Origin: Sedimentisphaerales bacterium
GTDB lineage: Bacteria; Planctomycetota; Phycisphaerae; Sedimentisphaerales; Anaerobacaceae
NCBI GenBank assembly: GCA_963708075.1
Contig: OY970194.1
Span: 1,920,001-1,984,000 of the forward strand
DNA length: 64,000 nucleotides
Direction: 5' to 3'
Shown: positions 1 to 64,000 of the stretch, in pieces
Layout of the letters: each line of letters begins with the position of its first letter
How positions within the stretch are numbered: the first letter of the stretch is position 1
The notes under the pieces: model-generated
What the model was told of the DNA's origin: nothing
Seen by the model: the letters and a program-made list of their open reading frames with translations, nothing else
Databases searched by the model: none
Program-made: the position numbers and the translations under genes

Positions 1-2
1 CA

Positions 3-11
3 TGGTATAAT
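3..11 (+). promoter_or_regulatory. extended -10 promoter element (TGnTATAAT) upstream of first arsR
   Basis: TGGTATAAT at 3-11, just upstream of the ArsR ORF; any -35 lies outside the window. Confidence 0.5.
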
Positions 12-43
12 GGCATACTTGCGTGCCTTTGAGGAATCGTTCG

Positions 44-334
44 ATGAATGCATCTGCAAATCTCTTGAGGTCCCTGGCTGCGATCAGACGCATCCAGATC
101 CTGGATGCATTGAGAGACGGCTCCAAGAACGTTGGTCAGTTAGTGGCGCGTGATCTTGGGTGTCAGGCCGCTGTATCAACGCATCTGCAAGTCCTGCGTA
201 GCTGTGGATTGGTCAACCGTGAAAAGGATGGCCAACAAGCAGTCTACAGCATCTCTCCGGCTGTGAAACAACTGTGCGTCGAGTTGGATGCCGTCGCCAG
301 GTGCGCCCTTGCGAGACAATTGAGCCAACAGTAG
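44..334 (+). CDS. ArsR/SmtB family transcriptional regulator
   Basis: LRSLA..RRIQILDAL..GSKNVGQL...QAAVSTHLQVLRSCGLV..EKDGQQAVYSI winged-HTH pattern; start is ATG 44 or GTG 23. Confidence 0.85.
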   Translation: MNASANLLRSLAAIRRIQILDALRDGSKNVGQLVARDLGCQAAVSTHLQVLRSCGLVNREKDGQQAVYSISPAVKQLCVELDAVARCALARQLSQQ

Positions 335-428
335 TGGAAGGCAAGCCACAATATGAATGGGACAGACAAGTGGAAGAACCTGGCAGGTGACGCAAGCAGT
401 ATCGCGGGAATAGTCAACGGGTAACACT

Positions 429-720
429 GTGGCTGAGTTTTGCATAGGGACGTTTGCGAATCGTGCCGAGTTTGAGAAGGCCAGGACCGTCCTGGACAGT
501 GTGTCCCTGCCCTATCAACTCATCTCGCCGGAGCCGGTCTTCCGGCATGTGGGCGTTCCTTCGCTCGTTCTGGAGGAAGATATCCACCGACATCAACGCG
601 ATTATGAGCTTTGGCGTAATGGTGACACCGGCCTTGGCCGTGGATGGCCAGGTGAAGACCGTCGGCAAGGTGCCCTCGCCGGATGAAATCAAGACGATGT
701 TAGCAGGCCAGCAGGAGTAA
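429..720 (+). pseudogene. chimeric remnant: unknown N-terminus joined out of frame to the C-terminal half of a small redox-active disulfide (MTH895-type thioredoxin) protein
   Basis: 585-720 encodes TDINAIMSFGVMVTPALAVDGQVKTVGKVPSPDEIKTML, a close paralogue of the 2218-2451 protein but lacking its CxxC half; 429-~583 is unrelated and in another frame. Confidence 0.65.
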
Positions 721-726
721 CGGTTC

Positions 727-2204
727 ATGGATGTAGTGGATTTGTTGATGAGACTGCTTCAAGGAGGGCTCGGCAACCTGGCTGCCTATCTGGCCGCGCA
801 CGTTCTGCTGTGCCTGGTGCCCGCCTTCTTTATCGCAGGTGCCATGACGGCTCTGATTCCCAAGAACACGGTGACCCATTTCCTGGGCGCACCACCCCCA
901 AGTACCAGTCCTACCCTGCGGCGGCACTGGCTGGGTCCGTACTGGCCGTCTGCTCGTGTACCATCGTCCCTATCTTTGCAGGGATCTACAAGAAGGGCGC
1001 CGGCATAGGACCAGCGATCACCTTTTTGTTCTTTGCACCGGCGGCGAATATCCTCGCCCTGGTGTACACCGGCGGGATCATTGGACCCGATCTGGCATTT
1101 GCGCGGCTGTTTCTGTCCCTGGCCTTCGGTATTGGCATCGGCATGATCATGGCCCTGATCTTCAGCCGGGAGGATGCTACCCATGACGAGACGACGGGCG
1201 CCATGTTCGCTGGAGAGGGCCACATGCACCGCGCGGCGATGTTTCTGCTGCTGGTGCTCGTGGTACTGCTATTGTCCGGCACTCTCAAGATTGGCCTGCT
1301 GACCGGCACCTATGGCCAAGTTACTGTGCCCATTCCCGGAACGGACCGCCTTGAGGCCGCTTTGCAGCGTCTGGTGCCCTTTGACGCCAGTAAGGGCGAG
1401 GAGGGGGTGACCGTCCAAGGAGCATTCCTGCTGGTCCTGCTGGTCCTGATTGGCATCACGGCATGGAAAGGTCTGGAAGACGTCTCGGAACGGTTCATCG
1501 GTTGGACTTGGGCGGCACTGGGGTTGGTCCTGCTGACACTGATCACGGCCTCCGTCGGGATGAAACCCCATGAGGGCGGACTGGACATCCAACTCACCGG
1601 CAAGTCGGTGGGCGTGGTACTGAGTCTTGCGGTCCTCTTTTACCTGGCTCGCTATCGGCTCCAGAGAGAGCAACTGCGGGAATGGCTTGCAGAGTCCTGG
1701 CGGTTCGTCAAGCAGATCTTCCCGCTGCTGGTCGTGGGCGTATTTGCCGTCGGTGTCATCCGGCAGATCATCCGGCCGGAGTGGATCGAGTCCCTCGCGG
1801 GACGCAATTCCCTGCTCGGGAATGTGGCTGGCGTGGTATTCGGCGTGTTCATGTACTTCCCCACACTGGTCGAGGTGCCCGTGGCCAACATGTTTTTGAG
1901 CCTGGGCATGCACCGAGGTCCGTTGCTCGCCTACTTGATGGCCGACCCCGAACTGAGCCTGCAGAGCATCCTTATCGTCTCAGCGATCATTGGGCGGCTC
2001 AAGACATGGACCTACGTCGGATGGGTCGCCGTGTTCAGCACGCTGGCGGGCCTGATCTACGGGGCCTGGGTAGATGGTGCGCATGTCGGGATGATCGTCT
2101 TATATCTGACGCTGTCACTGGGTGCTCTGGCGTCTGGATTGTATCTGATCGGCAAACGAGTTCGTCGCGAGATGATTCCATTGCCCAGTAAAGTCGAGAA
2201 CTAG
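727..2204 (+). CDS. arsP: ArsP/DUF318 family permease (organoarsenical efflux type); single-base frameshift at ~888
   Basis: 727 frame gives AAHVLLCLVPAFFIAGA, 810 frame gives SVLAVCSCTIVPIF..GAGIGPA.TFL and FMYFPTLVEVP..GP.LA.L...PELSL; many TM segments. Confidence 0.8.
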
Positions 2205-2217
2205 GAGTCCATGCCGT

Positions 2218-2451
2218 ATGAAGACACTGCAAATCCTGGGCACGGGATGCCCGAAGTGCAAGAAGCTGGCAGAGAACGCACAAGCCGCCACCAAGGAGGC
2301 GGACATCGAGTGCCAGATTGTCAAGGTGACCGATATCAATGAGATCATGAAGTTCGGTGTGATGATTACTCCGGCGCTGGTGATTGATGGCCAGGTCAAG
2401 GTCGTCGGCAAGGTGCCCTCGCCGGATGAGATCAAGAAAATGCTGGCATAA
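2218..2451 (+). CDS. small redox-active disulfide protein (MTH895/thioredoxin_3 family)
   Basis: ILGTGCPKC..L and FGVMITPALVIDG; family typical of arsP neighbourhoods. Confidence 0.9.
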   Translation: MKTLQILGTGCPKCKKLAENAQAATKEADIECQIVKVTDINEIMKFGVMITPALVIDGQVKVVGKVPSPDEIKKMLA

Positions 2452-2484
2452 GCAGTGCCGGACAAGAGGCAGAAAGGACAAGAG

Positions 2485-2862
2485 ATGAGCAATCAGCAAT
2501 CCTGTGGGTGCAGTGGTGGACCGAAACTGATCTTTGCGTGCAGCGGTGCCGCGGATGTAGGGGAAATTGCCGACAGGGCCGCAAGGAAGTTGACCCGCGA
2601 CGGGGTGGGCCGTATGTTCTGTACAGTCGGACTTGGCGGGCGGATCAGCGGCATTCTCAAGACCACGGAAGCGGCTGATAGCGTTCTTGCCATTGACGGC
2701 TGTCCGCTGAACTGTGTCAAGTCCAGCCTGGAGCAGGCGGGGTTCACGGCCTTTAAGCATCTGCAACTGGCCGACCTGGGGCTGGAGAAATGCAAGAGCC
2801 CGGCGACGGACGAGAGCGTCAGCAAAGTGGCGGCACGGGCGGCAGAAATGATCGGCTCATAG
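2485..2862 (+). CDS. DGC-domain putative zinc-binding protein
   Basis: ACSGAADVG, MFC and AIDGCPLNC motifs. Confidence 0.85.
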   Translation: MSNQQSCGCSGGPKLIFACSGAADVGEIADRAARKLTRDGVGRMFCTVGLGGRISGILKTTEAADSVLAIDGCPLNCVKSSLEQAGFTAFKHLQLADLGLEKCKSPATDESVSKVAARAAEMIGS

Positions 2863-2874
2863 AAAGGGTCGCGC

Positions 2875-3369
2875 ATGACCATTCGATGCTTTCTCATGCT
2901 GGCAGCGTGCCTGTCCTGTCTGGGCTGTCGGGCAGTAGACCCCTCAAATCCCAAAGCTCCTGCCCCATCGTCAGCGGGAGATCCGCCAGTGACGCAGGCT
3001 CAGGTGCAATCTCCTGCCGGCCCTACCGTGGTGTACGCCTATTATTTCCACCGAACCTTTCGCTGCGTTTCGTGTCTTTCGATGGAGGAGATGGCCGCTC
3101 GCACGATTGAGGAGCACTTCGCTCGGCAGGTACGGAACGGGCAGGTGGTTTGGACAACCATAAACATCGAAGACCCGGCGACTGCGCCTCTCCGGCAGCA
3201 GCTCGATGTACGAAGCAACGGACTGGTGCTGGTCCGGATGGAAGACGGTGTATACAAGGGCTCGAAGCCACTGGATTCACTGTGGGGACTTCTGGACCGG
3301 CCGGAGGCTTTCTCAAAGTACGTGGTCGATGAGGTCAATGCGTTCCTGGTCGCGGGGAACAAGAGGTGA
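2875..3369 (+). CDS. exported thioredoxin-like protein, ArsF (nitroreductase subunit)-like family, probable lipoprotein
   Basis: signal with LGC lipobox-like site; VYAYYFHRTFRCVSC motif. Confidence 0.7.
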   Translation: MTIRCFLMLAACLSCLGCRAVDPSNPKAPAPSSAGDPPVTQAQVQSPAGPTVVYAYYFHRTFRCVSCLSMEEMAARTIEEHFARQVRNGQVVWTTINIEDPATAPLRQQLDVRSNGLVLVRMEDGVYKGSKPLDSLWGLLDRPEAFSKYVVDEVNAFLVAGNKR

Positions 3370-3496
3370 GACCATGATGCTTGCACAGTATTGCAGGTGT
3401 AGTCCGGCGAATATCGCGCTTCTGCTGACTACTGCGGTAGGAATGTGGTGCATCTTCGTGTGGGTCCCTTCGGTATTGAGATCAAAAGGAGATCGT

Positions 3497-4783
3497 ATGA
3501 CTAAGGCGTTGAAGATCGTGGTGGTCGCGGCTCTGATCCTATCCGTGGCAGCCATCGTGCAGATCAAGCAGCGGGGCAAGCAGACAGATGCCGTGCAGGG
3601 CCTAGCCACACCAGCCGTCGCCGCTGAACCAACGGCCTCGGGCCTGCCTCGCCTGGTGGACCTGGGTGCGGATAAATGTATCCCATGCAAGATGATGGCC
3701 CCAGTCCTCGAAGAACTGAGGGAGCAATACAAAGGCCGGCTGGACGTGGTCTTTCTGGATGTGTGGAAGAATCCCAACGTCAGCAAGCAGTACGGCATCC
3801 AGGTGATCCCGACACAGATCTTTTATGACGCCACGGGCAAAGAGCGGTTCCGGCATGAGGGTTTCTTCTCGAAGGACGACATCTTGGCCAAGTGGAGAGA
3901 GCTTGGTGTCGATCTATCGAGCGGCGCTGCGCAGACACCGGCGTTCGAGCAGCTCACACCTGCCAAGCCTGACGAACGCCCGAAGGAAAGCATCTGCTAC
4001 ATGTGTGACGGCGGCATGAATCCGAGGACTCTCGTGACCGTTCAGACGGATAAAGGTCCAGTCAGATTGTGCAGCCCCCACTGCTACTGGATCATGTATT
4101 CCTGCCTCACCGAGGACAAGACCGGTTTCGAGAAGAAAGTCACGGTCACTGACTGGGTCACAGGCAAGCCAATTCCGCTTTCCGAAGCCGCCTTTCTGTA
4201 CGGTGAGGACGAAGCGACAGGCAAGCCGTGGATCAAGGCTTTTGCCGGCCGGGATGCCGCCGTCGCGGAGCGAGCCGCCAGTGGCGGCAGTGTCCTGGCC
4301 CTTGCCGCACTCCAGGAGAAGGAATTGTCGCATCGCTGCGGGTTCTGTGAGCGTGCGTGCTATCCGCAAGATGCCTCTGAAGTGATCGTTGAAGGCGGGG
4401 TGCATACCTGGGGTTGCTGCTCCCACTGCGCCTTGGGCGTGGCCGCTCGGACCGGCAAGAATATCGAGGTACGTGAAAAGGACCGCCTGACAAAGCAGGC
4501 GATTGTGGTCAAGACGCTCGATGGCAAAGTCGCCTCGCTGGAACCGGCCACAGCGGTCGCATGGTTCGGCCAACGAAGAAAGCCCGACGGCGCCTGGGCA
4601 TCCGCCGGGTGCTTCCACCAGGGCTTCTTCACCGGCGTAGACAATCTCAAGAAGTGGGTCGAGCTGAACCCCTACGAGACGGGCCGGCTCATCAGTATCA
4701 GCCAGGCGCTGGCCGACAAGATGAAACTGTCGCCTGAGCAAATCCAGAAGGCATGCAAGATCGGCGAATGTGCACCAAAGTAA
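3497..4783 (+). CDS. membrane-anchored thioredoxin fused to a NosL-like and a MerB (organomercurial lyase)-like domain
   Basis: TM anchor; DLGADKCIPC thioredoxin; CYMC..CSPHC..VTDWVTGK NosL-like domain; WGCCSHCAL..LEPATAVAW..GCFHQGFF..WVELNP..GRLISISQA MerB-like domain; RBS AGGAG before ATG 3497, alternative in-frame ATG at 3374. Confidence 0.7.
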   Translation: MTKALKIVVVAALILSVAAIVQIKQRGKQTDAVQGLATPAVAAEPTASGLPRLVDLGADKCIPCKMMAPVLEELREQYKGRLDVVFLDVWKNPNVSKQYGIQVIPTQIFYDATGKERFRHEGFFSKDDILAKWRELGVDLSSGAAQTPAFEQLTPAKPDERPKESICYMCDGGMNPRTLVTVQTDKGPVRLCSPHCYWIMYSCLTEDKTGFEKKVTVTDWVTGKPIPLSEAAFLYGEDEATGKPWIKAFAGRDAAVAERAASGGSVLALAALQEKELSHRCGFCERACYPQDASEVIVEGGVHTWGCCSHCALGVAARTGKNIEVREKDRLTKQAIVVKTLDGKVASLEPATAVAWFGQRRKPDGAWASAGCFHQGFFTGVDNLKKWVELNPYETGRLISISQALADKMKLSPEQIQKACKIGECAPK

Positions 4784-4789
4784 CCGCAT

Positions 4790-5767
4790 ATGGATTCGTA
4801 TATGAAGGGTACAACCATGATGACAAGAAGCGTTCTTCCAACAATCATCGTGCTGTTCGGAATATCCACCCTTCCTGTTTGGGCGAATGAATCGCCGGCG
4901 GCGCCAGTCGATGTCCAGGAGAAGCCGTCCCTGGTCCGGGATGTCTATCCGGGTCTGGCGTCAAACAGTCTGACTTACGCGACGCTGTCCGACCTGCCCT
5001 CTGGGGTGCTCCTGAAGGCCGAGGGTGTCACTGTCACAGACAAAGATGTCACTGACCAGATCGCGAAAGTGCCGCAGGAGATGCAGGCCCAACTCAAGAA
5101 AAACGCCTTTTTCATGCTGGAGAACCTGGCGACACGTCAGCTCCTGATCGCTCTGGCCAAGGCGAAGATACCTGAGCCAAACGCTACGGCCTCTTCTGAC
5201 GAGAAGCAGATGATCCAGACGTACCTCAAGGGGCTGGTCGCCAACGTGCAGGCCAGTGACGCGGAAGTGACCAGGTTCTACGAGGAGAACAAGGACGCCT
5301 GCGGCGGCGCAACCCTGGACCAGGTGAAGGACCAGTTGAAACAGCTCGTCGTCCAGCAGAAACAACAGGACCTCGTGGATGAGCACGTCCGCACGCTGGG
5401 GCAGCGCATATCCATCGAGATTTCCGCATCCTGGACGAAGGAACAGGCGGTGCTGGCCAAAGACAATCCCGTGGACAAGGCCCGGTCCAGCGGCAAGCCC
5501 TCGCTGGTGGATTTCGGCTCCACCGGTTGCCGGCCGTGTGACATGCTTGCTCCAATCCTGGAGACGCTGCAGACGAAATACGCCGGCAAGGTGAACGTGC
5601 TATTCATTCACGTCGGCCAGGAGCAGATCCTGGCCGCCAGGTACGGCATCCAGACAATCCCGACGCAGTTCTTCTACGATAAGGACGGCAAGGAGACATT
5701 CCGTCACGTCGGGTTCTGGCCGCAGGCCGAGATTGAAAAGAAGCTGGCGGAAATGGGGGTCAAATAG
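4790..5767 (+). CDS. exported protein with SurA/PPIase-chaperone-like helical N-domain and C-terminal thioredoxin
   Basis: signal peptide ending VWA; VDFGSTGCRPC and YGIQTIPTQFFYDKDGKE..RHVGF; start may be ATG 4817. Confidence 0.75.
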   Translation: MDSYMKGTTMMTRSVLPTIIVLFGISTLPVWANESPAAPVDVQEKPSLVRDVYPGLASNSLTYATLSDLPSGVLLKAEGVTVTDKDVTDQIAKVPQEMQAQLKKNAFFMLENLATRQLLIALAKAKIPEPNATASSDEKQMIQTYLKGLVANVQASDAEVTRFYEENKDACGGATLDQVKDQLKQLVVQQKQQDLVDEHVRTLGQRISIEISASWTKEQAVLAKDNPVDKARSSGKPSLVDFGSTGCRPCDMLAPILETLQTKYAGKVNVLFIHVGQEQILAARYGIQTIPTQFFYDKDGKETFRHVGFWPQAEIEKKLAEMGVK

Positions 5768-5770
5768 GCC

Positions 5771-6469
5771 GTGGAAAAGCTGTTCACAACGTTGACGCAC
5801 GCCGTCGAGGGCACGCCGGCAATTGCCCTGACGGCTGCCTTCGTATGGGGCATTCTCAGCATTCTGCTGAGTCCGTGTCACCTGTCCAGCATCCCGCTGA
5901 TTGTCGGATTCATTGACAAACAGGGCCAGATGTCCACGAAGCGGACGTTCGCCATTTCCGCGCTCTTTGCGGGCGGGATCCTGATTACGATTGCGGCCGT
6001 GGGCGCTGTCACGGCCGCCGCCGGCCGGATGATGGGCGATGTCGGACGCTACGGCAATTACTTCGTTGCCGCTATCTTCTTTCTCGTGGGCCTGTACCTG
6101 CTGGACATCATCACTTTGCCCTGGTCAGGTCCGGGCCAGATCGGCATGAAGCGAAAGGGTATGCTGGCCGCGTTCGTCCTCGGCCTGGTCTTCGGTATTG
6201 CCATCGGCCCCTGCACATTCGCCTACATGGCCCCGATGCTCGCTGTCACGTTCCGCGTGGCCTCGACCGCCCTGGCCTACGGGATCGCCCTGCTCGTCGC
6301 CTACGGCGTTGGCCATTGCTCGGTCATTGTCGTCGCCGGCACCAGCACGGGATGGGTGCAACGCTATCTCAACTGGAATGAGAAATCCAAAGGGGCTGTC
6401 ATTCTCAAGAGAATCTGCGGCGTCCTGGTCCTGCTCGCCGGCCTGTATCTGATCTACATCGCGCCTTAA
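5771..6469 (+). CDS. ccdA: CcdA/DsbD-type transmembrane disulfide reductase
   Basis: ILSILLSPCHL and IGPCTF Pro-Cys motifs; about 6 TM helices. Confidence 0.85.
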   Translation: MEKLFTTLTHAVEGTPAIALTAAFVWGILSILLSPCHLSSIPLIVGFIDKQGQMSTKRTFAISALFAGGILITIAAVGAVTAAAGRMMGDVGRYGNYFVAAIFFLVGLYLLDIITLPWSGPGQIGMKRKGMLAAFVLGLVFGIAIGPCTFAYMAPMLAVTFRVASTALAYGIALLVAYGVGHCSVIVVAGTSTGWVQRYLNWNEKSKGAVILKRICGVLVLLAGLYLIYIAP

Positions 6470-6523
6470 AGGGCCTTTTGCGATAACCCAAGCAATCCAG
6501 ACATCAGCAAAGGACGTTCGAGA

Positions 6524-6819
6524 ATGAATCGAAGGGAATTCCTGACAACCACACTGGCAGCGGGCACAACGGGATCGTCGCCGTCGGTGCCGCCCGCAAC
6601 GGCGGCCAGGAGCTGGCGATTCGATCCGTACAGGCAGCGCTGCTGTGCCAGGAGATGATCATCGTCGGCGACGGTCAGCCCACGGCCCATTTCGGAGCCA
6701 CGCTGGTCAACGATGGCAAGGACAGTATCGCGGGCGACGAAGTCGGCGTTTCCACAGCCAAGAACCTCGGCCGGCACATTGCCGAAGTCGCTCTCAAGCC
6801 GGCGCGGACTGGCGGTTGA
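6524..6819 (+). pseudogene. internally deleted Tat-exported flavodoxin/iron-sulfur flavoprotein (Isf-like) remnant
   Basis: MNRREFLTTTLAAG at 6524 is joined out of frame at ~6571 to GIVAVGAARNGGQE..QEMIIVGDG..AHFGATL..TAKNLGRHIAE, the C-terminal half of this family; not in the ORF track. Confidence 0.65.
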
Positions 6820-6839
6820 CTGTGAATGAATTTTTGCCA

Positions 6840-6868
6840 TTGACATAGGACTCCTGCTTCAGTATAAT
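6840..6868 (+). promoter_or_regulatory. consensus sigma70 promoter of the arsR-arsC-hgcAB operon
   Basis: TTGACA (6840-6845), 17 bp, TATAAT (6863-6868). Confidence 0.9.
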
Positions 6869-6883
6869 TCGTCAAATGGCGAA
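6868..6883. promoter_or_regulatory. putative ArsR operator palindrome
   Basis: TTCGTCA-AA-TGGCGAA, a 7-bp inverted repeat with one mismatch, over the predicted transcription start. Confidence 0.7.
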
Positions 6884-6892
6884 ATATAAGGG

Positions 6893-7264
6893 ATGCCTAT
6901 GCGTGAAATTCTCGACGTAACCAAGGCTCTGGCGGATGGAAACCGGCTCCGCGTGCTGATGGCACTGGCGGGCGGCGAGTTGTGCGTCTGTCAGATCGTG
7001 GAGTTGCTGCACTTGGCCCCTTCGACAACATCCAAGCACATGTCTATCCTGCGACAGGCTCGGCTGGTGGAAAGCCGCAAGGACGGCCGCTGGATGTACT
7101 ACCGGCTGCCGGATCGTGATGCCCCGAAGGCGGTCAAAGGCGCCGTGGCATGGGTGCGGCGCCATCTCGCCGAATCGCCCCGGATCGTGCAGGACCGGAA
7201 AGAGCTTAAGAGAATTCTCAGCATGGACCCGGAGGAAATATGCAAGGGACAGTGCAAAAGATGA
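6893..7264 (+). CDS. arsR: ArsR arsenite-responsive repressor
   Basis: KALAD.NRLR, ELCVC As(III)-binding motif, SKHMSILRQARLVESRKDGRWMYY; C-terminal CKGQC. Confidence 0.93.
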   Translation: MPMREILDVTKALADGNRLRVLMALAGGELCVCQIVELLHLAPSTTSKHMSILRQARLVESRKDGRWMYYRLPDRDAPKAVKGAVAWVRRHLAESPRIVQDRKELKRILSMDPEEICKGQCKR

Positions 7265-7692
7265 AGGTGCTGTTCCTGTGCACGGGCAACTCCTGCCGGA
7301 GCCAGATGGCCGAGGGCTGGGCCCGGCAGCTCAAGGGCGACGTGATTGAGCCCTATTCGGCCGGCGTCGAGCCGCACGGCCTCGATCCCAAGGCCGTCCA
7401 GGTCATGGCTGAGGCCGGCGTGGACATTTCACGCCAGCATGCCAAGCACGTTGACGAGGTCATGGACGTTCCATTCGACTATGTCGTGACCGTCTGCGAT
7501 GACGCACACGAGCGATGCCCGTTTTTTCCGGGCAACGCCAGGATTGTGCATGTCAGTTTCGAAGACCCGCCCCAATTGGTCAAAGCGGCAAAAAGTGATG
7601 AAGAGGCCTTGAACGCCTATCGACGCGTCAGAGACGAGATCAAGGCGTTCGTAGAAACCCTGCCGGAGGGGTTGTCGGAGTCGAAGCACTGA
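7261..7692 (+). CDS. arsC: thioredoxin-coupled arsenate reductase (LMW-PTPase fold)
   Basis: CTGNSCRSQMAEG P-loop, VTVCDDAHERCP, EDP; ATGA overlap with arsR. Confidence 0.93.
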   Translation: MKVLFLCTGNSCRSQMAEGWARQLKGDVIEPYSAGVEPHGLDPKAVQVMAEAGVDISRQHAKHVDEVMDVPFDYVVTVCDDAHERCPFFPGNARIVHVSFEDPPQLVKAAKSDEEALNAYRRVRDEIKAFVETLPEGLSESKH

Positions 7693-7723
7693 GCTGAGTG
7701 GAAAACAAGCACGAGGATTAGAA

Positions 7724-8719
7724 GTGGAATCATCCATAGGCACCGTCAGTACAATTTGGACTTGGGCGGATCGGCTGGGAGCCGTAGCAGTTCGCTGCAA
7801 CATTGGCCGGATGCACTACAGCATTGCGCCGGGTCTGTATGCTGTGAACGAACCGGGGCCGGATGCTCCCGTGTTTGTTTCGGCAAACTACAAGCTCTCG
7901 TTTGGCCATCTCCGCCGTGCCCTCAACGGCATTTCCGGATGGATACTCGTGCTCGACACCAAGGGGATCAATGTCTGGTGCGCCGCTGGCAAGGGGACCT
8001 TTGGCACGGTCGAGCTGGTGCAGCGAATTGGGGCCGTGAACCTGGCCAAACGGGTCTCTCATCGAACTGTCATTGTCCCTCAGTTGGGTGCTCCTGGGGT
8101 GGCAGCGCACGAGGTGCACAGGCAGACCGGCTTTCGGGTGGTGTATGGTCCTGTTCGGGCTAAGGACATTCCGGGATTCCTGCGTGGTGGGATGAAAGCG
8201 GATGCCGACATGCGGAGGGTGCAGTTCCGGCTCGCTGACCGCCTCGCGGTCGCCCCCGTGGAATTGATCCTCTCAGCCAAGCATGCGTCGATCGTGGCGG
8301 CCGCTTTCGCAGTTTTGGCCGGGTGGCGCGGCGGCGGCTGGGCCTGGGAGACCTTCCAAACACAAGGAGCGGTCGCAGCCGCATCGGTCCTGGGAGGATA
8401 TATCTTCGCCGGAATCGCTGTTCCCGGCTTGCTGCCCTGGCTCCCCGGGCGGGCTTTCAGCATCAAAGGGGCGTTTGGGGGCCTGCTGGCGTGGCTATTG
8501 CTCTGGGCACTGGGACCGTACACGCAGGCTATTGATCTGGCGGCCTGGCTGATCCTGCTGTGTACGATGGCGTCTTTCATGGGATTGAATTTCACCGGTG
8601 CCTCGACCTATACGTCGCTATCCGGCGTCAAGAAAGAGACGCGTATCGCCATCCCGATAATGGTCGTCGGCCTGTTGGCCGCTCTGGGTCTGTGGATACG
8701 GGCGTGTGGCATCCTTTGA
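7724..8719 (+). CDS. hgcA: mercury methylation corrinoid protein HgcA
   Basis: diagnostic cap-helix motif GINVWCAAGKGTFG; ANYKLSF, PQLGAPGVAAH, GPVRAKDI; C-terminal TM helices ending LNFTGASTYTSLSGVKKE. Confidence 0.96.
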   Translation: MESSIGTVSTIWTWADRLGAVAVRCNIGRMHYSIAPGLYAVNEPGPDAPVFVSANYKLSFGHLRRALNGISGWILVLDTKGINVWCAAGKGTFGTVELVQRIGAVNLAKRVSHRTVIVPQLGAPGVAAHEVHRQTGFRVVYGPVRAKDIPGFLRGGMKADADMRRVQFRLADRLAVAPVELILSAKHASIVAAAFAVLAGWRGGGWAWETFQTQGAVAAASVLGGYIFAGIAVPGLLPWLPGRAFSIKGAFGGLLAWLLLWALGPYTQAIDLAAWLILLCTMASFMGLNFTGASTYTSLSGVKKETRIAIPIMVVGLLAALGLWIRACGIL

Positions 8720-8729
8720 GAGGTGGAAC

Positions 8730-9029
8730 ATGAGCATGTACTTGAAGAATGTGGTGACTCTTGGGCTTGACGCGGACAAATGCATCGGCTGCGGCATGTG
8801 CGCCCAGGTATGCCCGCACGCTGTCTTTGCCATCCATGAGGGCAAGGCCCGGATTGGAGATCGGGATGCCTGTATGGAGTGCGGGGCCTGCGCCAAGAAT
8901 TGCCCGGTCGGAGCCATCTCCGTCCAAGCCGGCGTTGGCTGCGCCCAGGCCGTTCTTCATAGCTGGACCAAAAGCAAGGATGGCTGTTGCTGCGAGGGTG
9001 CTTCCTGCTGTGGACGGTCCGAGTCATAA
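8730..9029 (+). CDS. hgcB: mercury methylation ferredoxin HgcB
   Basis: CIGCGMC..VCPH and CMECGACAKNCP, GVGCA, Cys-rich tail; directly after hgcA. Confidence 0.96.
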   Translation: MSMYLKNVVTLGLDADKCIGCGMCAQVCPHAVFAIHEGKARIGDRDACMECGACAKNCPVGAISVQAGVGCAQAVLHSWTKSKDGCCCEGASCCGRSES

Positions 9030-9087
9030 ACGAGTTAGTAAGGGAACAACACGCGTCGAAGGTGTGAAAGCGTGCCAGGAGCAGAAA

Positions 9088-9369
9088 ATGGATGATAAGA
9101 CCAGAGAATTGATCGCCATCGGAGCGTCCATCACAGCCCATTGCCAGCCCTGTCTGACCTATCACCTGGGTAAGGCTAGGGAGCTGGGGATAGACGAACA
9201 GGAGATCCGGGAGGCCGTCGCCGTTGGCCAGAAGGTTGAGAAAGGATCCATGTCCGCGATGCGGGATTTCACACAACAGTCCCTCGATTCGCTGGCGCAG
9301 GACCCTCAGAATAATTCCGCGCCTTGTACCGGCAAGACACAGCCGAATGGAAAGAGTTGTTGTTCGTGA
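9088..9369 (+). CDS. carboxymuconolactone decarboxylase/AhpD family protein
   Basis: KTRELIAIGASITAHCQPCLTYH..KARELG..EEIREA; ends SCCS. Confidence 0.85.
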   Translation: MDDKTRELIAIGASITAHCQPCLTYHLGKARELGIDEQEIREAVAVGQKVEKGSMSAMRDFTQQSLDSLAQDPQNNSAPCTGKTQPNGKSCCS

Positions 9370-9396
9370 AAACCAATATTGAGGAAGGAGTGACCA

Positions 9397-10086
9397 ATGA
9401 ATCTGCCGAACGAAGAACCGAAGCAGACTGGCAACATGGAACGACTGAGACAACAGGCCTCGGATTGTGCACCGGGCTGCGCCTGTCACGGCACTGGATC
9501 ATCGGGACGATTGCGGTGGGTCCTGGGAGTGATCGTGCTGCTCGTCGCCGGCACGCTGGTGGCACGGGCCGTGATCAGAAGCCAAGGATCGTCAACAGAG
9601 CCGGCCTCGCCTGCTTTTGCGCCCCTTGCCCAGGCGACGGCGTCCGAGAACCCGTCTCCTGCAACCCCGCCCGCCACTACCGAGGCGACGGAAGCAGGCA
9701 CGACCAGGAGCATCGCCTCGCTTTCCGAGTTGAACATGCTGGCGGTCGCGAACGATGCTGTCTTTGTATACATCCCTGGCAAAGGCGGGTCACCCAGTGA
9801 TCCCCCCACAGCGGCGATGAAGAGCGCGGCGAGCCGAATCACGTCTCAGGGATACAAGATCGCCCTGTTCACTCTGCAAGCAGGCTCGCGTGACCACGAA
9901 CAACTCGCGGCACAGATGTCCGTGCCGGGGGTTCTCGCGGCAGTCAAAGGACGCGGAATGAGCGCCGTCTCCGGCGAGATCACGGAAACCAAGCTCATCC
10001 AGGGTTTTGTCGGCGCCGCGAACGCGGGCGGCTGCGGACCGGCGGGCTGTGGTCCGGCGGGCTGTCCACCAACGGGAAGCAAGTAA
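9397..10086 (+). CDS. hypothetical single-TM protein with Cys-rich termini
   Basis: RBS GAAGGAG; DCAPGCAC before the TM helix; C-terminal GGCGPAGCGPAGCPP. Confidence 0.7.
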   Translation: MNLPNEEPKQTGNMERLRQQASDCAPGCACHGTGSSGRLRWVLGVIVLLVAGTLVARAVIRSQGSSTEPASPAFAPLAQATASENPSPATPPATTEATEAGTTRSIASLSELNMLAVANDAVFVYIPGKGGSPSDPPTAAMKSAASRITSQGYKIALFTLQAGSRDHEQLAAQMSVPGVLAAVKGRGMSAVSGEITETKLIQGFVGAANAGGCGPAGCGPAGCPPTGSK

Positions 10087-10087
10087 C

Positions 10088-10788
10088 ATGCTCAAGGCAA
10101 TTACGGACGCACTTCAAGCCGCCAGTATGGGGCCGGCAGCGTTGCCGCTGGCTTTTCTCCTGGGATTGGTCAGCGCGGTCGCCAGTGCCTGCTGCACTTT
10201 GCCGGCGATGGGCATGCTCGTAGCCTACTCGGGCACGCGGGAAAACACCAACCGGCGAATGGCATTCACGTCGGCGATCTGGTTCCTGATCGGAACCACA
10301 GTGGCGCTGATCGTACTGGGGCTTGTCGCCGGTTTCGTCGGCCAGACGGCACAGGCGTTTCTTGGACGATACTGGAAGATATTCGCGGGAGCCGTCGCAG
10401 TCCTTCTGGGGCTGGCGACTCTCAAGTTGCTTCCCATCCGTCTGCCGAAACGCATTCAGAAGAATGGTAACCCCTCCGCGTACGGCGCAAAATGGGCGCA
10501 GCGCTCGGAGGGTTGTTTCTTGGCGGCGGCGTGGCAGCGTGCTCGCTGCCCTGCAATCCGGGGATCTTCATTGTGCTCGGCGCCAGTGTGTTGCTGGGCC
10601 GGGTCATGTGGGGCATGGTGCTCATGGCGGCGTTTGCCGTCGGTTTCAGCCTGCCGCTCAGTGCCATTCTCTTCGGCGTCTCATTTGGCAAGGCATCCAT
10701 CAAGATGCAGAAGGTTGACGCGGTGATCCGAACTGTCGCCGGTGTCCTGCTGGCTGGCGCGGGCCTGTATTTGTTGGCGTCATTTTGA
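10088..10788 (+). CDS. second CcdA/DsbD-like membrane protein; frameshift at ~10490
   Basis: SAVASACCTLP in the first frame, ACSLPCNPG and further TM helices in the second frame (10492-10788). Confidence 0.7.
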
Positions 10789-10807
10789 CAAAAAAGGAAC
10801 ATGGAAG

Positions 10808-11137
10808 ATGACAAAACTGGTGGAAGTGTTCGATCCGCCCATGTGCTGCTCCAGTGGCGTGTGCGGCCCGAAGGTGGATAAGAGACTCGTACAGTTCAGC
10901 GCCGCACTGGAGTGGCTGCGCGGTCAGGGCGTTCAGGTGCAGCGATACAACCCGACCCAGCAATATGAAGCATTTGTCAATAACGCCACAGTCGTCAACA
11001 CGATCAACACACACGGCACGGAATGCCTTCCCCTGATCCTGGTGGATGGACAGATCGTCAGCTATGGCGGCTATCCCAGCAAAGAGGACCTCGCCGTGAT
11101 GGCCGGCGTTGAAAGTCAGAGGAAGGCGGAAGCGTGA
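10808..11137 (+). CDS. arsD: arsenite metallochaperone ArsD
   Basis: VFDPPMCCSSGVCGP, RYNP, LPLILVDG..GGYP. Confidence 0.93.
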   Translation: MTKLVEVFDPPMCCSSGVCGPKVDKRLVQFSAALEWLRGQGVQVQRYNPTQQYEAFVNNATVVNTINTHGTECLPLILVDGQIVSYGGYPSKEDLAVMAGVESQRKAEA

Positions 11138-12966
11138 CAAGACAGACCAACCATTTTGAGGCGTTTGTACGCGCTGCCCCCCGCTTTCTGTTCTTCACCG
11201 GCAAAGGCGGCGTCGGCAAGACCACTCTATCCTGTGCCACGGCCGTGGCCCTGGCGGACAGTGGACGCCGCGTGCTGCTGATCAGCACGGACCCCGCGTC
11301 GAACCTGAACGAAGTACTGGGTGCAGAACTGTCCTCAAAACCCGTTCGGTTGGAATCGGTGCATGGGCTGTGGGCCTTGAACATAGACCCCCAGACAGCG
11401 GCCCGCGAGTACCGCGAACGCATGGTCGCTCCCTATCGCGGCGTGCTGCCGCCTGCGGCGGTCGCCGGGATTGAAGAGCAATTGTCCGGCGCCTGCACGA
11501 CCGAGATCGCCGCGTTCAACGAGTTCTCTCGTTTCATTGGCCAGCCGCAGGCCACAGCGAACTATGACCACGTCGTATTCGACACGGCGCCAACCGGTCA
11601 TACCCTTCGTCTGCTCCAACTGCCGGCGGCATGGAACCAGTACCTCGACACCAACACGAGTGGGACCTCCTGCCTGGGACCGCTTTCGGGTCTTCGCGAG
11701 CAGCATGCCCTCTACGCCAGGGCGCTGCAATGCCTGTCCGATTCGGCGAAAACTCAGGTGGCATTAGTCAGTCGCCCCGAGCGTTCCGCGCTGGCCGAAG
11801 CGGAGCGTACGCGATCCGAGCTGGGCGCGCTGGGTCTGAGTAACATTCGGCTCTTACTGAATGGACTATTCGATAACAGTGACAGCGACCCAGTTGCCCT
11901 GGCTATGGCCTCACGCCAGCGACAAGCCCTATCCGGTATGCCAGAGGGCCTGCGGCCACTCGCGCGCACGGAGGTTCCCCTGCTGCCATTCAATGTGACT
12001 GGACTTTCCGCCGTCCGGGCTGTGACCGATCCCGCGTGTTCGGCCGTCGCAGAGGCAAGGGGAAAAGAAACCCGGTCTTTCGCCGGTTGGCCATCGCTAT
12101 CCGCACTGGTCCGTGAGATCGAGGCCGATGGTCACGGCGTCATCCTCGCGATGGGTAAAGGGGGCGTCGGCAAGACAACTATAGCATCGGCCATCGCGGT
12201 CGAACTGGCCTCTCGTGGTCATCGTGTGCATCTGACCACCACCGATCCCGCGGCCCACATCGAACATGCGCTTGGAGAATCCGTGGCGAATCTGGAGACC
12301 AGCAGGATCGATCCGAGAGTTGAGATCGCCGCCTACACCCAGGAAGTCATGGCGTCTACGAGCGCGGACCTCGATGAGGAGGGCCGCAGGCTGCTGGAGG
12401 AGGACCTGCGATCCCCCTGCACCGAGGAGATTGCGGTATTCAGGGCCTTTGCCGCCAAGGTGGACAAGGGCCGGGATGGTTTCGTCGTTCTGGATACCGC
12501 CCCGACCGGGCATACGCTTTTGCTTCTCGATGCCACGGAGGCTTACCACCGCGAGGTGTCACGCACGCAAAGTGATCTGCCCGAGGCGGTCCGGCATCTG
12601 CTGCCGCGTCTGCGAGATCCTGTCTTCAGCAAGGTGATCCTCGTGACCCTGCCGGAGGCGACGCCCGTTCATGAGGCTGCGCAACTGCAGGAAGATCTCC
12701 AGCGTGCAGGGATACGCCCCTTCGCCTGGATCATCAATCAGAGCCTCAGTCCACTTGCCCTGGCCCACCCCCTGCTCAAGGCCAGACGAGCCAATGAGCA
12801 GCGGTTCATTGAAGAGGTCCGGCAGCACACGGACCGCCTGGCGGTCGTGCCCTGGCTGTCCCGAGAGCCAACAGGGGTAGAGGGATTGCGGCGATTGACC
12901 AGTGACTTGCGTGAACTGGATCCTTCCAGACAGACAAGACAGGAGATGCCCCGTGCCAGGATATGA
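11134..12966 (+). CDS. arsA: arsenical pump-driving ATPase ArsA
   Basis: two GKGGVGKTT P-loops, two DTAPTGHT motifs, SGACTTE, SCLGP, SPCTEE. Confidence 0.96.
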   Translation: MTRQTNHFEAFVRAAPRFLFFTGKGGVGKTTLSCATAVALADSGRRVLLISTDPASNLNEVLGAELSSKPVRLESVHGLWALNIDPQTAAREYRERMVAPYRGVLPPAAVAGIEEQLSGACTTEIAAFNEFSRFIGQPQATANYDHVVFDTAPTGHTLRLLQLPAAWNQYLDTNTSGTSCLGPLSGLREQHALYARALQCLSDSAKTQVALVSRPERSALAEAERTRSELGALGLSNIRLLLNGLFDNSDSDPVALAMASRQRQALSGMPEGLRPLARTEVPLLPFNVTGLSAVRAVTDPACSAVAEARGKETRSFAGWPSLSALVREIEADGHGVILAMGKGGVGKTTIASAIAVELASRGHRVHLTTTDPAAHIEHALGESVANLETSRIDPRVEIAAYTQEVMASTSADLDEEGRRLLEEDLRSPCTEEIAVFRAFAAKVDKGRDGFVVLDTAPTGHTLLLLDATEAYHREVSRTQSDLPEAVRHLLPRLRDPVFSKVILVTLPEATPVHEAAQLQEDLQRAGIRPFAWIINQSLSPLALAHPLLKARRANEQRFIEEVRQHTDRLAVVPWLSREPTGVEGLRRLTSDLRELDPSRQTRQEMPRARI

Positions 12967-13165
12967 CTTCGAATGTCAGGCTTGCCACAAATCATTTGAG
13001 ATTCAGGTGACATTTGCCGAGTACTCGGCCCAGATGAGTGAACACAAGATCGCGTGCCCCACGTGCGGATCGAACAAGGTGGTGCGTGTGTTCAGCCCGC
13101 CGAGCATCCGCTCCAGTTCCTCTCCCCGGTCCGGCGGTTGTTGCCCGGGCGGCAGTTGCGGATGA
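12953..13165 (+). CDS. FmdB-family zinc-ribbon protein
   Basis: MPGYDFECQACHKSFE...CPTCGS, tail GGCCPGGSCG; GTG start. Confidence 0.8.
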   Translation: MPGYDFECQACHKSFEIQVTFAEYSAQMSEHKIACPTCGSNKVVRVFSPPSIRSSSSPRSGGCCPGGSCG

Positions 13166-13334
13166 ATGAGCCGTCATGTGCACAGGGGACTCCTGGCGGA
13201 GCCAAAAACCGGGCATGGTGCTGCAAGAGCGATTGCAGGGAAAACTTATCCGCCGTATTGGGCGTATGTAAGATGACTACAGGTGTTTCCTTCCTCTGGA
13301 CGTTCCGCGAAGTTTTTGTGACGGGAGTTTGTGT

Positions 13335-14468
13335 ATGAGCGATGGAATCGCAAAGAGACTTTCATTTCTGGACCGCTTTCTGACGTTGTGGATTTTCCTG
13401 GCGATGGCCATTGGAGTGGCGCTGGGGTATTTTGCGCCGGGCGTTGGCAACTGGATCGGCTCGCTGCGGCCGGAAGGGACGCAGACCAGTATCCCCATCG
13501 CCATTGGGCTGATCCTGATGATGTATCCGCCTTTGGCCAAGGTCAAGTACGAGGAATTGGGCGACGTCTTTCGTAACTGGCGTGTGCTGGGCTTGAGTCT
13601 GGTGCAGAACTGGATCGTCGGCCCGATACTGATGTTTGCCCTGGCCGTGCTGTTCCTGCGCGGCCGGCCGGAGTTCATGATCGGCCTGATCATGATCGGC
13701 CTGGCCCGCTGTATCGCCATGGTCATCGTCTGGAACGATCTGGCCAAGGGAGACACAGAATACGCGGCCGGTCTGGTTGCCTTCAACTCCATCTTCCAGG
13801 TGCTCTTCTACAGCATTTATGCCTGGGTATTCATCACGGTGTTACCGCCGATGCTCGGTCTGTCGGGAGCGGTGGTTAGTATCACCGTCGGCCAGATCGC
13901 CCAGAGCGTCTTCATCTATCTGGGCATCCCGTTCCTCGCCGGAATGATCACTCGCTTCGTACTGGTCAAGGCCAAGGGCAAAGAGTGGTATCACGGCCGC
14001 TTCATTCCCAAGATCAGTCCGATCACGCTCATCGCGCTACTGTTCACCATTGTGGTCATGTTCTCCATGCAGGGCCAGAAGATCATCGACAAGCCGGGGG
14101 ATGTGGTGCTGATCGCCATTCCTCTGCTGATCTACTTCGTGGTCATGTTCCTGGCAAGCTTCTGGATGAGCAAGAAGGCCGGGGCCAACTACGCCAAATC
14201 GGCCACGCTGTCCTTCACCGCCGCCAGCAACAATTTCGAGTTGGCCATCGCGGTCGCGGTGGGCGTGTTCGGTATCAACCATGGTGCGGCGTTTGCCGCC
14301 GTCATCGGTCCGCTGGTCGAAGTGCCTGCACTTATCGGACTGGTGAATGTGAGCCTGTGGCTCAAGGGCAAATGGTTCGCAACCGACCCGGCCGAGTTGG
14401 AGAAGGTCGGCGGCTGCACCACCGGCCGGCCCGCGACGGTAACATCTGCTGAGATTCCTGAATCATAG
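13335..14468 (+). CDS. acr3: Acr3 arsenite efflux transporter
   Basis: [48 protein letters not shown]. Confidence 0.96.
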
Positions 14469-14505
14469 GTGCTTCTGGGCGCCTTTTAGCAAGGGGGGTA
14501 TAGTC

Positions 14506-15378
14506 ATGTTTGAGACCATCGTGGTAGCCACCGACTTGTCGGAAGCATCCGACATGGTGATCACCTGCCTGCGCGGGCTGCATGATCTTGGGACACGGAA
14601 GGTGGTGCTTGCCCATGCCCTTGGGGTTAGGTACGAGGAGGAGATCGCACGCTTGCTCTCCCAGATGGCCGAGCCCAAACTGACCAACCAACGGGCGGCT
14701 CTTGAGGCGCAAGGGTTTCAGGTCGCCGTAGAGGTGGGTCCTGGCACGGCAATGGTAGAGGTCAATCGGATTGCTGAGAAGCACCGGGCCTCCCTTATCG
14801 TGGTGGGGTCCCTGGGAGCGACCTGTACCCGTGAAGCTCTATTGGGCGGGACCGCTCTGGCGATCCTTCATCGGGCTCAGATCCCTGTCCTGGTCGTGCG
14901 GGTACGAGTGGCCGAGCCGGGTGCGAGCGAAAAATGCCGAGTGATCTGCGAAGACTTCACCAAGCATGTCCTTTTCCCGACGGACTTCTCTGACAATGCC
15001 GAGAAAGCCTTCGAGCAGGTCAGGCAACTGGCGGCGAATGGCGTGCGTCGGGTGACCCTCCTGCATGTCCAGGATAAGATCAAGATTGATCCGCATCTCA
15101 AGGAGCGGCTGGGAGAGTTCAACCGGATCGATCAGGAGCGTCTCGAGCGTCTGAAGGACGAATTGACGCGGCAAGGTGCGACAGATGTGGACATAAAGAT
15201 CCCCTACGAATCGCCCACTCAGGAGATACTGAGATTGGCTTCCCAGGACAAGGATACGCTGATTGTGATGGGAGGCCAGGGGCGAGGCTTCATCCGGGAA
15301 GTGTTTCTGGGAAGCGTCAGTCACAATGTCGCTCGTTACGCTACGGCACCTGTCCTGATCGTCCCGCCCATAAGATGA
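14506..15378 (+). CDS. tandem-domain universal stress protein
   Basis: two USP domains (VATDLS..LIVVGS..LLGG..PVLVV; FPTDFS..IVMGGQGRG..FLGSVS..PVLIV). Confidence 0.9.
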   Translation: MFETIVVATDLSEASDMVITCLRGLHDLGTRKVVLAHALGVRYEEEIARLLSQMAEPKLTNQRAALEAQGFQVAVEVGPGTAMVEVNRIAEKHRASLIVVGSLGATCTREALLGGTALAILHRAQIPVLVVRVRVAEPGASEKCRVICEDFTKHVLFPTDFSDNAEKAFEQVRQLAANGVRRVTLLHVQDKIKIDPHLKERLGEFNRIDQERLERLKDELTRQGATDVDIKIPYESPTQEILRLASQDKDTLIVMGGQGRGFIREVFLGSVSHNVARYATAPVLIVPPIR

Positions 15379-15474
15379 AGCCACCTCGCTGGATATGATC
15401 GCACATTTGCGGCTGTGACCGGTCTGCTCGTGCCTGCGCGAGGTCAATAGGAGTTGGTTGTGCACGGCGAAATC

Positions 15475-15483
15475 TGCTATAAT
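15475..15483 (+). promoter_or_regulatory. extended -10 element upstream of the WXG100 operon
   Basis: TGCTATAAT about 100 bp upstream of ATG 15583. Confidence 0.45.
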
Positions 15484-15582
15484 GGGAATGTATGGCAAGA
15501 GTGAACAGCAGATCATGCCGGTTCGCGGCTCGTGTTCCAACCCACGATTGGATACAGGTGGTTTCTCGATGCGGAGGTGATT

Positions 15583-15855
15583 ATGGCCAAAGCAAATGTT
15601 GACCCCGCGGAGTTACGGCGTTTTGCCCGGGATCTGACTCGCTTCAACTCCGACTTGGAAACCTTGCTGGTGGGCCTGCAGGGCCGCCTGAAGGAACTGG
15701 AGAGAAGCTGGGCGGACCAGGAACAGAGACGGTTTGCCCAGGAGTTTGAACTGACCGTGAAGACCCTGCGCCGCTTTCTCGACGCGTCCACCCAGCATGT
15801 GACATTTCTGGCGAAGAAAGCTGGTCACATCGAAGACTATCTACAGCAGCGGTAG
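15583..15855 (+). CDS. WXG100/ESAT-6-like protein (W-x-D variant)
   Basis: 90 aa helix-turn-helix; VDPAELRRFA N-terminus, central SWADQE; RBS GGAGGTG. Confidence 0.8.
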   Translation: MAKANVDPAELRRFARDLTRFNSDLETLLVGLQGRLKELERSWADQEQRRFAQEFELTVKTLRRFLDASTQHVTFLAKKAGHIEDYLQQR

Positions 15856-15864
15856 GAATCGAAG

Positions 15865-16527
15865 ATGGGCCAGGAGGCAAGAGTAAGTTCCATCTCCGTG
15901 CTCAAGCAGCTCAGGGCGTCGTTGGGCACCTTCGCGAAGATTGCCTCCATAGCTATGGAGGAGGCGAGCGCGGGGATTCAGCACACGCGTCAATGGGTGC
16001 GGGAGGACCAGAACCGTTTTTGGAAAGCGCAGGTCCAGGCACGCACGGAGCAATTTACGCGTGCGAAGCGTGCCTTGAAGCAGCGTCAGGTGTTCGACAG
16101 GACTCTGGCGGGCACTCCCAGCTCGTGCGTGGACGAAAAGAAAGCCTTACAGGTGGCGGAGGCCCGGCTGCGGGAAGCCGAGTACAAGCTCAGTCGGGTC
16201 AAGGCCTGGAGCCAGCAGATCGAGAAGGAATGGTCGGACTACCGGGCGGCAACACAGAGACTTGTCAATGGGGTCGAGGTGGAGATTCCGAATGCCCGAG
16301 CCCGGCTGGACAAAATGATCGATTCGCTCGAGGCATACTTCGCTCTGCCGCCCCTGGAAATGCCCAGGAGCGGCACGGAGCAACCCGAGGTCGATCTCGT
16401 GCAACCCGGGGAGGCGCCGGCGCCAGTCCCGCCCGAGCACCCCGCCCCTGCGCCGCCGAGCGCCGCAGAGACGGTCGAGGCGCCGCCCGAGACAACGCCG
16501 ACGTCACACGGTAATTCTATACCCTGA
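15865..16527 (+). CDS. coiled-coil protein with Pro-rich tail, in the WXG100 operon
   Basis: all-helical heptad pattern; 9-bp gap after the WXG100 gene. Confidence 0.7.
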   Translation: MGQEARVSSISVLKQLRASLGTFAKIASIAMEEASAGIQHTRQWVREDQNRFWKAQVQARTEQFTRAKRALKQRQVFDRTLAGTPSSCVDEKKALQVAEARLREAEYKLSRVKAWSQQIEKEWSDYRAATQRLVNGVEVEIPNARARLDKMIDSLEAYFALPPLEMPRSGTEQPEVDLVQPGEAPAPVPPEHPAPAPPSAAETVEAPPETTPTSHGNSIP

Positions 16528-16541
16528 CAAAGGGAGGTTAC

Positions 16542-16769
16542 GTGAGTACCATCGAAAGCCGTGCCAAGTTTATCCAGGCTGCCAAGAAGCTGATGGCGGA
16601 CTGGCAGCAGGCCCAGGAAGAGTGGCGGGATGACAACTGCCGACAGTTCGACAAGAAGTATATGGCGCCGCTGGAGTCGAGTATCCGCTCGGCAGCCTTG
16701 GCCATGGAACGCATGGAGACAATACTCGAGAGTGCACAACAGGATTGTGCCGACAGCACGGGACCTTAA
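16542..16769 (+). CDS. second small WXG100-like protein
   Basis: 75 aa helical hairpin with central EWRDD; RBS GGGAGG before GTG. Confidence 0.65.
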   Translation: MSTIESRAKFIQAAKKLMADWQQAQEEWRDDNCRQFDKKYMAPLESSIRSAALAMERMETILESAQQDCADSTGP

Positions 16770-16772
16770 TCC

Positions 16773-19700
16773 ATGAATACTCATTTGCAGGCCTATCTTC
16801 CGGGCCCGGAGCCGTTGCAGAACAACGACCACACAAGTCTCCAGCGTCAGGCGATGGGCGAAGTGCTTCGACTTTCGCCTGCCGTCTTGCGGCCCCTGGA
16901 ATCCCAGATCGCATCCGACTATCAAGTGGCCGTGCAGCGGGCGCAGGAACGGCTCGCCGCGGACAAGAGCAAGATAGAAGCCGCGCTGCAGGCCGGGAGC
17001 CAGGAGATTCAACGCCAGTATGATGCCCGGCGCGAGGCGACCCGAGCTGACTACGAGGCACGGCTCAGCACCATCAAGGTGGACGCCCAACACGCGCACA
17101 ACCGGGTCAACCAGAAAGCGACGGAGCTGAAGAGCAAGGCGGAGAAGGAATACCAGGATCAGGTGATGGTCGTGGAATATGTGGCCGAGGGGGCGACCAC
17201 CAAGGTCCAGCAGGGACGCATGACGGCGCAAGCGGTGGTTCAAGCCGCCCGCCAATATCTCGACGCCCTTGGCATGCAGGCGGATGAACTCCTGCGGCTC
17301 TACCGGCAGTCCGTCCCTCCCCTTGGCGAGAGAGCCCAACCCGATACGGACGTGGGCCCGTCTCCCGCTGAGGTTTACCGCTCCCAGCAGGCCTTGGCCG
17401 AGCTACATCTGAAGACACTCAGGCGGCTATTTGCCGCTCAGCTTTTCGTCGGCATTTACCCGCTGTTGTTCATCGGTGGAGTTCTCGGCATCGCTGTGAT
17501 GTTGCTGACGCTCCTGTACCTTCTGAAAGTCCCCGGCCTGCCCCCCCTTCTGGTGACAGGTCCGGTCACGGTTGGTTTGGTGATCGTTCTGGTCGGCTTG
17601 GGTGGGCGTGCCCTGTGGCGGCTGGCGAAGCGTCAGGTCCGGCGGGAGTTCACGGCATTCCAGGAAGCATTGACAGTGGCGCGCCGCGCTCTCGACCAAC
17701 AGCAGGAACTGACATTGCAGGACATCGAAGGGCAGTCGCGGACCTCCCTGGAGCAAACGGAGGCGGAGTCGCGGAAGGCCCGCGAGGCCCTCGAAGCGAC
17801 CAAGATACGGATTGCGAAGCAGCGCAGCACATCCCTGCAGGAGGTCGATCAGCGCGGGCGGGAAGCCTTGGATCGTCTTAAGCAACAAAGAGACAAGGCC
17901 TTGAACGAAGCGGAACGCGACTACCGGGAGCACCGGTTGGCGCTGGAGCAGCGACACCGCCAGGAATTGGCGCAGGTGCAGGCAAGATATGACCAGGACA
18001 TGGCTGCATGTGAGCACGAGCATCGGACTTCCCGCCAGAGGTTGGAGGAGCGATTGGACAAAGGCCTCACCTGCGTTCGGGCCATGCTCCAGGATACGGC
18101 CGATCTCAGCACGAGGGGTGTCGCAGGCTGGGACCACTTGCTGGTTGAATCCTGGACACCCCCCCAGACTCCCCCGTCTGCGGTCCGGTTTGGAGCATTT
18201 GCATTGGACTTACGGTCGTTGACGGACGTCGTACGGGCTCGGCTCGGGCCGGGCCTGGAGCCGACCGGACCCGTGGTTCTTCCGGCCCTGCTGGAATTCC
18301 CCCGGCAGTGTTCCATGCTACTTCAGTCCCCGCGTGAAGGGCGAGAGCTGGCGCTCGAGACTCTGCGAGCAGTGATGATGCGGCTCTTCACATCTCTCCC
18401 ACCGGGCCGGGTCCGCTTCACGATTCTCGACCCCATAGGCCTGGGCGAGAGCTTTGCCGGTTTCATGCACGCGGGGGACTACCAGGAGGCCCTGGTCGGC
18501 GGCCGCATCTGGACGGAGGCCCCCCAGATCCAGCAGCAACTGGAAGACCTCACGCAGCACATGGAGACCGTGATCCAGAAATACCTCCGCAACGAGTTCG
18601 AAACCATTGAGCAGTACAACGAGCAGGCGGGCGAGCTGGCGGAGCCGTATCGCTTCCTGGTGATCGCCGACTTCCCCACGAATTTCAATGAAGAAGCAGC
18701 CCGGCGTCTGAGCAGCATCGTTCACAGCGGTCCGCGGTGCGGCGTCCATACGCTCATCGCATACGACACGCGTCACGAGCTGCCGGCCGGCATCGATATA
18801 CAGGACGTGAGCGCCAACAGCATTCACCTCCTGTATGAAAAGGGCTGCTATGTCTGGCAAGACCCGATCCTGCGGCAATTCCCGCTCACCCTGGACCAGC
18901 CCCCGGACGAGACCACGTTGACGAAAATCATGCACGTGATCGGCAAGGCCGGCGCCCGGGCGGCCCGGGTCGAGGTTCCCTTCGAGGCGGTCGCTCCGGC
19001 CCAACACCAGACTTGGTCGCTCGATAGCCGGGCGGAGATTTGCGTTCCGCTGGGCCGCACGGGCGCGACGCGCCTGCAATATCTGCGTCTGGGTCGTGGG
19101 GTGGCCCAGCACATGTTGATCGCCGGCAAGACCGGCTCCGGCAAGTCCACTCTCCTCCACGTCATGGTTACCAACCTCGCCCTGTGGTATGCGCCCGACC
19201 AGGTGGAGCTCTACCTGGTCGATTTCAAACAGGGAGTGGAATTCAAAACCTACGTCACCCATCATCTCCCCCACGCCCGCGCGATCGCCATCGAGAGTGA
19301 CCGCGAATTCGGGCTGAGCATTCTGCGGCGCCTGGATGCCGAAATGGCCCATCGGGGCGAGCTGTTCCGCAGCTCCGGCGTGCAGGATATCAACGCCTAT
19401 CGTCAATCCACGGGAAAGACCATGCCGCGCACCGTACTCATCGTGGACGAGTTCCAGGTTTTCTTCGCGGAAGACGACAAGCTGGCCCAGGACGCAGCCG
19501 TGCTCCTGGAACAGCTCGTTCGCCAGGGACGAGCTTTTGGCATCCACGTGGTCCTGGGATCGCAGACGCTGGGCGGCGTGTTCGGCCTGGCTCGCAGCAC
19601 AATCGGACAAATGGCCATACGCGTCGCGTTGCAGTGCTCGGAGGCGGATTCCCAACTCATTCTCGACGACGAGAACGTCGCCGCCCGGCTGCTGTCAAGG

Positions 19701-20765
19701 CCAGGGGAGGCGATCTACAATGACGTTGGCGGCCGGGTCGCGGGGAACAGTCCCTTCCAGACGGCGTGGCTATCGGATGCCTGCCGGGATTCCTGCCTGA
19801 GCCGGGTCACCGAGCTCGCACGTACCCGGCAGCAGTCGCATGTGCCCATGGTCGTTTTCGAAGGCAGCGCGCCCGCCGACATCACAGAGAACCGCCTCCT
19901 GGCCGAATGCCTGGAACAAGCGGAGAGTTCTCAGTCAACCGTCAACCGTCAACTGTCAACTGTCAACTCGTCGGTGCGAATTTGGCTGGGAGCGCCGGTG
20001 ACGATGAAAGACCCCACCGTGGTGACGCTGCGCCGGCAAGGCGGGGCGAACCTCTTGCTCGTCGGGCAGAGAGATGAGGTGGCCCTGAATCTGTTGTCCG
20101 CCGCTCTGGTCGCTTTGGCCGCACAGCTCCCCCGCCGGTCAGCCCAGTTCGTAATTCTGGACGGCAGTGCGGCTGACTCCCCGCACGCCGGCGTGCTGGC
20201 ACGCGTGGCGTCGGCACTGCCACACAGTTGTCGGTTTGTCCCCTGGTCCGATGTTCAAACGGTGCTCGCGGAATTGGCCCGGGAAGCCCAAAGACGTGTG
20301 CAGGACAATCAGCATGATGCGCCGGCCCTCATCCTGATCGTCTATGGGTTGCAGCGCTATCGCGTCCTGCGCCGCAGCGAGGATGCTTTGGGGTTGTCTT
20401 TCGACAGTACGGCGGAGCCTCGGCCGGATGTGCAATTCTCGGAACTGCTGCGGGAAGGCCCCGGCGTCGGCATTCATGTCCTCGCGTGGGCCGATACGCT
20501 CAGCACGTTGGAGCGGACCGTGGACCGCCAGACCCTGCGCGAATTCGACTACCGTGTGCTCTTTCAGATGAGTGCGGCTGACTCAAGCAATCTGATCGAC
20601 TCGCCCATAGCCAATCAACTGGGGCTGCACCGCGCCCTTCTCTATAGCGAGGAACAAGGCGGGCTGGAGAAATTCCGTCCCTACAATACCCTCAGAGATG
20701 ACTGGTTGGCTTGTGTCCGCAGGAAACTGATGCCGGAGGCGGCTGCGGCGGACCACGAGGCGTAG
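16773..20765 (+). CDS. FtsK/SpoIIIE-family EccC/EssC-like ATPase
   Basis: long coiled coils flanking two TM helices; Walker A AGKTGSGKS, LVDFKQG, Walker B IVDEFQ, RQGRAFGIH; flanking degenerate ATPase-like domains. Confidence 0.88.
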   Translation: MNTHLQAYLPGPEPLQNNDHTSLQRQAMGEVLRLSPAVLRPLESQIASDYQVAVQRAQERLAADKSKIEAALQAGSQEIQRQYDARREATRADYEARLSTIKVDAQHAHNRVNQKATELKSKAEKEYQDQVMVVEYVAEGATTKVQQGRMTAQAVVQAARQYLDALGMQADELLRLYRQSVPPLGERAQPDTDVGPSPAEVYRSQQALAELHLKTLRRLFAAQLFVGIYPLLFIGGVLGIAVMLLTLLYLLKVPGLPPLLVTGPVTVGLVIVLVGLGGRALWRLAKRQVRREFTAFQEALTVARRALDQQQELTLQDIEGQSRTSLEQTEAESRKAREALEATKIRIAKQRSTSLQEVDQRGREALDRLKQQRDKALNEAERDYREHRLALEQRHRQELAQVQARYDQDMAACEHEHRTSRQRLEERLDKGLTCVRAMLQDTADLSTRGVAGWDHLLVESWTPPQTPPSAVRFGAFALDLRSLTDVVRARLGPGLEPTGPVVLPALLEFPRQCSMLLQSPREGRELALETLRAVMMRLFTSLPPGRVRFTILDPIGLGESFAGFMHAGDYQEALVGGRIWTEAPQIQQQLEDLTQHMETVIQKYLRNEFETIEQYNEQAGELAEPYRFLVIADFPTNFNEEAARRLSSIVHSGPRCGVHTLIAYDTRHELPAGIDIQDVSANSIHLLYEKGCYVWQDPILRQFPLTLDQPPDETTLTKIMHVIGKAGARAARVEVPFEAVAPAQHQTWSLDSRAEICVPLGRTGATRLQYLRLGRGVAQHMLIAGKTGSGKSTLLHVMVTNLALWYAPDQVELYLVDFKQGVEFKTYVTHHLPHARAIAIESDREFGLSILRRLDAEMAHRGELFRSSGVQDINAYRQSTGKTMPRTVLIVDEFQVFFAEDDKLAQDAAVLLEQLVRQGRAFGIHVVLGSQTLGGVFGLARSTIGQMAIRVALQCSEADSQLILDDENVAARLLSRPGEAIYNDVGGRVAGNSPFQTAWLSDACRDSCLSRVTELARTRQQSHVPMVVFEGSAPADITENRLLAECLEQAESSQSTVNRQLSTVNSSVRIWLGAPVTMKDPTVVTLRRQGGANLLLVGQRDEVALNLLSAALVALAAQLPRRSAQFVILDGSAADSPHAGVLARVASALPHSCRFVPWSDVQTVLAELAREAQRRVQDNQHDAPALILIVYGLQRYRVLRRSEDALGLSFDSTAEPRPDVQFSELLREGPGVGIHVLAWADTLSTLERTVDRQTLREFDYRVLFQMSAADSSNLIDSPIANQLGLHRALLYSEEQGGLEKFRPYNTLRDDWLACVRRKLMPEAAAADHEA
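19934..19968 (+). repeat. heptamer tandem repeat (GTCAACY)x5 inside the FtsK gene
   Basis: gtcaacc gtcaacc gtcaact gtcaact gtcaact, preceded by degenerate gttctca. Confidence 0.9.
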
Positions 20766-20820
20766 GAATGCATGGCTGCGATTGCGATACCGAGGCGATG
20801 CGGTGCCACTCTTAGCGGGA

Positions 20821-23391
20821 TCACATGCTATCCGGGTTGGGCGGCAACGATTGGAGCACCGCCCACATCAGGACGGCGGAGGCGGTGCCGTCCATAGTTG
20901 GCTCGTTGCTTGCGTAATCCTGAAAGTCGTCGTGATAAACCGCGCGAGGGTCCTGAAATTCGGCCAGCGGATCGGGTTCGGTAATGCTCACGCCTTTCAG
21001 GGACTTGAAGATGCGTTCGTAGACCGGGCCGTCTACCAGGCCGCCTCTCACGGCGCGTCCGGTCAGGCGCGTGGTCATCAGGTGCACGTTCCTCGGTGAC
21101 ACGGTGCCCACCGCCATGAATTGCGTAGTGCCCCACGGGTTTCGGCCGAGCAGCCAATCGCGATGCCGGGCGGCGAATTCGCGATAGCGGCCGTCGCCGG
21201 TCATCTGTTCGTAGAGCTGACATTGGGTCACCAAAGCCACCATCAGGTTGTTCGAGCACCAGATGAACGGGACGCCGACACCAAAGGGGTTCTTCTCGCC
21301 GGCGGCGCGGCAGCGTTCGATCCCCTCACGATACCAGCCTTCCAGCAACTTCTGGAATTCGGCATCAACGACGCCATGCAAGCGGAAATGGCCGGCATTG
21401 AAGAACGGGTAGAACTGGTAGTGGCCGGTCTGCTCACGGCCCATCCAGGATTCCGATCCGGCCAGGCGCGCGTAGCGTCTGGCGTCGTCGAGGTATCGCC
21501 GGTTGCCCGTAGCCCGAAAGAGCTCCGCCGCACCCCATTCCATGTCATCGGCCCAGGTGGTTTCGGCATAACGATAAGGCGCCCCGTACGAGTTGCCCTG
21601 CTGGACACCTTCTCTGTCCCGACCGAGTTGGTAGACCTCTTCCCCCGCCGTCAGACACCGTCGCGCGAACGCAGTCAGGTTCGGATCGTCCTTCCAGACT
21701 TGGAAGGCCAGGGCCATGGCGGCGGCGTAGCGTCCGGCGAGGTTGGCCAAGCCGGTGGATTCGCTCGGGTAGCGTCCGAGCCCCTGAGGCCGGCCATCGG
21801 CGCCATACACCACGCGGTGGCTGCCTTTGCCCCAACCGTAGTCCGCGCGCTCATCCTGCGGCAGCCGCCAGCCCCAGTGATCGCGGTCATCCGCCACCTG
21901 ATGGTACAACTGGTCCGGCGCCGGATGCAGCTTCAGCATCCACTCCAGACCCCAGCGCGCTTCGTCGAGAAGATCGGGCAGGCCGTTGCCGCCGGCTTGG
22001 CCGAGGGCGTCGAACCGATCGTTGAAGAGCGACGGCTGGTGCTGCTCCGGAGTGCGATGGTGCATTTCCCACGCGAGCAACATCTGCGCTGTAGCGTTGC
22101 TCGAAGTGAGCAGGTATTTCAGAAGGTCGGCGGCATCGTGCCAGCCGCCCCGGGCATCGATGACTGTGCCGGCGGCAAGCGGTCCGTAGGCGGTGCGGCC
22201 GTCCAGTTGATGACACTGCGCATTGAGCCACGGGTTGAATCCGCAGCGCTGCTGGCGCATGAACTCCAACAGGAGATCCGGCAGCGGCTGGAAGACCGCG
22301 TCGTCCACGAAAATTGGCAGAGAGACGGCTCCGCCGAGGCGAAGGCGGAAGCGTCCAGGCTGGCGGAGCGCCGAAAAGTCGAGTTCCGCAACGTGGTTGA
22401 ATCGGCTCCAGTTCATTCCCATTGCCGGGCGTGTGGCGCCCTGGAAGACCGACCGGCCGGAGTCCAATTCAATGACATCAAAACGCTCCGGAAGAGGCTC
22501 GCAGGCGATGGCGACAGCGAGTTTTGGGCTTTGCACAGGGTAGCCAACCTGGCTGGCGCGAAGATGACGCCCCAACAGGCGGTCGATGCGCTCGAACGCG
22601 TAACCGCGCTCCTTGAGCCGGCTTAGCAGTTCAGGCAGACGGAGGTGCATCTTATCCGCGCGCTCGGGGCCGCTGCCCAAGTGCATGAGCAGCAGAAAGC
22701 CATTGAGCCCCGCCGAGTCTTGCGACTCGCGTCGCAGGACGCTGTCCAGAATTGCATGGGAAGACACGAAATTAGCGTCTTTCTCGAGAGTGTAGTCCGC
22801 CGCCGAACGGGTGCCGGGCGAGAGATTGACCAGCGTCAAACCCATCGTATGGGTCCAGTCGCTGATGTCACGATTGTGATGCTCGTAGGCGGGCAGGAAG
22901 AACCGTGCCTGCATGCGCGTGACGCCGAAACGCTCCAACTCACGCAGGTTGTCGTTCAGATCCGCCTCAAACTCGGCGTGTGTCAGCAGAGTCCGGCGGT
23001 CGGGTGTCCACTCGCAGTAGAGCCGGTGCCGGTCGGAATGCGGACCCACGTAATGGCCCTCGGCCAGCATCCGCCGGATCAGCGGCGCGAACTCCGCGTT
23101 GCGCAGGAAGTCGCCGGTCAGGAAGAAAGACGCCTTTGCCCCATGCCGGGACAGTGCCTCCAAGATGGGACCGGCTCCCTCCGCGAACTCATGGCCGGTG
23201 AACACCAACGCCAACTGCCGGGTGGATCTCGATCCGCGCACAACCGCGCCGTCCTGGTAGGCAAATGAGTCCTCGGCCGTGAGATGAGCAGCCGTTTCCT
23301 CAGCCGCGACAGGCCGCAGCGATGAGGGAATACAGAACGCAAGCCATGCAACCAGTGTGAAGGAAAGACATCGAATACGATCCATAGTCAT
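20821..23391 (-). CDS. secreted polysaccharide deacetylase (CE4)-glycoside hydrolase family 9 fusion
   Basis: signal peptide; ALVFTG..ASFFLTG..GPHSDRH..LLMHLG NodB-like domain; GGWHDAAD, WLLGRNPW, YASNEPTMD GH9 motifs. Confidence 0.85.
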   Translation of the reverse strand: MTMDRIRCLSFTLVAWLAFCIPSSLRPVAAEETAAHLTAEDSFAYQDGAVVRGSRSTRQLALVFTGHEFAEGAGPILEALSRHGAKASFFLTGDFLRNAEFAPLIRRMLAEGHYVGPHSDRHRLYCEWTPDRRTLLTHAEFEADLNDNLRELERFGVTRMQARFFLPAYEHHNRDISDWTHTMGLTLVNLSPGTRSAADYTLEKDANFVSSHAILDSVLRRESQDSAGLNGFLLLMHLGSGPERADKMHLRLPELLSRLKERGYAFERIDRLLGRHLRASQVGYPVQSPKLAVAIACEPLPERFDVIELDSGRSVFQGATRPAMGMNWSRFNHVAELDFSALRQPGRFRLRLGGAVSLPIFVDDAVFQPLPDLLLEFMRQQRCGFNPWLNAQCHQLDGRTAYGPLAAGTVIDARGGWHDAADLLKYLLTSSNATAQMLLAWEMHHRTPEQHQPSLFNDRFDALGQAGGNGLPDLLDEARWGLEWMLKLHPAPDQLYHQVADDRDHWGWRLPQDERADYGWGKGSHRVVYGADGRPQGLGRYPSESTGLANLAGRYAAAMALAFQVWKDDPNLTAFARRCLTAGEEVYQLGRDREGVQQGNSYGAPYRYAETTWADDMEWGAAELFRATGNRRYLDDARRYARLAGSESWMGREQTGHYQFYPFFNAGHFRLHGVVDAEFQKLLEGWYREGIERCRAAGEKNPFGVGVPFIWCSNNLMVALVTQCQLYEQMTGDGRYREFAARHRDWLLGRNPWGTTQFMAVGTVSPRNVHLMTTRLTGRAVRGGLVDGPVYERIFKSLKGVSITEPDPLAEFQDPRAVYHDDFQDYASNEPTMDGTASAVLMWAVLQSLPPNPDSM

Positions 23392-23585
23392 TCCCCGTCT
23401 TCTGCCGGCGATTGCTCCTGCCCTCAGGTCAGTTTTGACCACGCACAGACGGACGCATTCTCCTGTGTCACATGGATTCCGGCCACCCGAGAGCCACACG
23501 GGGGGCGATCGTCCCCAGTGAACCGAGGCAGCCCATTCGTGTGCGCAGACATCGTCAACCTGCCGGCCCGTGTATGGGACGGCGG

Positions 23586-26213
23586 CTATTCCGCGGTCAG
23601 CACAATGCTGTCGATGATGATAATGCCCAGCCCGCCGGTCGCGGGTGCGGCCCGGGTGCCGATGCCGAGGAACAGGTGCGTCACCTTGGTCAGGTCCACG
23701 CCCGCCAGTTGGGTGAACGGGACCGATTTCTGCAGCCAGTAGAACTTACGCAGGTCGGCCGCCGGAGCGACGGTTGCCACGGCTTCCCGACCCGCCGCAT
23801 CCTTCACACCCAGATACAGGACATCGCCGGCCTCCACAGTGTTATTGACGTCGCCCTGGATCCAGAGAGTCACGCCGGTGCTGCCGCTGCGCGTGAAGTC
23901 CTGGGCCGGGCTGAAGGAGCGCATGATTTCCGATAAGAGAACACCGGCCACCTTGCCCTCGAAGTCGACGAACTGACCGGTGTTGTTGTATCCGAGCGGC
24001 AAGCCCTGGCCGGCATCAACCACCATGCTGCGCGTCATGAGCGGCTCCTGGGTGTAGCCGGCGGTGGAGCCGGTTCCATTGCCGCCGTAGCCATCCGACC
24101 AGACGTCCCAGACGTCCTGGCCTCCCTCATCGAAGTAGGTGTTGTAGGCGTCGAAATCGTCGATCGCCAGCGGATTCTCCTGGCGCTCGGGTTTCGTCCC
24201 CGCGGCTGCGACAGCGGCCACCTCATCCTTGCTCAAGGCCCGGCTGTAAAACCGCAGGTCATCCAGAGCCCCAACAAAACGGCGGTCTGCACTCAGCGTA
24301 TCGGAGCCCAGCGTCATGTTCCCGCTGAACGTCACGGGGTCGTGGAGCCGGGCGAGCTCCCGCGAGATATTCACGCCGTCGAGATAGAACGTGACCTTCT
24401 CGGGCACCGCGACCATGGCCACAAAGGACCACTCATCGACGGGCACGATCAGGTCGCAAGCGTATTGCCAGCTCTCCGTGGCATCCAGCCAGTGATAGCC
24501 GAGCTGATTGTCGGGCATCAGGTTGATGCCAGCGGTTGAGGTACCGGCGCGCATGAAGACGATTCCCGTGCGACCATGGACCTTCGCCGGCTTGACCCAC
24601 GCGGTCATCGTAATCGTACTGGTGGTGACATTCGCCGGCGGCGTGGTGATCAGATCGTCCGCCGTCAGCTCGATGGCTGAGCCGTCCACGCCCTCTGTCC
24701 AGTCGATCTGCCCCTGGATCGCGCCGTGCAGGCCGTGGCCGGACATATCCACGATCGACACGCTGCCGACCTGATCCATGGTCCACCAGCCCAGTAGCGA
24801 ATCGTCCTGTACGGGAATCACGCCAACGGTGGAGAAACTCCAGACCGGGCCCTTGACGGTGCCGCCGACAGTGGATTCGTCCACGCGCCAGTAGTAGGTC
24901 TTGTCCGGCTCCAGACCTTGCGGTGCATGTGAGTTTTCCGCCTGAGGGACGCCGCCCGTCGCCTCGGCAACTGTGGCGGCGTCGGTGCCGACATACACGG
25001 TGTGCAGCAGGGCGCCCAACCCGGGTTTCCAAGTCAATACCTGGTCGGGTCGGGCATAATCGCCGCCCTCGGCGGGGACCGGATCATATGTCGTGGTCGG
25101 CGGCACGCTGAAGCTCCAGACCGGTCCGGCTGTGAGGTCGCCGCCGGCCGCGACCTCATCCACGCGCCAGTAGTATGTGGCGCCGGGGGTCAGGCCTTCG
25201 GGCATCAGTTGGCCGGCTGTACCCAGCAGCACAGGGGGCTGGGTGGCCACGGCCCCGAGCGCCGATTCCTCGGCGTTGGCTACCGCGTCGCGGTTCGGAC
25301 TCACGTAGACCCGATGGGTGCCGGCTCCTTCACCGCTGTCCCACGCCAGGGCGACGTAGGTCTCGCTGAGCAGAGTTTCGGAGGCCGGTTGGGGGTTCGC
25401 GGCGGCCTTGTGCACCAGATACTCGTTGCGAAGATACTGTGTCAGGGTCGCTACCTCCTCTGCGGAGAGCACGCGGTTGTACACGATCAACACGGCCAGG
25501 TCGGCCGTGACGAGGTCACCGCTGTAGAAGGTCCCACCCGGACTGTGGCCACCGCCTACGGACACGATATTGCCGCTCTCCGGGAAGGTCACGGTGTTGT
25601 TGGGCTTGTTCTGCTTGAGGATCTGCTGTACGCCATCGACGTAGTAGACTAGAGCGGATTGCTTGGTCCCCTGAGCCGCCTGCCATACCCCGACGTGGAA
25701 GTTCGTGTCCATCGGATTCGGATTGCTGGCCAGGGACCATCCGTTGTTCAAACGAAATCCCGACCCCTCGCTCGTGCCCTGTTGGGTACAGACATCCAAC
25801 GCGATCAGGGCGCCGCCCACGGCATCGTAGGCGCCGAAGTGCGCCAGACGCTCGTGGAGGATGCCGCTCTTGTCGCCGGTGGCGACCGCGACGGCCGTGA
25901 CACCGGCCTGAACGTCCGGGATGGAGAATTGTGCCGAAGACAGCGCCTCGGCGCCGTTGAACCGGACCACCGGTTTGCCGTAGAGCGCCTCGGCCTTGTA
26001 CTGCGGCGTCCCCGAGCCGACGTCGCGCACCGTCCCATCGACGGGATCGTCCTGCGCCGAGTCGATCCACAAGGCAACCGGGTCGCCGTCCTGCAGGCCG
26101 GTGATGGAATCCGCCCGCAGATGGACGATCAAACCATCAGTGACCGGCAGTTGCCCATACCCGCCGGATGCGAAACACAGACACAGCACTACCGCCAAAA
26201 CACTCTTACCCAT
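23586..26213 (-). CDS. secreted LamG/concanavalin-like jellyroll multidomain protein
   Basis: signal peptide; two YYWRVDE..GPVWSF repeats; TMTAWVKP..WSFVA..LDDLRFYSRALS LamG domain. Confidence 0.8.
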   Translation of the reverse strand: MGKSVLAVVLCLCFASGGYGQLPVTDGLIVHLRADSITGLQDGDPVALWIDSAQDDPVDGTVRDVGSGTPQYKAEALYGKPVVRFNGAEALSSAQFSIPDVQAGVTAVAVATGDKSGILHERLAHFGAYDAVGGALIALDVCTQQGTSEGSGFRLNNGWSLASNPNPMDTNFHVGVWQAAQGTKQSALVYYVDGVQQILKQNKPNNTVTFPESGNIVSVGGGHSPGGTFYSGDLVTADLAVLIVYNRVLSAEEVATLTQYLRNEYLVHKAAANPQPASETLLSETYVALAWDSGEGAGTHRVYVSPNRDAVANAEESALGAVATQPPVLLGTAGQLMPEGLTPGATYYWRVDEVAAGGDLTAGPVWSFSVPPTTTYDPVPAEGGDYARPDQVLTWKPGLGALLHTVYVGTDAATVAEATGGVPQAENSHAPQGLEPDKTYYWRVDESTVGGTVKGPVWSFSTVGVIPVQDDSLLGWWTMDQVGSVSIVDMSGHGLHGAIQGQIDWTEGVDGSAIELTADDLITTPPANVTTSTITMTAWVKPAKVHGRTGIVFMRAGTSTAGINLMPDNQLGYHWLDATESWQYACDLIVPVDEWSFVAMVAVPEKVTFYLDGVNISRELARLHDPVTFSGNMTLGSDTLSADRRFVGALDDLRFYSRALSKDEVAAVAAAGTKPERQENPLAIDDFDAYNTYFDEGGQDVWDVWSDGYGGNGTGSTAGYTQEPLMTRSMVVDAGQGLPLGYNNTGQFVDFEGKVAGVLLSEIMRSFSPAQDFTRSGSTGVTLWIQGDVNNTVEAGDVLYLGVKDAAGREAVATVAPAADLRKFYWLQKSVPFTQLAGVDLTKVTHLFLGIGTRAAPATGGLGIIIIDSIVLTAE

Positions 26214-26370
26214 TTTTCATCCTCCTGGATCTTGTGGCCTGCTACACATGTACTCTCATCCACTCCACCGGCACGAACCAACACCCTGAACGGACGGGTG
26301 CCCCATCTTGTCCTCGAATCATAGTCGCCTGGTTTCTCGGGCCTACTTATGTGACAAGCGATGAACAACA

Positions 26371-27606
26371 TCACTCCATGGTCCACAAGGCAACCGAGTC
26401 CTTGTCCCGGATGAAAATGCTCTTACCGGCGACAATGGGGTGAGCCCAGATTTCGGGGTCGCCTACTTTGTAGCGGGCCAGTTCCATATACTGCTTGTCA
26501 CTGGGCAGATAGATGGCCAGCTCTCCGTTGACTGCCAACGCCATCAGGCAGGAACCAGCATCAACGATGGCGGCACTCGGGCCCCGGGCGGCCGTGTCGG
26601 CCCAGAGCAGCTTGCCTGTCTGGGCACTGAGGCACAAAAGCTTGGTAGCAGCATAACCGAACAGCAGGCCATCCCGCAGCACAGGGGTGGTGAACGTCGA
26701 ACCCGCCTGCGTGTCGCTATTGGTCCATACCGATTCCGCCGCGAATTTACCTTCCTTCTTGACGACCTTGATGGCCAGTGTGCCCATGCCTTGTCCCGTG
26801 ACGTACACCGTCTGCCCATCGATCACAGGAGTGGTCGTGTTGACCGGCCGGGCCTTGAACGGCACCTGCCACAGGAGAGTCTGGTCGGCTAAGCTGATCC
26901 CGATCACCTGCTTCTCGTTGATCGTCACAATCTGCTTGGTGCCCTCCACGATCATGATAACCGGCGACGAGGGGGCGGGGGCATCACCGGTGTACTTCCA
27001 CTTCGCGTGCCCGCTGGCCAGGTCGAACGCGATCAGTGCCCCCTGGCCCTTGCCGCCGACGTACACGACGCACAGCCCATCGACGATGATCGGAGACATC
27101 GATGACTCAAATTGGTGGGCGATGTCCAGATAATCTGCGGCGGACTGCTTGCGCCAGAGGACCTTGCCTGTGGCGGCATCCACGCAGGAGAGAATCCCCC
27201 CGACGCCCAGCACGCAGACCTTGCCATCGGCCACAACCGGCGAACTGCGCGTGCCGGGGTGCCGCGAGCTGACACCGGTGACGACAAACTGCGAAGGATA
27301 GACCTCCTGCCAGAGTATCTTGCCGGTGACGGCATCGATGCAACTCATGACTTCGTTGTCCTCCTGACGGCCGAAGGTGTACAGCTTGTCGCCCACCAGG
27401 GCGGGCGAGGAATCGCCGACGCCCACCGCCACTTTCCACTTCCGCGTCAGTTCCTTCGGCCAACTCTGCGGCGGGACAAATCCACTCAACTTCCCGTCGC
27501 GGTCGGGCCCCCGCCATTGCGGCCAGTCCTGCGCGAAGACGTGACCTGCACCGGCCAGAATCACGATCCCGGCCACTATCGCTGCCAACCTGCCTGCGCT
27601 CATCAT
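26371..27606 (-). CDS. PQQ-binding-like beta-propeller protein (BamB-like)
   Basis: signal then DWPQWRGP; repeated SSP..DA.TGK.LW; WAHP. Confidence 0.88.
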   Translation of the reverse strand: MMSAGRLAAIVAGIVILAGAGHVFAQDWPQWRGPDRDGKLSGFVPPQSWPKELTRKWKVAVGVGDSSPALVGDKLYTFGRQEDNEVMSCIDAVTGKILWQEVYPSQFVVTGVSSRHPGTRSSPVVADGKVCVLGVGGILSCVDAATGKVLWRKQSAADYLDIAHQFESSMSPIIVDGLCVVYVGGKGQGALIAFDLASGHAKWKYTGDAPAPSSPVIMIVEGTKQIVTINEKQVIGISLADQTLLWQVPFKARPVNTTTPVIDGQTVYVTGQGMGTLAIKVVKKEGKFAAESVWTNSDTQAGSTFTTPVLRDGLLFGYAATKLLCLSAQTGKLLWADTAARGPSAAIVDAGSCLMALAVNGELAIYLPSDKQYMELARYKVGDPEIWAHPIVAGKSIFIRDKDSVALWTME

Positions 27607-27839
27607 GATAGTAACCTCTCGTTCTCCCCCAAGAATTCCGATTGAATGCCCCATGCGGCAACGATGGGTCACTGCTTATCCAGACGCTGTACTATGCGTG
27701 TTTTCTGTTGGGCATGTTTCACCACTGATTCCATGAGGTCTTTGATATACCCTATGGCAAACAATGTCCCTATGTCGCTGTAATCAGGGCGTTCATTGCC
27801 GTCTCCTACCGCCGTTGGAACAGGATCGAGTCAGAGCGG

Positions 27840-28381
27840 TCATCGAAAGCCGACATCATAATAAGTTCTTACGGCTTCGTACATATCCATCTTGTCGTTA
27901 CCGGAACTTGAATGCGCCGGGTCTGCTCGTCCAAACCCTCCAATGATTCGATGTGCCGCACGGACAACCTGCGGCATCACAGAAGCCACTTCCGATGACA
28001 GATACAGTCCGAGCCCCCTCTGCCGCGGCTGAACCCCAAGGATGTGCACTTCAGGACGCTGCTTTTCATCGAGGAATTCCAGAACCCCGAGCAACCCCAA
28101 CCCGTGCAGGGAGTGTCTCTGGCCAGACTCTGCAAGATCTCCGCTACGGCAGTAGTACAGAGTTCCCGGCGGCTGGCCCGCGTCCATCGCGTCAATCACC
28201 AGAGCCTTGACACATCGCTCAAGGAAGGGAAGTGCGCGAGGAAGTCCGTCTCAGTGGCCAGGACCGTCGTCTCAGGAGGAGGTCCCCCCTGAAGGGCACG
28301 AGCTGCGTGGACACCGATCCCGTCATCGGATAGCAGACAATTTCCAATCCCAAGGATCAGATAGGGTTGCCAAGGATCCAT
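27840..28381 (-). CDS. hydrogenase maturation protease (HyaD/HybD family); frameshift at ~28235
   Basis: LGIGNCLLSDDGIGVH in one frame, IDAMDAG.PPG..SLHGLGL..LGVQP..LS.EV in the next. Confidence 0.8.
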
Positions 28382-28393
28382 ATGCGACAGAGC

Positions 28394-29818
28394 TCAGAAC
28401 ACGATCACGCGCGCAGGATTGGACGGCCGGCAAACATGGACCGCACAAGCCAGACACGGGTCAAATGAATGAATGATGCGCAAGACCTCGATAGGCTGCC
28501 TGGAATCTGCCACCGGCGTCCCGACCAGGGCCTTCTCCATCGGCCCCGGCTTCTGTTGGTCATCTCTGGGCGAACCATTCCAGCAGGTCGGCGTGACCAC
28601 CTGGTAGTGGGCGATCTTCCCGCCCCGAATCTTCAGCCAGTGTCCCAAGGCCCCGCGCGGGGCTTCGGTCAGTCCGGCCGCCTCTGCGTCGGCCGGGGCG
28701 GCCCACCCCGTGTAGACCGGTTCATCCACCTTGATCTCGTTAAGCCAGCCCGGCAGCGCTTCCACGATCTCCCGAGCCTCGACGGCCCGTGCCCGATGTC
28801 GATCATGAACGGAGATCCCCTTTCGATACGAGCCACTGATCATCATCCGGGCCAGTGGACCTGTTTCATAAGGTTGGCCTTCATACCGGGGAGCCTTGAG
28901 CCACGAATACGCCCCCTCTTTGGGATACACGGCCTGAGTTGCACCATTGGAGGGGTGGCGGTTCGTCGAGCCATCATCGTACCATGAACACCTGACCTGT
29001 TCTGTGACAGCATCGGGATTCATCGGCTGGATCTGCAAACCTCCGTCGGTCAGCCGCCCAGCGGTGAAGAACTGTCCTTTCCCGGCCGCATCCAACGCGA
29101 ATCCCCCGAACGCCAGCAAGTTCCCGTATCCTCGGCCAAGCTGGTTATACTCAGGATACTGCGAAGCCACGAAATCCACGTCGGGCGCGTACACGCTCCG
29201 GATGAATTCAGCGACGATCCCGCAGTACTTGCGAAACTCGGCAATCTGGGCCGTCGTTGGCACATTCGTGAAACCCCCGGGGACGAACGCCGGCGAGTGC
29301 GGCTGGCGACCTGCAAACACGGCGGCCATCTCATTCGTCTGCCGGACAACCTTGAGCGCGGCCTTGTAGTGATCCACCAGTCGTGCCGAATCATCGGCGC
29401 TGATCCGGCGGTCCACATTCCACTGCGGCTCCCACGGCGGCATCTTGGGTCCCCCGACATAGTCCAGCAGCGACAGGTGATAGAAATGAAGGATATGGGA
29501 CTGGATGAAATTCGCCCCCATCACCAGATTGCGTAATACGCGAGCATTCTCTGGGATTGTCCCTTGCCCCGCCTTTTCCAGTGCCATCGCTGCAGCTACT
29601 CCGTGAGGTACCGAACAGACTCCGCAGATCCGTTGCGTCAGGTGAGGCGCCTCCGACGGGTCCCGATCCACGAGCATCGTTTCGAAGCCGCGGAAAGAGG
29701 TCCCGGATACGCGTGCATCAACAACCTGCGGCTTCCCTTCGATGGAATCAATGGTCACATCGACCCGCAGATGACCTTCCAATCGTGTCACAGGATCAAT
29801 CGTAACAACAGTCGGCAT
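28394..29818 (-). CDS. [NiFe]-hydrogenase large subunit, group 1 (1a-like)
   Basis: IDPVTRLEGH, QRICGVC, EAPRGALGHW, SFDPCLACAVH plus cleavable C-terminal tail. Confidence 0.95.
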   Translation of the reverse strand: MPTVVTIDPVTRLEGHLRVDVTIDSIEGKPQVVDARVSGTSFRGFETMLVDRDPSEAPHLTQRICGVCSVPHGVAAAMALEKAGQGTIPENARVLRNLVMGANFIQSHILHFYHLSLLDYVGGPKMPPWEPQWNVDRRISADDSARLVDHYKAALKVVRQTNEMAAVFAGRQPHSPAFVPGGFTNVPTTAQIAEFRKYCGIVAEFIRSVYAPDVDFVASQYPEYNQLGRGYGNLLAFGGFALDAAGKGQFFTAGRLTDGGLQIQPMNPDAVTEQVRCSWYDDGSTNRHPSNGATQAVYPKEGAYSWLKAPRYEGQPYETGPLARMMISGSYRKGISVHDRHRARAVEAREIVEALPGWLNEIKVDEPVYTGWAAPADAEAAGLTEAPRGALGHWLKIRGGKIAHYQVVTPTCWNGSPRDDQQKPGPMEKALVGTPVADSRQPIEVLRIIHSFDPCLACAVHVCRPSNPARVIVF

Positions 29819-29855
29819 AACCCAAGCTCCCGTATCTGATCTTACTCTTGCGGCG

Positions 29856-30776
29856 TCATCCTCGACCGCGGCCCGGGCCACGCGGCCCACCCCGGCCACG
29901 CCGGCGCGATAAGCTGGCGCCGGGGAAGGTTGGCTCCGTGCAACCCAGACACGGCGAGCCCGCGGCGATACACCAGTTCACCCGGTTGTTCCATTGCGTC
30001 GTCGGACAGGGAGCCGATGCGTCCTCGCCTCGACAACCGAGCGCCTCCATACACTGCCCCCTCACGCCAAGACTTCTGGTCTCTCCCCGGTCATGGAACG
30101 GACACTGATCGCACATTCTTCCGCTGGGATAGATAGAGGCAGGCCGGCCCGAGTTGTCCAGAGGGACGGTCTTTCCCTGGAGCAACTGAACCAGTGTCTC
30201 GACGATCCAATTCGGATGTGGCGGACAGCCGGGGACATTGATGGTGTCTTTTCCAATCGCTTCCCGGACGCTCTTGACAGCCGTCGGATTGGCTCCCATT
30301 GCGGAAACCCCGCCATAGGCCGCGCAGGTCCCGACACAGACAACCCGCGTTGCTTTTTCTGAGAGGGTCCGCACCGCCTCCTGGAAAGGCACTTCCCTGC
30401 CTCCGTCCGACCATGGGATACAGGCATGGCCGCCAAAGGCCGTCGGCACACCTCCCTCGACGAGCAAAATGAAGTTCGTCGCCGCCTTGACGCCTGTTAC
30501 GACCGATTCTCCCGCTCCGGCAGACAGAGTCGGGTGATAGACAAGATTCATGCTCTTGATCAGCACATCGGTGGCGTCGACCGGCTCCGATGACGAGATG
30601 TAGTTCAGGAATGAGATCGTGCATCCGCTGCAGCCACTGCCCTGAAGCCACAACACCGATGGAGTGTTGGGGTCGGCCAGTGCCGCCTCCAGTCCCACCA
30701 GGTCCTCCGGACCCAATCCCAGTGCTGTCGATGCCAGTGCACAGTGCTTTAGAAATGTTCGGCGAGAAATCTGCAT
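29856..30776 (-). CDS. [NiFe]-hydrogenase small subunit, Tat-exported
   Basis: SRRTFLK Tat signal; CSGC, GTCAAYGG, PGCPPHP, WCIAAGSPCLGC. Confidence 0.95.
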   Translation of the reverse strand: MQISRRTFLKHCALASTALGLGPEDLVGLEAALADPNTPSVLWLQGSGCSGCTISFLNYISSSEPVDATDVLIKSMNLVYHPTLSAGAGESVVTGVKAATNFILLVEGGVPTAFGGHACIPWSDGGREVPFQEAVRTLSEKATRVVCVGTCAAYGGVSAMGANPTAVKSVREAIGKDTINVPGCPPHPNWIVETLVQLLQGKTVPLDNSGRPASIYPSGRMCDQCPFHDRGETRSLGVRGQCMEALGCRGEDASAPCPTTQWNNRVNWCIAAGSPCLGCTEPTFPGASLSRRRGRGGPRGPGRGRG

Positions 30777-31050
30777 TCGCAATCACCTCTCACTGATGGC
30801 TATACGTCCTGATCAGCCGCGCAATCCCCAAGCCGGGTGAGCTTCCCGATGGGCGAAACCGCCTGCATTACACAACTTGTGCATCTGCCTTGATAGTGGC
30901 TGAATGCCAGAAACGGTGACAAGAAATCCTCTTGTTTTACCGTCAGCCCTGATTGCTGACCGCGCAGACGGCCTCCACCCGAGGCTCCAGCGTGTCGGCC
31001 CTTGGCGTCTTCGCGCATCTTGGTCGAACTACGACCTCGTTCGCTCCCAC

Positions 31051-34000
31051 TCAGAACTCGTAGCGCAAGCCGCCGATGACAGCCTGGGAATCATAATGGC
31101 TGCGGATCTCGCCGGTATAGTGGATGGCCAGGCTGAGGCGATCCTTGTTGATCAGGGTCAGGCCCGCGCCAAGGAGGACGCCGTCCCGGTCGATGTCCCG
31201 GCTGTCGATGGCAAATGCAGTCGTCGGTGCACCATCGAATCTGGCCACGATGGTGCGATCGTCGATGTCGAAATCGTGGTCCCAGGCGACCGTCAACTCG
31301 GGAATGACGAGCCAGGAGTCCTTGTGGAACGGGCGCGTCAGTCGCAGGCCAAGGTCGGAGATCAGGGCGTCGGTCTTGCGCTCGCCGACGACGAGGTTCG
31401 CGCCGCCCGCGCCGGTTCCACGGAACCCTTCCTCATCGAGATAGAGGCACCGCAGGGCGGCAAACGGCTGGAGGACCCAACGCCCCACATCGAGGTTGCA
31501 GCCGGTCTCGGCATAGGCCGAGTAGAGGTCGCCATCGTGGTCGCTTTGAGCCACGGTGGACAGGTCGCCGATATCGATTTGACGCACGTTGCCATAGCCT
31601 TGGCGTCCGTAGGATAGCGTCGTATCGACGTACCGCCGGCCGGTGAAGTAACTGCCGTACAGAGAGCCGAAGTAGCTGTCGACATCACCCTGGGACAGGT
31701 CGCCATCGGTACGGATATCGGCGCGGGATTCGCTATAGCTGACGCCCGCGAGCACGTTGTCCTCCAGGAGGTAATCGAGACCGAGCGCCGCGCCGGCGAG
31801 GTGGTAGTCGAACCCGGTGAAACCATCGTGGGATTCCGCGTTGGCCCAATGACCGAATCCCTCGGTCCACGTGCCGTAACGTGGCGTCCCCTCGCTCAGA
31901 GAGCCGCCGGCCTCCTGAACGTGCCGACGCAGGCTGTGCATCCGTTTGACCAGAGTCTGCGTGTATTGATAGCTCACGTCGAACGTGCTGGTGGTCAGGA
32001 GGTCGTAGGTGGCCGGACTCAGGCGGTCATAGGCGGCCGCCAGGCTCTCCACATCCGGCAAGGCCAGCAACTCCGCCGCAAACGGCGCGAAGCCCGCCGA
32101 TCCGCCGGCCGCCTGGATGCGGTCGATGTATGCGCCGATGCTCCGCTGATTCGCATTCAGACCCATCGGCATCGTGTCGACGGTGGCACGGATTTGCACG
32201 TCCGTCTCATTGGGAAACAGAAGCTCGTAAGTCACCATGGCGGACTGCTCGGTCAGAAGCGTCAGACCGGAATCGGTGACGCCCTCCGCACTGGTCAAAA
32301 TCGTAGCTTGGTGCAGGCCGGACGTGAAGTAGCCGGCATTGACCAACTCCACCTGGGCCGTGCCGGCAAGGTCGGAGCCTCCGCTGATATCCAGGCGGTC
32401 GGCCTGATCGGAGCCGGCATCCAGATCCACGGCGAGGATGCCTGAACTCGATTGGGCGAGGTGGCCCGTGAGATTCGTGGCCATGATGGTTCCCGACCCG
32501 CCCGGGGCAAGCGTGCCGTCATTGCTCAACGTGTTTGACGCGCCAAGATTGACCGCAGCGCCGGCATTCAGCAGGCCTGTCGCGTTGTTGTGCAACGCGT
32601 TGCCGCCCGTGCCGAGATCGACGCTGCCGCTGACGGTCCCGTCGTTGTCAATGATGTCATTGCCTGTGCCGGCGACGATGGCCGCGCCGCTCAGCGCGAA
32701 GATGCTGCCGGCGTTGGCCAGTGTGTTCTCGGCGCCGTCCATGAGGTACACGCCGGCGCCCGTGCCCGAGCCGCCCTGGACGGTGCCGCCGAGGATATTG
32801 ACGGAAATGTCCCCGTTGGCATCGCCACCGACGCTCTGGGCCAGGATGCCGTGTGAGTTCAGGCCATAAGCCGTAATATCGCCGTCAACAGTGATATCGA
32901 TCGGGGACCCGACATCCTGGCGGTCCGGGAGAACTTGATTCGCACCCCATCGAACATTGCTGTAGTCATCTTCCACGGGCAGCCCGTCCGTCGTGATAAA
33001 TCCCTGGGCATCCATGGTCACGGTTCTTTGCGTCACCGCGTCGTTGAGTCCGCCGGCGCTCTGGGCGAAGATGCCGTGTGATGCGCCGCCATAAGTGGTG
33101 ATATCGCCTGCGTGGCTGATCGTGATCCGGCCGGCGGAGCCATCGCCGCCGGTGCTGCCGGCAAAGCCCAGACCACCGGTCACCTGACCGCCGACACCGC
33201 CGCCGCCACCCACGCTCTGGGCGAAGATGCCGTAGGAGCCGGAGCCCTGGGTAACGATGTCCCCCGTGCCGGCGATGGTGACCGCCCCGCCGTCTCCGGC
33301 GCTGCCACCACCCTGACCGAAGGCGAGATTGATGCCGGATTCGCTGATGCCGCCGTCGACGTTGCCACCGATGCCGCCGCCCCCGCCGATACTCTGAGCG
33401 AAGATGCCGTGCGCGGCCGCACCGGTTGTCGCAACGGTGCCGACGATGTTGACATCTATGGCGCCGCCATCGCCGGCCGCACCACCGGCCCCACCGACAC
33501 CGACCGTTCCGTCGTCTCCCACGGCGCCGAACCCGCCGATGCCGCCACCGGCGCCGATGCTCTGGGCCAGGATGCCGAACGAGCCATCACGCAACGTCGT
33601 GATATTACCCTCGTTGCGGATACTGATGTCGTTGCCGTCGCCGCTGCTGCCCGCCTTGCCTCCCACGACAATAGCCAGGTCGGCCTCAGACTCGATGGGC
33701 GCCAGATCAAGGAAGGGTGCTATGTCTTCCGGCACGCCAAGATCCGTCCAATCGAGACCGTGGGAGCCGTCGCCGCCCGTGCCGCCGCCGCCGCCGATAC
33801 TCTGGGCGAAGATGCCCACGGCATCGGCGTTGCGGGTCACGATATTTCCGACGTTATCCACGGAGACACTGCCGGCGTCGCCGCCGGCGCCGGCATCGCC
33901 GCCGACACTGATGTTGATGGCCTTGCTGAACTCCAGGGAAGGCGGAGGATCAGACGGGCTCCAGTTGGCAGGGTCGATGCTCAGGGTCATCGCGCGGGCG

Positions 34001-37000
34001 TTGCCGCCGACCCCGCCACCGCCGCCCACGCTCTGCGCGAAGATCCCGTGAGAGCTGTCACCGGCCGTGTCAATGCCGCCCTGATTGAGGATGTGGACGT
34101 CGTTGCCGTCGTTGGCCGCCCCGCCCTTGCCGCCGATGGCCAAGGCAAAATCGATCTTGATCTCCGGCTGAGGCGTCTCGCCGCCCCCGCCGCCGCCCTC
34201 CGGGGCCTCGGGCACGGAGATGTTGGCTGTAGCGGCAACGCTTCTGCCGCCGTTGCCACCGCCGCCGCCAACGCTCTGGGCATAGATGCCGTACGAGAAA
34301 TCCTCGTGGGTGACAATCGTGCCCCCGTTGGTCACATCGACGATACCGGCATGGCCGCCCGCGCCACCCTCACCGCCGATGCTGACGGCCAGATTCACGC
34401 TGCCCGTGATCGGGATTTCCGGCGGCATGGGGATCAGACTGCTGAAGTTGACCATGACGGCGCCCGCGGCGCCGCCGTTGCCGCCGCCACCGCCGATGCT
34501 CTGGGCCACGATCCCGTGCGAGAACTCGTCCCAGGTTTCAATGGTGCCGCTGTTGTTGACATCGACCGCGCCGCCACTGTTGCCGAGGCCTCCGGCACCG
34601 CCGAGGCCAAAGCTCAACCCGCCGAAGGCGGTCAGGGCCGCACTGAGGCTCAGACCCCCGTTGCCGCCGCCTCCGCCGACGCTCTGGGCCATGATCCCGT
34701 AGCTCTGCCAGCCATCCGTCGTGATGCTGGTGCCATTGTCGACGTCAACGCTCCCGCCGCGACCGCCCGCGCCGCCGTTGCCGCCGAAGCTGAAGCCCAG
34801 CGTCGTAGCGCCAAGCGCGGCGCCCGAAACGGCAGCGCCGCCGTTGCCGCCGCCCCCGCCGACGCTTTGCGCAAAGATGCCGTAGGCGCGGTCGCCGTAC
34901 GTCTCGATTCCGCCAGACACGGGATCAAGCTCCGTCTGAACGTGGACAGCATCTGCTCTTCCACCCGTGCCGCCACTGCCGCCGAAACTGAGGTTGAGAC
35001 TGGTGCCGCCACCGAAGCTGCCGGCAAAGCTGAACCCGCCGCTACCACCCCCGCCGCCGACACTCTGCGCCAGGATGGCATGTGCGTCGTTACCGTCCGT
35101 GATAATATGGCTGGCACTGTTGACGTTCACGATGCCGCCCGTGCTGCCTGTGCCGCCGCTGCCGCCGAAGGCGAGATTCGCCGAAATTGGCGCGAAAGCG
35201 CTGCCCGCGATGGCGTATCCGCCGGCGCCGCCGCCTCCGCCGACACTCTGCGCCAGGATGCCGTAGGCGCCGTCGCCGGAGGTGGAGAGGATCGCGTGCA
35301 GCGGGTCGAGCTCCATGCCCACGTTCACCGCGCCGGCGGCTCCCGCGCTGCCCCCTGCGCCACCCAGGGACAGATTGAGGCTGGCACCGCCTGCCCCCGC
35401 GGCGATGCTGAATCCTCCGGCCCCGCCGCCGCCCCCAATGCTTTGGGCGAGTACGGCATGAGCCTCCTGCCCGGAGGTCGTGATGGCCCCGTCGGCCTGG
35501 ACTTGCACGGAGCTGCCATTGCCGCCGGCGCCGCCTGTGCCGCCGATCGCCACACTGACGCCTGCTCCCGCGTGGGCTGCAATCGCGAATCCTCCTGTTC
35601 CGCCGCCCCCGCCCACGCTCTGGGCGAGAATTCCATAGGAACGGTCTCCCTCGGTCGTGATCGTGGCGTCATTGAGATTGGCGATGTCCACCTCACTGCC
35701 ATGGCCGCCTATGCCGGCGTCGCCGCCGATAACGACGCTCAGCGACCCGGACCCACTCACCGCCCCGCCACCATTGCCGCCACCCCCGCCCACACTCTGC
35801 GCGAAGATGCCGTGTGCGTCGTTCGCGTCGGTGGTGATTGTGCCCGCGTCATTCATCACCGTTACGCTGCCGGCGTTGCCGCCGCCGCCCCCGGAGCCAC
35901 CGACGGTGATCCAGCCGCCGGACAGGCCACCGTTGCCACCGCCCCCACCGATGCTCTCCGCAAAGATGCCATGAGCATCAAGCCCGTGTGTGTGAATCGT
36001 GCCGGTGTTGATGACCGTGACGTCGTTGCCGTCGCTGGTGCCGCTGCCCTCGCCGCCGATGGCGACCATTCCGCTGGTGCCGCCGCCGTCGCCGCCGCCG
36101 CCGCCGACGCTCTGGGCGTAGAGGCCGAAGGCATCCGGGCCGAAGGTCTCGACGGAACCATTGTTGGTGACCACGACGTTGCCGCCGTGACCGCCGGCCG
36201 CACCGGTCCCGCCCAGGCTGGCAAACAACCCGAATTCGCCTCCGCCGCTGCCGCCCCCGCCCCCGATGCTCTGGCCGTAAACGCCATGAGAGTATGCTTC
36301 ATGCGTGATCACCACGCCGCCGACTCCGTTCGTGACCGCCACATCCCCGCCACTGCCAGCGGAGCCGCCGTCGCCGCCGAAGGACCAGAACAGACCCCAA
36401 CTCGTGCTGCCCGCGCCGCCGAAGCCGCCCACACTCTGGCCATAGAGGCCGAAGGAGTTGGACTCCCAGGTTTCGATTCTGCCGCCGCTGCTGAGGGTCA
36501 CGTTGCCGCCATTCGTCGCCTGGCCGCCGCCGCCCGGGCTGCCGAAAAGCCAGCCGCCGCTGCCGCCCGCGCCGGCGTTTCCACCGAGGCTCTTAGCCCA
36601 GATGCCGTGCGCCTTTTCACCGCTGGTAGTGATGTCCCAATCGCCATCGACCAGGACCTCGCCGCCCCGGCCACCGGAGCCGCCGCTGCCACCCGGCATC
36701 GCGCCCGAGCCGCTGCCGCCCGCCCCGCCGTTGCCACCGACACTCAGCGCGAGGATGCCGGTGGAATAGTCGCCCGCGGTCGTGATCGTGGCATCGCCCT
36801 CCACGGTGACCAGACCACCGTCGCCTCCGGTTCCGCCCCTGGCGCCATGTCGGAAGGCCCCGCCATTGCCGCCCGGACCGCCGACCCCGCCCGCGCTGAC
36901 GGCCACGATACCGCTGGACTCGTTGGCATCGGTAATAACGCTCCCGTAGGCCGTAACCGAAACGTGACCGCCGTCACTTCCTCCGCCGCCCCCGCTGGCG

Positions 37001-38193
37001 CTGTGACTGATACTGCCGCCTCCCCCGCCTGTCCCGGAGCCGCCCTGGCTTTGCGCGAGGATGCCGTGCGACTGGAGGCCCTTCGTCCTGATAGGCCCAT
37101 TGCTTGTGACCGTGACACTATTGCCTGTACCGCCGACGCCGGCCTGGGCAATCAGCCCGTCCACGTAGCGCTGCAGGTCGGGAAAGACGGTCGGTACATA
37201 GGTGGGATCGTTCGGGTCTTCCTGCGGCTTGAGACTCACGCCATATTTATCGAAGTATGCCTCCGTGCTCCAGGACAGGCCGCCCTCCGTCCGGGTCACC
37301 GTAGTAATGAGGGTGCCCTCGATGTCGTTGGTGTCGCCCGAGCTGTTCCTTCCCAGAACGTTGTAGCGCACGGCCGCATAACGCACCTCGTTGACGTCGA
37401 TGTCGTTAAAGTCACTGCCGGGGTCGAAAGCATAGGTTCCATTCGCATCGATCGTGAAAACGCCCGCGGTGCCCCCGAGATCGTTGCCGTCGGCGTCAAT
37501 GATTCGGCCCGCCACGGGTGCACCCAGAACCGCGTTCGGCTCCGCGATGGATGTCACCTCAAACGTAAAGTCGCTCTCGGAGAAACCCTGGAGGTCCGTG
37601 ATGACCGCGGCAGGATAGCCGGGAGTGGCGCTGCCGGCGCTGATTCCGTGGGCTGCCGTCCCGTCCGTGGTGATATTGCTGTCGCTGATGACCTCCACGA
37701 GTCCACCGCCCAACTCGGAACTGCCGGGGATGGGGATATGGAGGAAGGGGTCTTCAGGCACAGGGGCGAAGTAAGACGGACTGCCATAGGCATGGGCATA
37801 AATCCCGTCCGCACCGTCGCCGGTGGTGGAAATGACGACAGGCACCTCACCGTCTCCGCTGTGGACGATCACGTTCTCGCCGAAAGTGTTATCGAAGTGG
37901 ATACCGTCGATGCCGGGGGTGGGAGTGATTGGGCCGATCAGGCTGTTGACCTCGAGCACGTGGACAGGGGGCGAGAAGAAATCGCCCGGGGTAATGACAA
38001 TCGGGTCGCCGAAGAAAATGAAGCGACGATACCAGACCGTACTCTGAATGCCGTCGGACTGATCGCCCGTAAAGGTTGCCGAATCGCCGTCCAGGCCGGG
38101 CAGATCAGGTCCGGCAGTCGCTTGTGGAGCGACCGTGAAGAGGACCATCAGCACCACGGACGCCAAGGCTACCGGATCTCTCGTGGATCTCAT
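31051..38193 (-). CDS. large Gly-rich autotransporter/adhesin (type V)
   Basis: signal peptide; about two dozen (H/Y)GI.AQS(V/I)GGGGG repeats; C-terminal beta-barrel ending in YEF. Confidence 0.9.
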   Translation of the reverse strand: MRSTRDPVALASVVLMVLFTVAPQATAGPDLPGLDGDSATFTGDQSDGIQSTVWYRRFIFFGDPIVITPGDFFSPPVHVLEVNSLIGPITPTPGIDGIHFDNTFGENVIVHSGDGEVPVVISTTGDGADGIYAHAYGSPSYFAPVPEDPFLHIPIPGSSELGGGLVEVISDSNITTDGTAAHGISAGSATPGYPAAVITDLQGFSESDFTFEVTSIAEPNAVLGAPVAGRIIDADGNDLGGTAGVFTIDANGTYAFDPGSDFNDIDVNEVRYAAVRYNVLGRNSSGDTNDIEGTLITTVTRTEGGLSWSTEAYFDKYGVSLKPQEDPNDPTYVPTVFPDLQRYVDGLIAQAGVGGTGNSVTVTSNGPIRTKGLQSHGILAQSQGGSGTGGGGGSISHSASGGGGGSDGGHVSVTAYGSVITDANESSGIVAVSAGGVGGPGGNGGAFRHGARGGTGGDGGLVTVEGDATITTAGDYSTGILALSVGGNGGAGGSGSGAMPGGSGGSGGRGGEVLVDGDWDITTSGEKAHGIWAKSLGGNAGAGGSGGWLFGSPGGGGQATNGGNVTLSSGGRIETWESNSFGLYGQSVGGFGGAGSTSWGLFWSFGGDGGSAGSGGDVAVTNGVGGVVITHEAYSHGVYGQSIGGGGGSGGGEFGLFASLGGTGAAGGHGGNVVVTNNGSVETFGPDAFGLYAQSVGGGGGDGGGTSGMVAIGGEGSGTSDGNDVTVINTGTIHTHGLDAHGIFAESIGGGGGNGGLSGGWITVGGSGGGGGNAGSVTVMNDAGTITTDANDAHGIFAQSVGGGGGNGGGAVSGSGSLSVVIGGDAGIGGHGSEVDIANLNDATITTEGDRSYGILAQSVGGGGGTGGFAIAAHAGAGVSVAIGGTGGAGGNGSSVQVQADGAITTSGQEAHAVLAQSIGGGGGAGGFSIAAGAGGASLNLSLGGAGGSAGAAGAVNVGMELDPLHAILSTSGDGAYGILAQSVGGGGGAGGYAIAGSAFAPISANLAFGGSGGTGSTGGIVNVNSASHIITDGNDAHAILAQSVGGGGGSGGFSFAGSFGGGTSLNLSFGGSGGTGGRADAVHVQTELDPVSGGIETYGDRAYGIFAQSVGGGGGNGGAAVSGAALGATTLGFSFGGNGGAGGRGGSVDVDNGTSITTDGWQSYGIMAQSVGGGGGNGGLSLSAALTAFGGLSFGLGGAGGLGNSGGAVDVNNSGTIETWDEFSHGIVAQSIGGGGGNGGAAGAVMVNFSSLIPMPPEIPITGSVNLAVSIGGEGGAGGHAGIVDVTNGGTIVTHEDFSYGIYAQSVGGGGGNGGRSVAATANISVPEAPEGGGGGGETPQPEIKIDFALAIGGKGGAANDGNDVHILNQGGIDTAGDSSHGIFAQSVGGGGGVGGNARAMTLSIDPANWSPSDPPPSLEFSKAINISVGGDAGAGGDAGSVSVDNVGNIVTRNADAVGIFAQSIGGGGGTGGDGSHGLDWTDLGVPEDIAPFLDLAPIESEADLAIVVGGKAGSSGDGNDISIRNEGNITTLRDGSFGILAQSIGAGGGIGGFGAVGDDGTVGVGGAGGAAGDGGAIDVNIVGTVATTGAAAHGIFAQSIGGGGGIGGNVDGGISESGINLAFGQGGGSAGDGGAVTIAGTGDIVTQGSGSYGIFAQSVGGGGGVGGQVTGGLGFAGSTGGDGSAGRITISHAGDITTYGGASHGIFAQSAGGLNDAVTQRTVTMDAQGFITTDGLPVEDDYSNVRWGANQVLPDRQDVGSPIDITVDGDITAYGLNSHGILAQSVGGDANGDISVNILGGTVQGGSGTGAGVYLMDGAENTLANAGSIFALSGAAIVAGTGNDIIDNDGTVSGSVDLGTGGNALHNNATGLLNAGAAVNLGASNTLSNDGTLAPGGSGTIMATNLTGHLAQSSSGILAVDLDAGSDQADRLDISGGSDLAGTAQVELVNAGYFTSGLHQATILTSAEGVTDSGLTLLTEQSAMVTYELLFPNETDVQIRATVDTMPMGLNANQRSIGAYIDRIQAAGGSAGFAPFAAELLALPDVESLAAAYDRLSPATYDLLTTSTFDVSYQYTQTLVKRMHSLRRHVQEAGGSLSEGTPRYGTWTEGFGHWANAESHDGFTGFDYHLAGAALGLDYLLEDNVLAGVSYSESRADIRTDGDLSQGDVDSYFGSLYGSYFTGRRYVDTTLSYGRQGYGNVRQIDIGDLSTVAQSDHDGDLYSAYAETGCNLDVGRWVLQPFAALRCLYLDEEGFRGTGAGGANLVVGERKTDALISDLGLRLTRPFHKDSWLVIPELTVAWDHDFDIDDRTIVARFDGAPTTAFAIDSRDIDRDGVLLGAGLTLINKDRLSLAIHYTGEIRSHYDSQAVIGGLRYEF

Positions 38194-38612
38194 TTTCTGC
38201 CCATCCTAAAAGAGTGGATAAGAAGCGGGTACACGGGGGTACTCTGCGGGCGTGCCATGACCCCACACGAGAACTGCTCGCGAGGTCGGTTCCATCCAGG
38301 TGAAACGGCGTGTCGATAAACGAGGTTCTCTCGATCCTGCACGAGACATCCACGGCACACATCCAACCGGTATCATTATATTCAGTGACAGGAGGACTGT
38401 CAACCATCACCGGCGAAAAGCCGGGGATTGCTGGAAGCCAGGGAGCCGCATCGTTCAACGGATCTGCAGAGGTGAGAGACTCGTCCTGCGATCAGAGTTC
38501 ATGCAGTTCGCCTTCGTGGGACGAGAGACATGTGTATGTCCACTGGTCGCTCAGGAGAAGCAAACAGCAGCCGTGCCACGCAACGGCCCCAACACTCTTT
38601 CGATGAAGCACA

Positions 38613-39576
38613 TTAGACTGCTTCGATCGTTGAAGGAGGCTTTGGAGCTATGTTGTAGGTTACGCTCACTACGCCGGGCACGTCGCGGATGATCTCCCGG
38701 GCGAGATTTTCCAGGATCTCGAATGATAGTCGTGTCGGTGTCGCGGTTCGGGCGTCAATGCTGTCCCAGCAGCGCACCTCGATCTGATAACCGAAGTCGC
38801 GTTTGCCGTCCCGCATTCCGGTGACACGATCCTCGTGCAAAATCGCCATGTACTGAAATGCCCCGGACCCTTTCAGCAGCCTTTCAACGACGGCGGTTGC
38901 CCGGCGAACAGTCGCAACACGTTCCCGCGTCACCTCGCCAATCACCCGAGCCGACAGTGCCGGCCCCGGAAATGGGATACGGTCAAACAGCTCGCTTGGA
39001 AGCCCCAGGGCCTTGCCCACCTTCCGGACACCGTCCTTGCGCAGTTGAATGAGCGGCTCAAGGATACGATAGCCAAAGGCCTCCTGCGGATCGATACCGA
39101 GCTGCGCAAAAACATTGTGCTGCCGCTTGATCCCCGCCACGGTTCTCATCAACGTCCGTCAGGATCGTGCCCTGCAGCAGACACTTGGCTCCACTTTCCC
39201 TGACGATGCGTCCAAAGACATTTCGATAAAAAGTCTGGGTGATCGCTTCACGCTTCTCTTCCGGGTCTGTGATTCCCTTGAGCGCCGCGAAGAACTCATC
39301 CCGAGCGTCGATCACTTCCACCGTCACGCCGAGCTTTCGAAACAGACTCACGACCTGATCGGACTCCCCCTCTCGCATCAGGCCGTTCTCGATGAAGACG
39401 GTCCTGAGCTGCTTACCCAGGGCCCGATGTCCAAGCATTGTGACCGTGGACGAATCGACACCTCCCGAAAGCGCGTTGATCGCCGTTCCCCTCCCGACGG
39501 CATCTTTGATCTCTGCGACCTTCTCGGCGATGAATTGTTCGGTGTCAAGCTTCTGCACGGTAATCTCTGTCATCAT
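38613..39576 (-). CDS. guaA: GMP synthase ATP-pyrophosphatase (B) subunit without glutaminase domain; frameshift at ~39144
   Basis: ALSGGVDS, ENGLMREGE, DPEEKR, LQGTI, IKRQHNV, PFPGPAL..R, KPPSTIE. Confidence 0.8.
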
Positions 39577-39926
39577 GAGGAAAACTCCCTTCCATCTTAC
39601 GGCTTTAGTATAGCACTGCAATCAGCGTTACACGCACGACATCCATCCTCAACGACCGACTCGCCTCAGCCAACTCCGGCGGGGAATGCCCGATAAATTG
39701 CCCCGGCAACCCGCAACTGCTCAGATAGGCATTGGCAACCCGAACGAGCCTCAGGCAAATCGGCCCCATCTTACTGTCCGGGTCCCATGAACTCAAGGTC
39801 TATCGGAAGTAGGACACCGGGACGCCCGGCCCTCCGCCCTATCGCTCTCTCTCGGAGCGACGACAGACACCGTCCCCATGGCCGCCGGAATCGCTATGCA
39901 AGGAGGATTCGTACCCTTCATCGCGA

Positions 39927-41354
39927 TCATGCCTCCTCGACAACTTTCAATCCCATCAGAGGGGCCAAGTCTCTCATGCGCCCGATATGGCTCCCGTAGA
40001 AGACCACCCGATGAAGCAGAGTCATCATGTCATCGCCCAGGACCCCGCCGCCCCAGTTGTGGACCATGTTCTTTGCGTTCGCCACCTCGGTGGTGATTTG
40101 TGTTCGACACCCACGATCATGGAAGTCTGTCAGTTCCACGATCTTACCAGTGGAAATCAGCATCGTGTCCAGATTGACCAACTTGGCACAGGTAATCTCC
40201 TGGCCCACGCGCATCTGGACCTCCAGGGAGACGCCCTGATTGCTGTCGCACTGGGTCCGGATCAGGAACGGGGCTCGCGTGCCGGTCGGGCCATCCAGTT
40301 TCGTCGTCGACGTGCAATGGGCGTGAATGACCGCGTTCCTGGAGGTGTCGAAGAGTGGGTCGCTGATAAAACCGGGCACGCCGAGGGCATAGGCGAAGAG
40401 CAGCATCGTCAGCGTCGAGTCCATGTCCCCTTCGCAGGCGCCAACCAGCCCCAGATCATTCAGCTTGCTGAACGTTAGACAGCCTTTCGCCGGCGCAGCC
40501 ATGCAGTGGGAACTCGTGATCGCCTGGGCACGCTCCTGGATCATGATCTCTTTGATTGCCAGATACAAGCGGGCCGAGTTGATGATGTCCGCCCGTGAGG
40601 GCTCGACGATCTTCTTCGCCTGGCCGATCCAGTACTGCTCGGCCTCCGCCTCCGCCGCCTTCGGATCAACGGCCTTGTGAGCGGATAGAATTCGTTCCTG
40701 GCTGATTGAGACTATCTCGGGACCAAGACGCCGCTTGACCTGCTCGGCCGAACAGGCCGGCGATGTCCCCTTGGCGGCTCCCACAACGATGATCCGTGAC
40801 TGGCGCATCCGCACGGGCACGCGAAGCAGCGCCGCCGCCCGCTCCAAGTCACCGTAATCACTCGATGTCGACAGGATAACCCTCTTGCCCGCCTTCTGCC
40901 AACCAGAGACATACATCCAGTCATGCCCGCTGAAAGGCTGGGAGAATATGGCCGAAGGTAGCCCCGCCTCCACCAGCTTGAGCAACGGCTCGCCGCTGCC
41001 GAAACTCAGATGCACCATGAGCACGGCGTCGGCATCCTTCAACTTGGCCGCAACATCCGCGGCAGCCGGCACGGTGTTGGGAATCAACTCTCCGCCCACG
41101 AACTTGACGTCGCCGAGTCGAGTCTCCACGCCGGCAAGGTAGTCCTTGAACTTCGTGACTTCCGCAGGAGCATCGAACGTCGGCGTAGGCCATGCACCTC
41201 CAGTGCCGACGTAGACAACGTGGATTTTCACCGGGGGCAGCTTCTGCCAACCCTCCTCCGCGGCGACGGCTAACGGCCGGGCGGCCAATCCTCCCGTCAA
41301 CAGTACACCCCCGGCTGCCGCACCAAGGAACTCGCGTCTCGACATCTCTCCCAT
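39927..41354 (-). CDS. Tat-exported L-fucose/L-arabinose isomerase-like protein
   Basis: SRREFLG; ACEGD, AHCT, CRTQ and HRVVFYG motifs. Confidence 0.7.
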   Translation of the reverse strand: MGEMSRREFLGAAAGGVLLTGGLAARPLAVAAEEGWQKLPPVKIHVVYVGTGGAWPTPTFDAPAEVTKFKDYLAGVETRLGDVKFVGGELIPNTVPAAADVAAKLKDADAVLMVHLSFGSGEPLLKLVEAGLPSAIFSQPFSGHDWMYVSGWQKAGKRVILSTSSDYGDLERAAALLRVPVRMRQSRIIVVGAAKGTSPACSAEQVKRRLGPEIVSISQERILSAHKAVDPKAAEAEAEQYWIGQAKKIVEPSRADIINSARLYLAIKEIMIQERAQAITSSHCMAAPAKGCLTFSKLNDLGLVGACEGDMDSTLTMLLFAYALGVPGFISDPLFDTSRNAVIHAHCTSTTKLDGPTGTRAPFLIRTQCDSNQGVSLEVQMRVGQEITCAKLVNLDTMLISTGKIVELTDFHDRGCRTQITTEVANAKNMVHNWGGGVLGDDMMTLLHRVVFYGSHIGRMRDLAPLMGLKVVEEA

Positions 41355-41524
41355 GGGTTGCATCTCCTTTGTCTTGCCAACTTGTGGATGGATACGTGCA
41401 CGGTTCGCCTGATAGCGTAATCTGGTCCCCTCCGGATTTCCATGACATTTTTTGCGCCGTCTTCCTTGACACTACTTCCCCGTCACTCGTCCCGGGCGGC
41501 TGCTCATTGACGTTGAGAGCCGGG

Positions 41525-42895
41525 TCAAATCTCCGTCCATTGCCCTGGAATCGGCACCGGGTAGCGGCCCTGGCCATCGGCTTGAACCGGCGGTGGGCTG
41601 TCGTCGGTGAGACTGTCAATCGTCGGACAGAACCGAAAGTTGGAGGCCATCGCCTCGTCCCACGTGATGATCTTGCCGGAGTGGGCCGCCGCCCGACCCA
41701 TGATATCTGTGAGATTTGACAAAGCAGCGCGTTTGGCTTCGTTGTGCGGACGGTTGTTGCGGATGGCATCGAGCAGCACGTCCCACTCCGCCTGCCAGGG
41801 CGTGGCAACTTCCTTCGGGGCACGCCAGCCGATGTTGTCGTTCGCACATCGCTGGTCTTTGTAGATGTGCACCGTGCCTTCATGGTTGCTGCCGGAGAAC
41901 TGCGCTGCGCATTTCGTCCCATGAATGTAGGTGGCGAACTCCGTCTGGCAATTCGGCAGCCAACGGACGATATCGAACGCCTTGGTACCATCGGGGAACG
42001 TCCACTCCATGGTAAACGAGTCGAGGTTCTGGCCGCAGTCGGTGCTGTTCGCCACGCGACCGCCGATACCGTGCGCGGACACCGGCCACGCATCCTTGAT
42101 CCAGCAGATCTCATCGATCTGATGAATATCCATCTCCGCGAATAGTCCGCCTGAGACCCACAGGAACTGCGTGAAGTTTCGAATTTGCCAATGCAGGTCC
42201 TTCACAGCGGCAGGCCGCGGGCCCAACGGCGAACACGGCTGCATCCGGTAGGCACGAATGAGCTGGATGTCGCCAAGCTGGCCATCGCGAATGCGTTTGA
42301 TCAGTTCCTGGCGATTTCGTGAGTGGCGGCACTGCAAGCCGGCCGCGATCTTAAGGTTCTTTTTCTCGGCTGCCTCTCCCGCTTCGATCACCCGTCGCAC
42401 GGCCGGCGGATCCGTCGCAAACGACTTCTCCATGAACACGTTGACACCCTTCTGGACGGCGTATTCCAGTTGCCTCGGCCGAAATCCCGCGTACCCGGTC
42501 AGCATTGCCACGTCACCGGGACGCAGACAGTCAATCGCCTCCCTCCAGGCATCGAAACCCACGAATCGCCGCTCCGGCGGGACATCCACCCGCGCACCAT
42601 ATTGTTCACTCAGAACCTTCTGGGCATTCACCAGCCGATCCTTGAAGAAGTCGGCCATCGCCACCAGTCTGACCGGGCCGTTCGGCGAGTCAAACGCATT
42701 CGCCGCCGCCCCGCAGCCACGCCCGCCACAGCCGATCAGGGCCAGCCGAATAGTATTGTCCTCCCCTGCATACACCGAAGGGATCCTTACTCCTGTCAAT
42801 GCGGATGCTGCAACCATCTTCCCGCTCCACTTCAAGACGTCGCGACGTGAGGATTGCTGCTGCGTTGAGTTCGAGGTGTGAGAGTCTTGTTTCAT
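41525..42895 (-). CDS. Tat-exported Gfo/Idh/MocA oxidoreductase
   Basis: SRRDVLK; LIGCGGRG, FMEKS, EMDIHQID. Confidence 0.9.
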   Translation of the reverse strand: MKQDSHTSNSTQQQSSRRDVLKWSGKMVAASALTGVRIPSVYAGEDNTIRLALIGCGGRGCGAAANAFDSPNGPVRLVAMADFFKDRLVNAQKVLSEQYGARVDVPPERRFVGFDAWREAIDCLRPGDVAMLTGYAGFRPRQLEYAVQKGVNVFMEKSFATDPPAVRRVIEAGEAAEKKNLKIAAGLQCRHSRNRQELIKRIRDGQLGDIQLIRAYRMQPCSPLGPRPAAVKDLHWQIRNFTQFLWVSGGLFAEMDIHQIDEICWIKDAWPVSAHGIGGRVANSTDCGQNLDSFTMEWTFPDGTKAFDIVRWLPNCQTEFATYIHGTKCAAQFSGSNHEGTVHIYKDQRCANDNIGWRAPKEVATPWQAEWDVLLDAIRNNRPHNEAKRAALSNLTDIMGRAAAHSGKIITWDEAMASNFRFCPTIDSLTDDSPPPVQADGQGRYPVPIPGQWTEI

Positions 42896-43670
42896 AGCGA
42901 GTTCTCCGTAGTGCATAGCGCCCGGGTTGCCGGCCCTGACTTGCACACTATCATGATACTTTACTGGAGAGCCCGCAAGGGATTATTCTGGCTCGGGAAA
43001 CTGCCTCGGATTGCCTTCATATGTGGCCACGGTCGCTCCTGGCTTTCACATGTCTTCACGCTCATCCAAGACGCTCGTCCCGGGAGCCTCTCCATCGCTA
43101 ACCTGCGACGGAGACCTGGGCGCAAGCGCAGGTGAATCTCCAGCCTCAGCCATGGGCGGTCAATGCCATCACCTGCAATCATCTCCACTCCGGCCAATCA
43201 TGGGGTGTCAGCGATTTTCCGTTCATACCGCATTTTACGGAATTGGGATGTTGACGTCTTCGCGCAACGAGGTGTGATTCTTTCTCTAAAGAGATCCTAT
43301 TTTCAGGAATCTATTCATTGTCAGCCGCCTCGTATCTCGGGTCAATTTAGGGTCAAAGTACGATCCTATTCGTGTCTTTATAGATGTTCCCTATCACCCG
43401 GCTCGATGTGAAAATCGCGTTAGAGCGCGTGTAATCTATTGAGCAAGAAGGAATAAGAACGTGGGAAGCGAGTTATAGAAGCAATTGGCGGCGGCTGTAA
43501 CTGCCCTGTTTTTGTTGGGCAATGCCTGTGCGTCGGCAGAGTCGGTTACAGCCAGCCGATCATCGAGACCATCGAAGATACGCACGTTCTCGACCAGTAT
43601 GGTCGACGTATCCGCCGTAACCGGTGCGGCATCCGGCATTACTGCCGTAACCAGCACGCGACACCCGGCA

Positions 43671-45254
43671 TCAACTGTCGAGGATTTCCTCTGCTCGCCC
43701 TTCATCCACCTCCATGATATACCGAAGGCCCGTAATCTCGGCCGCATCGGAGGTGAGCGCCGCGACGTCATCGCGGGACACGTGTTCCAGCGAGAATTTT
43801 CTGCAGCCGGCCATCAACTGGCGCAGGCCCTGGGCCAATCGTTCATAGTACGTGTACAGGCCAATGGCGCCTGTGGGAATCTTCTCGAAGTCACCGTTGC
43901 CGAATTCCTTTCGCAGTCCGCTTGCGGTGACGAAGATTTCCTCCCTCGTCGAGCCGAAGCGCTCCACATAGACGGGAAGCTGATGGGCATCGATCGCCCG
44001 GCCAATCGTCTTGCCCACCATGGCCGCCGCCACCGGACCGCGAGCCATCCCAATCATCTTGACGTAGGGAGCCCCCAGGGCTAATCCCTTGAAGATCAGG
44101 TCTTCGAACGTGAAGCCGCCTCCGACCGCGATCGCCGGCAGGTATCGGTTCTTGTCCGCCAGGCGCTTGGCGTACGTGTAGAGAAGCGAATGCAGGTGCA
44201 CCGGCGGCACGCCCCACTCATTCATCATTCGCCACGGACTCATGCCCGTTCCGCCCGAGGCCCCGTCCACGGTGAGCAGGTCGAGCTTACACTTGGAGGC
44301 AAAGCTCAAGGCCCGCGCCAGGTCGGCAGGCCGGTACGCGCCTGTCTTCAGGAAGATGTACTTGGCCCCGGCATGGCGAAGCTCTTCGATTCTCCGAGCA
44401 AATGATTCTTCCGACACCATCCCGACGCGGGAGTGCCGCTCGAATTCCTTGAAATTGCCGTTCTGGAACGCCTCGATGACGGCGGGATTCGTCGGGTCCG
44501 GCAGAACAATGTATCCGCGCTCATGCAGGAGCTGCGCCTTCTTCAAATCCCTGATTTTCACCTCTCCGCCGATATCCTTGGCGCCCTGTCCCCATTTGAT
44601 CTCGACGCACTCGACACCAAGCTCCTGTATCGCGTATTCATGCACACTGAGACGGGTATCCTCGACGTTGGCCTGGACGATGATCGCTCCGAAGCCATCG
44701 CGCTGGTGGTCGCGATATAGTTTCACGCGTCGCTTGAGATCGACAGTATCGAGCACCCGGCCGTTCTTAATGCTGGCTTGAGTATCCATGCCTGCGACGT
44801 TCTCACCGATCGTCAGGCCGGTCCCCGCCAGGGCCGACCCGATGGCCAATCCCTCCCAGTTGTTCTTGGCGATATCCGTGGATCCGATCCCGGAGATCAG
44901 CCACGGGTATCGGAACTTGATCCCCTTGTCGTGGCCGATTCTCACCTCGAGGTTCACGGCCGGAAAGATCGCCTTGTCGCTGTCCGCCTCGATCCCGTGA
45001 GCGCCGACGCACGTACCCATGATGTTCAGATGCGAGTAATCCACCGGGTAGACTTTCTCCGACGCCGTTGTGATGACGCCGAAGGGCTGCGGGTAGATCA
45101 CCTCATGGCCGCGATAGGCGGATTTGCCGATCTCGCACATGCCGATGCAGCCGTCCACGCAGGTAACGCACATGCCCGAGCTCGGCGTCACCGAGCCTTC
45201 CGTTCTGTTCTTCGTAAGCGTGGCGGCAGAAGAGTTCACTCTCGAAAGGGACAT
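43671..45254 (-). CDS. stand-alone FMN-binding glutamate synthase (GltB FMN domain) family protein
   Basis: EIKWGQGAKDIGGE, LKTGAY, VDGASGGTGMSP; N-terminal CxxCxxGCxGxC. Confidence 0.88.
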   Translation of the reverse strand: MSLSRVNSSAATLTKNRTEGSVTPSSGMCVTCVDGCIGMCEIGKSAYRGHEVIYPQPFGVITTASEKVYPVDYSHLNIMGTCVGAHGIEADSDKAIFPAVNLEVRIGHDKGIKFRYPWLISGIGSTDIAKNNWEGLAIGSALAGTGLTIGENVAGMDTQASIKNGRVLDTVDLKRRVKLYRDHQRDGFGAIIVQANVEDTRLSVHEYAIQELGVECVEIKWGQGAKDIGGEVKIRDLKKAQLLHERGYIVLPDPTNPAVIEAFQNGNFKEFERHSRVGMVSEESFARRIEELRHAGAKYIFLKTGAYRPADLARALSFASKCKLDLLTVDGASGGTGMSPWRMMNEWGVPPVHLHSLLYTYAKRLADKNRYLPAIAVGGGFTFEDLIFKGLALGAPYVKMIGMARGPVAAAMVGKTIGRAIDAHQLPVYVERFGSTREEIFVTASGLRKEFGNGDFEKIPTGAIGLYTYYERLAQGLRQLMAGCRKFSLEHVSRDDVAALTSDAAEITGLRYIMEVDEGRAEEILDS

Positions 45255-45277
45255 CGCAGGGTACCTCCTTTGTTCCT

Positions 45278-45955
45278 TTATGGCTTCTTGATTTCACAGG
45301 CAACGCATGGATCCATGTAACACATCATGTCATCGAACGGGTCCTTCTCCAGGCACGGCGGACTGAGATTGGCGCACCCGCCACAGACTGCCTTTTGCGG
45401 CTCCGTATAGGTGCACCGCAGCGAACAGGCCGGACATACGTAGATGCACCCTCCACATTGCCGGCAGACTTCCGAGGGCACATCAAAAGGAGTTCCAATA
45501 CTGCGGTTTTGTCCCCTCCCTCGGAAGCCGATGGCCTTGGCCATCATCTGCTCCCCGCACATGTGCACGCACCGGCCGCAAAGGATGCACTCTTCATATT
45601 CCTGTCGAAACCGCTGCTGCCTCACCTCGTACTTCGAGGCCAGGTCTTGGATGGTTTTAGACTGGGGGCAGGAGGCCAGCAGCAGCTCGATGATCATCTT
45701 GCGCGCCCGAACGACCCGCGAGGAGGCGGTACGCACCTTCAGTCCCGGCTCCGCCGGATAGGTGCAGGAAGACACGAGCTTCGCACCCGGGCCTTCGCCG
45801 ATCTCCACGACGCAAAGCCGGCACGCCCCGTACGGCGTCAGCCCCTCCATGTGACAGAGCGTAGGGATGGGAAAGCCCAGGAACCTCGCGGCATCGAGAA
45901 CGGTTGACCCCTTCTCGACGCTGACATCCAGTCCGTTTATGGTGAGCGTTATCAT
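45278..45955 (-). CDS. HydA/NuoG N-terminal-like Fe-S subunit (2Fe-2S plus 4Fe-4S), no catalytic domain
   Basis: IPTLC..GACRLCVVE..SC; CILCGRCV..C; CRQCGGCIYVCP; Cys-rich tail. Confidence 0.88.
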   Translation of the reverse strand: MITLTINGLDVSVEKGSTVLDAARFLGFPIPTLCHMEGLTPYGACRLCVVEIGEGPGAKLVSSCTYPAEPGLKVRTASSRVVRARKMIIELLLASCPQSKTIQDLASKYEVRQQRFRQEYEECILCGRCVHMCGEQMMAKAIGFRGRGQNRSIGTPFDVPSEVCRQCGGCIYVCPACSLRCTYTEPQKAVCGGCANLSPPCLEKDPFDDMMCYMDPCVACEIKKP

Positions 45956-48900
45956 GCCTGGTTCTCTCCGATGGCGGCCTGCTGTGCACGAGCGGCCTGC
46001 TGAGTGAATGCGAGATCGCACCGCAGACACCGCCGGGCCTCCGCCCTGGCCTGCTCCTCAGACAGGGACCGTTCGACCTCATTGAAGTTCTTTCTTCGTC
46101 CCTTGACGGGCAGCGCCGGCGGGACCGCCCGGGCCGCGTTCTCCAGCTCCTCCTCGCCAACGACGGTGGGCTCAAGGAACACGGTCGGCAGTTTCACGCC
46201 GGCCGGGCCCACCAAAGGCTCGTCTTGCAGGTACCGGTCGATAACACGCACGGCCCTCTTGCCCGCGGCAATCGCGTCGACAACCGTATTCGGGCCGGTC
46301 GCCAGGTCTCCCCCGGCAAAAACACCCTCCATGTTCGTGGCGAGTGTCTTCGGATAAATTTTGACCCTCCCGGCCTTGTCCACCTCCAGACCCATGGCGG
46401 CCAGGCAGTCGCTTTGCGGACGTTCGCCGATGGCGACAATCAACGTGTCGAGCGGAAGCGTGAACTCGGTTCGCGGCACCGGGACAGGCTTGCGCCGGCC
46501 GCTCGCATCCAACTCGCCCAGACGGTTCCGGACACACTTGATGCCCACCAGACGTCCCTCCCGCGAGTAGATCCGCACGGGCGACACAAGCGTCTCCAGC
46601 GCCACGCCCTCCCGGAGGGCCGCCTCGATCTCCTCCTGGCGCACGTGAATCTTGACCGGAGACACCAGCGTCTCGATCGTCACTCCCTCCTCCAGGGCGG
46701 CTTCGACTTCCTCTTCATAGGCGGGCATCTCGTCCCGCGTGCGCCGGTACAGGAGTGTGACGCTCGTGACTTTCTTCTGCCGCAGCGCCACGCGGGCGGC
46801 ATCGACCGCGGAATTCCCGCCGCCGACGATTCCTACGTGCCCATACGCCAACTCTTCGCCTCGGAGATTGAACGCCTTGAGGAACTGCATGGAGGGATAG
46901 ACGCCCTCCAGATCCTCTCCTTCGAGGTCCAGCCGCCAGCTTTCGTGCGCTCCATCGCCAGGAAAACCGCCTGGAATCCCTCGGCGAAAAGCTCCTGGAT
47001 GTTGGCATCCTTGCCGAAGACAACGCCGTGCCGCAGCCGGATGTTCTCGTTCATCAGAGTCTTGATTTCTGCGCGGACGATTCCTCTCGGCAGCCGGTAG
47101 GCGGGCAGTGAACAGGCGAGCATGCCGCCGGGCTCCTGCTCCGCCTCGAGTATGGTGACTTTGTACCCGAGAAGAGACAAGCCGTGTGCGGCCGTAAGTC
47201 CCGCCGGACCTGCGCCAACCACCGCCACCTTCTTCGCATGGCCATTCGTCCCGCATCGCACTTCGGGGTGGTATGCCGCCGGATCTACGTGGTCGGTCAC
47301 GAACCGCTTCATCGCGCGCACCGCGATGGATTCGCCTCCGCCGACGCCCAGGCTGCAGCGATGCTCGCACTTGCGATCGCAGACCCTGGCGCTGACGGCC
47401 GGGAACGGGTTTGCCTCGCGGATGATCCGGTACGCCTGTTCGTATTGCCCCTTTTCGATCAGCGCGACATAGCGCCACGGCTCGGTATCCACGGGGCAGG
47501 CCGCCTGGCAGGGCGCTCCGACCAGGCTCTTGCAGACGAACGCATCGCACCGCTTGTCCTCGATGTGCCGGCGATACTCCTCTCGAAAATACTTGAGCGT
47601 GCTCAACACCGGGTTGGGAGCGGACTGGCCCAGGCCGCACATGGTCGTGTCTTTTACAACGCGGGCGAGTTCCTCGAGAAGATCCAAATGGGATAGTGTT
47701 CCTTTGCCGAGCGTGATATCTTCAAGGATCTCATGCATCCGCTGCGTGCCCTTGCGGCAGGTGAGGCACTTGCCGCAGGACTCGTCCTTGAGGAAGTTCA
47801 TGAAGTATCGGGCGACGTCCACCATGCAGGTGTTTTCGTCCATGACGATCATGCCGCCGGAGCCCATGATCGAGCCAACCTTGGTCAAACTGTCGTAGCT
47901 GATGGGCAGATCGAACAGGGAGGCCGGGATACATCCACCCGAAGGCCCACCCGTCTGTACCGCCTTGACCCGGGTCTTTCCGATCGGCCCCCCGCCAATC
48001 TCATGAACCACTTCTTTGATCGGCGTGCCCAGGGGGACTTCCACGAGGCCGGTATTCCGGATCTTGCCGACCAGGGAGAAGATTTTCGTCCCGGTGTTGC
48101 CGTCGACGCCGATCGCGGCGAACGCGTCGGCACCGTGGCGAATGATGAAAGGCACGTTGGCTAACGTCTCGACGTTGTTGATGCAGGTTGGGGCGCCGAA
48201 GATGCCCTTGGCAATCGGGTACGGCGGGCGCTGCCGTGGCTCCCCCATCCGTCCTTCGATGGATTTGATCATGGCCGTCTCTTCACCACAGACGAAGGCC
48301 CCGGCGCCTCGCACGATGTCAATATCGAATCGAATTCCGGATCCAAGGATATTGTCGCCCAGCAGTCCCATGTCGCGGGCCTGCCGCAGCGCGATCTGCG
48401 AGTGCTTGATCGCCAGGGGATACTCGCTGCGGACGTAGATGACGCCGTGGGTGGCCCCGATGGCGACGGCGGCAATGGTCATGCCTTCGATGATGGCGTG
48501 CGGGTTGCCTTCCAGAAGACTGCGGTCCATGTAGGCGCCCGGGTCTCCTTCGTCCGCGTTGCACACGACGAATTTCTTACCAGCGACCATGGCCGCTCTC
48601 CTGGCCAACTCCCATTTCTTGCCTGTCGGGAAGCCTGCTCCGCCCCGGCCGCGCAGCCCCGATCGTTTGACCTCCTCGACAATCCACTCGGGATTCAAGC
48701 GGTCGAGCACCTTAAGGAGGGCTTCGTATCCGCCCTCCCTGATGTAGTCGAGGATGCGGATCGGATCGATTCGCTGATTGGTGCCGAGGATGATTCGTTT
48801 CTGTCCCTTGAAGAACGGGATCTCCTCCTGGCAACCGCACTTTCGGGTTGTGCCCGGCTCGCGATAGAGCAGTTCCTCGACCACCTCACCCTTGAGCACG

Positions 48901-49202
48901 GCATCGATGATCCGGGGGACGTGCTTCATCTCGAGCTTGGGATAGACGGCATGTCCCGGCTCCACGACGATGAACGGGTCCATCTCGCAGAACCCGAGGC
49001 AGCCCGTGATCCGCAGCGAGAGGCGATCACCAAGATTGCGTTCGATGATCTGCCTCTTGATAATGCGAATCAGGTCGTTGGAGCCGCTCGCTTGTCCGCC
49101 GGTGCCCGCGCAGATAATGAGGCATGGTTTCCCAACGCCCTGCCTGCCCGTAATCGTATGGCAGAAATCTCTGAAATCAGTGGTCGACTTCATCCTTCCC
49201 AT
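45952..49202 (-). CDS. NuoF/HydB-like flavoprotein fused to a GltD/NfnB-like FAD oxidoreductase; frameshift at ~46952
   Basis: GLRGRGGAGFP, CNADEGDPGA, GAFVCGEE, ESCGKC..CR; then PC..ACP, VCDRKCE..C, GAGPAG, GGGNSAVDAAR, FAGGD. Confidence 0.88.
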
Positions 49203-50077
49203 TATGCTTTTTCCCCCTCTTTGGAAGCATCGTGCATTGTCGTCAGGAGGTCGAGCCTGTGTCCCGGACATCCACGTCTTGCACAAATATGCAGCGTGGC
49301 GTACTTCCCTGCTGTCATCATGGCCATCGTCGCACCACATTCGGGGCAATCCGACCCGCCGGAGAGTTCCCGTGCGCAATGCGGACATGAGATTACAGCC
49401 AATGCACCGCCGGGAACCTCGCCGTCACAATCCACATTGGCGCTCCCGTAGAAAGCGGACAGATGCAGGACGCCTGCTCTTCCCGCGAATGAGGTGGCGA
49501 GCTTGATGGAGGCATGACCATCTATCGCATGCCCGGCATCCATCAGGGTGCGACCGCACCGGGGGCAACTCGCGCTGATTGGAAATACCCGGTTGTCGAC
49601 GCCCGCGCCGGATTGCGGGAAACCGTCCCGAGCCTGTTCCAGGATATGCTGGACCTTGGCGGTCGTGAAATGCCGGAAATAGTGATGGTCCACAACTACG
49701 GTCGGCCCCAAAGCGCAGGCACCGAGGCAGTTCACCGTCTCCAGGGAAAACTCCTTATCCTGTGTCGTTTCTCCCGGCCCAATGCCAAGTTGTCGGCTGA
49801 ACTCCTCCGCGATCTTTGGAGCGCCTCGCACGTGGCACGCGGTGCCCAGGCACACCGATACGAGGTGTTTCCCGCGAGGTTTCAGACTGAAGGCTCTGTA
49901 AAACGTGGCGACCGCGTATATGTCGGTCAGAGAGTCGCCTGTCGCCGCTGCGATCCGGCGCAAGGCCTCCTGTGGCAGATACCCATACTTCGCCTGGACG
50001 TCGCTGAGAATGGACAGCATGCCTCCCAGCGAGCCGTGATGCTGTGCGACGATTTCCTCAACTACTTGGTCATCCAT
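49202..50077 (-). CDS. NuoE/HydC-like 2Fe-2S subunit with C-terminal Cys-rich (Zn-ribbon-like) extension
   Basis: VATFY, VCLGTACHVRG, NCLGACALGP; extra CPRC/CPHC/CPEC/CARRGC. Confidence 0.9.
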   Translation of the reverse strand: MDDQVVEEIVAQHHGSLGGMLSILSDVQAKYGYLPQEALRRIAAATGDSLTDIYAVATFYRAFSLKPRGKHLVSVCLGTACHVRGAPKIAEEFSRQLGIGPGETTQDKEFSLETVNCLGACALGPTVVVDHHYFRHFTTAKVQHILEQARDGFPQSGAGVDNRVFPISASCPRCGRTLMDAGHAIDGHASIKLATSFAGRAGVLHLSAFYGSANVDCDGEVPGGALAVISCPHCARELSGGSDCPECGATMAMMTAGKYATLHICARRGCPGHRLDLLTTMHDASKEGEKA

Positions 50078-50128
50078 CGGAACCTCTTGTCGGTAGGGAA
50101 TGTCGGCCCTCGCGGCGGCGACATCCTT

Positions 50129-50404
50129 TTAACGGTACTCCTCACAGTGCCATATCCCGCCGGGCGAATCCTGTAACGTGCAGAAGTCACGATTTCCGCA
50201 GTTGCAGCATAGTCCCATCGCCGTATCGAGGGCGGTTTCTTCATCCTCTATGACCGGGACTGCTTGGCTCTCCACTTCCGGCGACGTCGAGTCATCGAAT
50301 TCTTCACAAAATAGAACGGGGAGTTTGATACCCTTGTGTCGAGTGCAGATGGAAGCGCTATTGCACGTCATGCACAGGCCCCAAGACTGTTCTCCCAATG
50401 CCAT
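50129..50404 (-). CDS. small Cys-rich protein with duplicated GLCxxC..C..CEE motif
   Basis: GLCMTC..IC..FCEEF and GLCCNC..FC..HCEEY; RBS GGAGG. Confidence 0.75.
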   Translation of the reverse strand: MALGEQSWGLCMTCNSASICTRHKGIKLPVLFCEEFDDSTSPEVESQAVPVIEDEETALDTAMGLCCNCGNRDFCTLQDSPGGIWHCEEYR

Positions 50405-50549
50405 GGCTGCAACCTCCCTTTCTCTCTGTACTGACCGGAAGGATCACACCCGTGACGAACGATGATAGCGACATAGCCGCACAGAACATCGTTCAGAACG
50501 GCCCTCGCGACTACGCAGGGCTGCCTTCATCACGGACGAGTGTTCCAAG

Positions 50550-50565
50550 AGCAATGACTGTGCCA
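50550..50565 (-). promoter_or_regulatory. sigma54 -24/-12 promoter
   Basis: minus strand reads TGGCAC-AGTCA-TTGCT, upstream of 50404 and next to a sigma54 activator gene. Confidence 0.88.
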
Positions 50566-50702
50566 TTTGCCGGCAAATCCGACGCTGCTCATGGGGACCC
50601 CTGTTGTAACTGCTTGATCCGCATGGCATTAGAGAATCTGACGTGGACGTGGGACGTGATGGGAAAGATCTGTCGGAGTGCGCCGGATGGGAGTGCGATG
50701 GC

Positions 50703-50735
50703 GGGGAGAATTGTACCGCCGGGGAGCATTTCCCC
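50703..50735. promoter_or_regulatory. putative enhancer (activator-binding) sites
   Basis: GGGGA-GCATT-TCCCC palindrome at 50721-50735 with a related half site at 50703, about 150 bp upstream of the sigma54 promoter. Confidence 0.45.
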
Positions 50736-50792
50736 ACCTCGCTTGCAGATCATCGGCCCCACTATCCGCCAGGCGATCCGCTGCCGAGATGC

Positions 50793-52140
50793 TCAATCCA
50801 GACCGTATTGGGCTATCTTCTTGCGCAGCGTCTTGCGGTCGATTCCAAGGATCTGGGCCGCTCGCGTCCTGTTGCCGCCGGCGTTTGCAAGGACATTGCG
50901 CATGTGATCCGCCTCCACCTCGGCCAGGGTCCTGTTCACACCGGTTGTGCGCAGGGCCGAAAATCGGGCGAAGGACGGCAAGTCCGGGACCTCGATGATC
51001 TGCTCATCGTTCATGACAACGATCCGCTGGATCGCGTTCTCCAACTCCCGCGCATTGCCCGGCCAGGCGTAGTTCTGCATCGCTTCCATGGCTTTTTCAG
51101 AGAACCGTGGAACTGCTTTGCCCAGCTCTCCCGCGAACTTCTCCGCAAAGTGACGCACCAACAGGGGAATGTCGCCACCTCTGGCCCGCAGAGGCGGAAC
51201 CTCGATCGTGACAACGTTGATGCGATAGTACAACTCCTCCCGAAACACCCGGCTTTGAATGAGACTCTGCAGGTCCTTGTTCGTGGCGGCGATGATCCTC
51301 ACGTCCACCTTTCTCGCACGCGAGTCGCCCACCATGCGAACCTCCTTGTCCTGAAGCACCCTCAGGAGCTTCACCTGCATGGCGATGCTCGTCTCGCCGA
51401 TCTCGTCGAGGAAGATCGTCCCGCCGTCGGCGGTCTGGAAGAATCCCGCCCGCGACTCGTTGGCGCCGGTGAACGCCCCCTTTACGTACCCGAACAGCTC
51501 GCTCTCCAGCAGGCTCTCCGGGATGCCGCCGCAGTTGACAGGCACAAATGGAGCGGAGGCCCGGGCACTGCTGTAGTGAATCGCCCGCGCCACCAGCTCC
51601 TTGCCGCTGCCGCTTTCCCCCGTGATGAGAACAGTCGCCGAGGTCGAAGACGCCTTGCGTATCGCCGCGAAGACCTTTTGCATCGGCTGGGACTCGCCGA
51701 TGAGAACCGTAGGCGAGCTCCGGCTTCTGAGCAGGGTTTGCCGCCGCCTCGCGCCTCTGCCTGAGCTTGCCCAACACCCGACGCACCGCCGCAAGGAGCT
51801 CGTCCTCGGTGAACGGCTTGGGCACGTACTCCTCGGCCCCGCTCTTCACGGCCTCCACTGCGCTCTCCACGGTCGCGTATCCGGTGATCATCATCACCGC
51901 GGTGTCTCTGTAGTTCTCTCGAATGTGCCGGATCAGGTCGATGCCGCTAATCTTGGGCATTTTAAGGTCGGTAATGACCAGATCAACTAACGTCCCATCG
52001 AGGAGATTCAGGGCGTCGACGGCATTGGGAGCCGTATAGGTCATGTATCCTTCGGCGGTCAGGCTCCTTTGGAGAACCTCCAGCGTACCAGGTGTGTCAT
52101 CGACAACGAGAATCGCCTCTTTCCTGTCAGGTGAATTCAT
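50793..52140 (-). CDS. NtrC-family sigma54-dependent response regulator; frameshift at ~51705
   Basis: ILVVDD..TDLKMP..KPF receiver; [34 protein letters not shown]. Confidence 0.9.
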
Positions 52141-53309
52141 GATTCCGGCCCGTTCTCCCGATCAGGGGCTGGCTCGATGGGCAATCGAATGGTGAACGTC
52201 GTTCCTTTGCCCGACGTGCTCGCGACCTCAATCGCCCCGCCATGAGAGGTGACGATCCCGTGGACCACGGGCAGGCCCAGACCCGTCCCCTGGTTCACCT
52301 CCTTGGTGGTAAAGAAGGGTACGAACAGCCGGTCCAGAACCTCCTCGGTCATTCCCACTCCCGTGTCTTCGACGCTGCAAACGACGTGCCCATCCTCCAC
52401 ATGTGTCTTTACGACGAGTCTTCCCCCCTCCGGCATGGCTTGAACGGCGTTGACCACCAGATTGACCAGCACCTGCGTCAACTGACCGGCATCGGCGGCC
52501 AGCACGGGCATCTGGGGGCAGAGTACGCAGGACAACTCGATCCCTTCCTTCTCGAAATGGTGCCTGAACAGGTCGATGGCTCCCAAGACAACACTATTGA
52601 TGTCCACGGGTCCCTTGAAGGTAGGCGTCTGCCGCGCGAACAACAGGAGCTTCTTGATGATCTCCCGGGCATGAAGCGAGGCGGTCACAATCTTCTGGAC
52701 ATCCTGCCTCGCGCCCTCCGGCATTCCCGGATCTCGTTTCAGCAACTGGGCAAAACCGAGAATGCTGCTGAGCGGCTCGTTCAGCTCGTGGGCGACGCCT
52801 GCCGCCAACTGCCCGATGGTGGCAAGGCGGTCTGCGTGCATGAGTTGCTTCTGCAGGCCGGCCCTTTCTTCCTCGGCCTCCTGATGTTCCACAATGACGG
52901 CGATCTGTCTGGCGATGGCATCCAGCAGACTCCGCTCGTCCTTCAAGAAAGGCCCCTCATCCAAGTGCGGCCTGTTCTCCGTGTAGATCACCTCGACCAC
53001 GCCTCTGGGTTTGCCGCCCACGACCACTTCGGACGCCTGTCTCTGGCAACCCTCGCTGAAGCCGGGCGTCTCGTATCGCTTACCATCCAGAACGATACGA
53101 GCCGATGCGATCTCCGGGTATTGCCATGCCGGTGGTATCAACTCAGCAATATGCTGAAGCACGTCGTCAGGCGACCCAGTGGAACCCTCGATTATGCGAC
53201 TGACGCGATAAAGGCAACTTAGTTCTTTCGCCCGTTCGCGAAGCGCCAGAGCCGTCTCTTCCCCGTGTTGTGCAACGGTCTGACCTTTACACGCTGCTCG
53301 TTTGCCCAT
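52137..53309 (-). CDS. cytoplasmic sensor histidine kinase
   Basis: AAGVAHELNEP, NLVVNA, DTGVG, PFFTTK, GTGLGL; GAF-like N-terminus, no TM helix. Confidence 0.93.
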   Translation of the reverse strand: MGKRAACKGQTVAQHGEETALALRERAKELSCLYRVSRIIEGSTGSPDDVLQHIAELIPPAWQYPEIASARIVLDGKRYETPGFSEGCQRQASEVVVGGKPRGVVEVIYTENRPHLDEGPFLKDERSLLDAIARQIAVIVEHQEAEEERAGLQKQLMHADRLATIGQLAAGVAHELNEPLSSILGFAQLLKRDPGMPEGARQDVQKIVTASLHAREIIKKLLLFARQTPTFKGPVDINSVVLGAIDLFRHHFEKEGIELSCVLCPQMPVLAADAGQLTQVLVNLVVNAVQAMPEGGRLVVKTHVEDGHVVCSVEDTGVGMTEEVLDRLFVPFFTTKEVNQGTGLGLPVVHGIVTSHGGAIEVASTSGKGTTFTIRLPIEPAPDRENGPES

Positions 53310-53726
53310 CGGAGATCACCCCGTCTATGCAATTCTCGTACGGTTTCCTAACGACGTGTTCAGTCTGATCCTGTCCCTTTCAGATAATCCTATGGGCCAT
53401 GCGGAGTCACTCTATCATAATGGACAGCATCCGAAATAGCAAGCCTCCGTCACCCTGACTCATCCCCAGTTTCGGGTGAGGATTTCTTGTCGGAGGTTCG
53501 ACAGGAGCCATCATAAGGCAGCCAAAGGCCGATGTCGCACCGATTTATCAATGGAAAGAAGGGTGCATTGTCCTGCTCGATTGGTGACTCCCACATTCAG
53601 GCACGCCCACGTCACTTTCAGAGTCGCTCTGCACAACTCCGGACTATTCTTGATAGACTCTTTTGCCCGCAAGCTGCGGCTGGTAGAATCATCCTCTATC
53701 GGTCCTCGATTGTAAGGAGTGGGAAC

Positions 53727-54587
53727 ATGAAAGAGAGTCTGTCAGGGGCGGATAGAAAGGCTCGGGTCTCCCGCCGGGACTTCCTGGGAACAACGGCCGC
53801 AACAGTCTGTCTGGCCGGCGGTGGATCCGCGGGCAGCATGGCCGCAGAGCAGCGGACGATTCAGCCGGAACTGTCTTCTGCCGTCCAGATGCAGTTCCTG
53901 CGGCCGGGCCAGTTGGAGAAGGCCCTCCGCGAGTTCCCGGCGGTCTACGTGCCGTTCGGGCTGATCGAATGGCATGGCCGCCACCTGCCGCTGGGCAATG
54001 ACGCCCTGAAGGCCCACGCGATCCTCGTCAAGACCGCCGAGCAGTTCGGCGGCGTCGTGTACCCGCCCGTATACTTCCATGACGGCTTCCCGCAGGAGTC
54101 GCTCGTGCCGGTCGTGACTGCCCTGTTTCAACGGATTAAGAAGACCGGCGCTCGAGTCATCCTCGGCGTTTCCGGCCACAATGTCCAAGGCCAGATCGAC
54201 ATGATCGACAAGGCCCTGGCCCCGGTCATCGCGGATCAGACCGTGGCCGGCATGGGGCTCTGGGAAATCACGCTCAGCCACGGCCCCGAGTCGGGCACAG
54301 ACCACGCCGCCAAGTGGGAGACATCGAACATGATGTTCCTCTATCCCAGCCTCGTCGATCTGTCCACGCTGGGCGACGGCCCCCTGGCCCCCAATATGAA
54401 GCCGCCCGACGGCATCGGCGGCCAGGACCCTCGCAAATACGCCTCCGCTGAAGTCGGACGACGCAACATCGAGCTTGCCTCGCAGGCGATCGGCAGGAAG
54501 GCGAAGGAGCTTCTCGAATCCCTCCCGCCGGACCAGAGATCATTCAGCATACCTGCGATCAGTCCCGGGAATTGGTGGATGATTTGA
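53727..54587 (+). CDS. Tat-exported creatininase family amidohydrolase
   Basis: SRRDFLG; EWHGRHLPLGND, SGH, DHAAKWETS. Confidence 0.88.
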   Translation: MKESLSGADRKARVSRRDFLGTTAATVCLAGGGSAGSMAAEQRTIQPELSSAVQMQFLRPGQLEKALREFPAVYVPFGLIEWHGRHLPLGNDALKAHAILVKTAEQFGGVVYPPVYFHDGFPQESLVPVVTALFQRIKKTGARVILGVSGHNVQGQIDMIDKALAPVIADQTVAGMGLWEITLSHGPESGTDHAAKWETSNMMFLYPSLVDLSTLGDGPLAPNMKPPDGIGGQDPRKYASAEVGRRNIELASQAIGRKAKELLESLPPDQRSFSIPAISPGNWWMI

Positions 54588-54623
54588 CGCCTGGTTAGAC
54601 TTCTCCAACGTGGAACTGTGGTC

Positions 54624-55577
54624 ATGAGAAAGATTCGTGTAGCGTCCGTCCAGTTTGAGTCCGCCGCCGGCGACAAGGGAGCGAACCTCGCCAAAATGGA
54701 GAGTTTCCTGCAACGTGCGGCGGCGCAGGGCGTTGAGCTTGTCACATTCCCCGAATGCTGCATCACAGGCTACTGGTTCCTGCGAAATCTGTCGCGCGAG
54801 CAGTTGAGTGCCCTGGCGGAGCTGGTCTTTGATGGGCCGTCATCACAGGCCCTCATGGACCTGGCGAGACGGTACCGCATGACCATCGGGGCGGGCCTCA
54901 TCGAGACCGACGGCGAGCAAATGTATAACACCTATGTGGTCGCGATGCCCAATGGCGAGTTCCAGCGGCACCGGAAGATCCACGCCTTCGTCAACACGCA
55001 CCTGTCGTGCGGATCGCAATTCACGGTGTTCGACACGCCCCTCGGCTGCCGCGCCGCTGTGCTGACCTGCTACGACAACAACATCGGCGAGAACGTCCGG
55101 ATCGTTGCGCTGCAGGGAGCGGAGATCCTGCTGGCCCCACATCAGACCGGCGGCTGCAAAACGCCCAGCCCGGGCTGCATGGGCCTGGTGGACAGATCGC
55201 TGTGGGACAATCGCAAGGCGAACCCCGAGGCCATCGAGGCGGAGTTCAAAGGTCCCAAAGGACGGCAATGGCTCATGACCTGGCTCCCATCCCGGGCTCA
55301 CGACAACGGCTTGTTCCTGATCTTCAGCAACGGCGTCGGCGTGGACGACAACGAGATTCGCACCGGCAACGCCATGATCCTGGACCCGTACGGCCGCGTA
55401 CTCGTGGAAACCTGCAAGGCAGGCGACGATATGGTGATCGCCGATCTCGACCCGGCCCTGCGAGAGAACTGCACCGGCCTGAGGTGGATCAAGACCCGCC
55501 GCCCGGAACTCTACCACCCTCTGACGATCCCGACCGGCCAAGAGAGGGACACCCGAAGCGTCCGCTTCGGCCAGTAG
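54624..55577 (+). CDS. nitrilase/carbon-nitrogen hydrolase
   Basis: FPEC, HRKIH, TCYD (Glu-Lys-Cys triad). Confidence 0.92.
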   Translation: MRKIRVASVQFESAAGDKGANLAKMESFLQRAAAQGVELVTFPECCITGYWFLRNLSREQLSALAELVFDGPSSQALMDLARRYRMTIGAGLIETDGEQMYNTYVVAMPNGEFQRHRKIHAFVNTHLSCGSQFTVFDTPLGCRAAVLTCYDNNIGENVRIVALQGAEILLAPHQTGGCKTPSPGCMGLVDRSLWDNRKANPEAIEAEFKGPKGRQWLMTWLPSRAHDNGLFLIFSNGVGVDDNEIRTGNAMILDPYGRVLVETCKAGDDMVIADLDPALRENCTGLRWIKTRRPELYHPLTIPTGQERDTRSVRFGQ

Positions 55578-55609
55578 CCTCCGAGGAGCAGTTGCGCTAG
55601 TGACGCATT

Positions 55610-57000
55610 CTAACGCTTGAACCCGGCTTGCACCTTCCAGCCCGGATTCTGCGTGCGGCCCTCACACTCGTAGGCGCCCGACATCATAGGGCGCCCTCCT
55701 GACCGCGTCGTTGAAATCCCGCTCGGGGATCGAGACCGCCATCGGCGTGGCCGATCAGGGCTGAATCCGACCTGGGCCAGAAGTCGCTTCTTTCAGGGTC
55801 AGTGAATGTCTCCACCACGGTCATGCCCTCACAGAAACGTACGCTGTCCATGCTCGTACCGAGCAGTCGGCCTTGGACGTAGTTTTCAGACACGATCGCG
55901 TCCATGATCTCCGAAGTATCGATCGCTGTAGCGCTGGGACAATAGACGGCATTGTTGGCGAAGATCATGTTGGTGGTCCCGGACCAGCGAATCAGGGCTC
56001 CTCTGGGACAAGTCACGACCGTGTTGTTCACGATGGTGACATTGCGCATCTCCCGCACGGCGGCGTGAGGAGCTGCCGTAATGCCGGTCGCCGAGCAGTT
56101 GAAGATGATATTGTTCCGTATGGTGGCATCGGAGACCACCTGGATCCCTTCGCCGGCATTCCAAATGCAGTTGCCCTCGACAATGTTGACACCCGGGCCT
56201 GCGCCGTAGACAAAGATGCCCGGATACTGCCGGCCGATGTTGGTATCATGAATCACGTTGTTCCGCACGGTATTCCCATGTGAGCCGGCCTTGATCTCGA
56301 TACCATCATTGCCGCCGTTGCTCGTGCTGCGCAGATGATGGATATAGTTGCCCTCCACGAGCGTGTTGGTCGTGATGCACGAGCCATCATGACAACCAAT
56401 GTACATGCCCTCTCCCTCGGTCGGTCGGGAGGTGCTCAAGCCGGTGTGATGAAGATGGTTTCTTCGAATGACGAAACTGTCACAGTTGCCGCTGTTCATG
56501 GTCAGAGCGTTGTTGCCGGTCCCGAAGACCTCGCAGTCCTCGAACGTGACGTGATGGCCGCGGATGAATCGAACCCCTGAACTGCCGCCCTGAAAGCGTA
56601 TTCCACGGATGACAAGATGGGAGCAGTCGATGAACTCAATGTTGTTGTACCGGTCGATCTGGTCTGCCGGGCGAGTCAGCAAGGGTGCCTCTCCCGGTAT
56701 CGCCCGGATGACGATTGGTGCATCGGCTGTTCCGCTCGCCGTGACGGCCCGACGGGCATTCTGCGAGTACGTTCCGCCGTGCAGGATCAGCACGTCGCCC
56801 GGCTTGAGGCCATTTGCCAGGGTCTCGAACTCCTCCTGGGCATCGGCAGTTGAAGGATAAACCTCGTACGTGGCCCCTTGACAGGTCGGTCCACTCAGCA
56901 CACCCGCGTAGAGGCTTAATAGGGTCAACACACACCCAGTGACCAATGCGGCAGCCACGCTGCGCTGGGAGTTCTCGGGATTCCAATCAGATTGGGCCAT
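55610..57000 (-). CDS. secreted right-handed parallel beta-helix protein; C-terminus frameshifted
   Basis: PGDVLILHGGTY; repeated NNxIH/NxI motifs; shifted frames continue PERDFNDAVRRAPYDV and GAYECEG..FKR to a stop near 55610. Confidence 0.78.
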
Positions 57001-57050
57001 CGCAGTCACCCCTAAGTCCGTTCTTCCTGAATCGACCTGACCGAGCACAG

Positions 57051-57205
57051 CAGGGCTATCGCATCTAAATTCGAGCTGGCCCTCTTGGCCCCGAAAACGC
57101 TGATCGGATGGTGGCCAACCTGACATTGCGGTCGTCAATCACCTGAACCAACCTGCGTTTCTGAACAAGGAATCGCGGCTGGCCAATTTAGATGCGATAG
57201 CCCTG
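57051..57205. mobile_element. 155-bp MITE with 21-bp perfect terminal inverted repeats and 10-bp target duplication
   Basis: CAGGGCTATCGCATCTAAATT (57051-57071) and AATTTAGATGCGATAGCCCTG (57185-57205), flanked by CCGAGCACAG at 57041-57050 and 57206-57215. Confidence 0.92.
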
Positions 57206-57332
57206 CCGAGCACAGTGCCTCATCTTACCACATTCTCACGATCATGGTACAATGGCTGTTTGTTCTGGCTCGGCAATGCTCTGCCGGGCTGTGTGAGAAA
57301 TCGTCACTTGTCGGAACTACGGGAGTGATGTC

Positions 57333-58322
57333 ATGTACGACAATTTGCAGAATGGCGGATCACGTGCAGGTTCTGCTCCGAAGAAGATCCTTATCGCGTT
57401 CGTCGCCACGGCCCTGGTATCAGTCAGCCTTTGCCGGGCGTCCGAGGGTCCCATGCGCATCGTCAAGATGGACGACGGCTATCAGTTCCTTGAGGCCGAC
57501 GCACCGGTCCTTTTCTACCGAACTGTCCCGAAGACAACCGAGGAAGGCACCTACTCCAGGGCCAATTACTGCCATCCCGTTTACGGGCTCGACGGCAAGG
57601 TTCTGACAGAGGATTTCCCCAAAGATCACCCGCACCATCGCGGCATATTCTGGGCCTGGCACCAGGTGTACGTGGGCAACACGCTCATGGGCGATATGTG
57701 GGCGTGTGAGGACTTCACATGGGACATCCACACTGTGCAGATCCTTCAGTCTCGGCAGAACGCTGCCGCCCTAAAGGCCGCTATGTACTGGAAATCCTCA
57801 CGATGGAAAAATGGGTTGGAACCCTTCGCCAAGGAAACCGTCACGATCCGGGTCCACCAGGTCGTAGACGATACACGTCTGATCGATTTCGACATAGAAA
57901 TCCTGGCACTCGAAGAAGGTCTTCGCATCGCCGGCTCCAATGATGTGAAGGGATACGGAGGCTTCTCCACACGCATCGTTCTGCCGGCGGAAATCCGGAT
58001 GAGCGACCCCAACGGGCCGGTTACTCCGAAGAACGAAGCCGTCGCGGCCGGTGACTGGATGAACTTCTCCGGTACATTCGGCAATGCAGCGTCCAATTTC
58101 GCGATTCTGGTCCACCCCTCCAATCCCGGCCATCCTCGCCAATGGATCCTGCGAGCAGCCGGAAGCGCCCAGAACGTGGCATACCCGGGCCGCGAGCCGA
58201 TCCCCATCTCCACCCTGAAGCCGCTCGTGCTCAGATACCGGCTCGTCCTCCACAAGAACGCCAACCTGAATCAGCTTGCCGCTGAGTACGGCGGGATGAA
58301 AACGGAAGACCTCCGCCAGTGA
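57333..58322 (+). CDS. exported PmoA-like/DUF6807 family protein (beta-sandwich, not methane monooxygenase)
   Basis: YCHPVY..LTEDFPKDHPHHRGIFWAWH, GYGGF. Confidence 0.75.
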   Translation: MYDNLQNGGSRAGSAPKKILIAFVATALVSVSLCRASEGPMRIVKMDDGYQFLEADAPVLFYRTVPKTTEEGTYSRANYCHPVYGLDGKVLTEDFPKDHPHHRGIFWAWHQVYVGNTLMGDMWACEDFTWDIHTVQILQSRQNAAALKAAMYWKSSRWKNGLEPFAKETVTIRVHQVVDDTRLIDFDIEILALEEGLRIAGSNDVKGYGGFSTRIVLPAEIRMSDPNGPVTPKNEAVAAGDWMNFSGTFGNAASNFAILVHPSNPGHPRQWILRAAGSAQNVAYPGREPIPISTLKPLVLRYRLVLHKNANLNQLAAEYGGMKTEDLRQ

Positions 58323-58345
58323 AGGCGAGGCGGCCGGCAAATCCC

Positions 58346-61300
58346 TTACTGAGCGATCTCGTCTATGGCGCCCGCACATCCGCCGTCGGCCGGCCGCCGG
58401 CGTCCTGTGAGGTCGTAGAGGAATGGCCCGTCGAACTCCCATGCGTAGAGTTCATCGATTGTCGTCTTCGAGTCGGCCAGCGTGCCGCGTGCGAGGCGCA
58501 TAAAGTCGATCGCGCCGTTGAGGCTGTGACCCTGCGGCGTACCGCCCGCGTATAGGTCGGCGTCATTGGCCAGGGAGGCATCCGGCCCGAGGCCACGGCC
58601 CCCGGCGTCTTGCTTACCGTCGATGTAGATGGTGAACGTTCTCGCCTGGCGGTCAGCCTCCGCGATGATATGGTGCCACTGGCCATCATTGATGGGCCTG
58701 CGGCTGGCCAGGCTGACAGTGGCATCGCCCGATTTCGCCGTCAGGGTCACGCCGCCGGCGTTGTTGACGCCCAGGGCCCACCCGGCGCCGTCGATCTTCT
58801 GAATCAGCGTCGCATCTATCTGTCCCGGCGCCGTCTTGAAGTAGACCTCAATGAGGAAGTTCGAGGTGTAGACCTGCGGGTTACTCAGGTCCGCGCCGCT
58901 AACGGTACGGTTCCGGCTCTCGTTGCCTCGCCCTGTGGTCAGGGTGACGGTGCGGTCGATATCCTCCTGTGTCAGGACGGCATACTGGTCGCTCCCGTTG
59001 AAGCGCAGGGCGCCCGTGGTCCAATTCTCCAGCGGGCCATTCTGGTAGTCCTTCAGGGTGATGTTGACGCCCTGGAGCGGATATGTGGGGAGCCTGTAGT
59101 AGTTGTCCCGGCCAGTGTAGTAGGGAGACATGCACCAGTGCTCGTCCAGGATGCGCGTCGGATCGCCTGGGATGGGGTAAAAGTTCCACTCACCGACCGT
59201 CTCGTAGAGGCTCCACGGCACGAAGACTCTCGCGCCTTGGCCGCGGGCCGCCGAGTTGGCGGAGGGCCGGAAGTCGTGAGCGGCCGGATCGCGTAGAGGC
59301 GATTGTTCGGCCATGATGCCCACTGTCGCAGCCAGCGGCTGGTAGCTCTCCAGGGCTTCCCGGAACGCCTGGAGCGTCTCGTGCCACCGCCCCGAGGGCT
59401 CGAAGACGCCGAAGCTTTCCCCCACGTCGTAGAAGACGTTACGGGCATAGGCATCCGTGTCGATCGCGTACTGCTCCTGGCGAGGACCGGCGTGGGCCTC
59501 GTTGCCGGCGGCCTCGGTCTTCGCCGGGTCGGCGTCGCGGAAGACGCGCAGGCCCATGCTTTGCCAGATGTTGCCCAGGAACTTGATGCGGCCGGCCTGA
59601 GGTTCCTGCCGGCGCGAGCCACGCACGAAGTTGTAGATGGTGTTGTTGAAGAATGTGTTCTGATAACTGATGATCTCCTGGAAGGCCGACGTGTTGGCCA
59701 GTTTGCCAGACGGACCTTTGGACTTGCCCCAGGCGATATTATTGAAGTGGTAATTCTTGAACGCCCCGTCCAGGTAATAGGCGTGGCCGAAGCGGTCCTC
59801 TGTATCGGGGCTCAGCACATGGTCCCAGTTGCGGTAGCCGCCGGGGTTGCCCGAGATGTTGTCATAGACGTACGCCGGACCGCCCTGCCAGGTCTCGATG
59901 CCGCCGAAGTCGTCGTTGTTCAGCAGCGTATCGACGGCCCTATTGTGGTGGATGATAATGCGGGTGAAGGGACGATCCGTGGCCGCACCGCTCGGCTTGG
60001 CGCCGTGGACATCGATCCCCTGGGCGCAGACCCGATCGAAGATGTTCCCCGCCACCTCCGCCGTCTGGGCGAACTTGACCACCAGCGCCCCGCCCTGGCC
60101 GAAGAGGTCGGGACGGATGCCAATGTGGTCGAACCTGTTCCGCATCACGCGGACATCGTAGAGGCGACCGGTCGGCTGGTCCACGTCCCCGTAGGTCGTG
60201 CCGTCCGTGAGTTCCACGCCTCCGGCGTCCGCCTCGGAGAACACGTTGTCCTCGACCACAACGTGGTCGATGGCGTCCTGTGGGCCCATGGCTTTCAGGC
60301 GGACACCCCTGTGGACGTGCTCGAACGTGCAGTTCGTCACCTGGAGACCCACGCCGCTGCCCAGCAGGCGCACGCAGCCGGGTTCCACATCGATGCTCTC
60401 ATGGGAGACCCAGTACGGTGCGGCAGTCAGGTTCCAATAGATGTTGGTGAAACGAAACGTCAACCCGCGGACGTGCACGTGACTCATGCCCCGGCTGTCA
60501 ATCATGCGGATGCGTTTGGCCACCTCGACGCGGGCCGTATTTGGGTCCTGGTCGCCGGGCAGGCGGAGATAGAGCCGGCCGCCGGTGCCCTTTTTCTCGA
60601 ACCAGAACTCGCCCGGGCTGTCCAGGTAATGGGGCTTATCTTCCAGATAGTAGCGGCAGCCGCGGATGATCTTGTAGGATGGTGCTCCGCCCCACTGGCA
60701 GGGGAAAGTCAGCGAGCCGCCGGCGCGGTCCACGGCCAAGACCTTGGCTTGGAACGGGCTGCCCATCACCCAGCCCTTGGTGGTCCAGACGATGGCGCCC
60801 TCGTAATAATCCTGCGGCCGGCTCTCGTTGATATGCTCCTTGTCGAACGCCAGGTGCCGCCGCTGGCCGTTGATGGTGGCGTAATTGTCAAACGGCTTGT
60901 CGGGGTTCTTCCACGTCCACCACTCGCTCTGAATGTCGTCCAGGTCGGTGATCGTCCAGTTCGGCGTGCGAGCCAGAGCGATGCGCCTCACGGCGCCGTC
61001 CCGGTCCACCATCCAGACATTGCGCGGCGTCCAGGAGAGGTCCACGTACCAGACCTTCTGTGGCTCCGGGATGACCGGGTTGTCGGCCCCCTTCTTCCAG
61101 CCCGTCACCGCCTCCGAGCCGCAGATGACGGCCGGCCCCGTGCCCCAGGACGGGTCCCGGGTCAGGAGGATGGGGGCCGCTTCGGCGCCTGACTCATTCG
61201 CCTCCATCTGGCCGCGATAGACGACACCTTGCTTGAAGACGTAGGTGTGCACGCCCTGACAGGCCTTCGCCTGGCCGGTGGCGTCGGGGTCCCAGGGGTG

Positions 61301-61573
61301 GTGCTTCCAGGGTGTCTGCTTCGAGAGGCCGTCGTTGGCGTCGTAGCCGGACTCGAAGTCGATGTAGCGGATTGACTCGCCCGCCTTGAATGCGAATGGC
61401 CGCGGTGCCCACTCCAGGTCGCCGGTCGGCAACGCCTTCGCCTGCGGCTCCTGCCAGGACCACCGGGCGGCTGCGTCACTTGCACCGGCGCTCGTGGACC
61501 CGACACCCGGCAGCACGGCGGCGCCAATAAAGGCCTGCATTGTGATGAGGCAGACAAGTGTTCGGTGTCTCAT
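58346..61573 (-). CDS. large secreted beta-helix plus LamG domain protein (probable glycan-acting)
   Basis: signal; YIDFESG.DANDG..TPWK, LDSPGEFW, parallel beta-helix repeats, DGQWHH LamG motif. Confidence 0.75.
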   Translation of the reverse strand: MRHRTLVCLITMQAFIGAAVLPGVGSTSAGASDAAARWSWQEPQAKALPTGDLEWAPRPFAFKAGESIRYIDFESGYDANDGLSKQTPWKHHPWDPDATGQAKACQGVHTYVFKQGVVYRGQMEANESGAEAAPILLTRDPSWGTGPAVICGSEAVTGWKKGADNPVIPEPQKVWYVDLSWTPRNVWMVDRDGAVRRIALARTPNWTITDLDDIQSEWWTWKNPDKPFDNYATINGQRRHLAFDKEHINESRPQDYYEGAIVWTTKGWVMGSPFQAKVLAVDRAGGSLTFPCQWGGAPSYKIIRGCRYYLEDKPHYLDSPGEFWFEKKGTGGRLYLRLPGDQDPNTARVEVAKRIRMIDSRGMSHVHVRGLTFRFTNIYWNLTAAPYWVSHESIDVEPGCVRLLGSGVGLQVTNCTFEHVHRGVRLKAMGPQDAIDHVVVEDNVFSEADAGGVELTDGTTYGDVDQPTGRLYDVRVMRNRFDHIGIRPDLFGQGGALVVKFAQTAEVAGNIFDRVCAQGIDVHGAKPSGAATDRPFTRIIIHHNRAVDTLLNNDDFGGIETWQGGPAYVYDNISGNPGGYRNWDHVLSPDTEDRFGHAYYLDGAFKNYHFNNIAWGKSKGPSGKLANTSAFQEIISYQNTFFNNTIYNFVRGSRRQEPQAGRIKFLGNIWQSMGLRVFRDADPAKTEAAGNEAHAGPRQEQYAIDTDAYARNVFYDVGESFGVFEPSGRWHETLQAFREALESYQPLAATVGIMAEQSPLRDPAAHDFRPSANSAARGQGARVFVPWSLYETVGEWNFYPIPGDPTRILDEHWCMSPYYTGRDNYYRLPTYPLQGVNITLKDYQNGPLENWTTGALRFNGSDQYAVLTQEDIDRTVTLTTGRGNESRNRTVSGADLSNPQVYTSNFLIEVYFKTAPGQIDATLIQKIDGAGWALGVNNAGGVTLTAKSGDATVSLASRRPINDGQWHHIIAEADRQARTFTIYIDGKQDAGGRGLGPDASLANDADLYAGGTPQGHSLNGAIDFMRLARGTLADSKTTIDELYAWEFDGPFLYDLTGRRRPADGGCAGAIDEIAQ

Positions 61574-61707
61574 AAGACTATGACTCCCTGTATCAGAGCA
61601 TCTTGATCGCACAGGACATATCGATACAGAGGAGAGTACACCGCCTGGGATGGGCTGTCAATCGCCCCATCTGAATGACTTGATGTGACTCTTGCGGGCG
61701 GTACAAT

Positions 61708-63153
61708 GTGGCCATGAAGCACCAAGGAGTTACCTCAATGATAATGGTCTGTTGTTCTGTAACGCCTCGCATCGCACGCTTGTGTTTGGTTCTGGCGTTT
61801 GTCTCTGTCGTCGACGCCGGCACCCCTGCCTCTTTACGGCCGACAGTGGAAATCGAGGAGGACGTCTACAGCTACAAGCCCGCGGACAACGGGGCCGGGC
61901 CGATGTGGTGTCACGGGTCCACGTGCCTCGTGCACATCGGCGATGACCTCTTCGCCGGCGGTCTGGAGACGATACCAGGAGTCAAGCCGCTCAACAACTG
62001 CCGCTGGATGCTGTTTCTGCGAGGGCCGCAGGGTTGGCGGAAGGTCTGCTTCGATGCCTCCGGACGGACCCGAGAGCCTTCTCCGCTGGCCGGCTTCCCG
62101 GACGGCCGGTTGTTCCTCTCGGCCAATCCGACGTTGAATGCGGACCCGAACGCCTATTCCGGGCCGGCACGGCCTGAGCTGCTTCAATTTGACGTTCGTG
62201 ACCCGAACAAGCCGGCGCGAACGTTGATCCCCGTCTGGTCCAATCAACCCAAGTTCACCGAACACTCATATCGGAGCTTCGCCGCCGATGGGCCCAATCG
62301 CGAGCTGATCCTGTTTCAAAACATCGGGTACACGCACGCCGAATGGACGTTCCTGGACCGCCAGGGTCAGTGGAGCACGCAGGGTCAGCTCAAATGGCCC
62401 TGGGGCGCAGACTACTCGAAGCCACAGCCAATCCGCGTATGCTATCCCAACGTGGCACTAAGGAATCGCGAGGTTCATTTCTGCGGCGTCAGCGACATCG
62501 TCGAGCCGAACGAACAATGGCGTGCGTTCAAGAGACAGCTCACCGGCCGGGAGTGGGACTATGACTTCCGCCGGTTGTTCTATACCTGGTCGCCTGATAT
62601 CACCACCGGCCGATTTCAGCCCTGGGTGGAGATCGCCAGTCGCGAGAAGACCTGTGGGTGGATCAGCCCCGGCGACCTGTGGCTGGCCCCGGACGGCCGA
62701 GTGCACATCCTGTGGACCGAGCGAGCCCTTGACGAGCGTCTGCGCGAAAAGTTCTTCCCGAACGAGAGACAGAGCCACTCGCTGAACTACGCCGTGGTGC
62801 GCCAGGGCGAGGTGCTCTCGCGTCGCACACTGCTGATGGCGGAGGAAGGCAAGTCGAACGAGCGAGCCGGCCAGGGCAGATTTCACATCGGCTCCGACAA
62901 CCGCCTATTCGTGTTCTTCTACGTGTCGGGCTCGGACGGCAACAGCCGACACATCTCCGAGAACCGCATGCTGGAAATCCGGAGTGACGGATCGGTCAGC
63001 GATTCGGTCCGCGTTCCCCTGGAGAAGCCATTTACCGACTTCATGACCGCCACGCCCCGGGCCGGTTCACCGCCATCCAGCATCCTGGAGCTGCTGGGCA
63101 CACGCCAGGGCTCAGGAACGACGATCAGTTTCGCACGAATCAGGATCGAATGA
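61708..63153 (+). CDS. hypothetical secreted protein, probably beta-propeller
   Basis: 481-aa ORF with signal-like segment and Trp/Gly-rich strands; start uncertain. Confidence 0.65.
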   Translation: MAMKHQGVTSMIMVCCSVTPRIARLCLVLAFVSVVDAGTPASLRPTVEIEEDVYSYKPADNGAGPMWCHGSTCLVHIGDDLFAGGLETIPGVKPLNNCRWMLFLRGPQGWRKVCFDASGRTREPSPLAGFPDGRLFLSANPTLNADPNAYSGPARPELLQFDVRDPNKPARTLIPVWSNQPKFTEHSYRSFAADGPNRELILFQNIGYTHAEWTFLDRQGQWSTQGQLKWPWGADYSKPQPIRVCYPNVALRNREVHFCGVSDIVEPNEQWRAFKRQLTGREWDYDFRRLFYTWSPDITTGRFQPWVEIASREKTCGWISPGDLWLAPDGRVHILWTERALDERLREKFFPNERQSHSLNYAVVRQGEVLSRRTLLMAEEGKSNERAGQGRFHIGSDNRLFVFFYVSGSDGNSRHISENRMLEIRSDGSVSDSVRVPLEKPFTDFMTATPRAGSPPSSILELLGTRQGSGTTISFARIRIE

Positions 63154-63201
63154 CAAGCAGCCGTCGCCCGTGCCAGGCATAGAAGGTTAAGGGGGTCAAC
63201 G

Positions 63202-64000
63202 ATGAACGCCCACGATTTGCCGGGAATGACACGCAGAGAATTCCTGAAGACAGCAGCTTGCATTTCCTCTGTGCTTCTGCCCTCCAATGAGGCGCCGGCT
63301 GCGGCATTGTCCGGGTCAAAGCCGAATATCCTTTATCTCATGACCGACCAGCATCGGGGTGACTGTCTCGGGTGCGCGGGCAATGCCATCATCAAGACAC
63401 CCAGTCTGGATTCCACCGCCGCCGATGGTGTTCTATTTACGAATGCCTATTCATCCACGCCGAGTTGCACGCCGGCCCGCAGTGCGATCCTGACCGGGTT
63501 GTCGCCGTGGCATCACGGAATGCTCGGCTATGGCCGCGTGGCTGAGCAATATCCATTCGAGCTGCCTCAGGCGATGCGGGATGCCGGGTACTACCTGTTC
63601 GGCATCGGCAAGATGCACTGGTACCCGCAGAAGAAGCTTCGCGGCTATCACGGCCTGCTCGTGGATGAATCGGGACGCTCAGAAACGCCGGGCTTCGTGA
63701 GTGACTATCGCCTCTGGTTCCGGCAGCAGGCCCCCGATCTCAATCCGGATGCGACCGGCATCGGCTGGAACGACTATCGGGCCAAGTCGTACGCCCTGCC
63801 CGAGCGGCTCCATCCTACCACATGGACCGGCGATCGGGCAGTCGAGTTCATCGAGAAATATGATCGGCCGGAGCCGTTCCTGTTGAAGGTCTCGTTCGCC
63901 AGGCCGCACAGCCCCTACGATCCGCCGCAGCGATTCCTGGACATGTACAGCGCCGACGAAATGCCTGCCCCTTGGATCGGAGACTGGGCCGGCCGACACG
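63202..64000 (+). CDS. Tat-exported arylsulfatase family protein (partial, runs off the window)
   Basis: own translation: MTRREFLK, KPNILYLMTDQHR, SCTPARSAILTG (CxPxR), GKMH, RPHSPYDPP. Confidence 0.92.
   Translation, partial: MNAHDLPGMTRREFLKTAACISSVLLPSNEAPAAALSGSKPNILYLMTDQHRGDCLGCAGNAIIKTPSLDSTAADGVLFTNAYSSTPSCTPARSAILTGLSPWHHGMLGYGRVAEQYPFELPQAMRDAGYYLFGIGKMHWYPQKKLRGYHGLLVDESGRSETPGFVSDYRLWFRQQAPDLNPDATGIGWNDYRAKSYALPERLHPTTWTGDRAVEFIEKYDRPEPFLLKVSFARPHSPYDPPQRFLDMYSADEMPAPWIGDWAGRH

Follow-up and report, generated by a model that had tools for sequence, protein, structure and literature searches.

Gene content and integrity of the operon

In the window (the whole stretch of 64,000 nt that was analysed), positions 6840..15378 hold a tightly packed block on one strand with the gene order arsR-arsC-hgcAB-ahpD-like-anchor-ccdA-arsD-arsA-ribbon-acr3-usp, where anchor (or hyp) is the gene of a membrane-anchored protein and ribbon that of a zinc-ribbon protein. 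The features are as follows.

6840..6868, + strand: sigma70-type promoter; -35 TTGACA at 6840-6845, -10 TATAAT at 6863-6868, spacer 17
6866..6885, no strand: predicted ArsR operator; imperfect palindrome TTCG-N8-CGAA (6868-6883) overlapping the -10 box and the predicted start site
6893..7264, + strand: arsR, ArsR/SmtB repressor; ELCVC (C31, C33), conserved C-terminal Cys C117; NF033788 93 bits, cut-off 55
7261..7692, + strand: arsC, thioredoxin-type arsenate reductase; TIGR02691 148.6 bits, below the cut-off of 174.3
7724..8719, + strand: hgcA, corrinoid protein; cap helix NVWCAAGK, five hydrophobic segments; NF040863 398.6 bits, cut-off 275
8730..9029, + strand: hgcB, 2[4Fe-4S] ferredoxin; CMECGAC, C71, C-terminal Cys clusters; NF040864 125.1 bits, cut-off 99
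9088..9369, + strand: AhpD/CMD-domain protein; CxxC, C-terminal CC; in congeners this domain forms part of an ArsM fusion protein
9397..10086, + strand: membrane-anchored thioredoxin-fold protein; one TM segment, a fold without Cys, Cys-rich tails
10088..10788, + strand: CcdA/DsbD-TM-like membrane protein; PF02683; split over two frames in the assembly
10808..11137, + strand: arsD, As(III) chaperone; NF033727 122 bits, cut-off 90; CCxxxxC
11134..12966, + strand: arsA, pump-driving ATPase; TIGR04291 784 bits, cut-off 650; three metal-site Cys motifs, two DTAPTGH
12953..13165, + strand: FmdB-type zinc-ribbon protein; TIGR02605 over cut-off
13162..13338, + strand: 58-codon ORF; overlaps both neighbours by 4 nt; low GC3, 0.54
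13335..14468, + strand: acr3, arsenite efflux permease; TIGR00832 451.8 bits, cut-off 282.8
14506..15378, + strand: tandem universal stress protein; PF00582

Recomputed order, strand and spacing agree with the preliminary description of the block. The gaps are -4 nt (arsR/arsC), 31 (arsC/hgcA), 10 (hgcA/hgcB), 58 (hgcB/CMD), 27 (CMD/hyp), 1 (hyp/ccdA), 19 (ccdA/arsD), -4 (arsD/arsA), -14 (arsA/ribbon) and 37 (acr3/usp); the 169 nt between ribbon and acr3, which had been left as a gap, are actually occupied by the 58-codon ORF, which had no Pfam match and no homolog in the loci tested and may not be a real gene. The core set ArsR-ArsC-ArsD-ArsA-Acr3 lies on one strand behind one promoter, all with catalytic motifs, and even ArsC, despite its sub-cut-off HMM score, shows the CTGNSCRS loop as well as the Cys pair downstream of it. 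The ccdA gene listed in the preliminary description is present, but its reading frame is not continuous in the window. The gene is unbroken in congeners and relatives, and the frameshift is probably an assembly error, because the A-run near 10488 is one A longer in a low-depth contig of run X1. For the anchored protein, residues about 100-210 of the structural model gave thioredoxin matches (Z 10.0, rmsd 2.9, 102 aligned); in locus L084 this protein occurs as an ArsD fusion. A usp gene beside acr3 was not seen in the congener loci compared.

Misassembly, which the preliminary description had named as a danger to its reading, was checked against contigs from two studies. The arsC-hgcA junction is bridged in both, by X1 (7536-7900) and by X3 from a different study (7570-7796), as is hgcA-hgcB-CMD, and on these bridging contigs a misassembly was rejected; the whole block is spanned by no single record, and X1 may be the source sample. 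A recent foreign island was considered because about 8 kb upstream lie a tRNA-Asp gene, an AlpA-like gene and a faint trace of an integrase, whose Pfam match (E 0.0036) misses the cut-off. It was not adopted, since no downstream repeat of the tRNA 3' end was found, the GC content matches that of the genome (0.600 vs 0.604) and the genus has this operon as a resident one. The best named matches are to a Phycisphaerae record (65% for HgcA, 61% for ArsR) and are consistent with a Planctomycete host.

Identity of hgcA and hgcB

The assignment of hgcAB, made earlier from NVWCAAGK and CMECGAC, is upheld by both curated models (NF040863 and NF040864). The cap helix begins at residue 83 and fits N(V/I)WCA(A/G)GK, and the C-terminal transmembrane part of HgcA is present; HgcB, directly after hgcA, has two CxxCxxCxxxCP motifs, C(M/I)ECGAC, the C73 equivalent and the C-terminal Cys. 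HgcAB methylation uses SAM (PMC11588087), and by its motifs this pair would be a genuine SAM/cobalamin mercury methylase. Activity of HgcA is not guaranteed, because at 7904-7906 it has G where D stands in 70 of the 72 motif-matching homologs (NYKLSF-D), and because the N-terminal CC/CU extension is missing: the upstream frame closes after 23 codons, and no selenocysteine extension was found in it. This extension, described for most HgcA and not universal, is likewise missing in L013 and many others and was therefore not taken as defining.

Promoter and operator

The promoter had been described as perfect, with an overlapping palindrome, and so it proved: it matches the consensus at 12/12 positions, the sole such match in 5000-17000, and the palindrome overlaps the -10 box. 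In a PWM scan of the 7.5-Mb genome the operator ranks second with 26.5 bits, the third-best site reaching 17.3; rank 1 lies ahead of the second ars cluster of this genome, which has arsM. The PWM was built from ten training sites, including one (L098) that was mis-picked and left in, and its training genomes were screened for hgcA within the fetched stretches only. An ArsR ortholog was found in 19/24 genus genomes, and all 19 loci have an operator of 22.9-30.7 bits, with TTGAC and a box resembling the -10 element in matching register. Within the operon the PWM scan gave no site above 9.1 bits, and folding of six inter-gene stretches gave no convincing terminator (no hairpin better than z -1.3); consensus promoter scans may overlook internal promoters of non-sigma70 type. 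The preliminary description had held hgcAB to be directly arsenite-inducible. Its first half, a single ArsR-controlled unit, is what the operator footprint and the uninterrupted interior point to, and both co-transcription of arsC-hgcAB-acr3 and As(III) as the inducer are predictions from sequence.

Exchange of arsM and hgcAB after arsC

Behind the same ArsR, promoter and operator, 18/18 informative genus loci run on to arsM, hgcAB or acr3. In the slot that follows arsC, 15 of them have arsM, two have hgcAB, one has neither and none has both, and the slot's content varies within the genus between a second arsC, CMD, arsM, hgcAB and nothing. Congener G015 aligns to the window at 6863-7669 (77%) and 9326-12892 (81%), with arsM-AhpD in between; G003 aligns at 6863-7696 and 9110-9370, and the ends of this match limit the difference to hgcA-hgcB vs the ArsM methyltransferase domain. 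The other hgcA carrier among the 24 genus genomes, G013, has arsR-arsC-arsC-hgcAB-hyp-ccdA-acr3, sharing its core order with the window; no arsM was found in this genome, which is 74% complete. The idea that hgcAB entered the slot only once was set aside on the arsR-arsC DNA tree, which does not pair G000 with G013 and gives two changes of slot state, although there may still have been one origin.

The novelty that the preliminary description implied for hgcAB within an ars operon is lower, since the arrangement is already in print: passages of four papers place hgcAB beside arsC, acr3, arsR, arsM, arsA and arsD in MAGs (PMC7438021; PMC10349881; PMC11984097; 10.1101/2022.10.17.512643), Kiritimatiellae among others, and McDaniel 2020 (PMC7438021) also notes arsM and hgcAB sharing a locus. 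What is new is the swap of arsM and hgcAB in one slot of a shared operon. It offers a natural matched set of operons, alike in regulator, operator and flanks and differing by arsM vs hgcAB.

Why does hgcAB occupy this slot?

We consider it fairly probable that the locus is a resident ars operon of the genus, controlled by ArsR, in which hgcAB is an exchangeable accessory cassette after arsC. An alternative is that the slot is prone to recombination and hgcAB has hitch-hiked into it, co-expressed and of no arsenic-related benefit. Its variable content within the genus would fit this, as would the rarity of hgcA (2/24 genus genomes, 8/401 genomes of the window's class) and the 50/80 hgcA loci with no core ars gene (23/36 where at least 5 kb is present on both sides). 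However, linkage to ars genes turns up repeatedly across many clades of HgcA and many phyla (the quick tree used for the clade counts has 18 changes, at least 6 of them forced by starred branches) and in many different gene orders. In the Kiritimatiellales-centred sample of the class of G487, core ars genes stand at 15/20 hgcA loci, and L155 and L158 have hgcAB together with arsD-arsA-arsC-acr3. In Pseudodesulfovibrio mercurii ND132, moreover, deletion of hgcAB is described as increasing As(V) sensitivity (10.1101/2022.10.17.512643), and we regard hitch-hiking without benefit as improbable.

Somewhat less probable again is that HgcAB stands in for ArsM here, transferring methyl groups from SAM through cobalamin to As(III) or a thio-arsenical and served by the same AhpD-like partner, in which case mercury methylation is a side reaction of an arsenic enzyme. 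The slot itself speaks for this reading (arsM or hgcAB, never both, in 17/18 informative loci), together with the G015 and G003 alignments, the use of SAM by both enzymes, the G013 genome and a count in the window's class, where arsM occurs in 1/7 hgcA genomes vs 229/393 others (Fisher p 0.045, kin not independent). Against it, this genome has an arsM, above cut-off, elsewhere behind the best operator site, and counting it gives 2/8 (p 0.076). In the class of G487 the figures are 4/26 vs 54/175 (p 0.16), or 3/26 vs 33/175 with arsM over cut-off (p 0.58), and genome-wide exclusion of arsM by hgcA is unsupported by these class counts. Both occur at one locus in L033, L046, L152, L149 (partial) and G525, and ND132, which has hgcAB and no ArsM, is reported to have made no mono- or dimethylarsenic.

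Inducer of ArsR

CadC-type sensors need N-terminal Cys; the window ArsR has Cys only at 31, 33, 117 and 121, with none N-terminal of CadC type. Its ELCVC pair (C31 and C33) is present and the third helix-3 Cys absent; in R773 ArsR two Cys are enough. C117 is conserved in the alignment and is a possible third ligand, with no As-bound relative identified among the PDB matches. The Cys positions differ from the four-Cys site of ND132-type ArsR2 (coil after helix 2 and strand before helix 4). ELCVC alone is insufficient to fix the ligand, because Geobacter ArsR2 carries ELCVCDL and is a proposed Cd sensor (PMC9488089). Ten family-level loci carry this ArsR and lack hgcA within the stretch fetched: arsC or acr3 is present in 8/10, one of these also having a P1B ATPase, and in 2/10 the ArsR gene leads into a heavy-metal P1B ATPase that neither arsC nor acr3 adjoins (NCBIfam confirms one of the two; the other runs into the contig end).

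That this ArsR responds to soft metal cations (Cd, Pb, Zn, Hg) besides or instead of As(III), which would place hgcAB in a general thiol-metal stress regulon, is very unlikely: an ArsR of this type is found at the head of P1B ATPases or beside them in L120, L121, L124, L015, L082 and L128 and the ELCVCDL box recurs in a proposed CadC, but Cys of CadC type are missing, the operons of this ArsR mostly hold ars genes and, in ND132, hgcA is reported not to be induced by Hg, although the ArsR there is of another type.

Proposed regulation

Under the accessory-cassette reading, ArsR would sit on the palindrome over the -10 box and repress one long transcript. As(III) would bind C31 and C33, probably with C117, and release ArsR, so that arsC, hgcAB, arsD-arsA and acr3 rise together. 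HgcAB would belong to a group of exchangeable accessory cassettes in PVC ars operons and is probably of some advantage when arsenic or thiol stress occurs; chemical replacement of ArsM is not implied. The further claim of the preliminary description, that arsenic switches on methylmercury production, finds no support in this form: as reported in the ND132 study, As(III) and As(V) induce hgcAB, and higher hgcA expression under arsenic mostly comes without more methylmercury (10.1101/2022.10.17.512643). The reason why microbes retain hgcAB has long been an open question, and control of its expression bears on predicting sediment methylmercury. The locus makes an action of HgcAB on arsenic, and arsenic-driven hgcAB expression in PVC bacteria, directly testable, and its defined operator can be scanned for in metagenomes.

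Comparison with known systems

The arsR2-hgcAB locus of ND132 resembles the window in having an ArsR-family repressor upstream of hgcAB; there the repressor, ArsR2, has a four-Cys site of another kind and adjoins no ars genes, whereas the window ArsR has ELCVC in helix 3 and heads a full ars operon. The published MAG contigs share hgcAB beside arsR, arsC and acr3, on some with arsA, arsD or arsM, and the passages concerned treat co-location only, describing neither an operator footprint nor an exchange of arsM and hgcAB in one slot. With arsRDABC of plasmid R773 and arsRCDA-acr3 operons the window has in common ArsR autorepression, ArsC, ArsD, ArsA and an efflux pump. Compared with R773 it has Acr3 instead of ArsB and adds hgcAB and the AhpD-like, anchored thioredoxin-fold, CcdA-like, zinc-ribbon and Usp proteins, and in its ArsR the third helix-3 Cys (C37 in R773) is absent and a conserved C-terminal Cys present. 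ArsM and the ArsM-AhpD fusion (NF008823) share with HgcAB the operon slot, the AhpD-like partner and SAM as methyl donor, but are unrelated to it in fold and chemistry, HgcAB being a membrane corrinoid/Fe-S system for which arsenic methylation is hypothetical.

Composition and integrity of the operon

Every gene listed in the preliminary description (arsR-arsC-hgcA-hgcB-ahpD-like-hyp-ccdA-arsD-arsA-Zn ribbon-acr3-usp) was found on the + strand and in that order. HgcA (398.6 bits against 275) and HgcB (125.1 against 99) passed the curated NCBIfam cut-offs, as did ArsD, ArsA and Acr3; ArsC scored 148.6 bits, under its cut-off of 174.3, and nonetheless possesses the catalytic motifs. The widest intergenic gap is 58 nt if the 58-codon ORF at 13162-13338, a doubtful gene, is counted and 169 nt if it is not. 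The ccdA-like gene is broken in the window assembly, and the A-run there is 1 A longer in one contig of the sequencing run X1, possibly the source sample.

Could the block be a misassembly? The arsC-hgcA junction and the hgcA-hgcB-CMD junctions (CMD, the AhpD/CMD-domain gene at 9088..9369) are spanned by contigs from two studies, and the congener G013 has the order arsR-arsC-arsC-hgcA-hgcB-hyp-ccdA-acr3, where hyp is the anchored thioredoxin-fold gene (9397..10086 in the window). Thus, the ars-embedded hgcAB block is real, and for the window locus this is well supported. Its surroundings comprise the following features.

1-6469, continuing G000:C1:1918620-1920000 of the same genome, + strand: second ars-type cluster, upstream
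3497-4783, + strand: thioredoxin-domain protein, predicted to be exported, whose C-terminal domain is MerB-like (PF03243)
6494-6819, + strand: what an internal deletion has left of a Tat-signal flavodoxin-like gene, intact in most congeners
15470-20765, + strand: WXG100 and FtsK/EccC-like genes after the operon (type VII secretion-like cluster)

The upstream cluster, preceded by a tRNA-Asp, an integrase remnant and an AlpA-like gene, encodes two ArsR-like proteins, ArsP, small thioredoxins, DGC, ArsF-like and CcdA proteins; the operator of the hgcAB operon is absent from this cluster. The MerB-fold protein, located in the arsenic island 3 kb from hgcAB, scores 58 bits against a Pfam cut-off of 27, and matches PDB MerB2 5c17 (E 3.6e-7). 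Its first catalytic Cys is surrounded by additional ones, and its conservation among congeners, with or without hgcAB, is 67-92%. The intact flavodoxin-like gene lies immediately upstream of arsR in most congeners, and an extended -10-like box was read from the sequence at ~15475-15483, with the type VII secretion-like cluster.

Exchange of arsM and hgcAB in one operon position

The part that deserves follow-up is the operon position after arsC (the slot). We compared 17 arsR loci of 16 congeners (a short match in G012 was omitted), G013 and the window, recording what follows arsC even where an additional arsC or CMD gene intervenes. The slot holds arsM in 15 of the 19 loci (one merely a remnant) and hgcAB in two; in one it is absent, with acr3 directly next, and one locus stops at the contig end. 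The two were together in the slot in none of the 19. The congener G015, with the order arsR-arsC-arsM::AhpD-hyp-ccdA-arsD-arsA-acr3, is alignable to window 6863-7669 and 9326-12892, leaving hgcA-hgcB-CMD as the sole unmatched part between. G003 is alignable to 6863-7696 and 9110-9370, and the CMD domain fused to its ArsM is 69% identical to the free CMD of the window (31-38% for the other ArsM-fused domains of congeners). What has been exchanged between the window and G003 is hgcA-hgcB and the ArsM methyltransferase domain. In the arsR-arsC tree, the window's genome (G000) and G013 are non-sisters, so the exchange may have run in either direction, once or more than once.

Slot exclusivity alone does not prove that HgcAB takes over the role of ArsM. 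G000 retains arsM at 146.9-147.7 kb, behind its top operator, in the following copy, on which the window ArsR could act in trans.

G000:C1:146600-151200, - strand: divergent, partly deleted ars-island copy (L096); its ArsM-AhpD fusion looks intact and follows the best operator of the genome

Moreover, arsM and hgcAB share a locus in L033, L046, L152, L149 (partial) and G525. Genome-level arsM depletion among hgcA carriers is weak: with kin not independent in any comparison, arsM occurs in 1/7 hgcA genomes of the window's class vs 229/393 others (p 0.045), in 2/8 when G000 is counted (p 0.076), and in 4/26 vs 54/175 in the class of G487, a record titled Kiritimatiellales (p 0.16). The tally of 229 includes G314, marked unpublished, on which no other figure depends. 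Pseudodesulfovibrio mercurii ND132 produced neither mono- nor dimethylarsenic, yet made one unidentified arsenic species (10.1101/2022.10.17.512643).

Distribution of ars-linked hgcAB

Within the genus, hgcA is present in 2/24 genomes and the ArsR ortholog in 19/24; 8/401 genomes of the class have hgcA over the cut-off. Among the best 80 hgcA loci from GTDB genomes, with counts limited to the fetched DNA, arsC, acr3, arsD or arsA is present at 30, ArsR at 38 and arsA at 3, and core ars genes flank hgcA on both sides in 9. In the class of G487, hgcA occurs in 26/201 genomes, 19 of which supplied 20 loci; core ars genes are present at 15 of these loci, ArsR at 12, an operator of at least 17 bits at 9, and arsD-arsA-arsC-acr3 together with hgcAB at 2. 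The Phycisphaerae record L013 reads arsR-arsC::arsD-arsA-CMD-hgcA-hgcB-acr3. In a quick HgcA tree, the window groups with G013 (support 95) and L013 (98), within a weakly supported (88) nine-row group of which 8 are ars-linked. Therefore, the ars-hgcAB layout is a recurring module and no one-off.

Gene fusions were also seen, of ArsC to ArsD (L013:505-1344) and of the anchored thioredoxin-fold protein to ArsD (L084). At 13/80 loci (e.g. L022, L024, L051, L069, L089), the gene immediately preceding hgcA is CcdA/DsbD-TM-like, and such a gene occurs anywhere in the fetched DNA at 19/80.

Regulation and putative mechanism

The sigma70 promoter, described earlier as perfect, indeed matches at 12/12 positions. 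An operator matrix was trained on ten arsR loci from the family's other genera, without hgcA in the fetched stretch (one training site was mis-picked). It gives window 6866-6885 26.5 bits, rank 2 across the 7.5 Mb genome, between a 30.2-bit site upstream of the partly deleted ars-island copy at G000:C1:146600-151200 and a 17.3-bit site. The matrix scan found no site above 9.1 bits inside the operon, and the same promoter and operator precede arsR in 19/19 genus loci. The window ArsR has C31 and C33 within its ELCVC box and a C-terminal Cys kept across full-length homologs.

Of the proposal that hgcAB belongs to a directly arsenite-inducible transcript, the single ArsR-controlled unit is consistent with the gene spacing and with the lack of convincing hairpins between operon genes, which point to co-transcription. 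From gene context, As(III) is the likeliest inducer, not a certain one, because at some loci genes for heavy-metal P1B ATPases also follow an ArsR of the same type. Most likely, As(III) supplied by ArsC or the medium would release ArsR, ArsD-ArsA-Acr3 would export it, and HgcAB would be produced alongside the export genes; judging by predicted function, the AhpD-like thiol protein and the anchored thioredoxin-fold/CcdA-like pair are probably thiol or electron relays. Arsenic should then raise Hg methylation capacity. Actual methylmercury output may fail to follow, because hgcA expression is decoupled from methylation rate in ND132 (10.1101/2022.10.17.512643), and the idea that arsenic switches on methylmercury production was overstated.

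Comparison with known systems

The novelty ascribed to the ars-hgcAB wiring was also overstated. Table S4 of 10.1101/2022.10.17.512643 covers ArsR-hgcAB genomes and may list such loci; the available passages of 10.1101/2020.04.01.018762 do not mention ars. Our literature search, mostly outside subscription papers, returned no operator footprint for ars-embedded hgcAB and no description of an arsM/hgcAB exchange. In a competing proposal, the native substrates of HgcAB are halomethanes (10.64898/2026.04.26.720869). Further background is found in PMC7438021, 10.1101/2020.02.03.933291, PMC11984097, PMC12953829, 10.1101/2022.07.06.499078, PMC10349881, PMC11588087, PMC9494745, PMC9488089, PMC13362967, PMC10083202 and PMC11212059.

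The window ArsR differs in type from ArsR2 of ND132, whose Cys positions are different. ArsRs resembling the description of ArsR2 lie upstream of hgcA in ten loci (L018, L020, L048, L056, L058, L071, L074, L113, L115, L116); they have a Cys-rich insertion, and most are without the ELCVC box. In L113 (G119:C72), an operator-like palindrome occurs ten times, scattered over ~5.5 kb surrounding hgcAB. Operators of 17-30 bits, nearly the same as that of the window, precede the ND132-ArsR2-like genes of these loci, and the sites suggest that these proteins and the canonical ars repressor form one DNA-recognition class.
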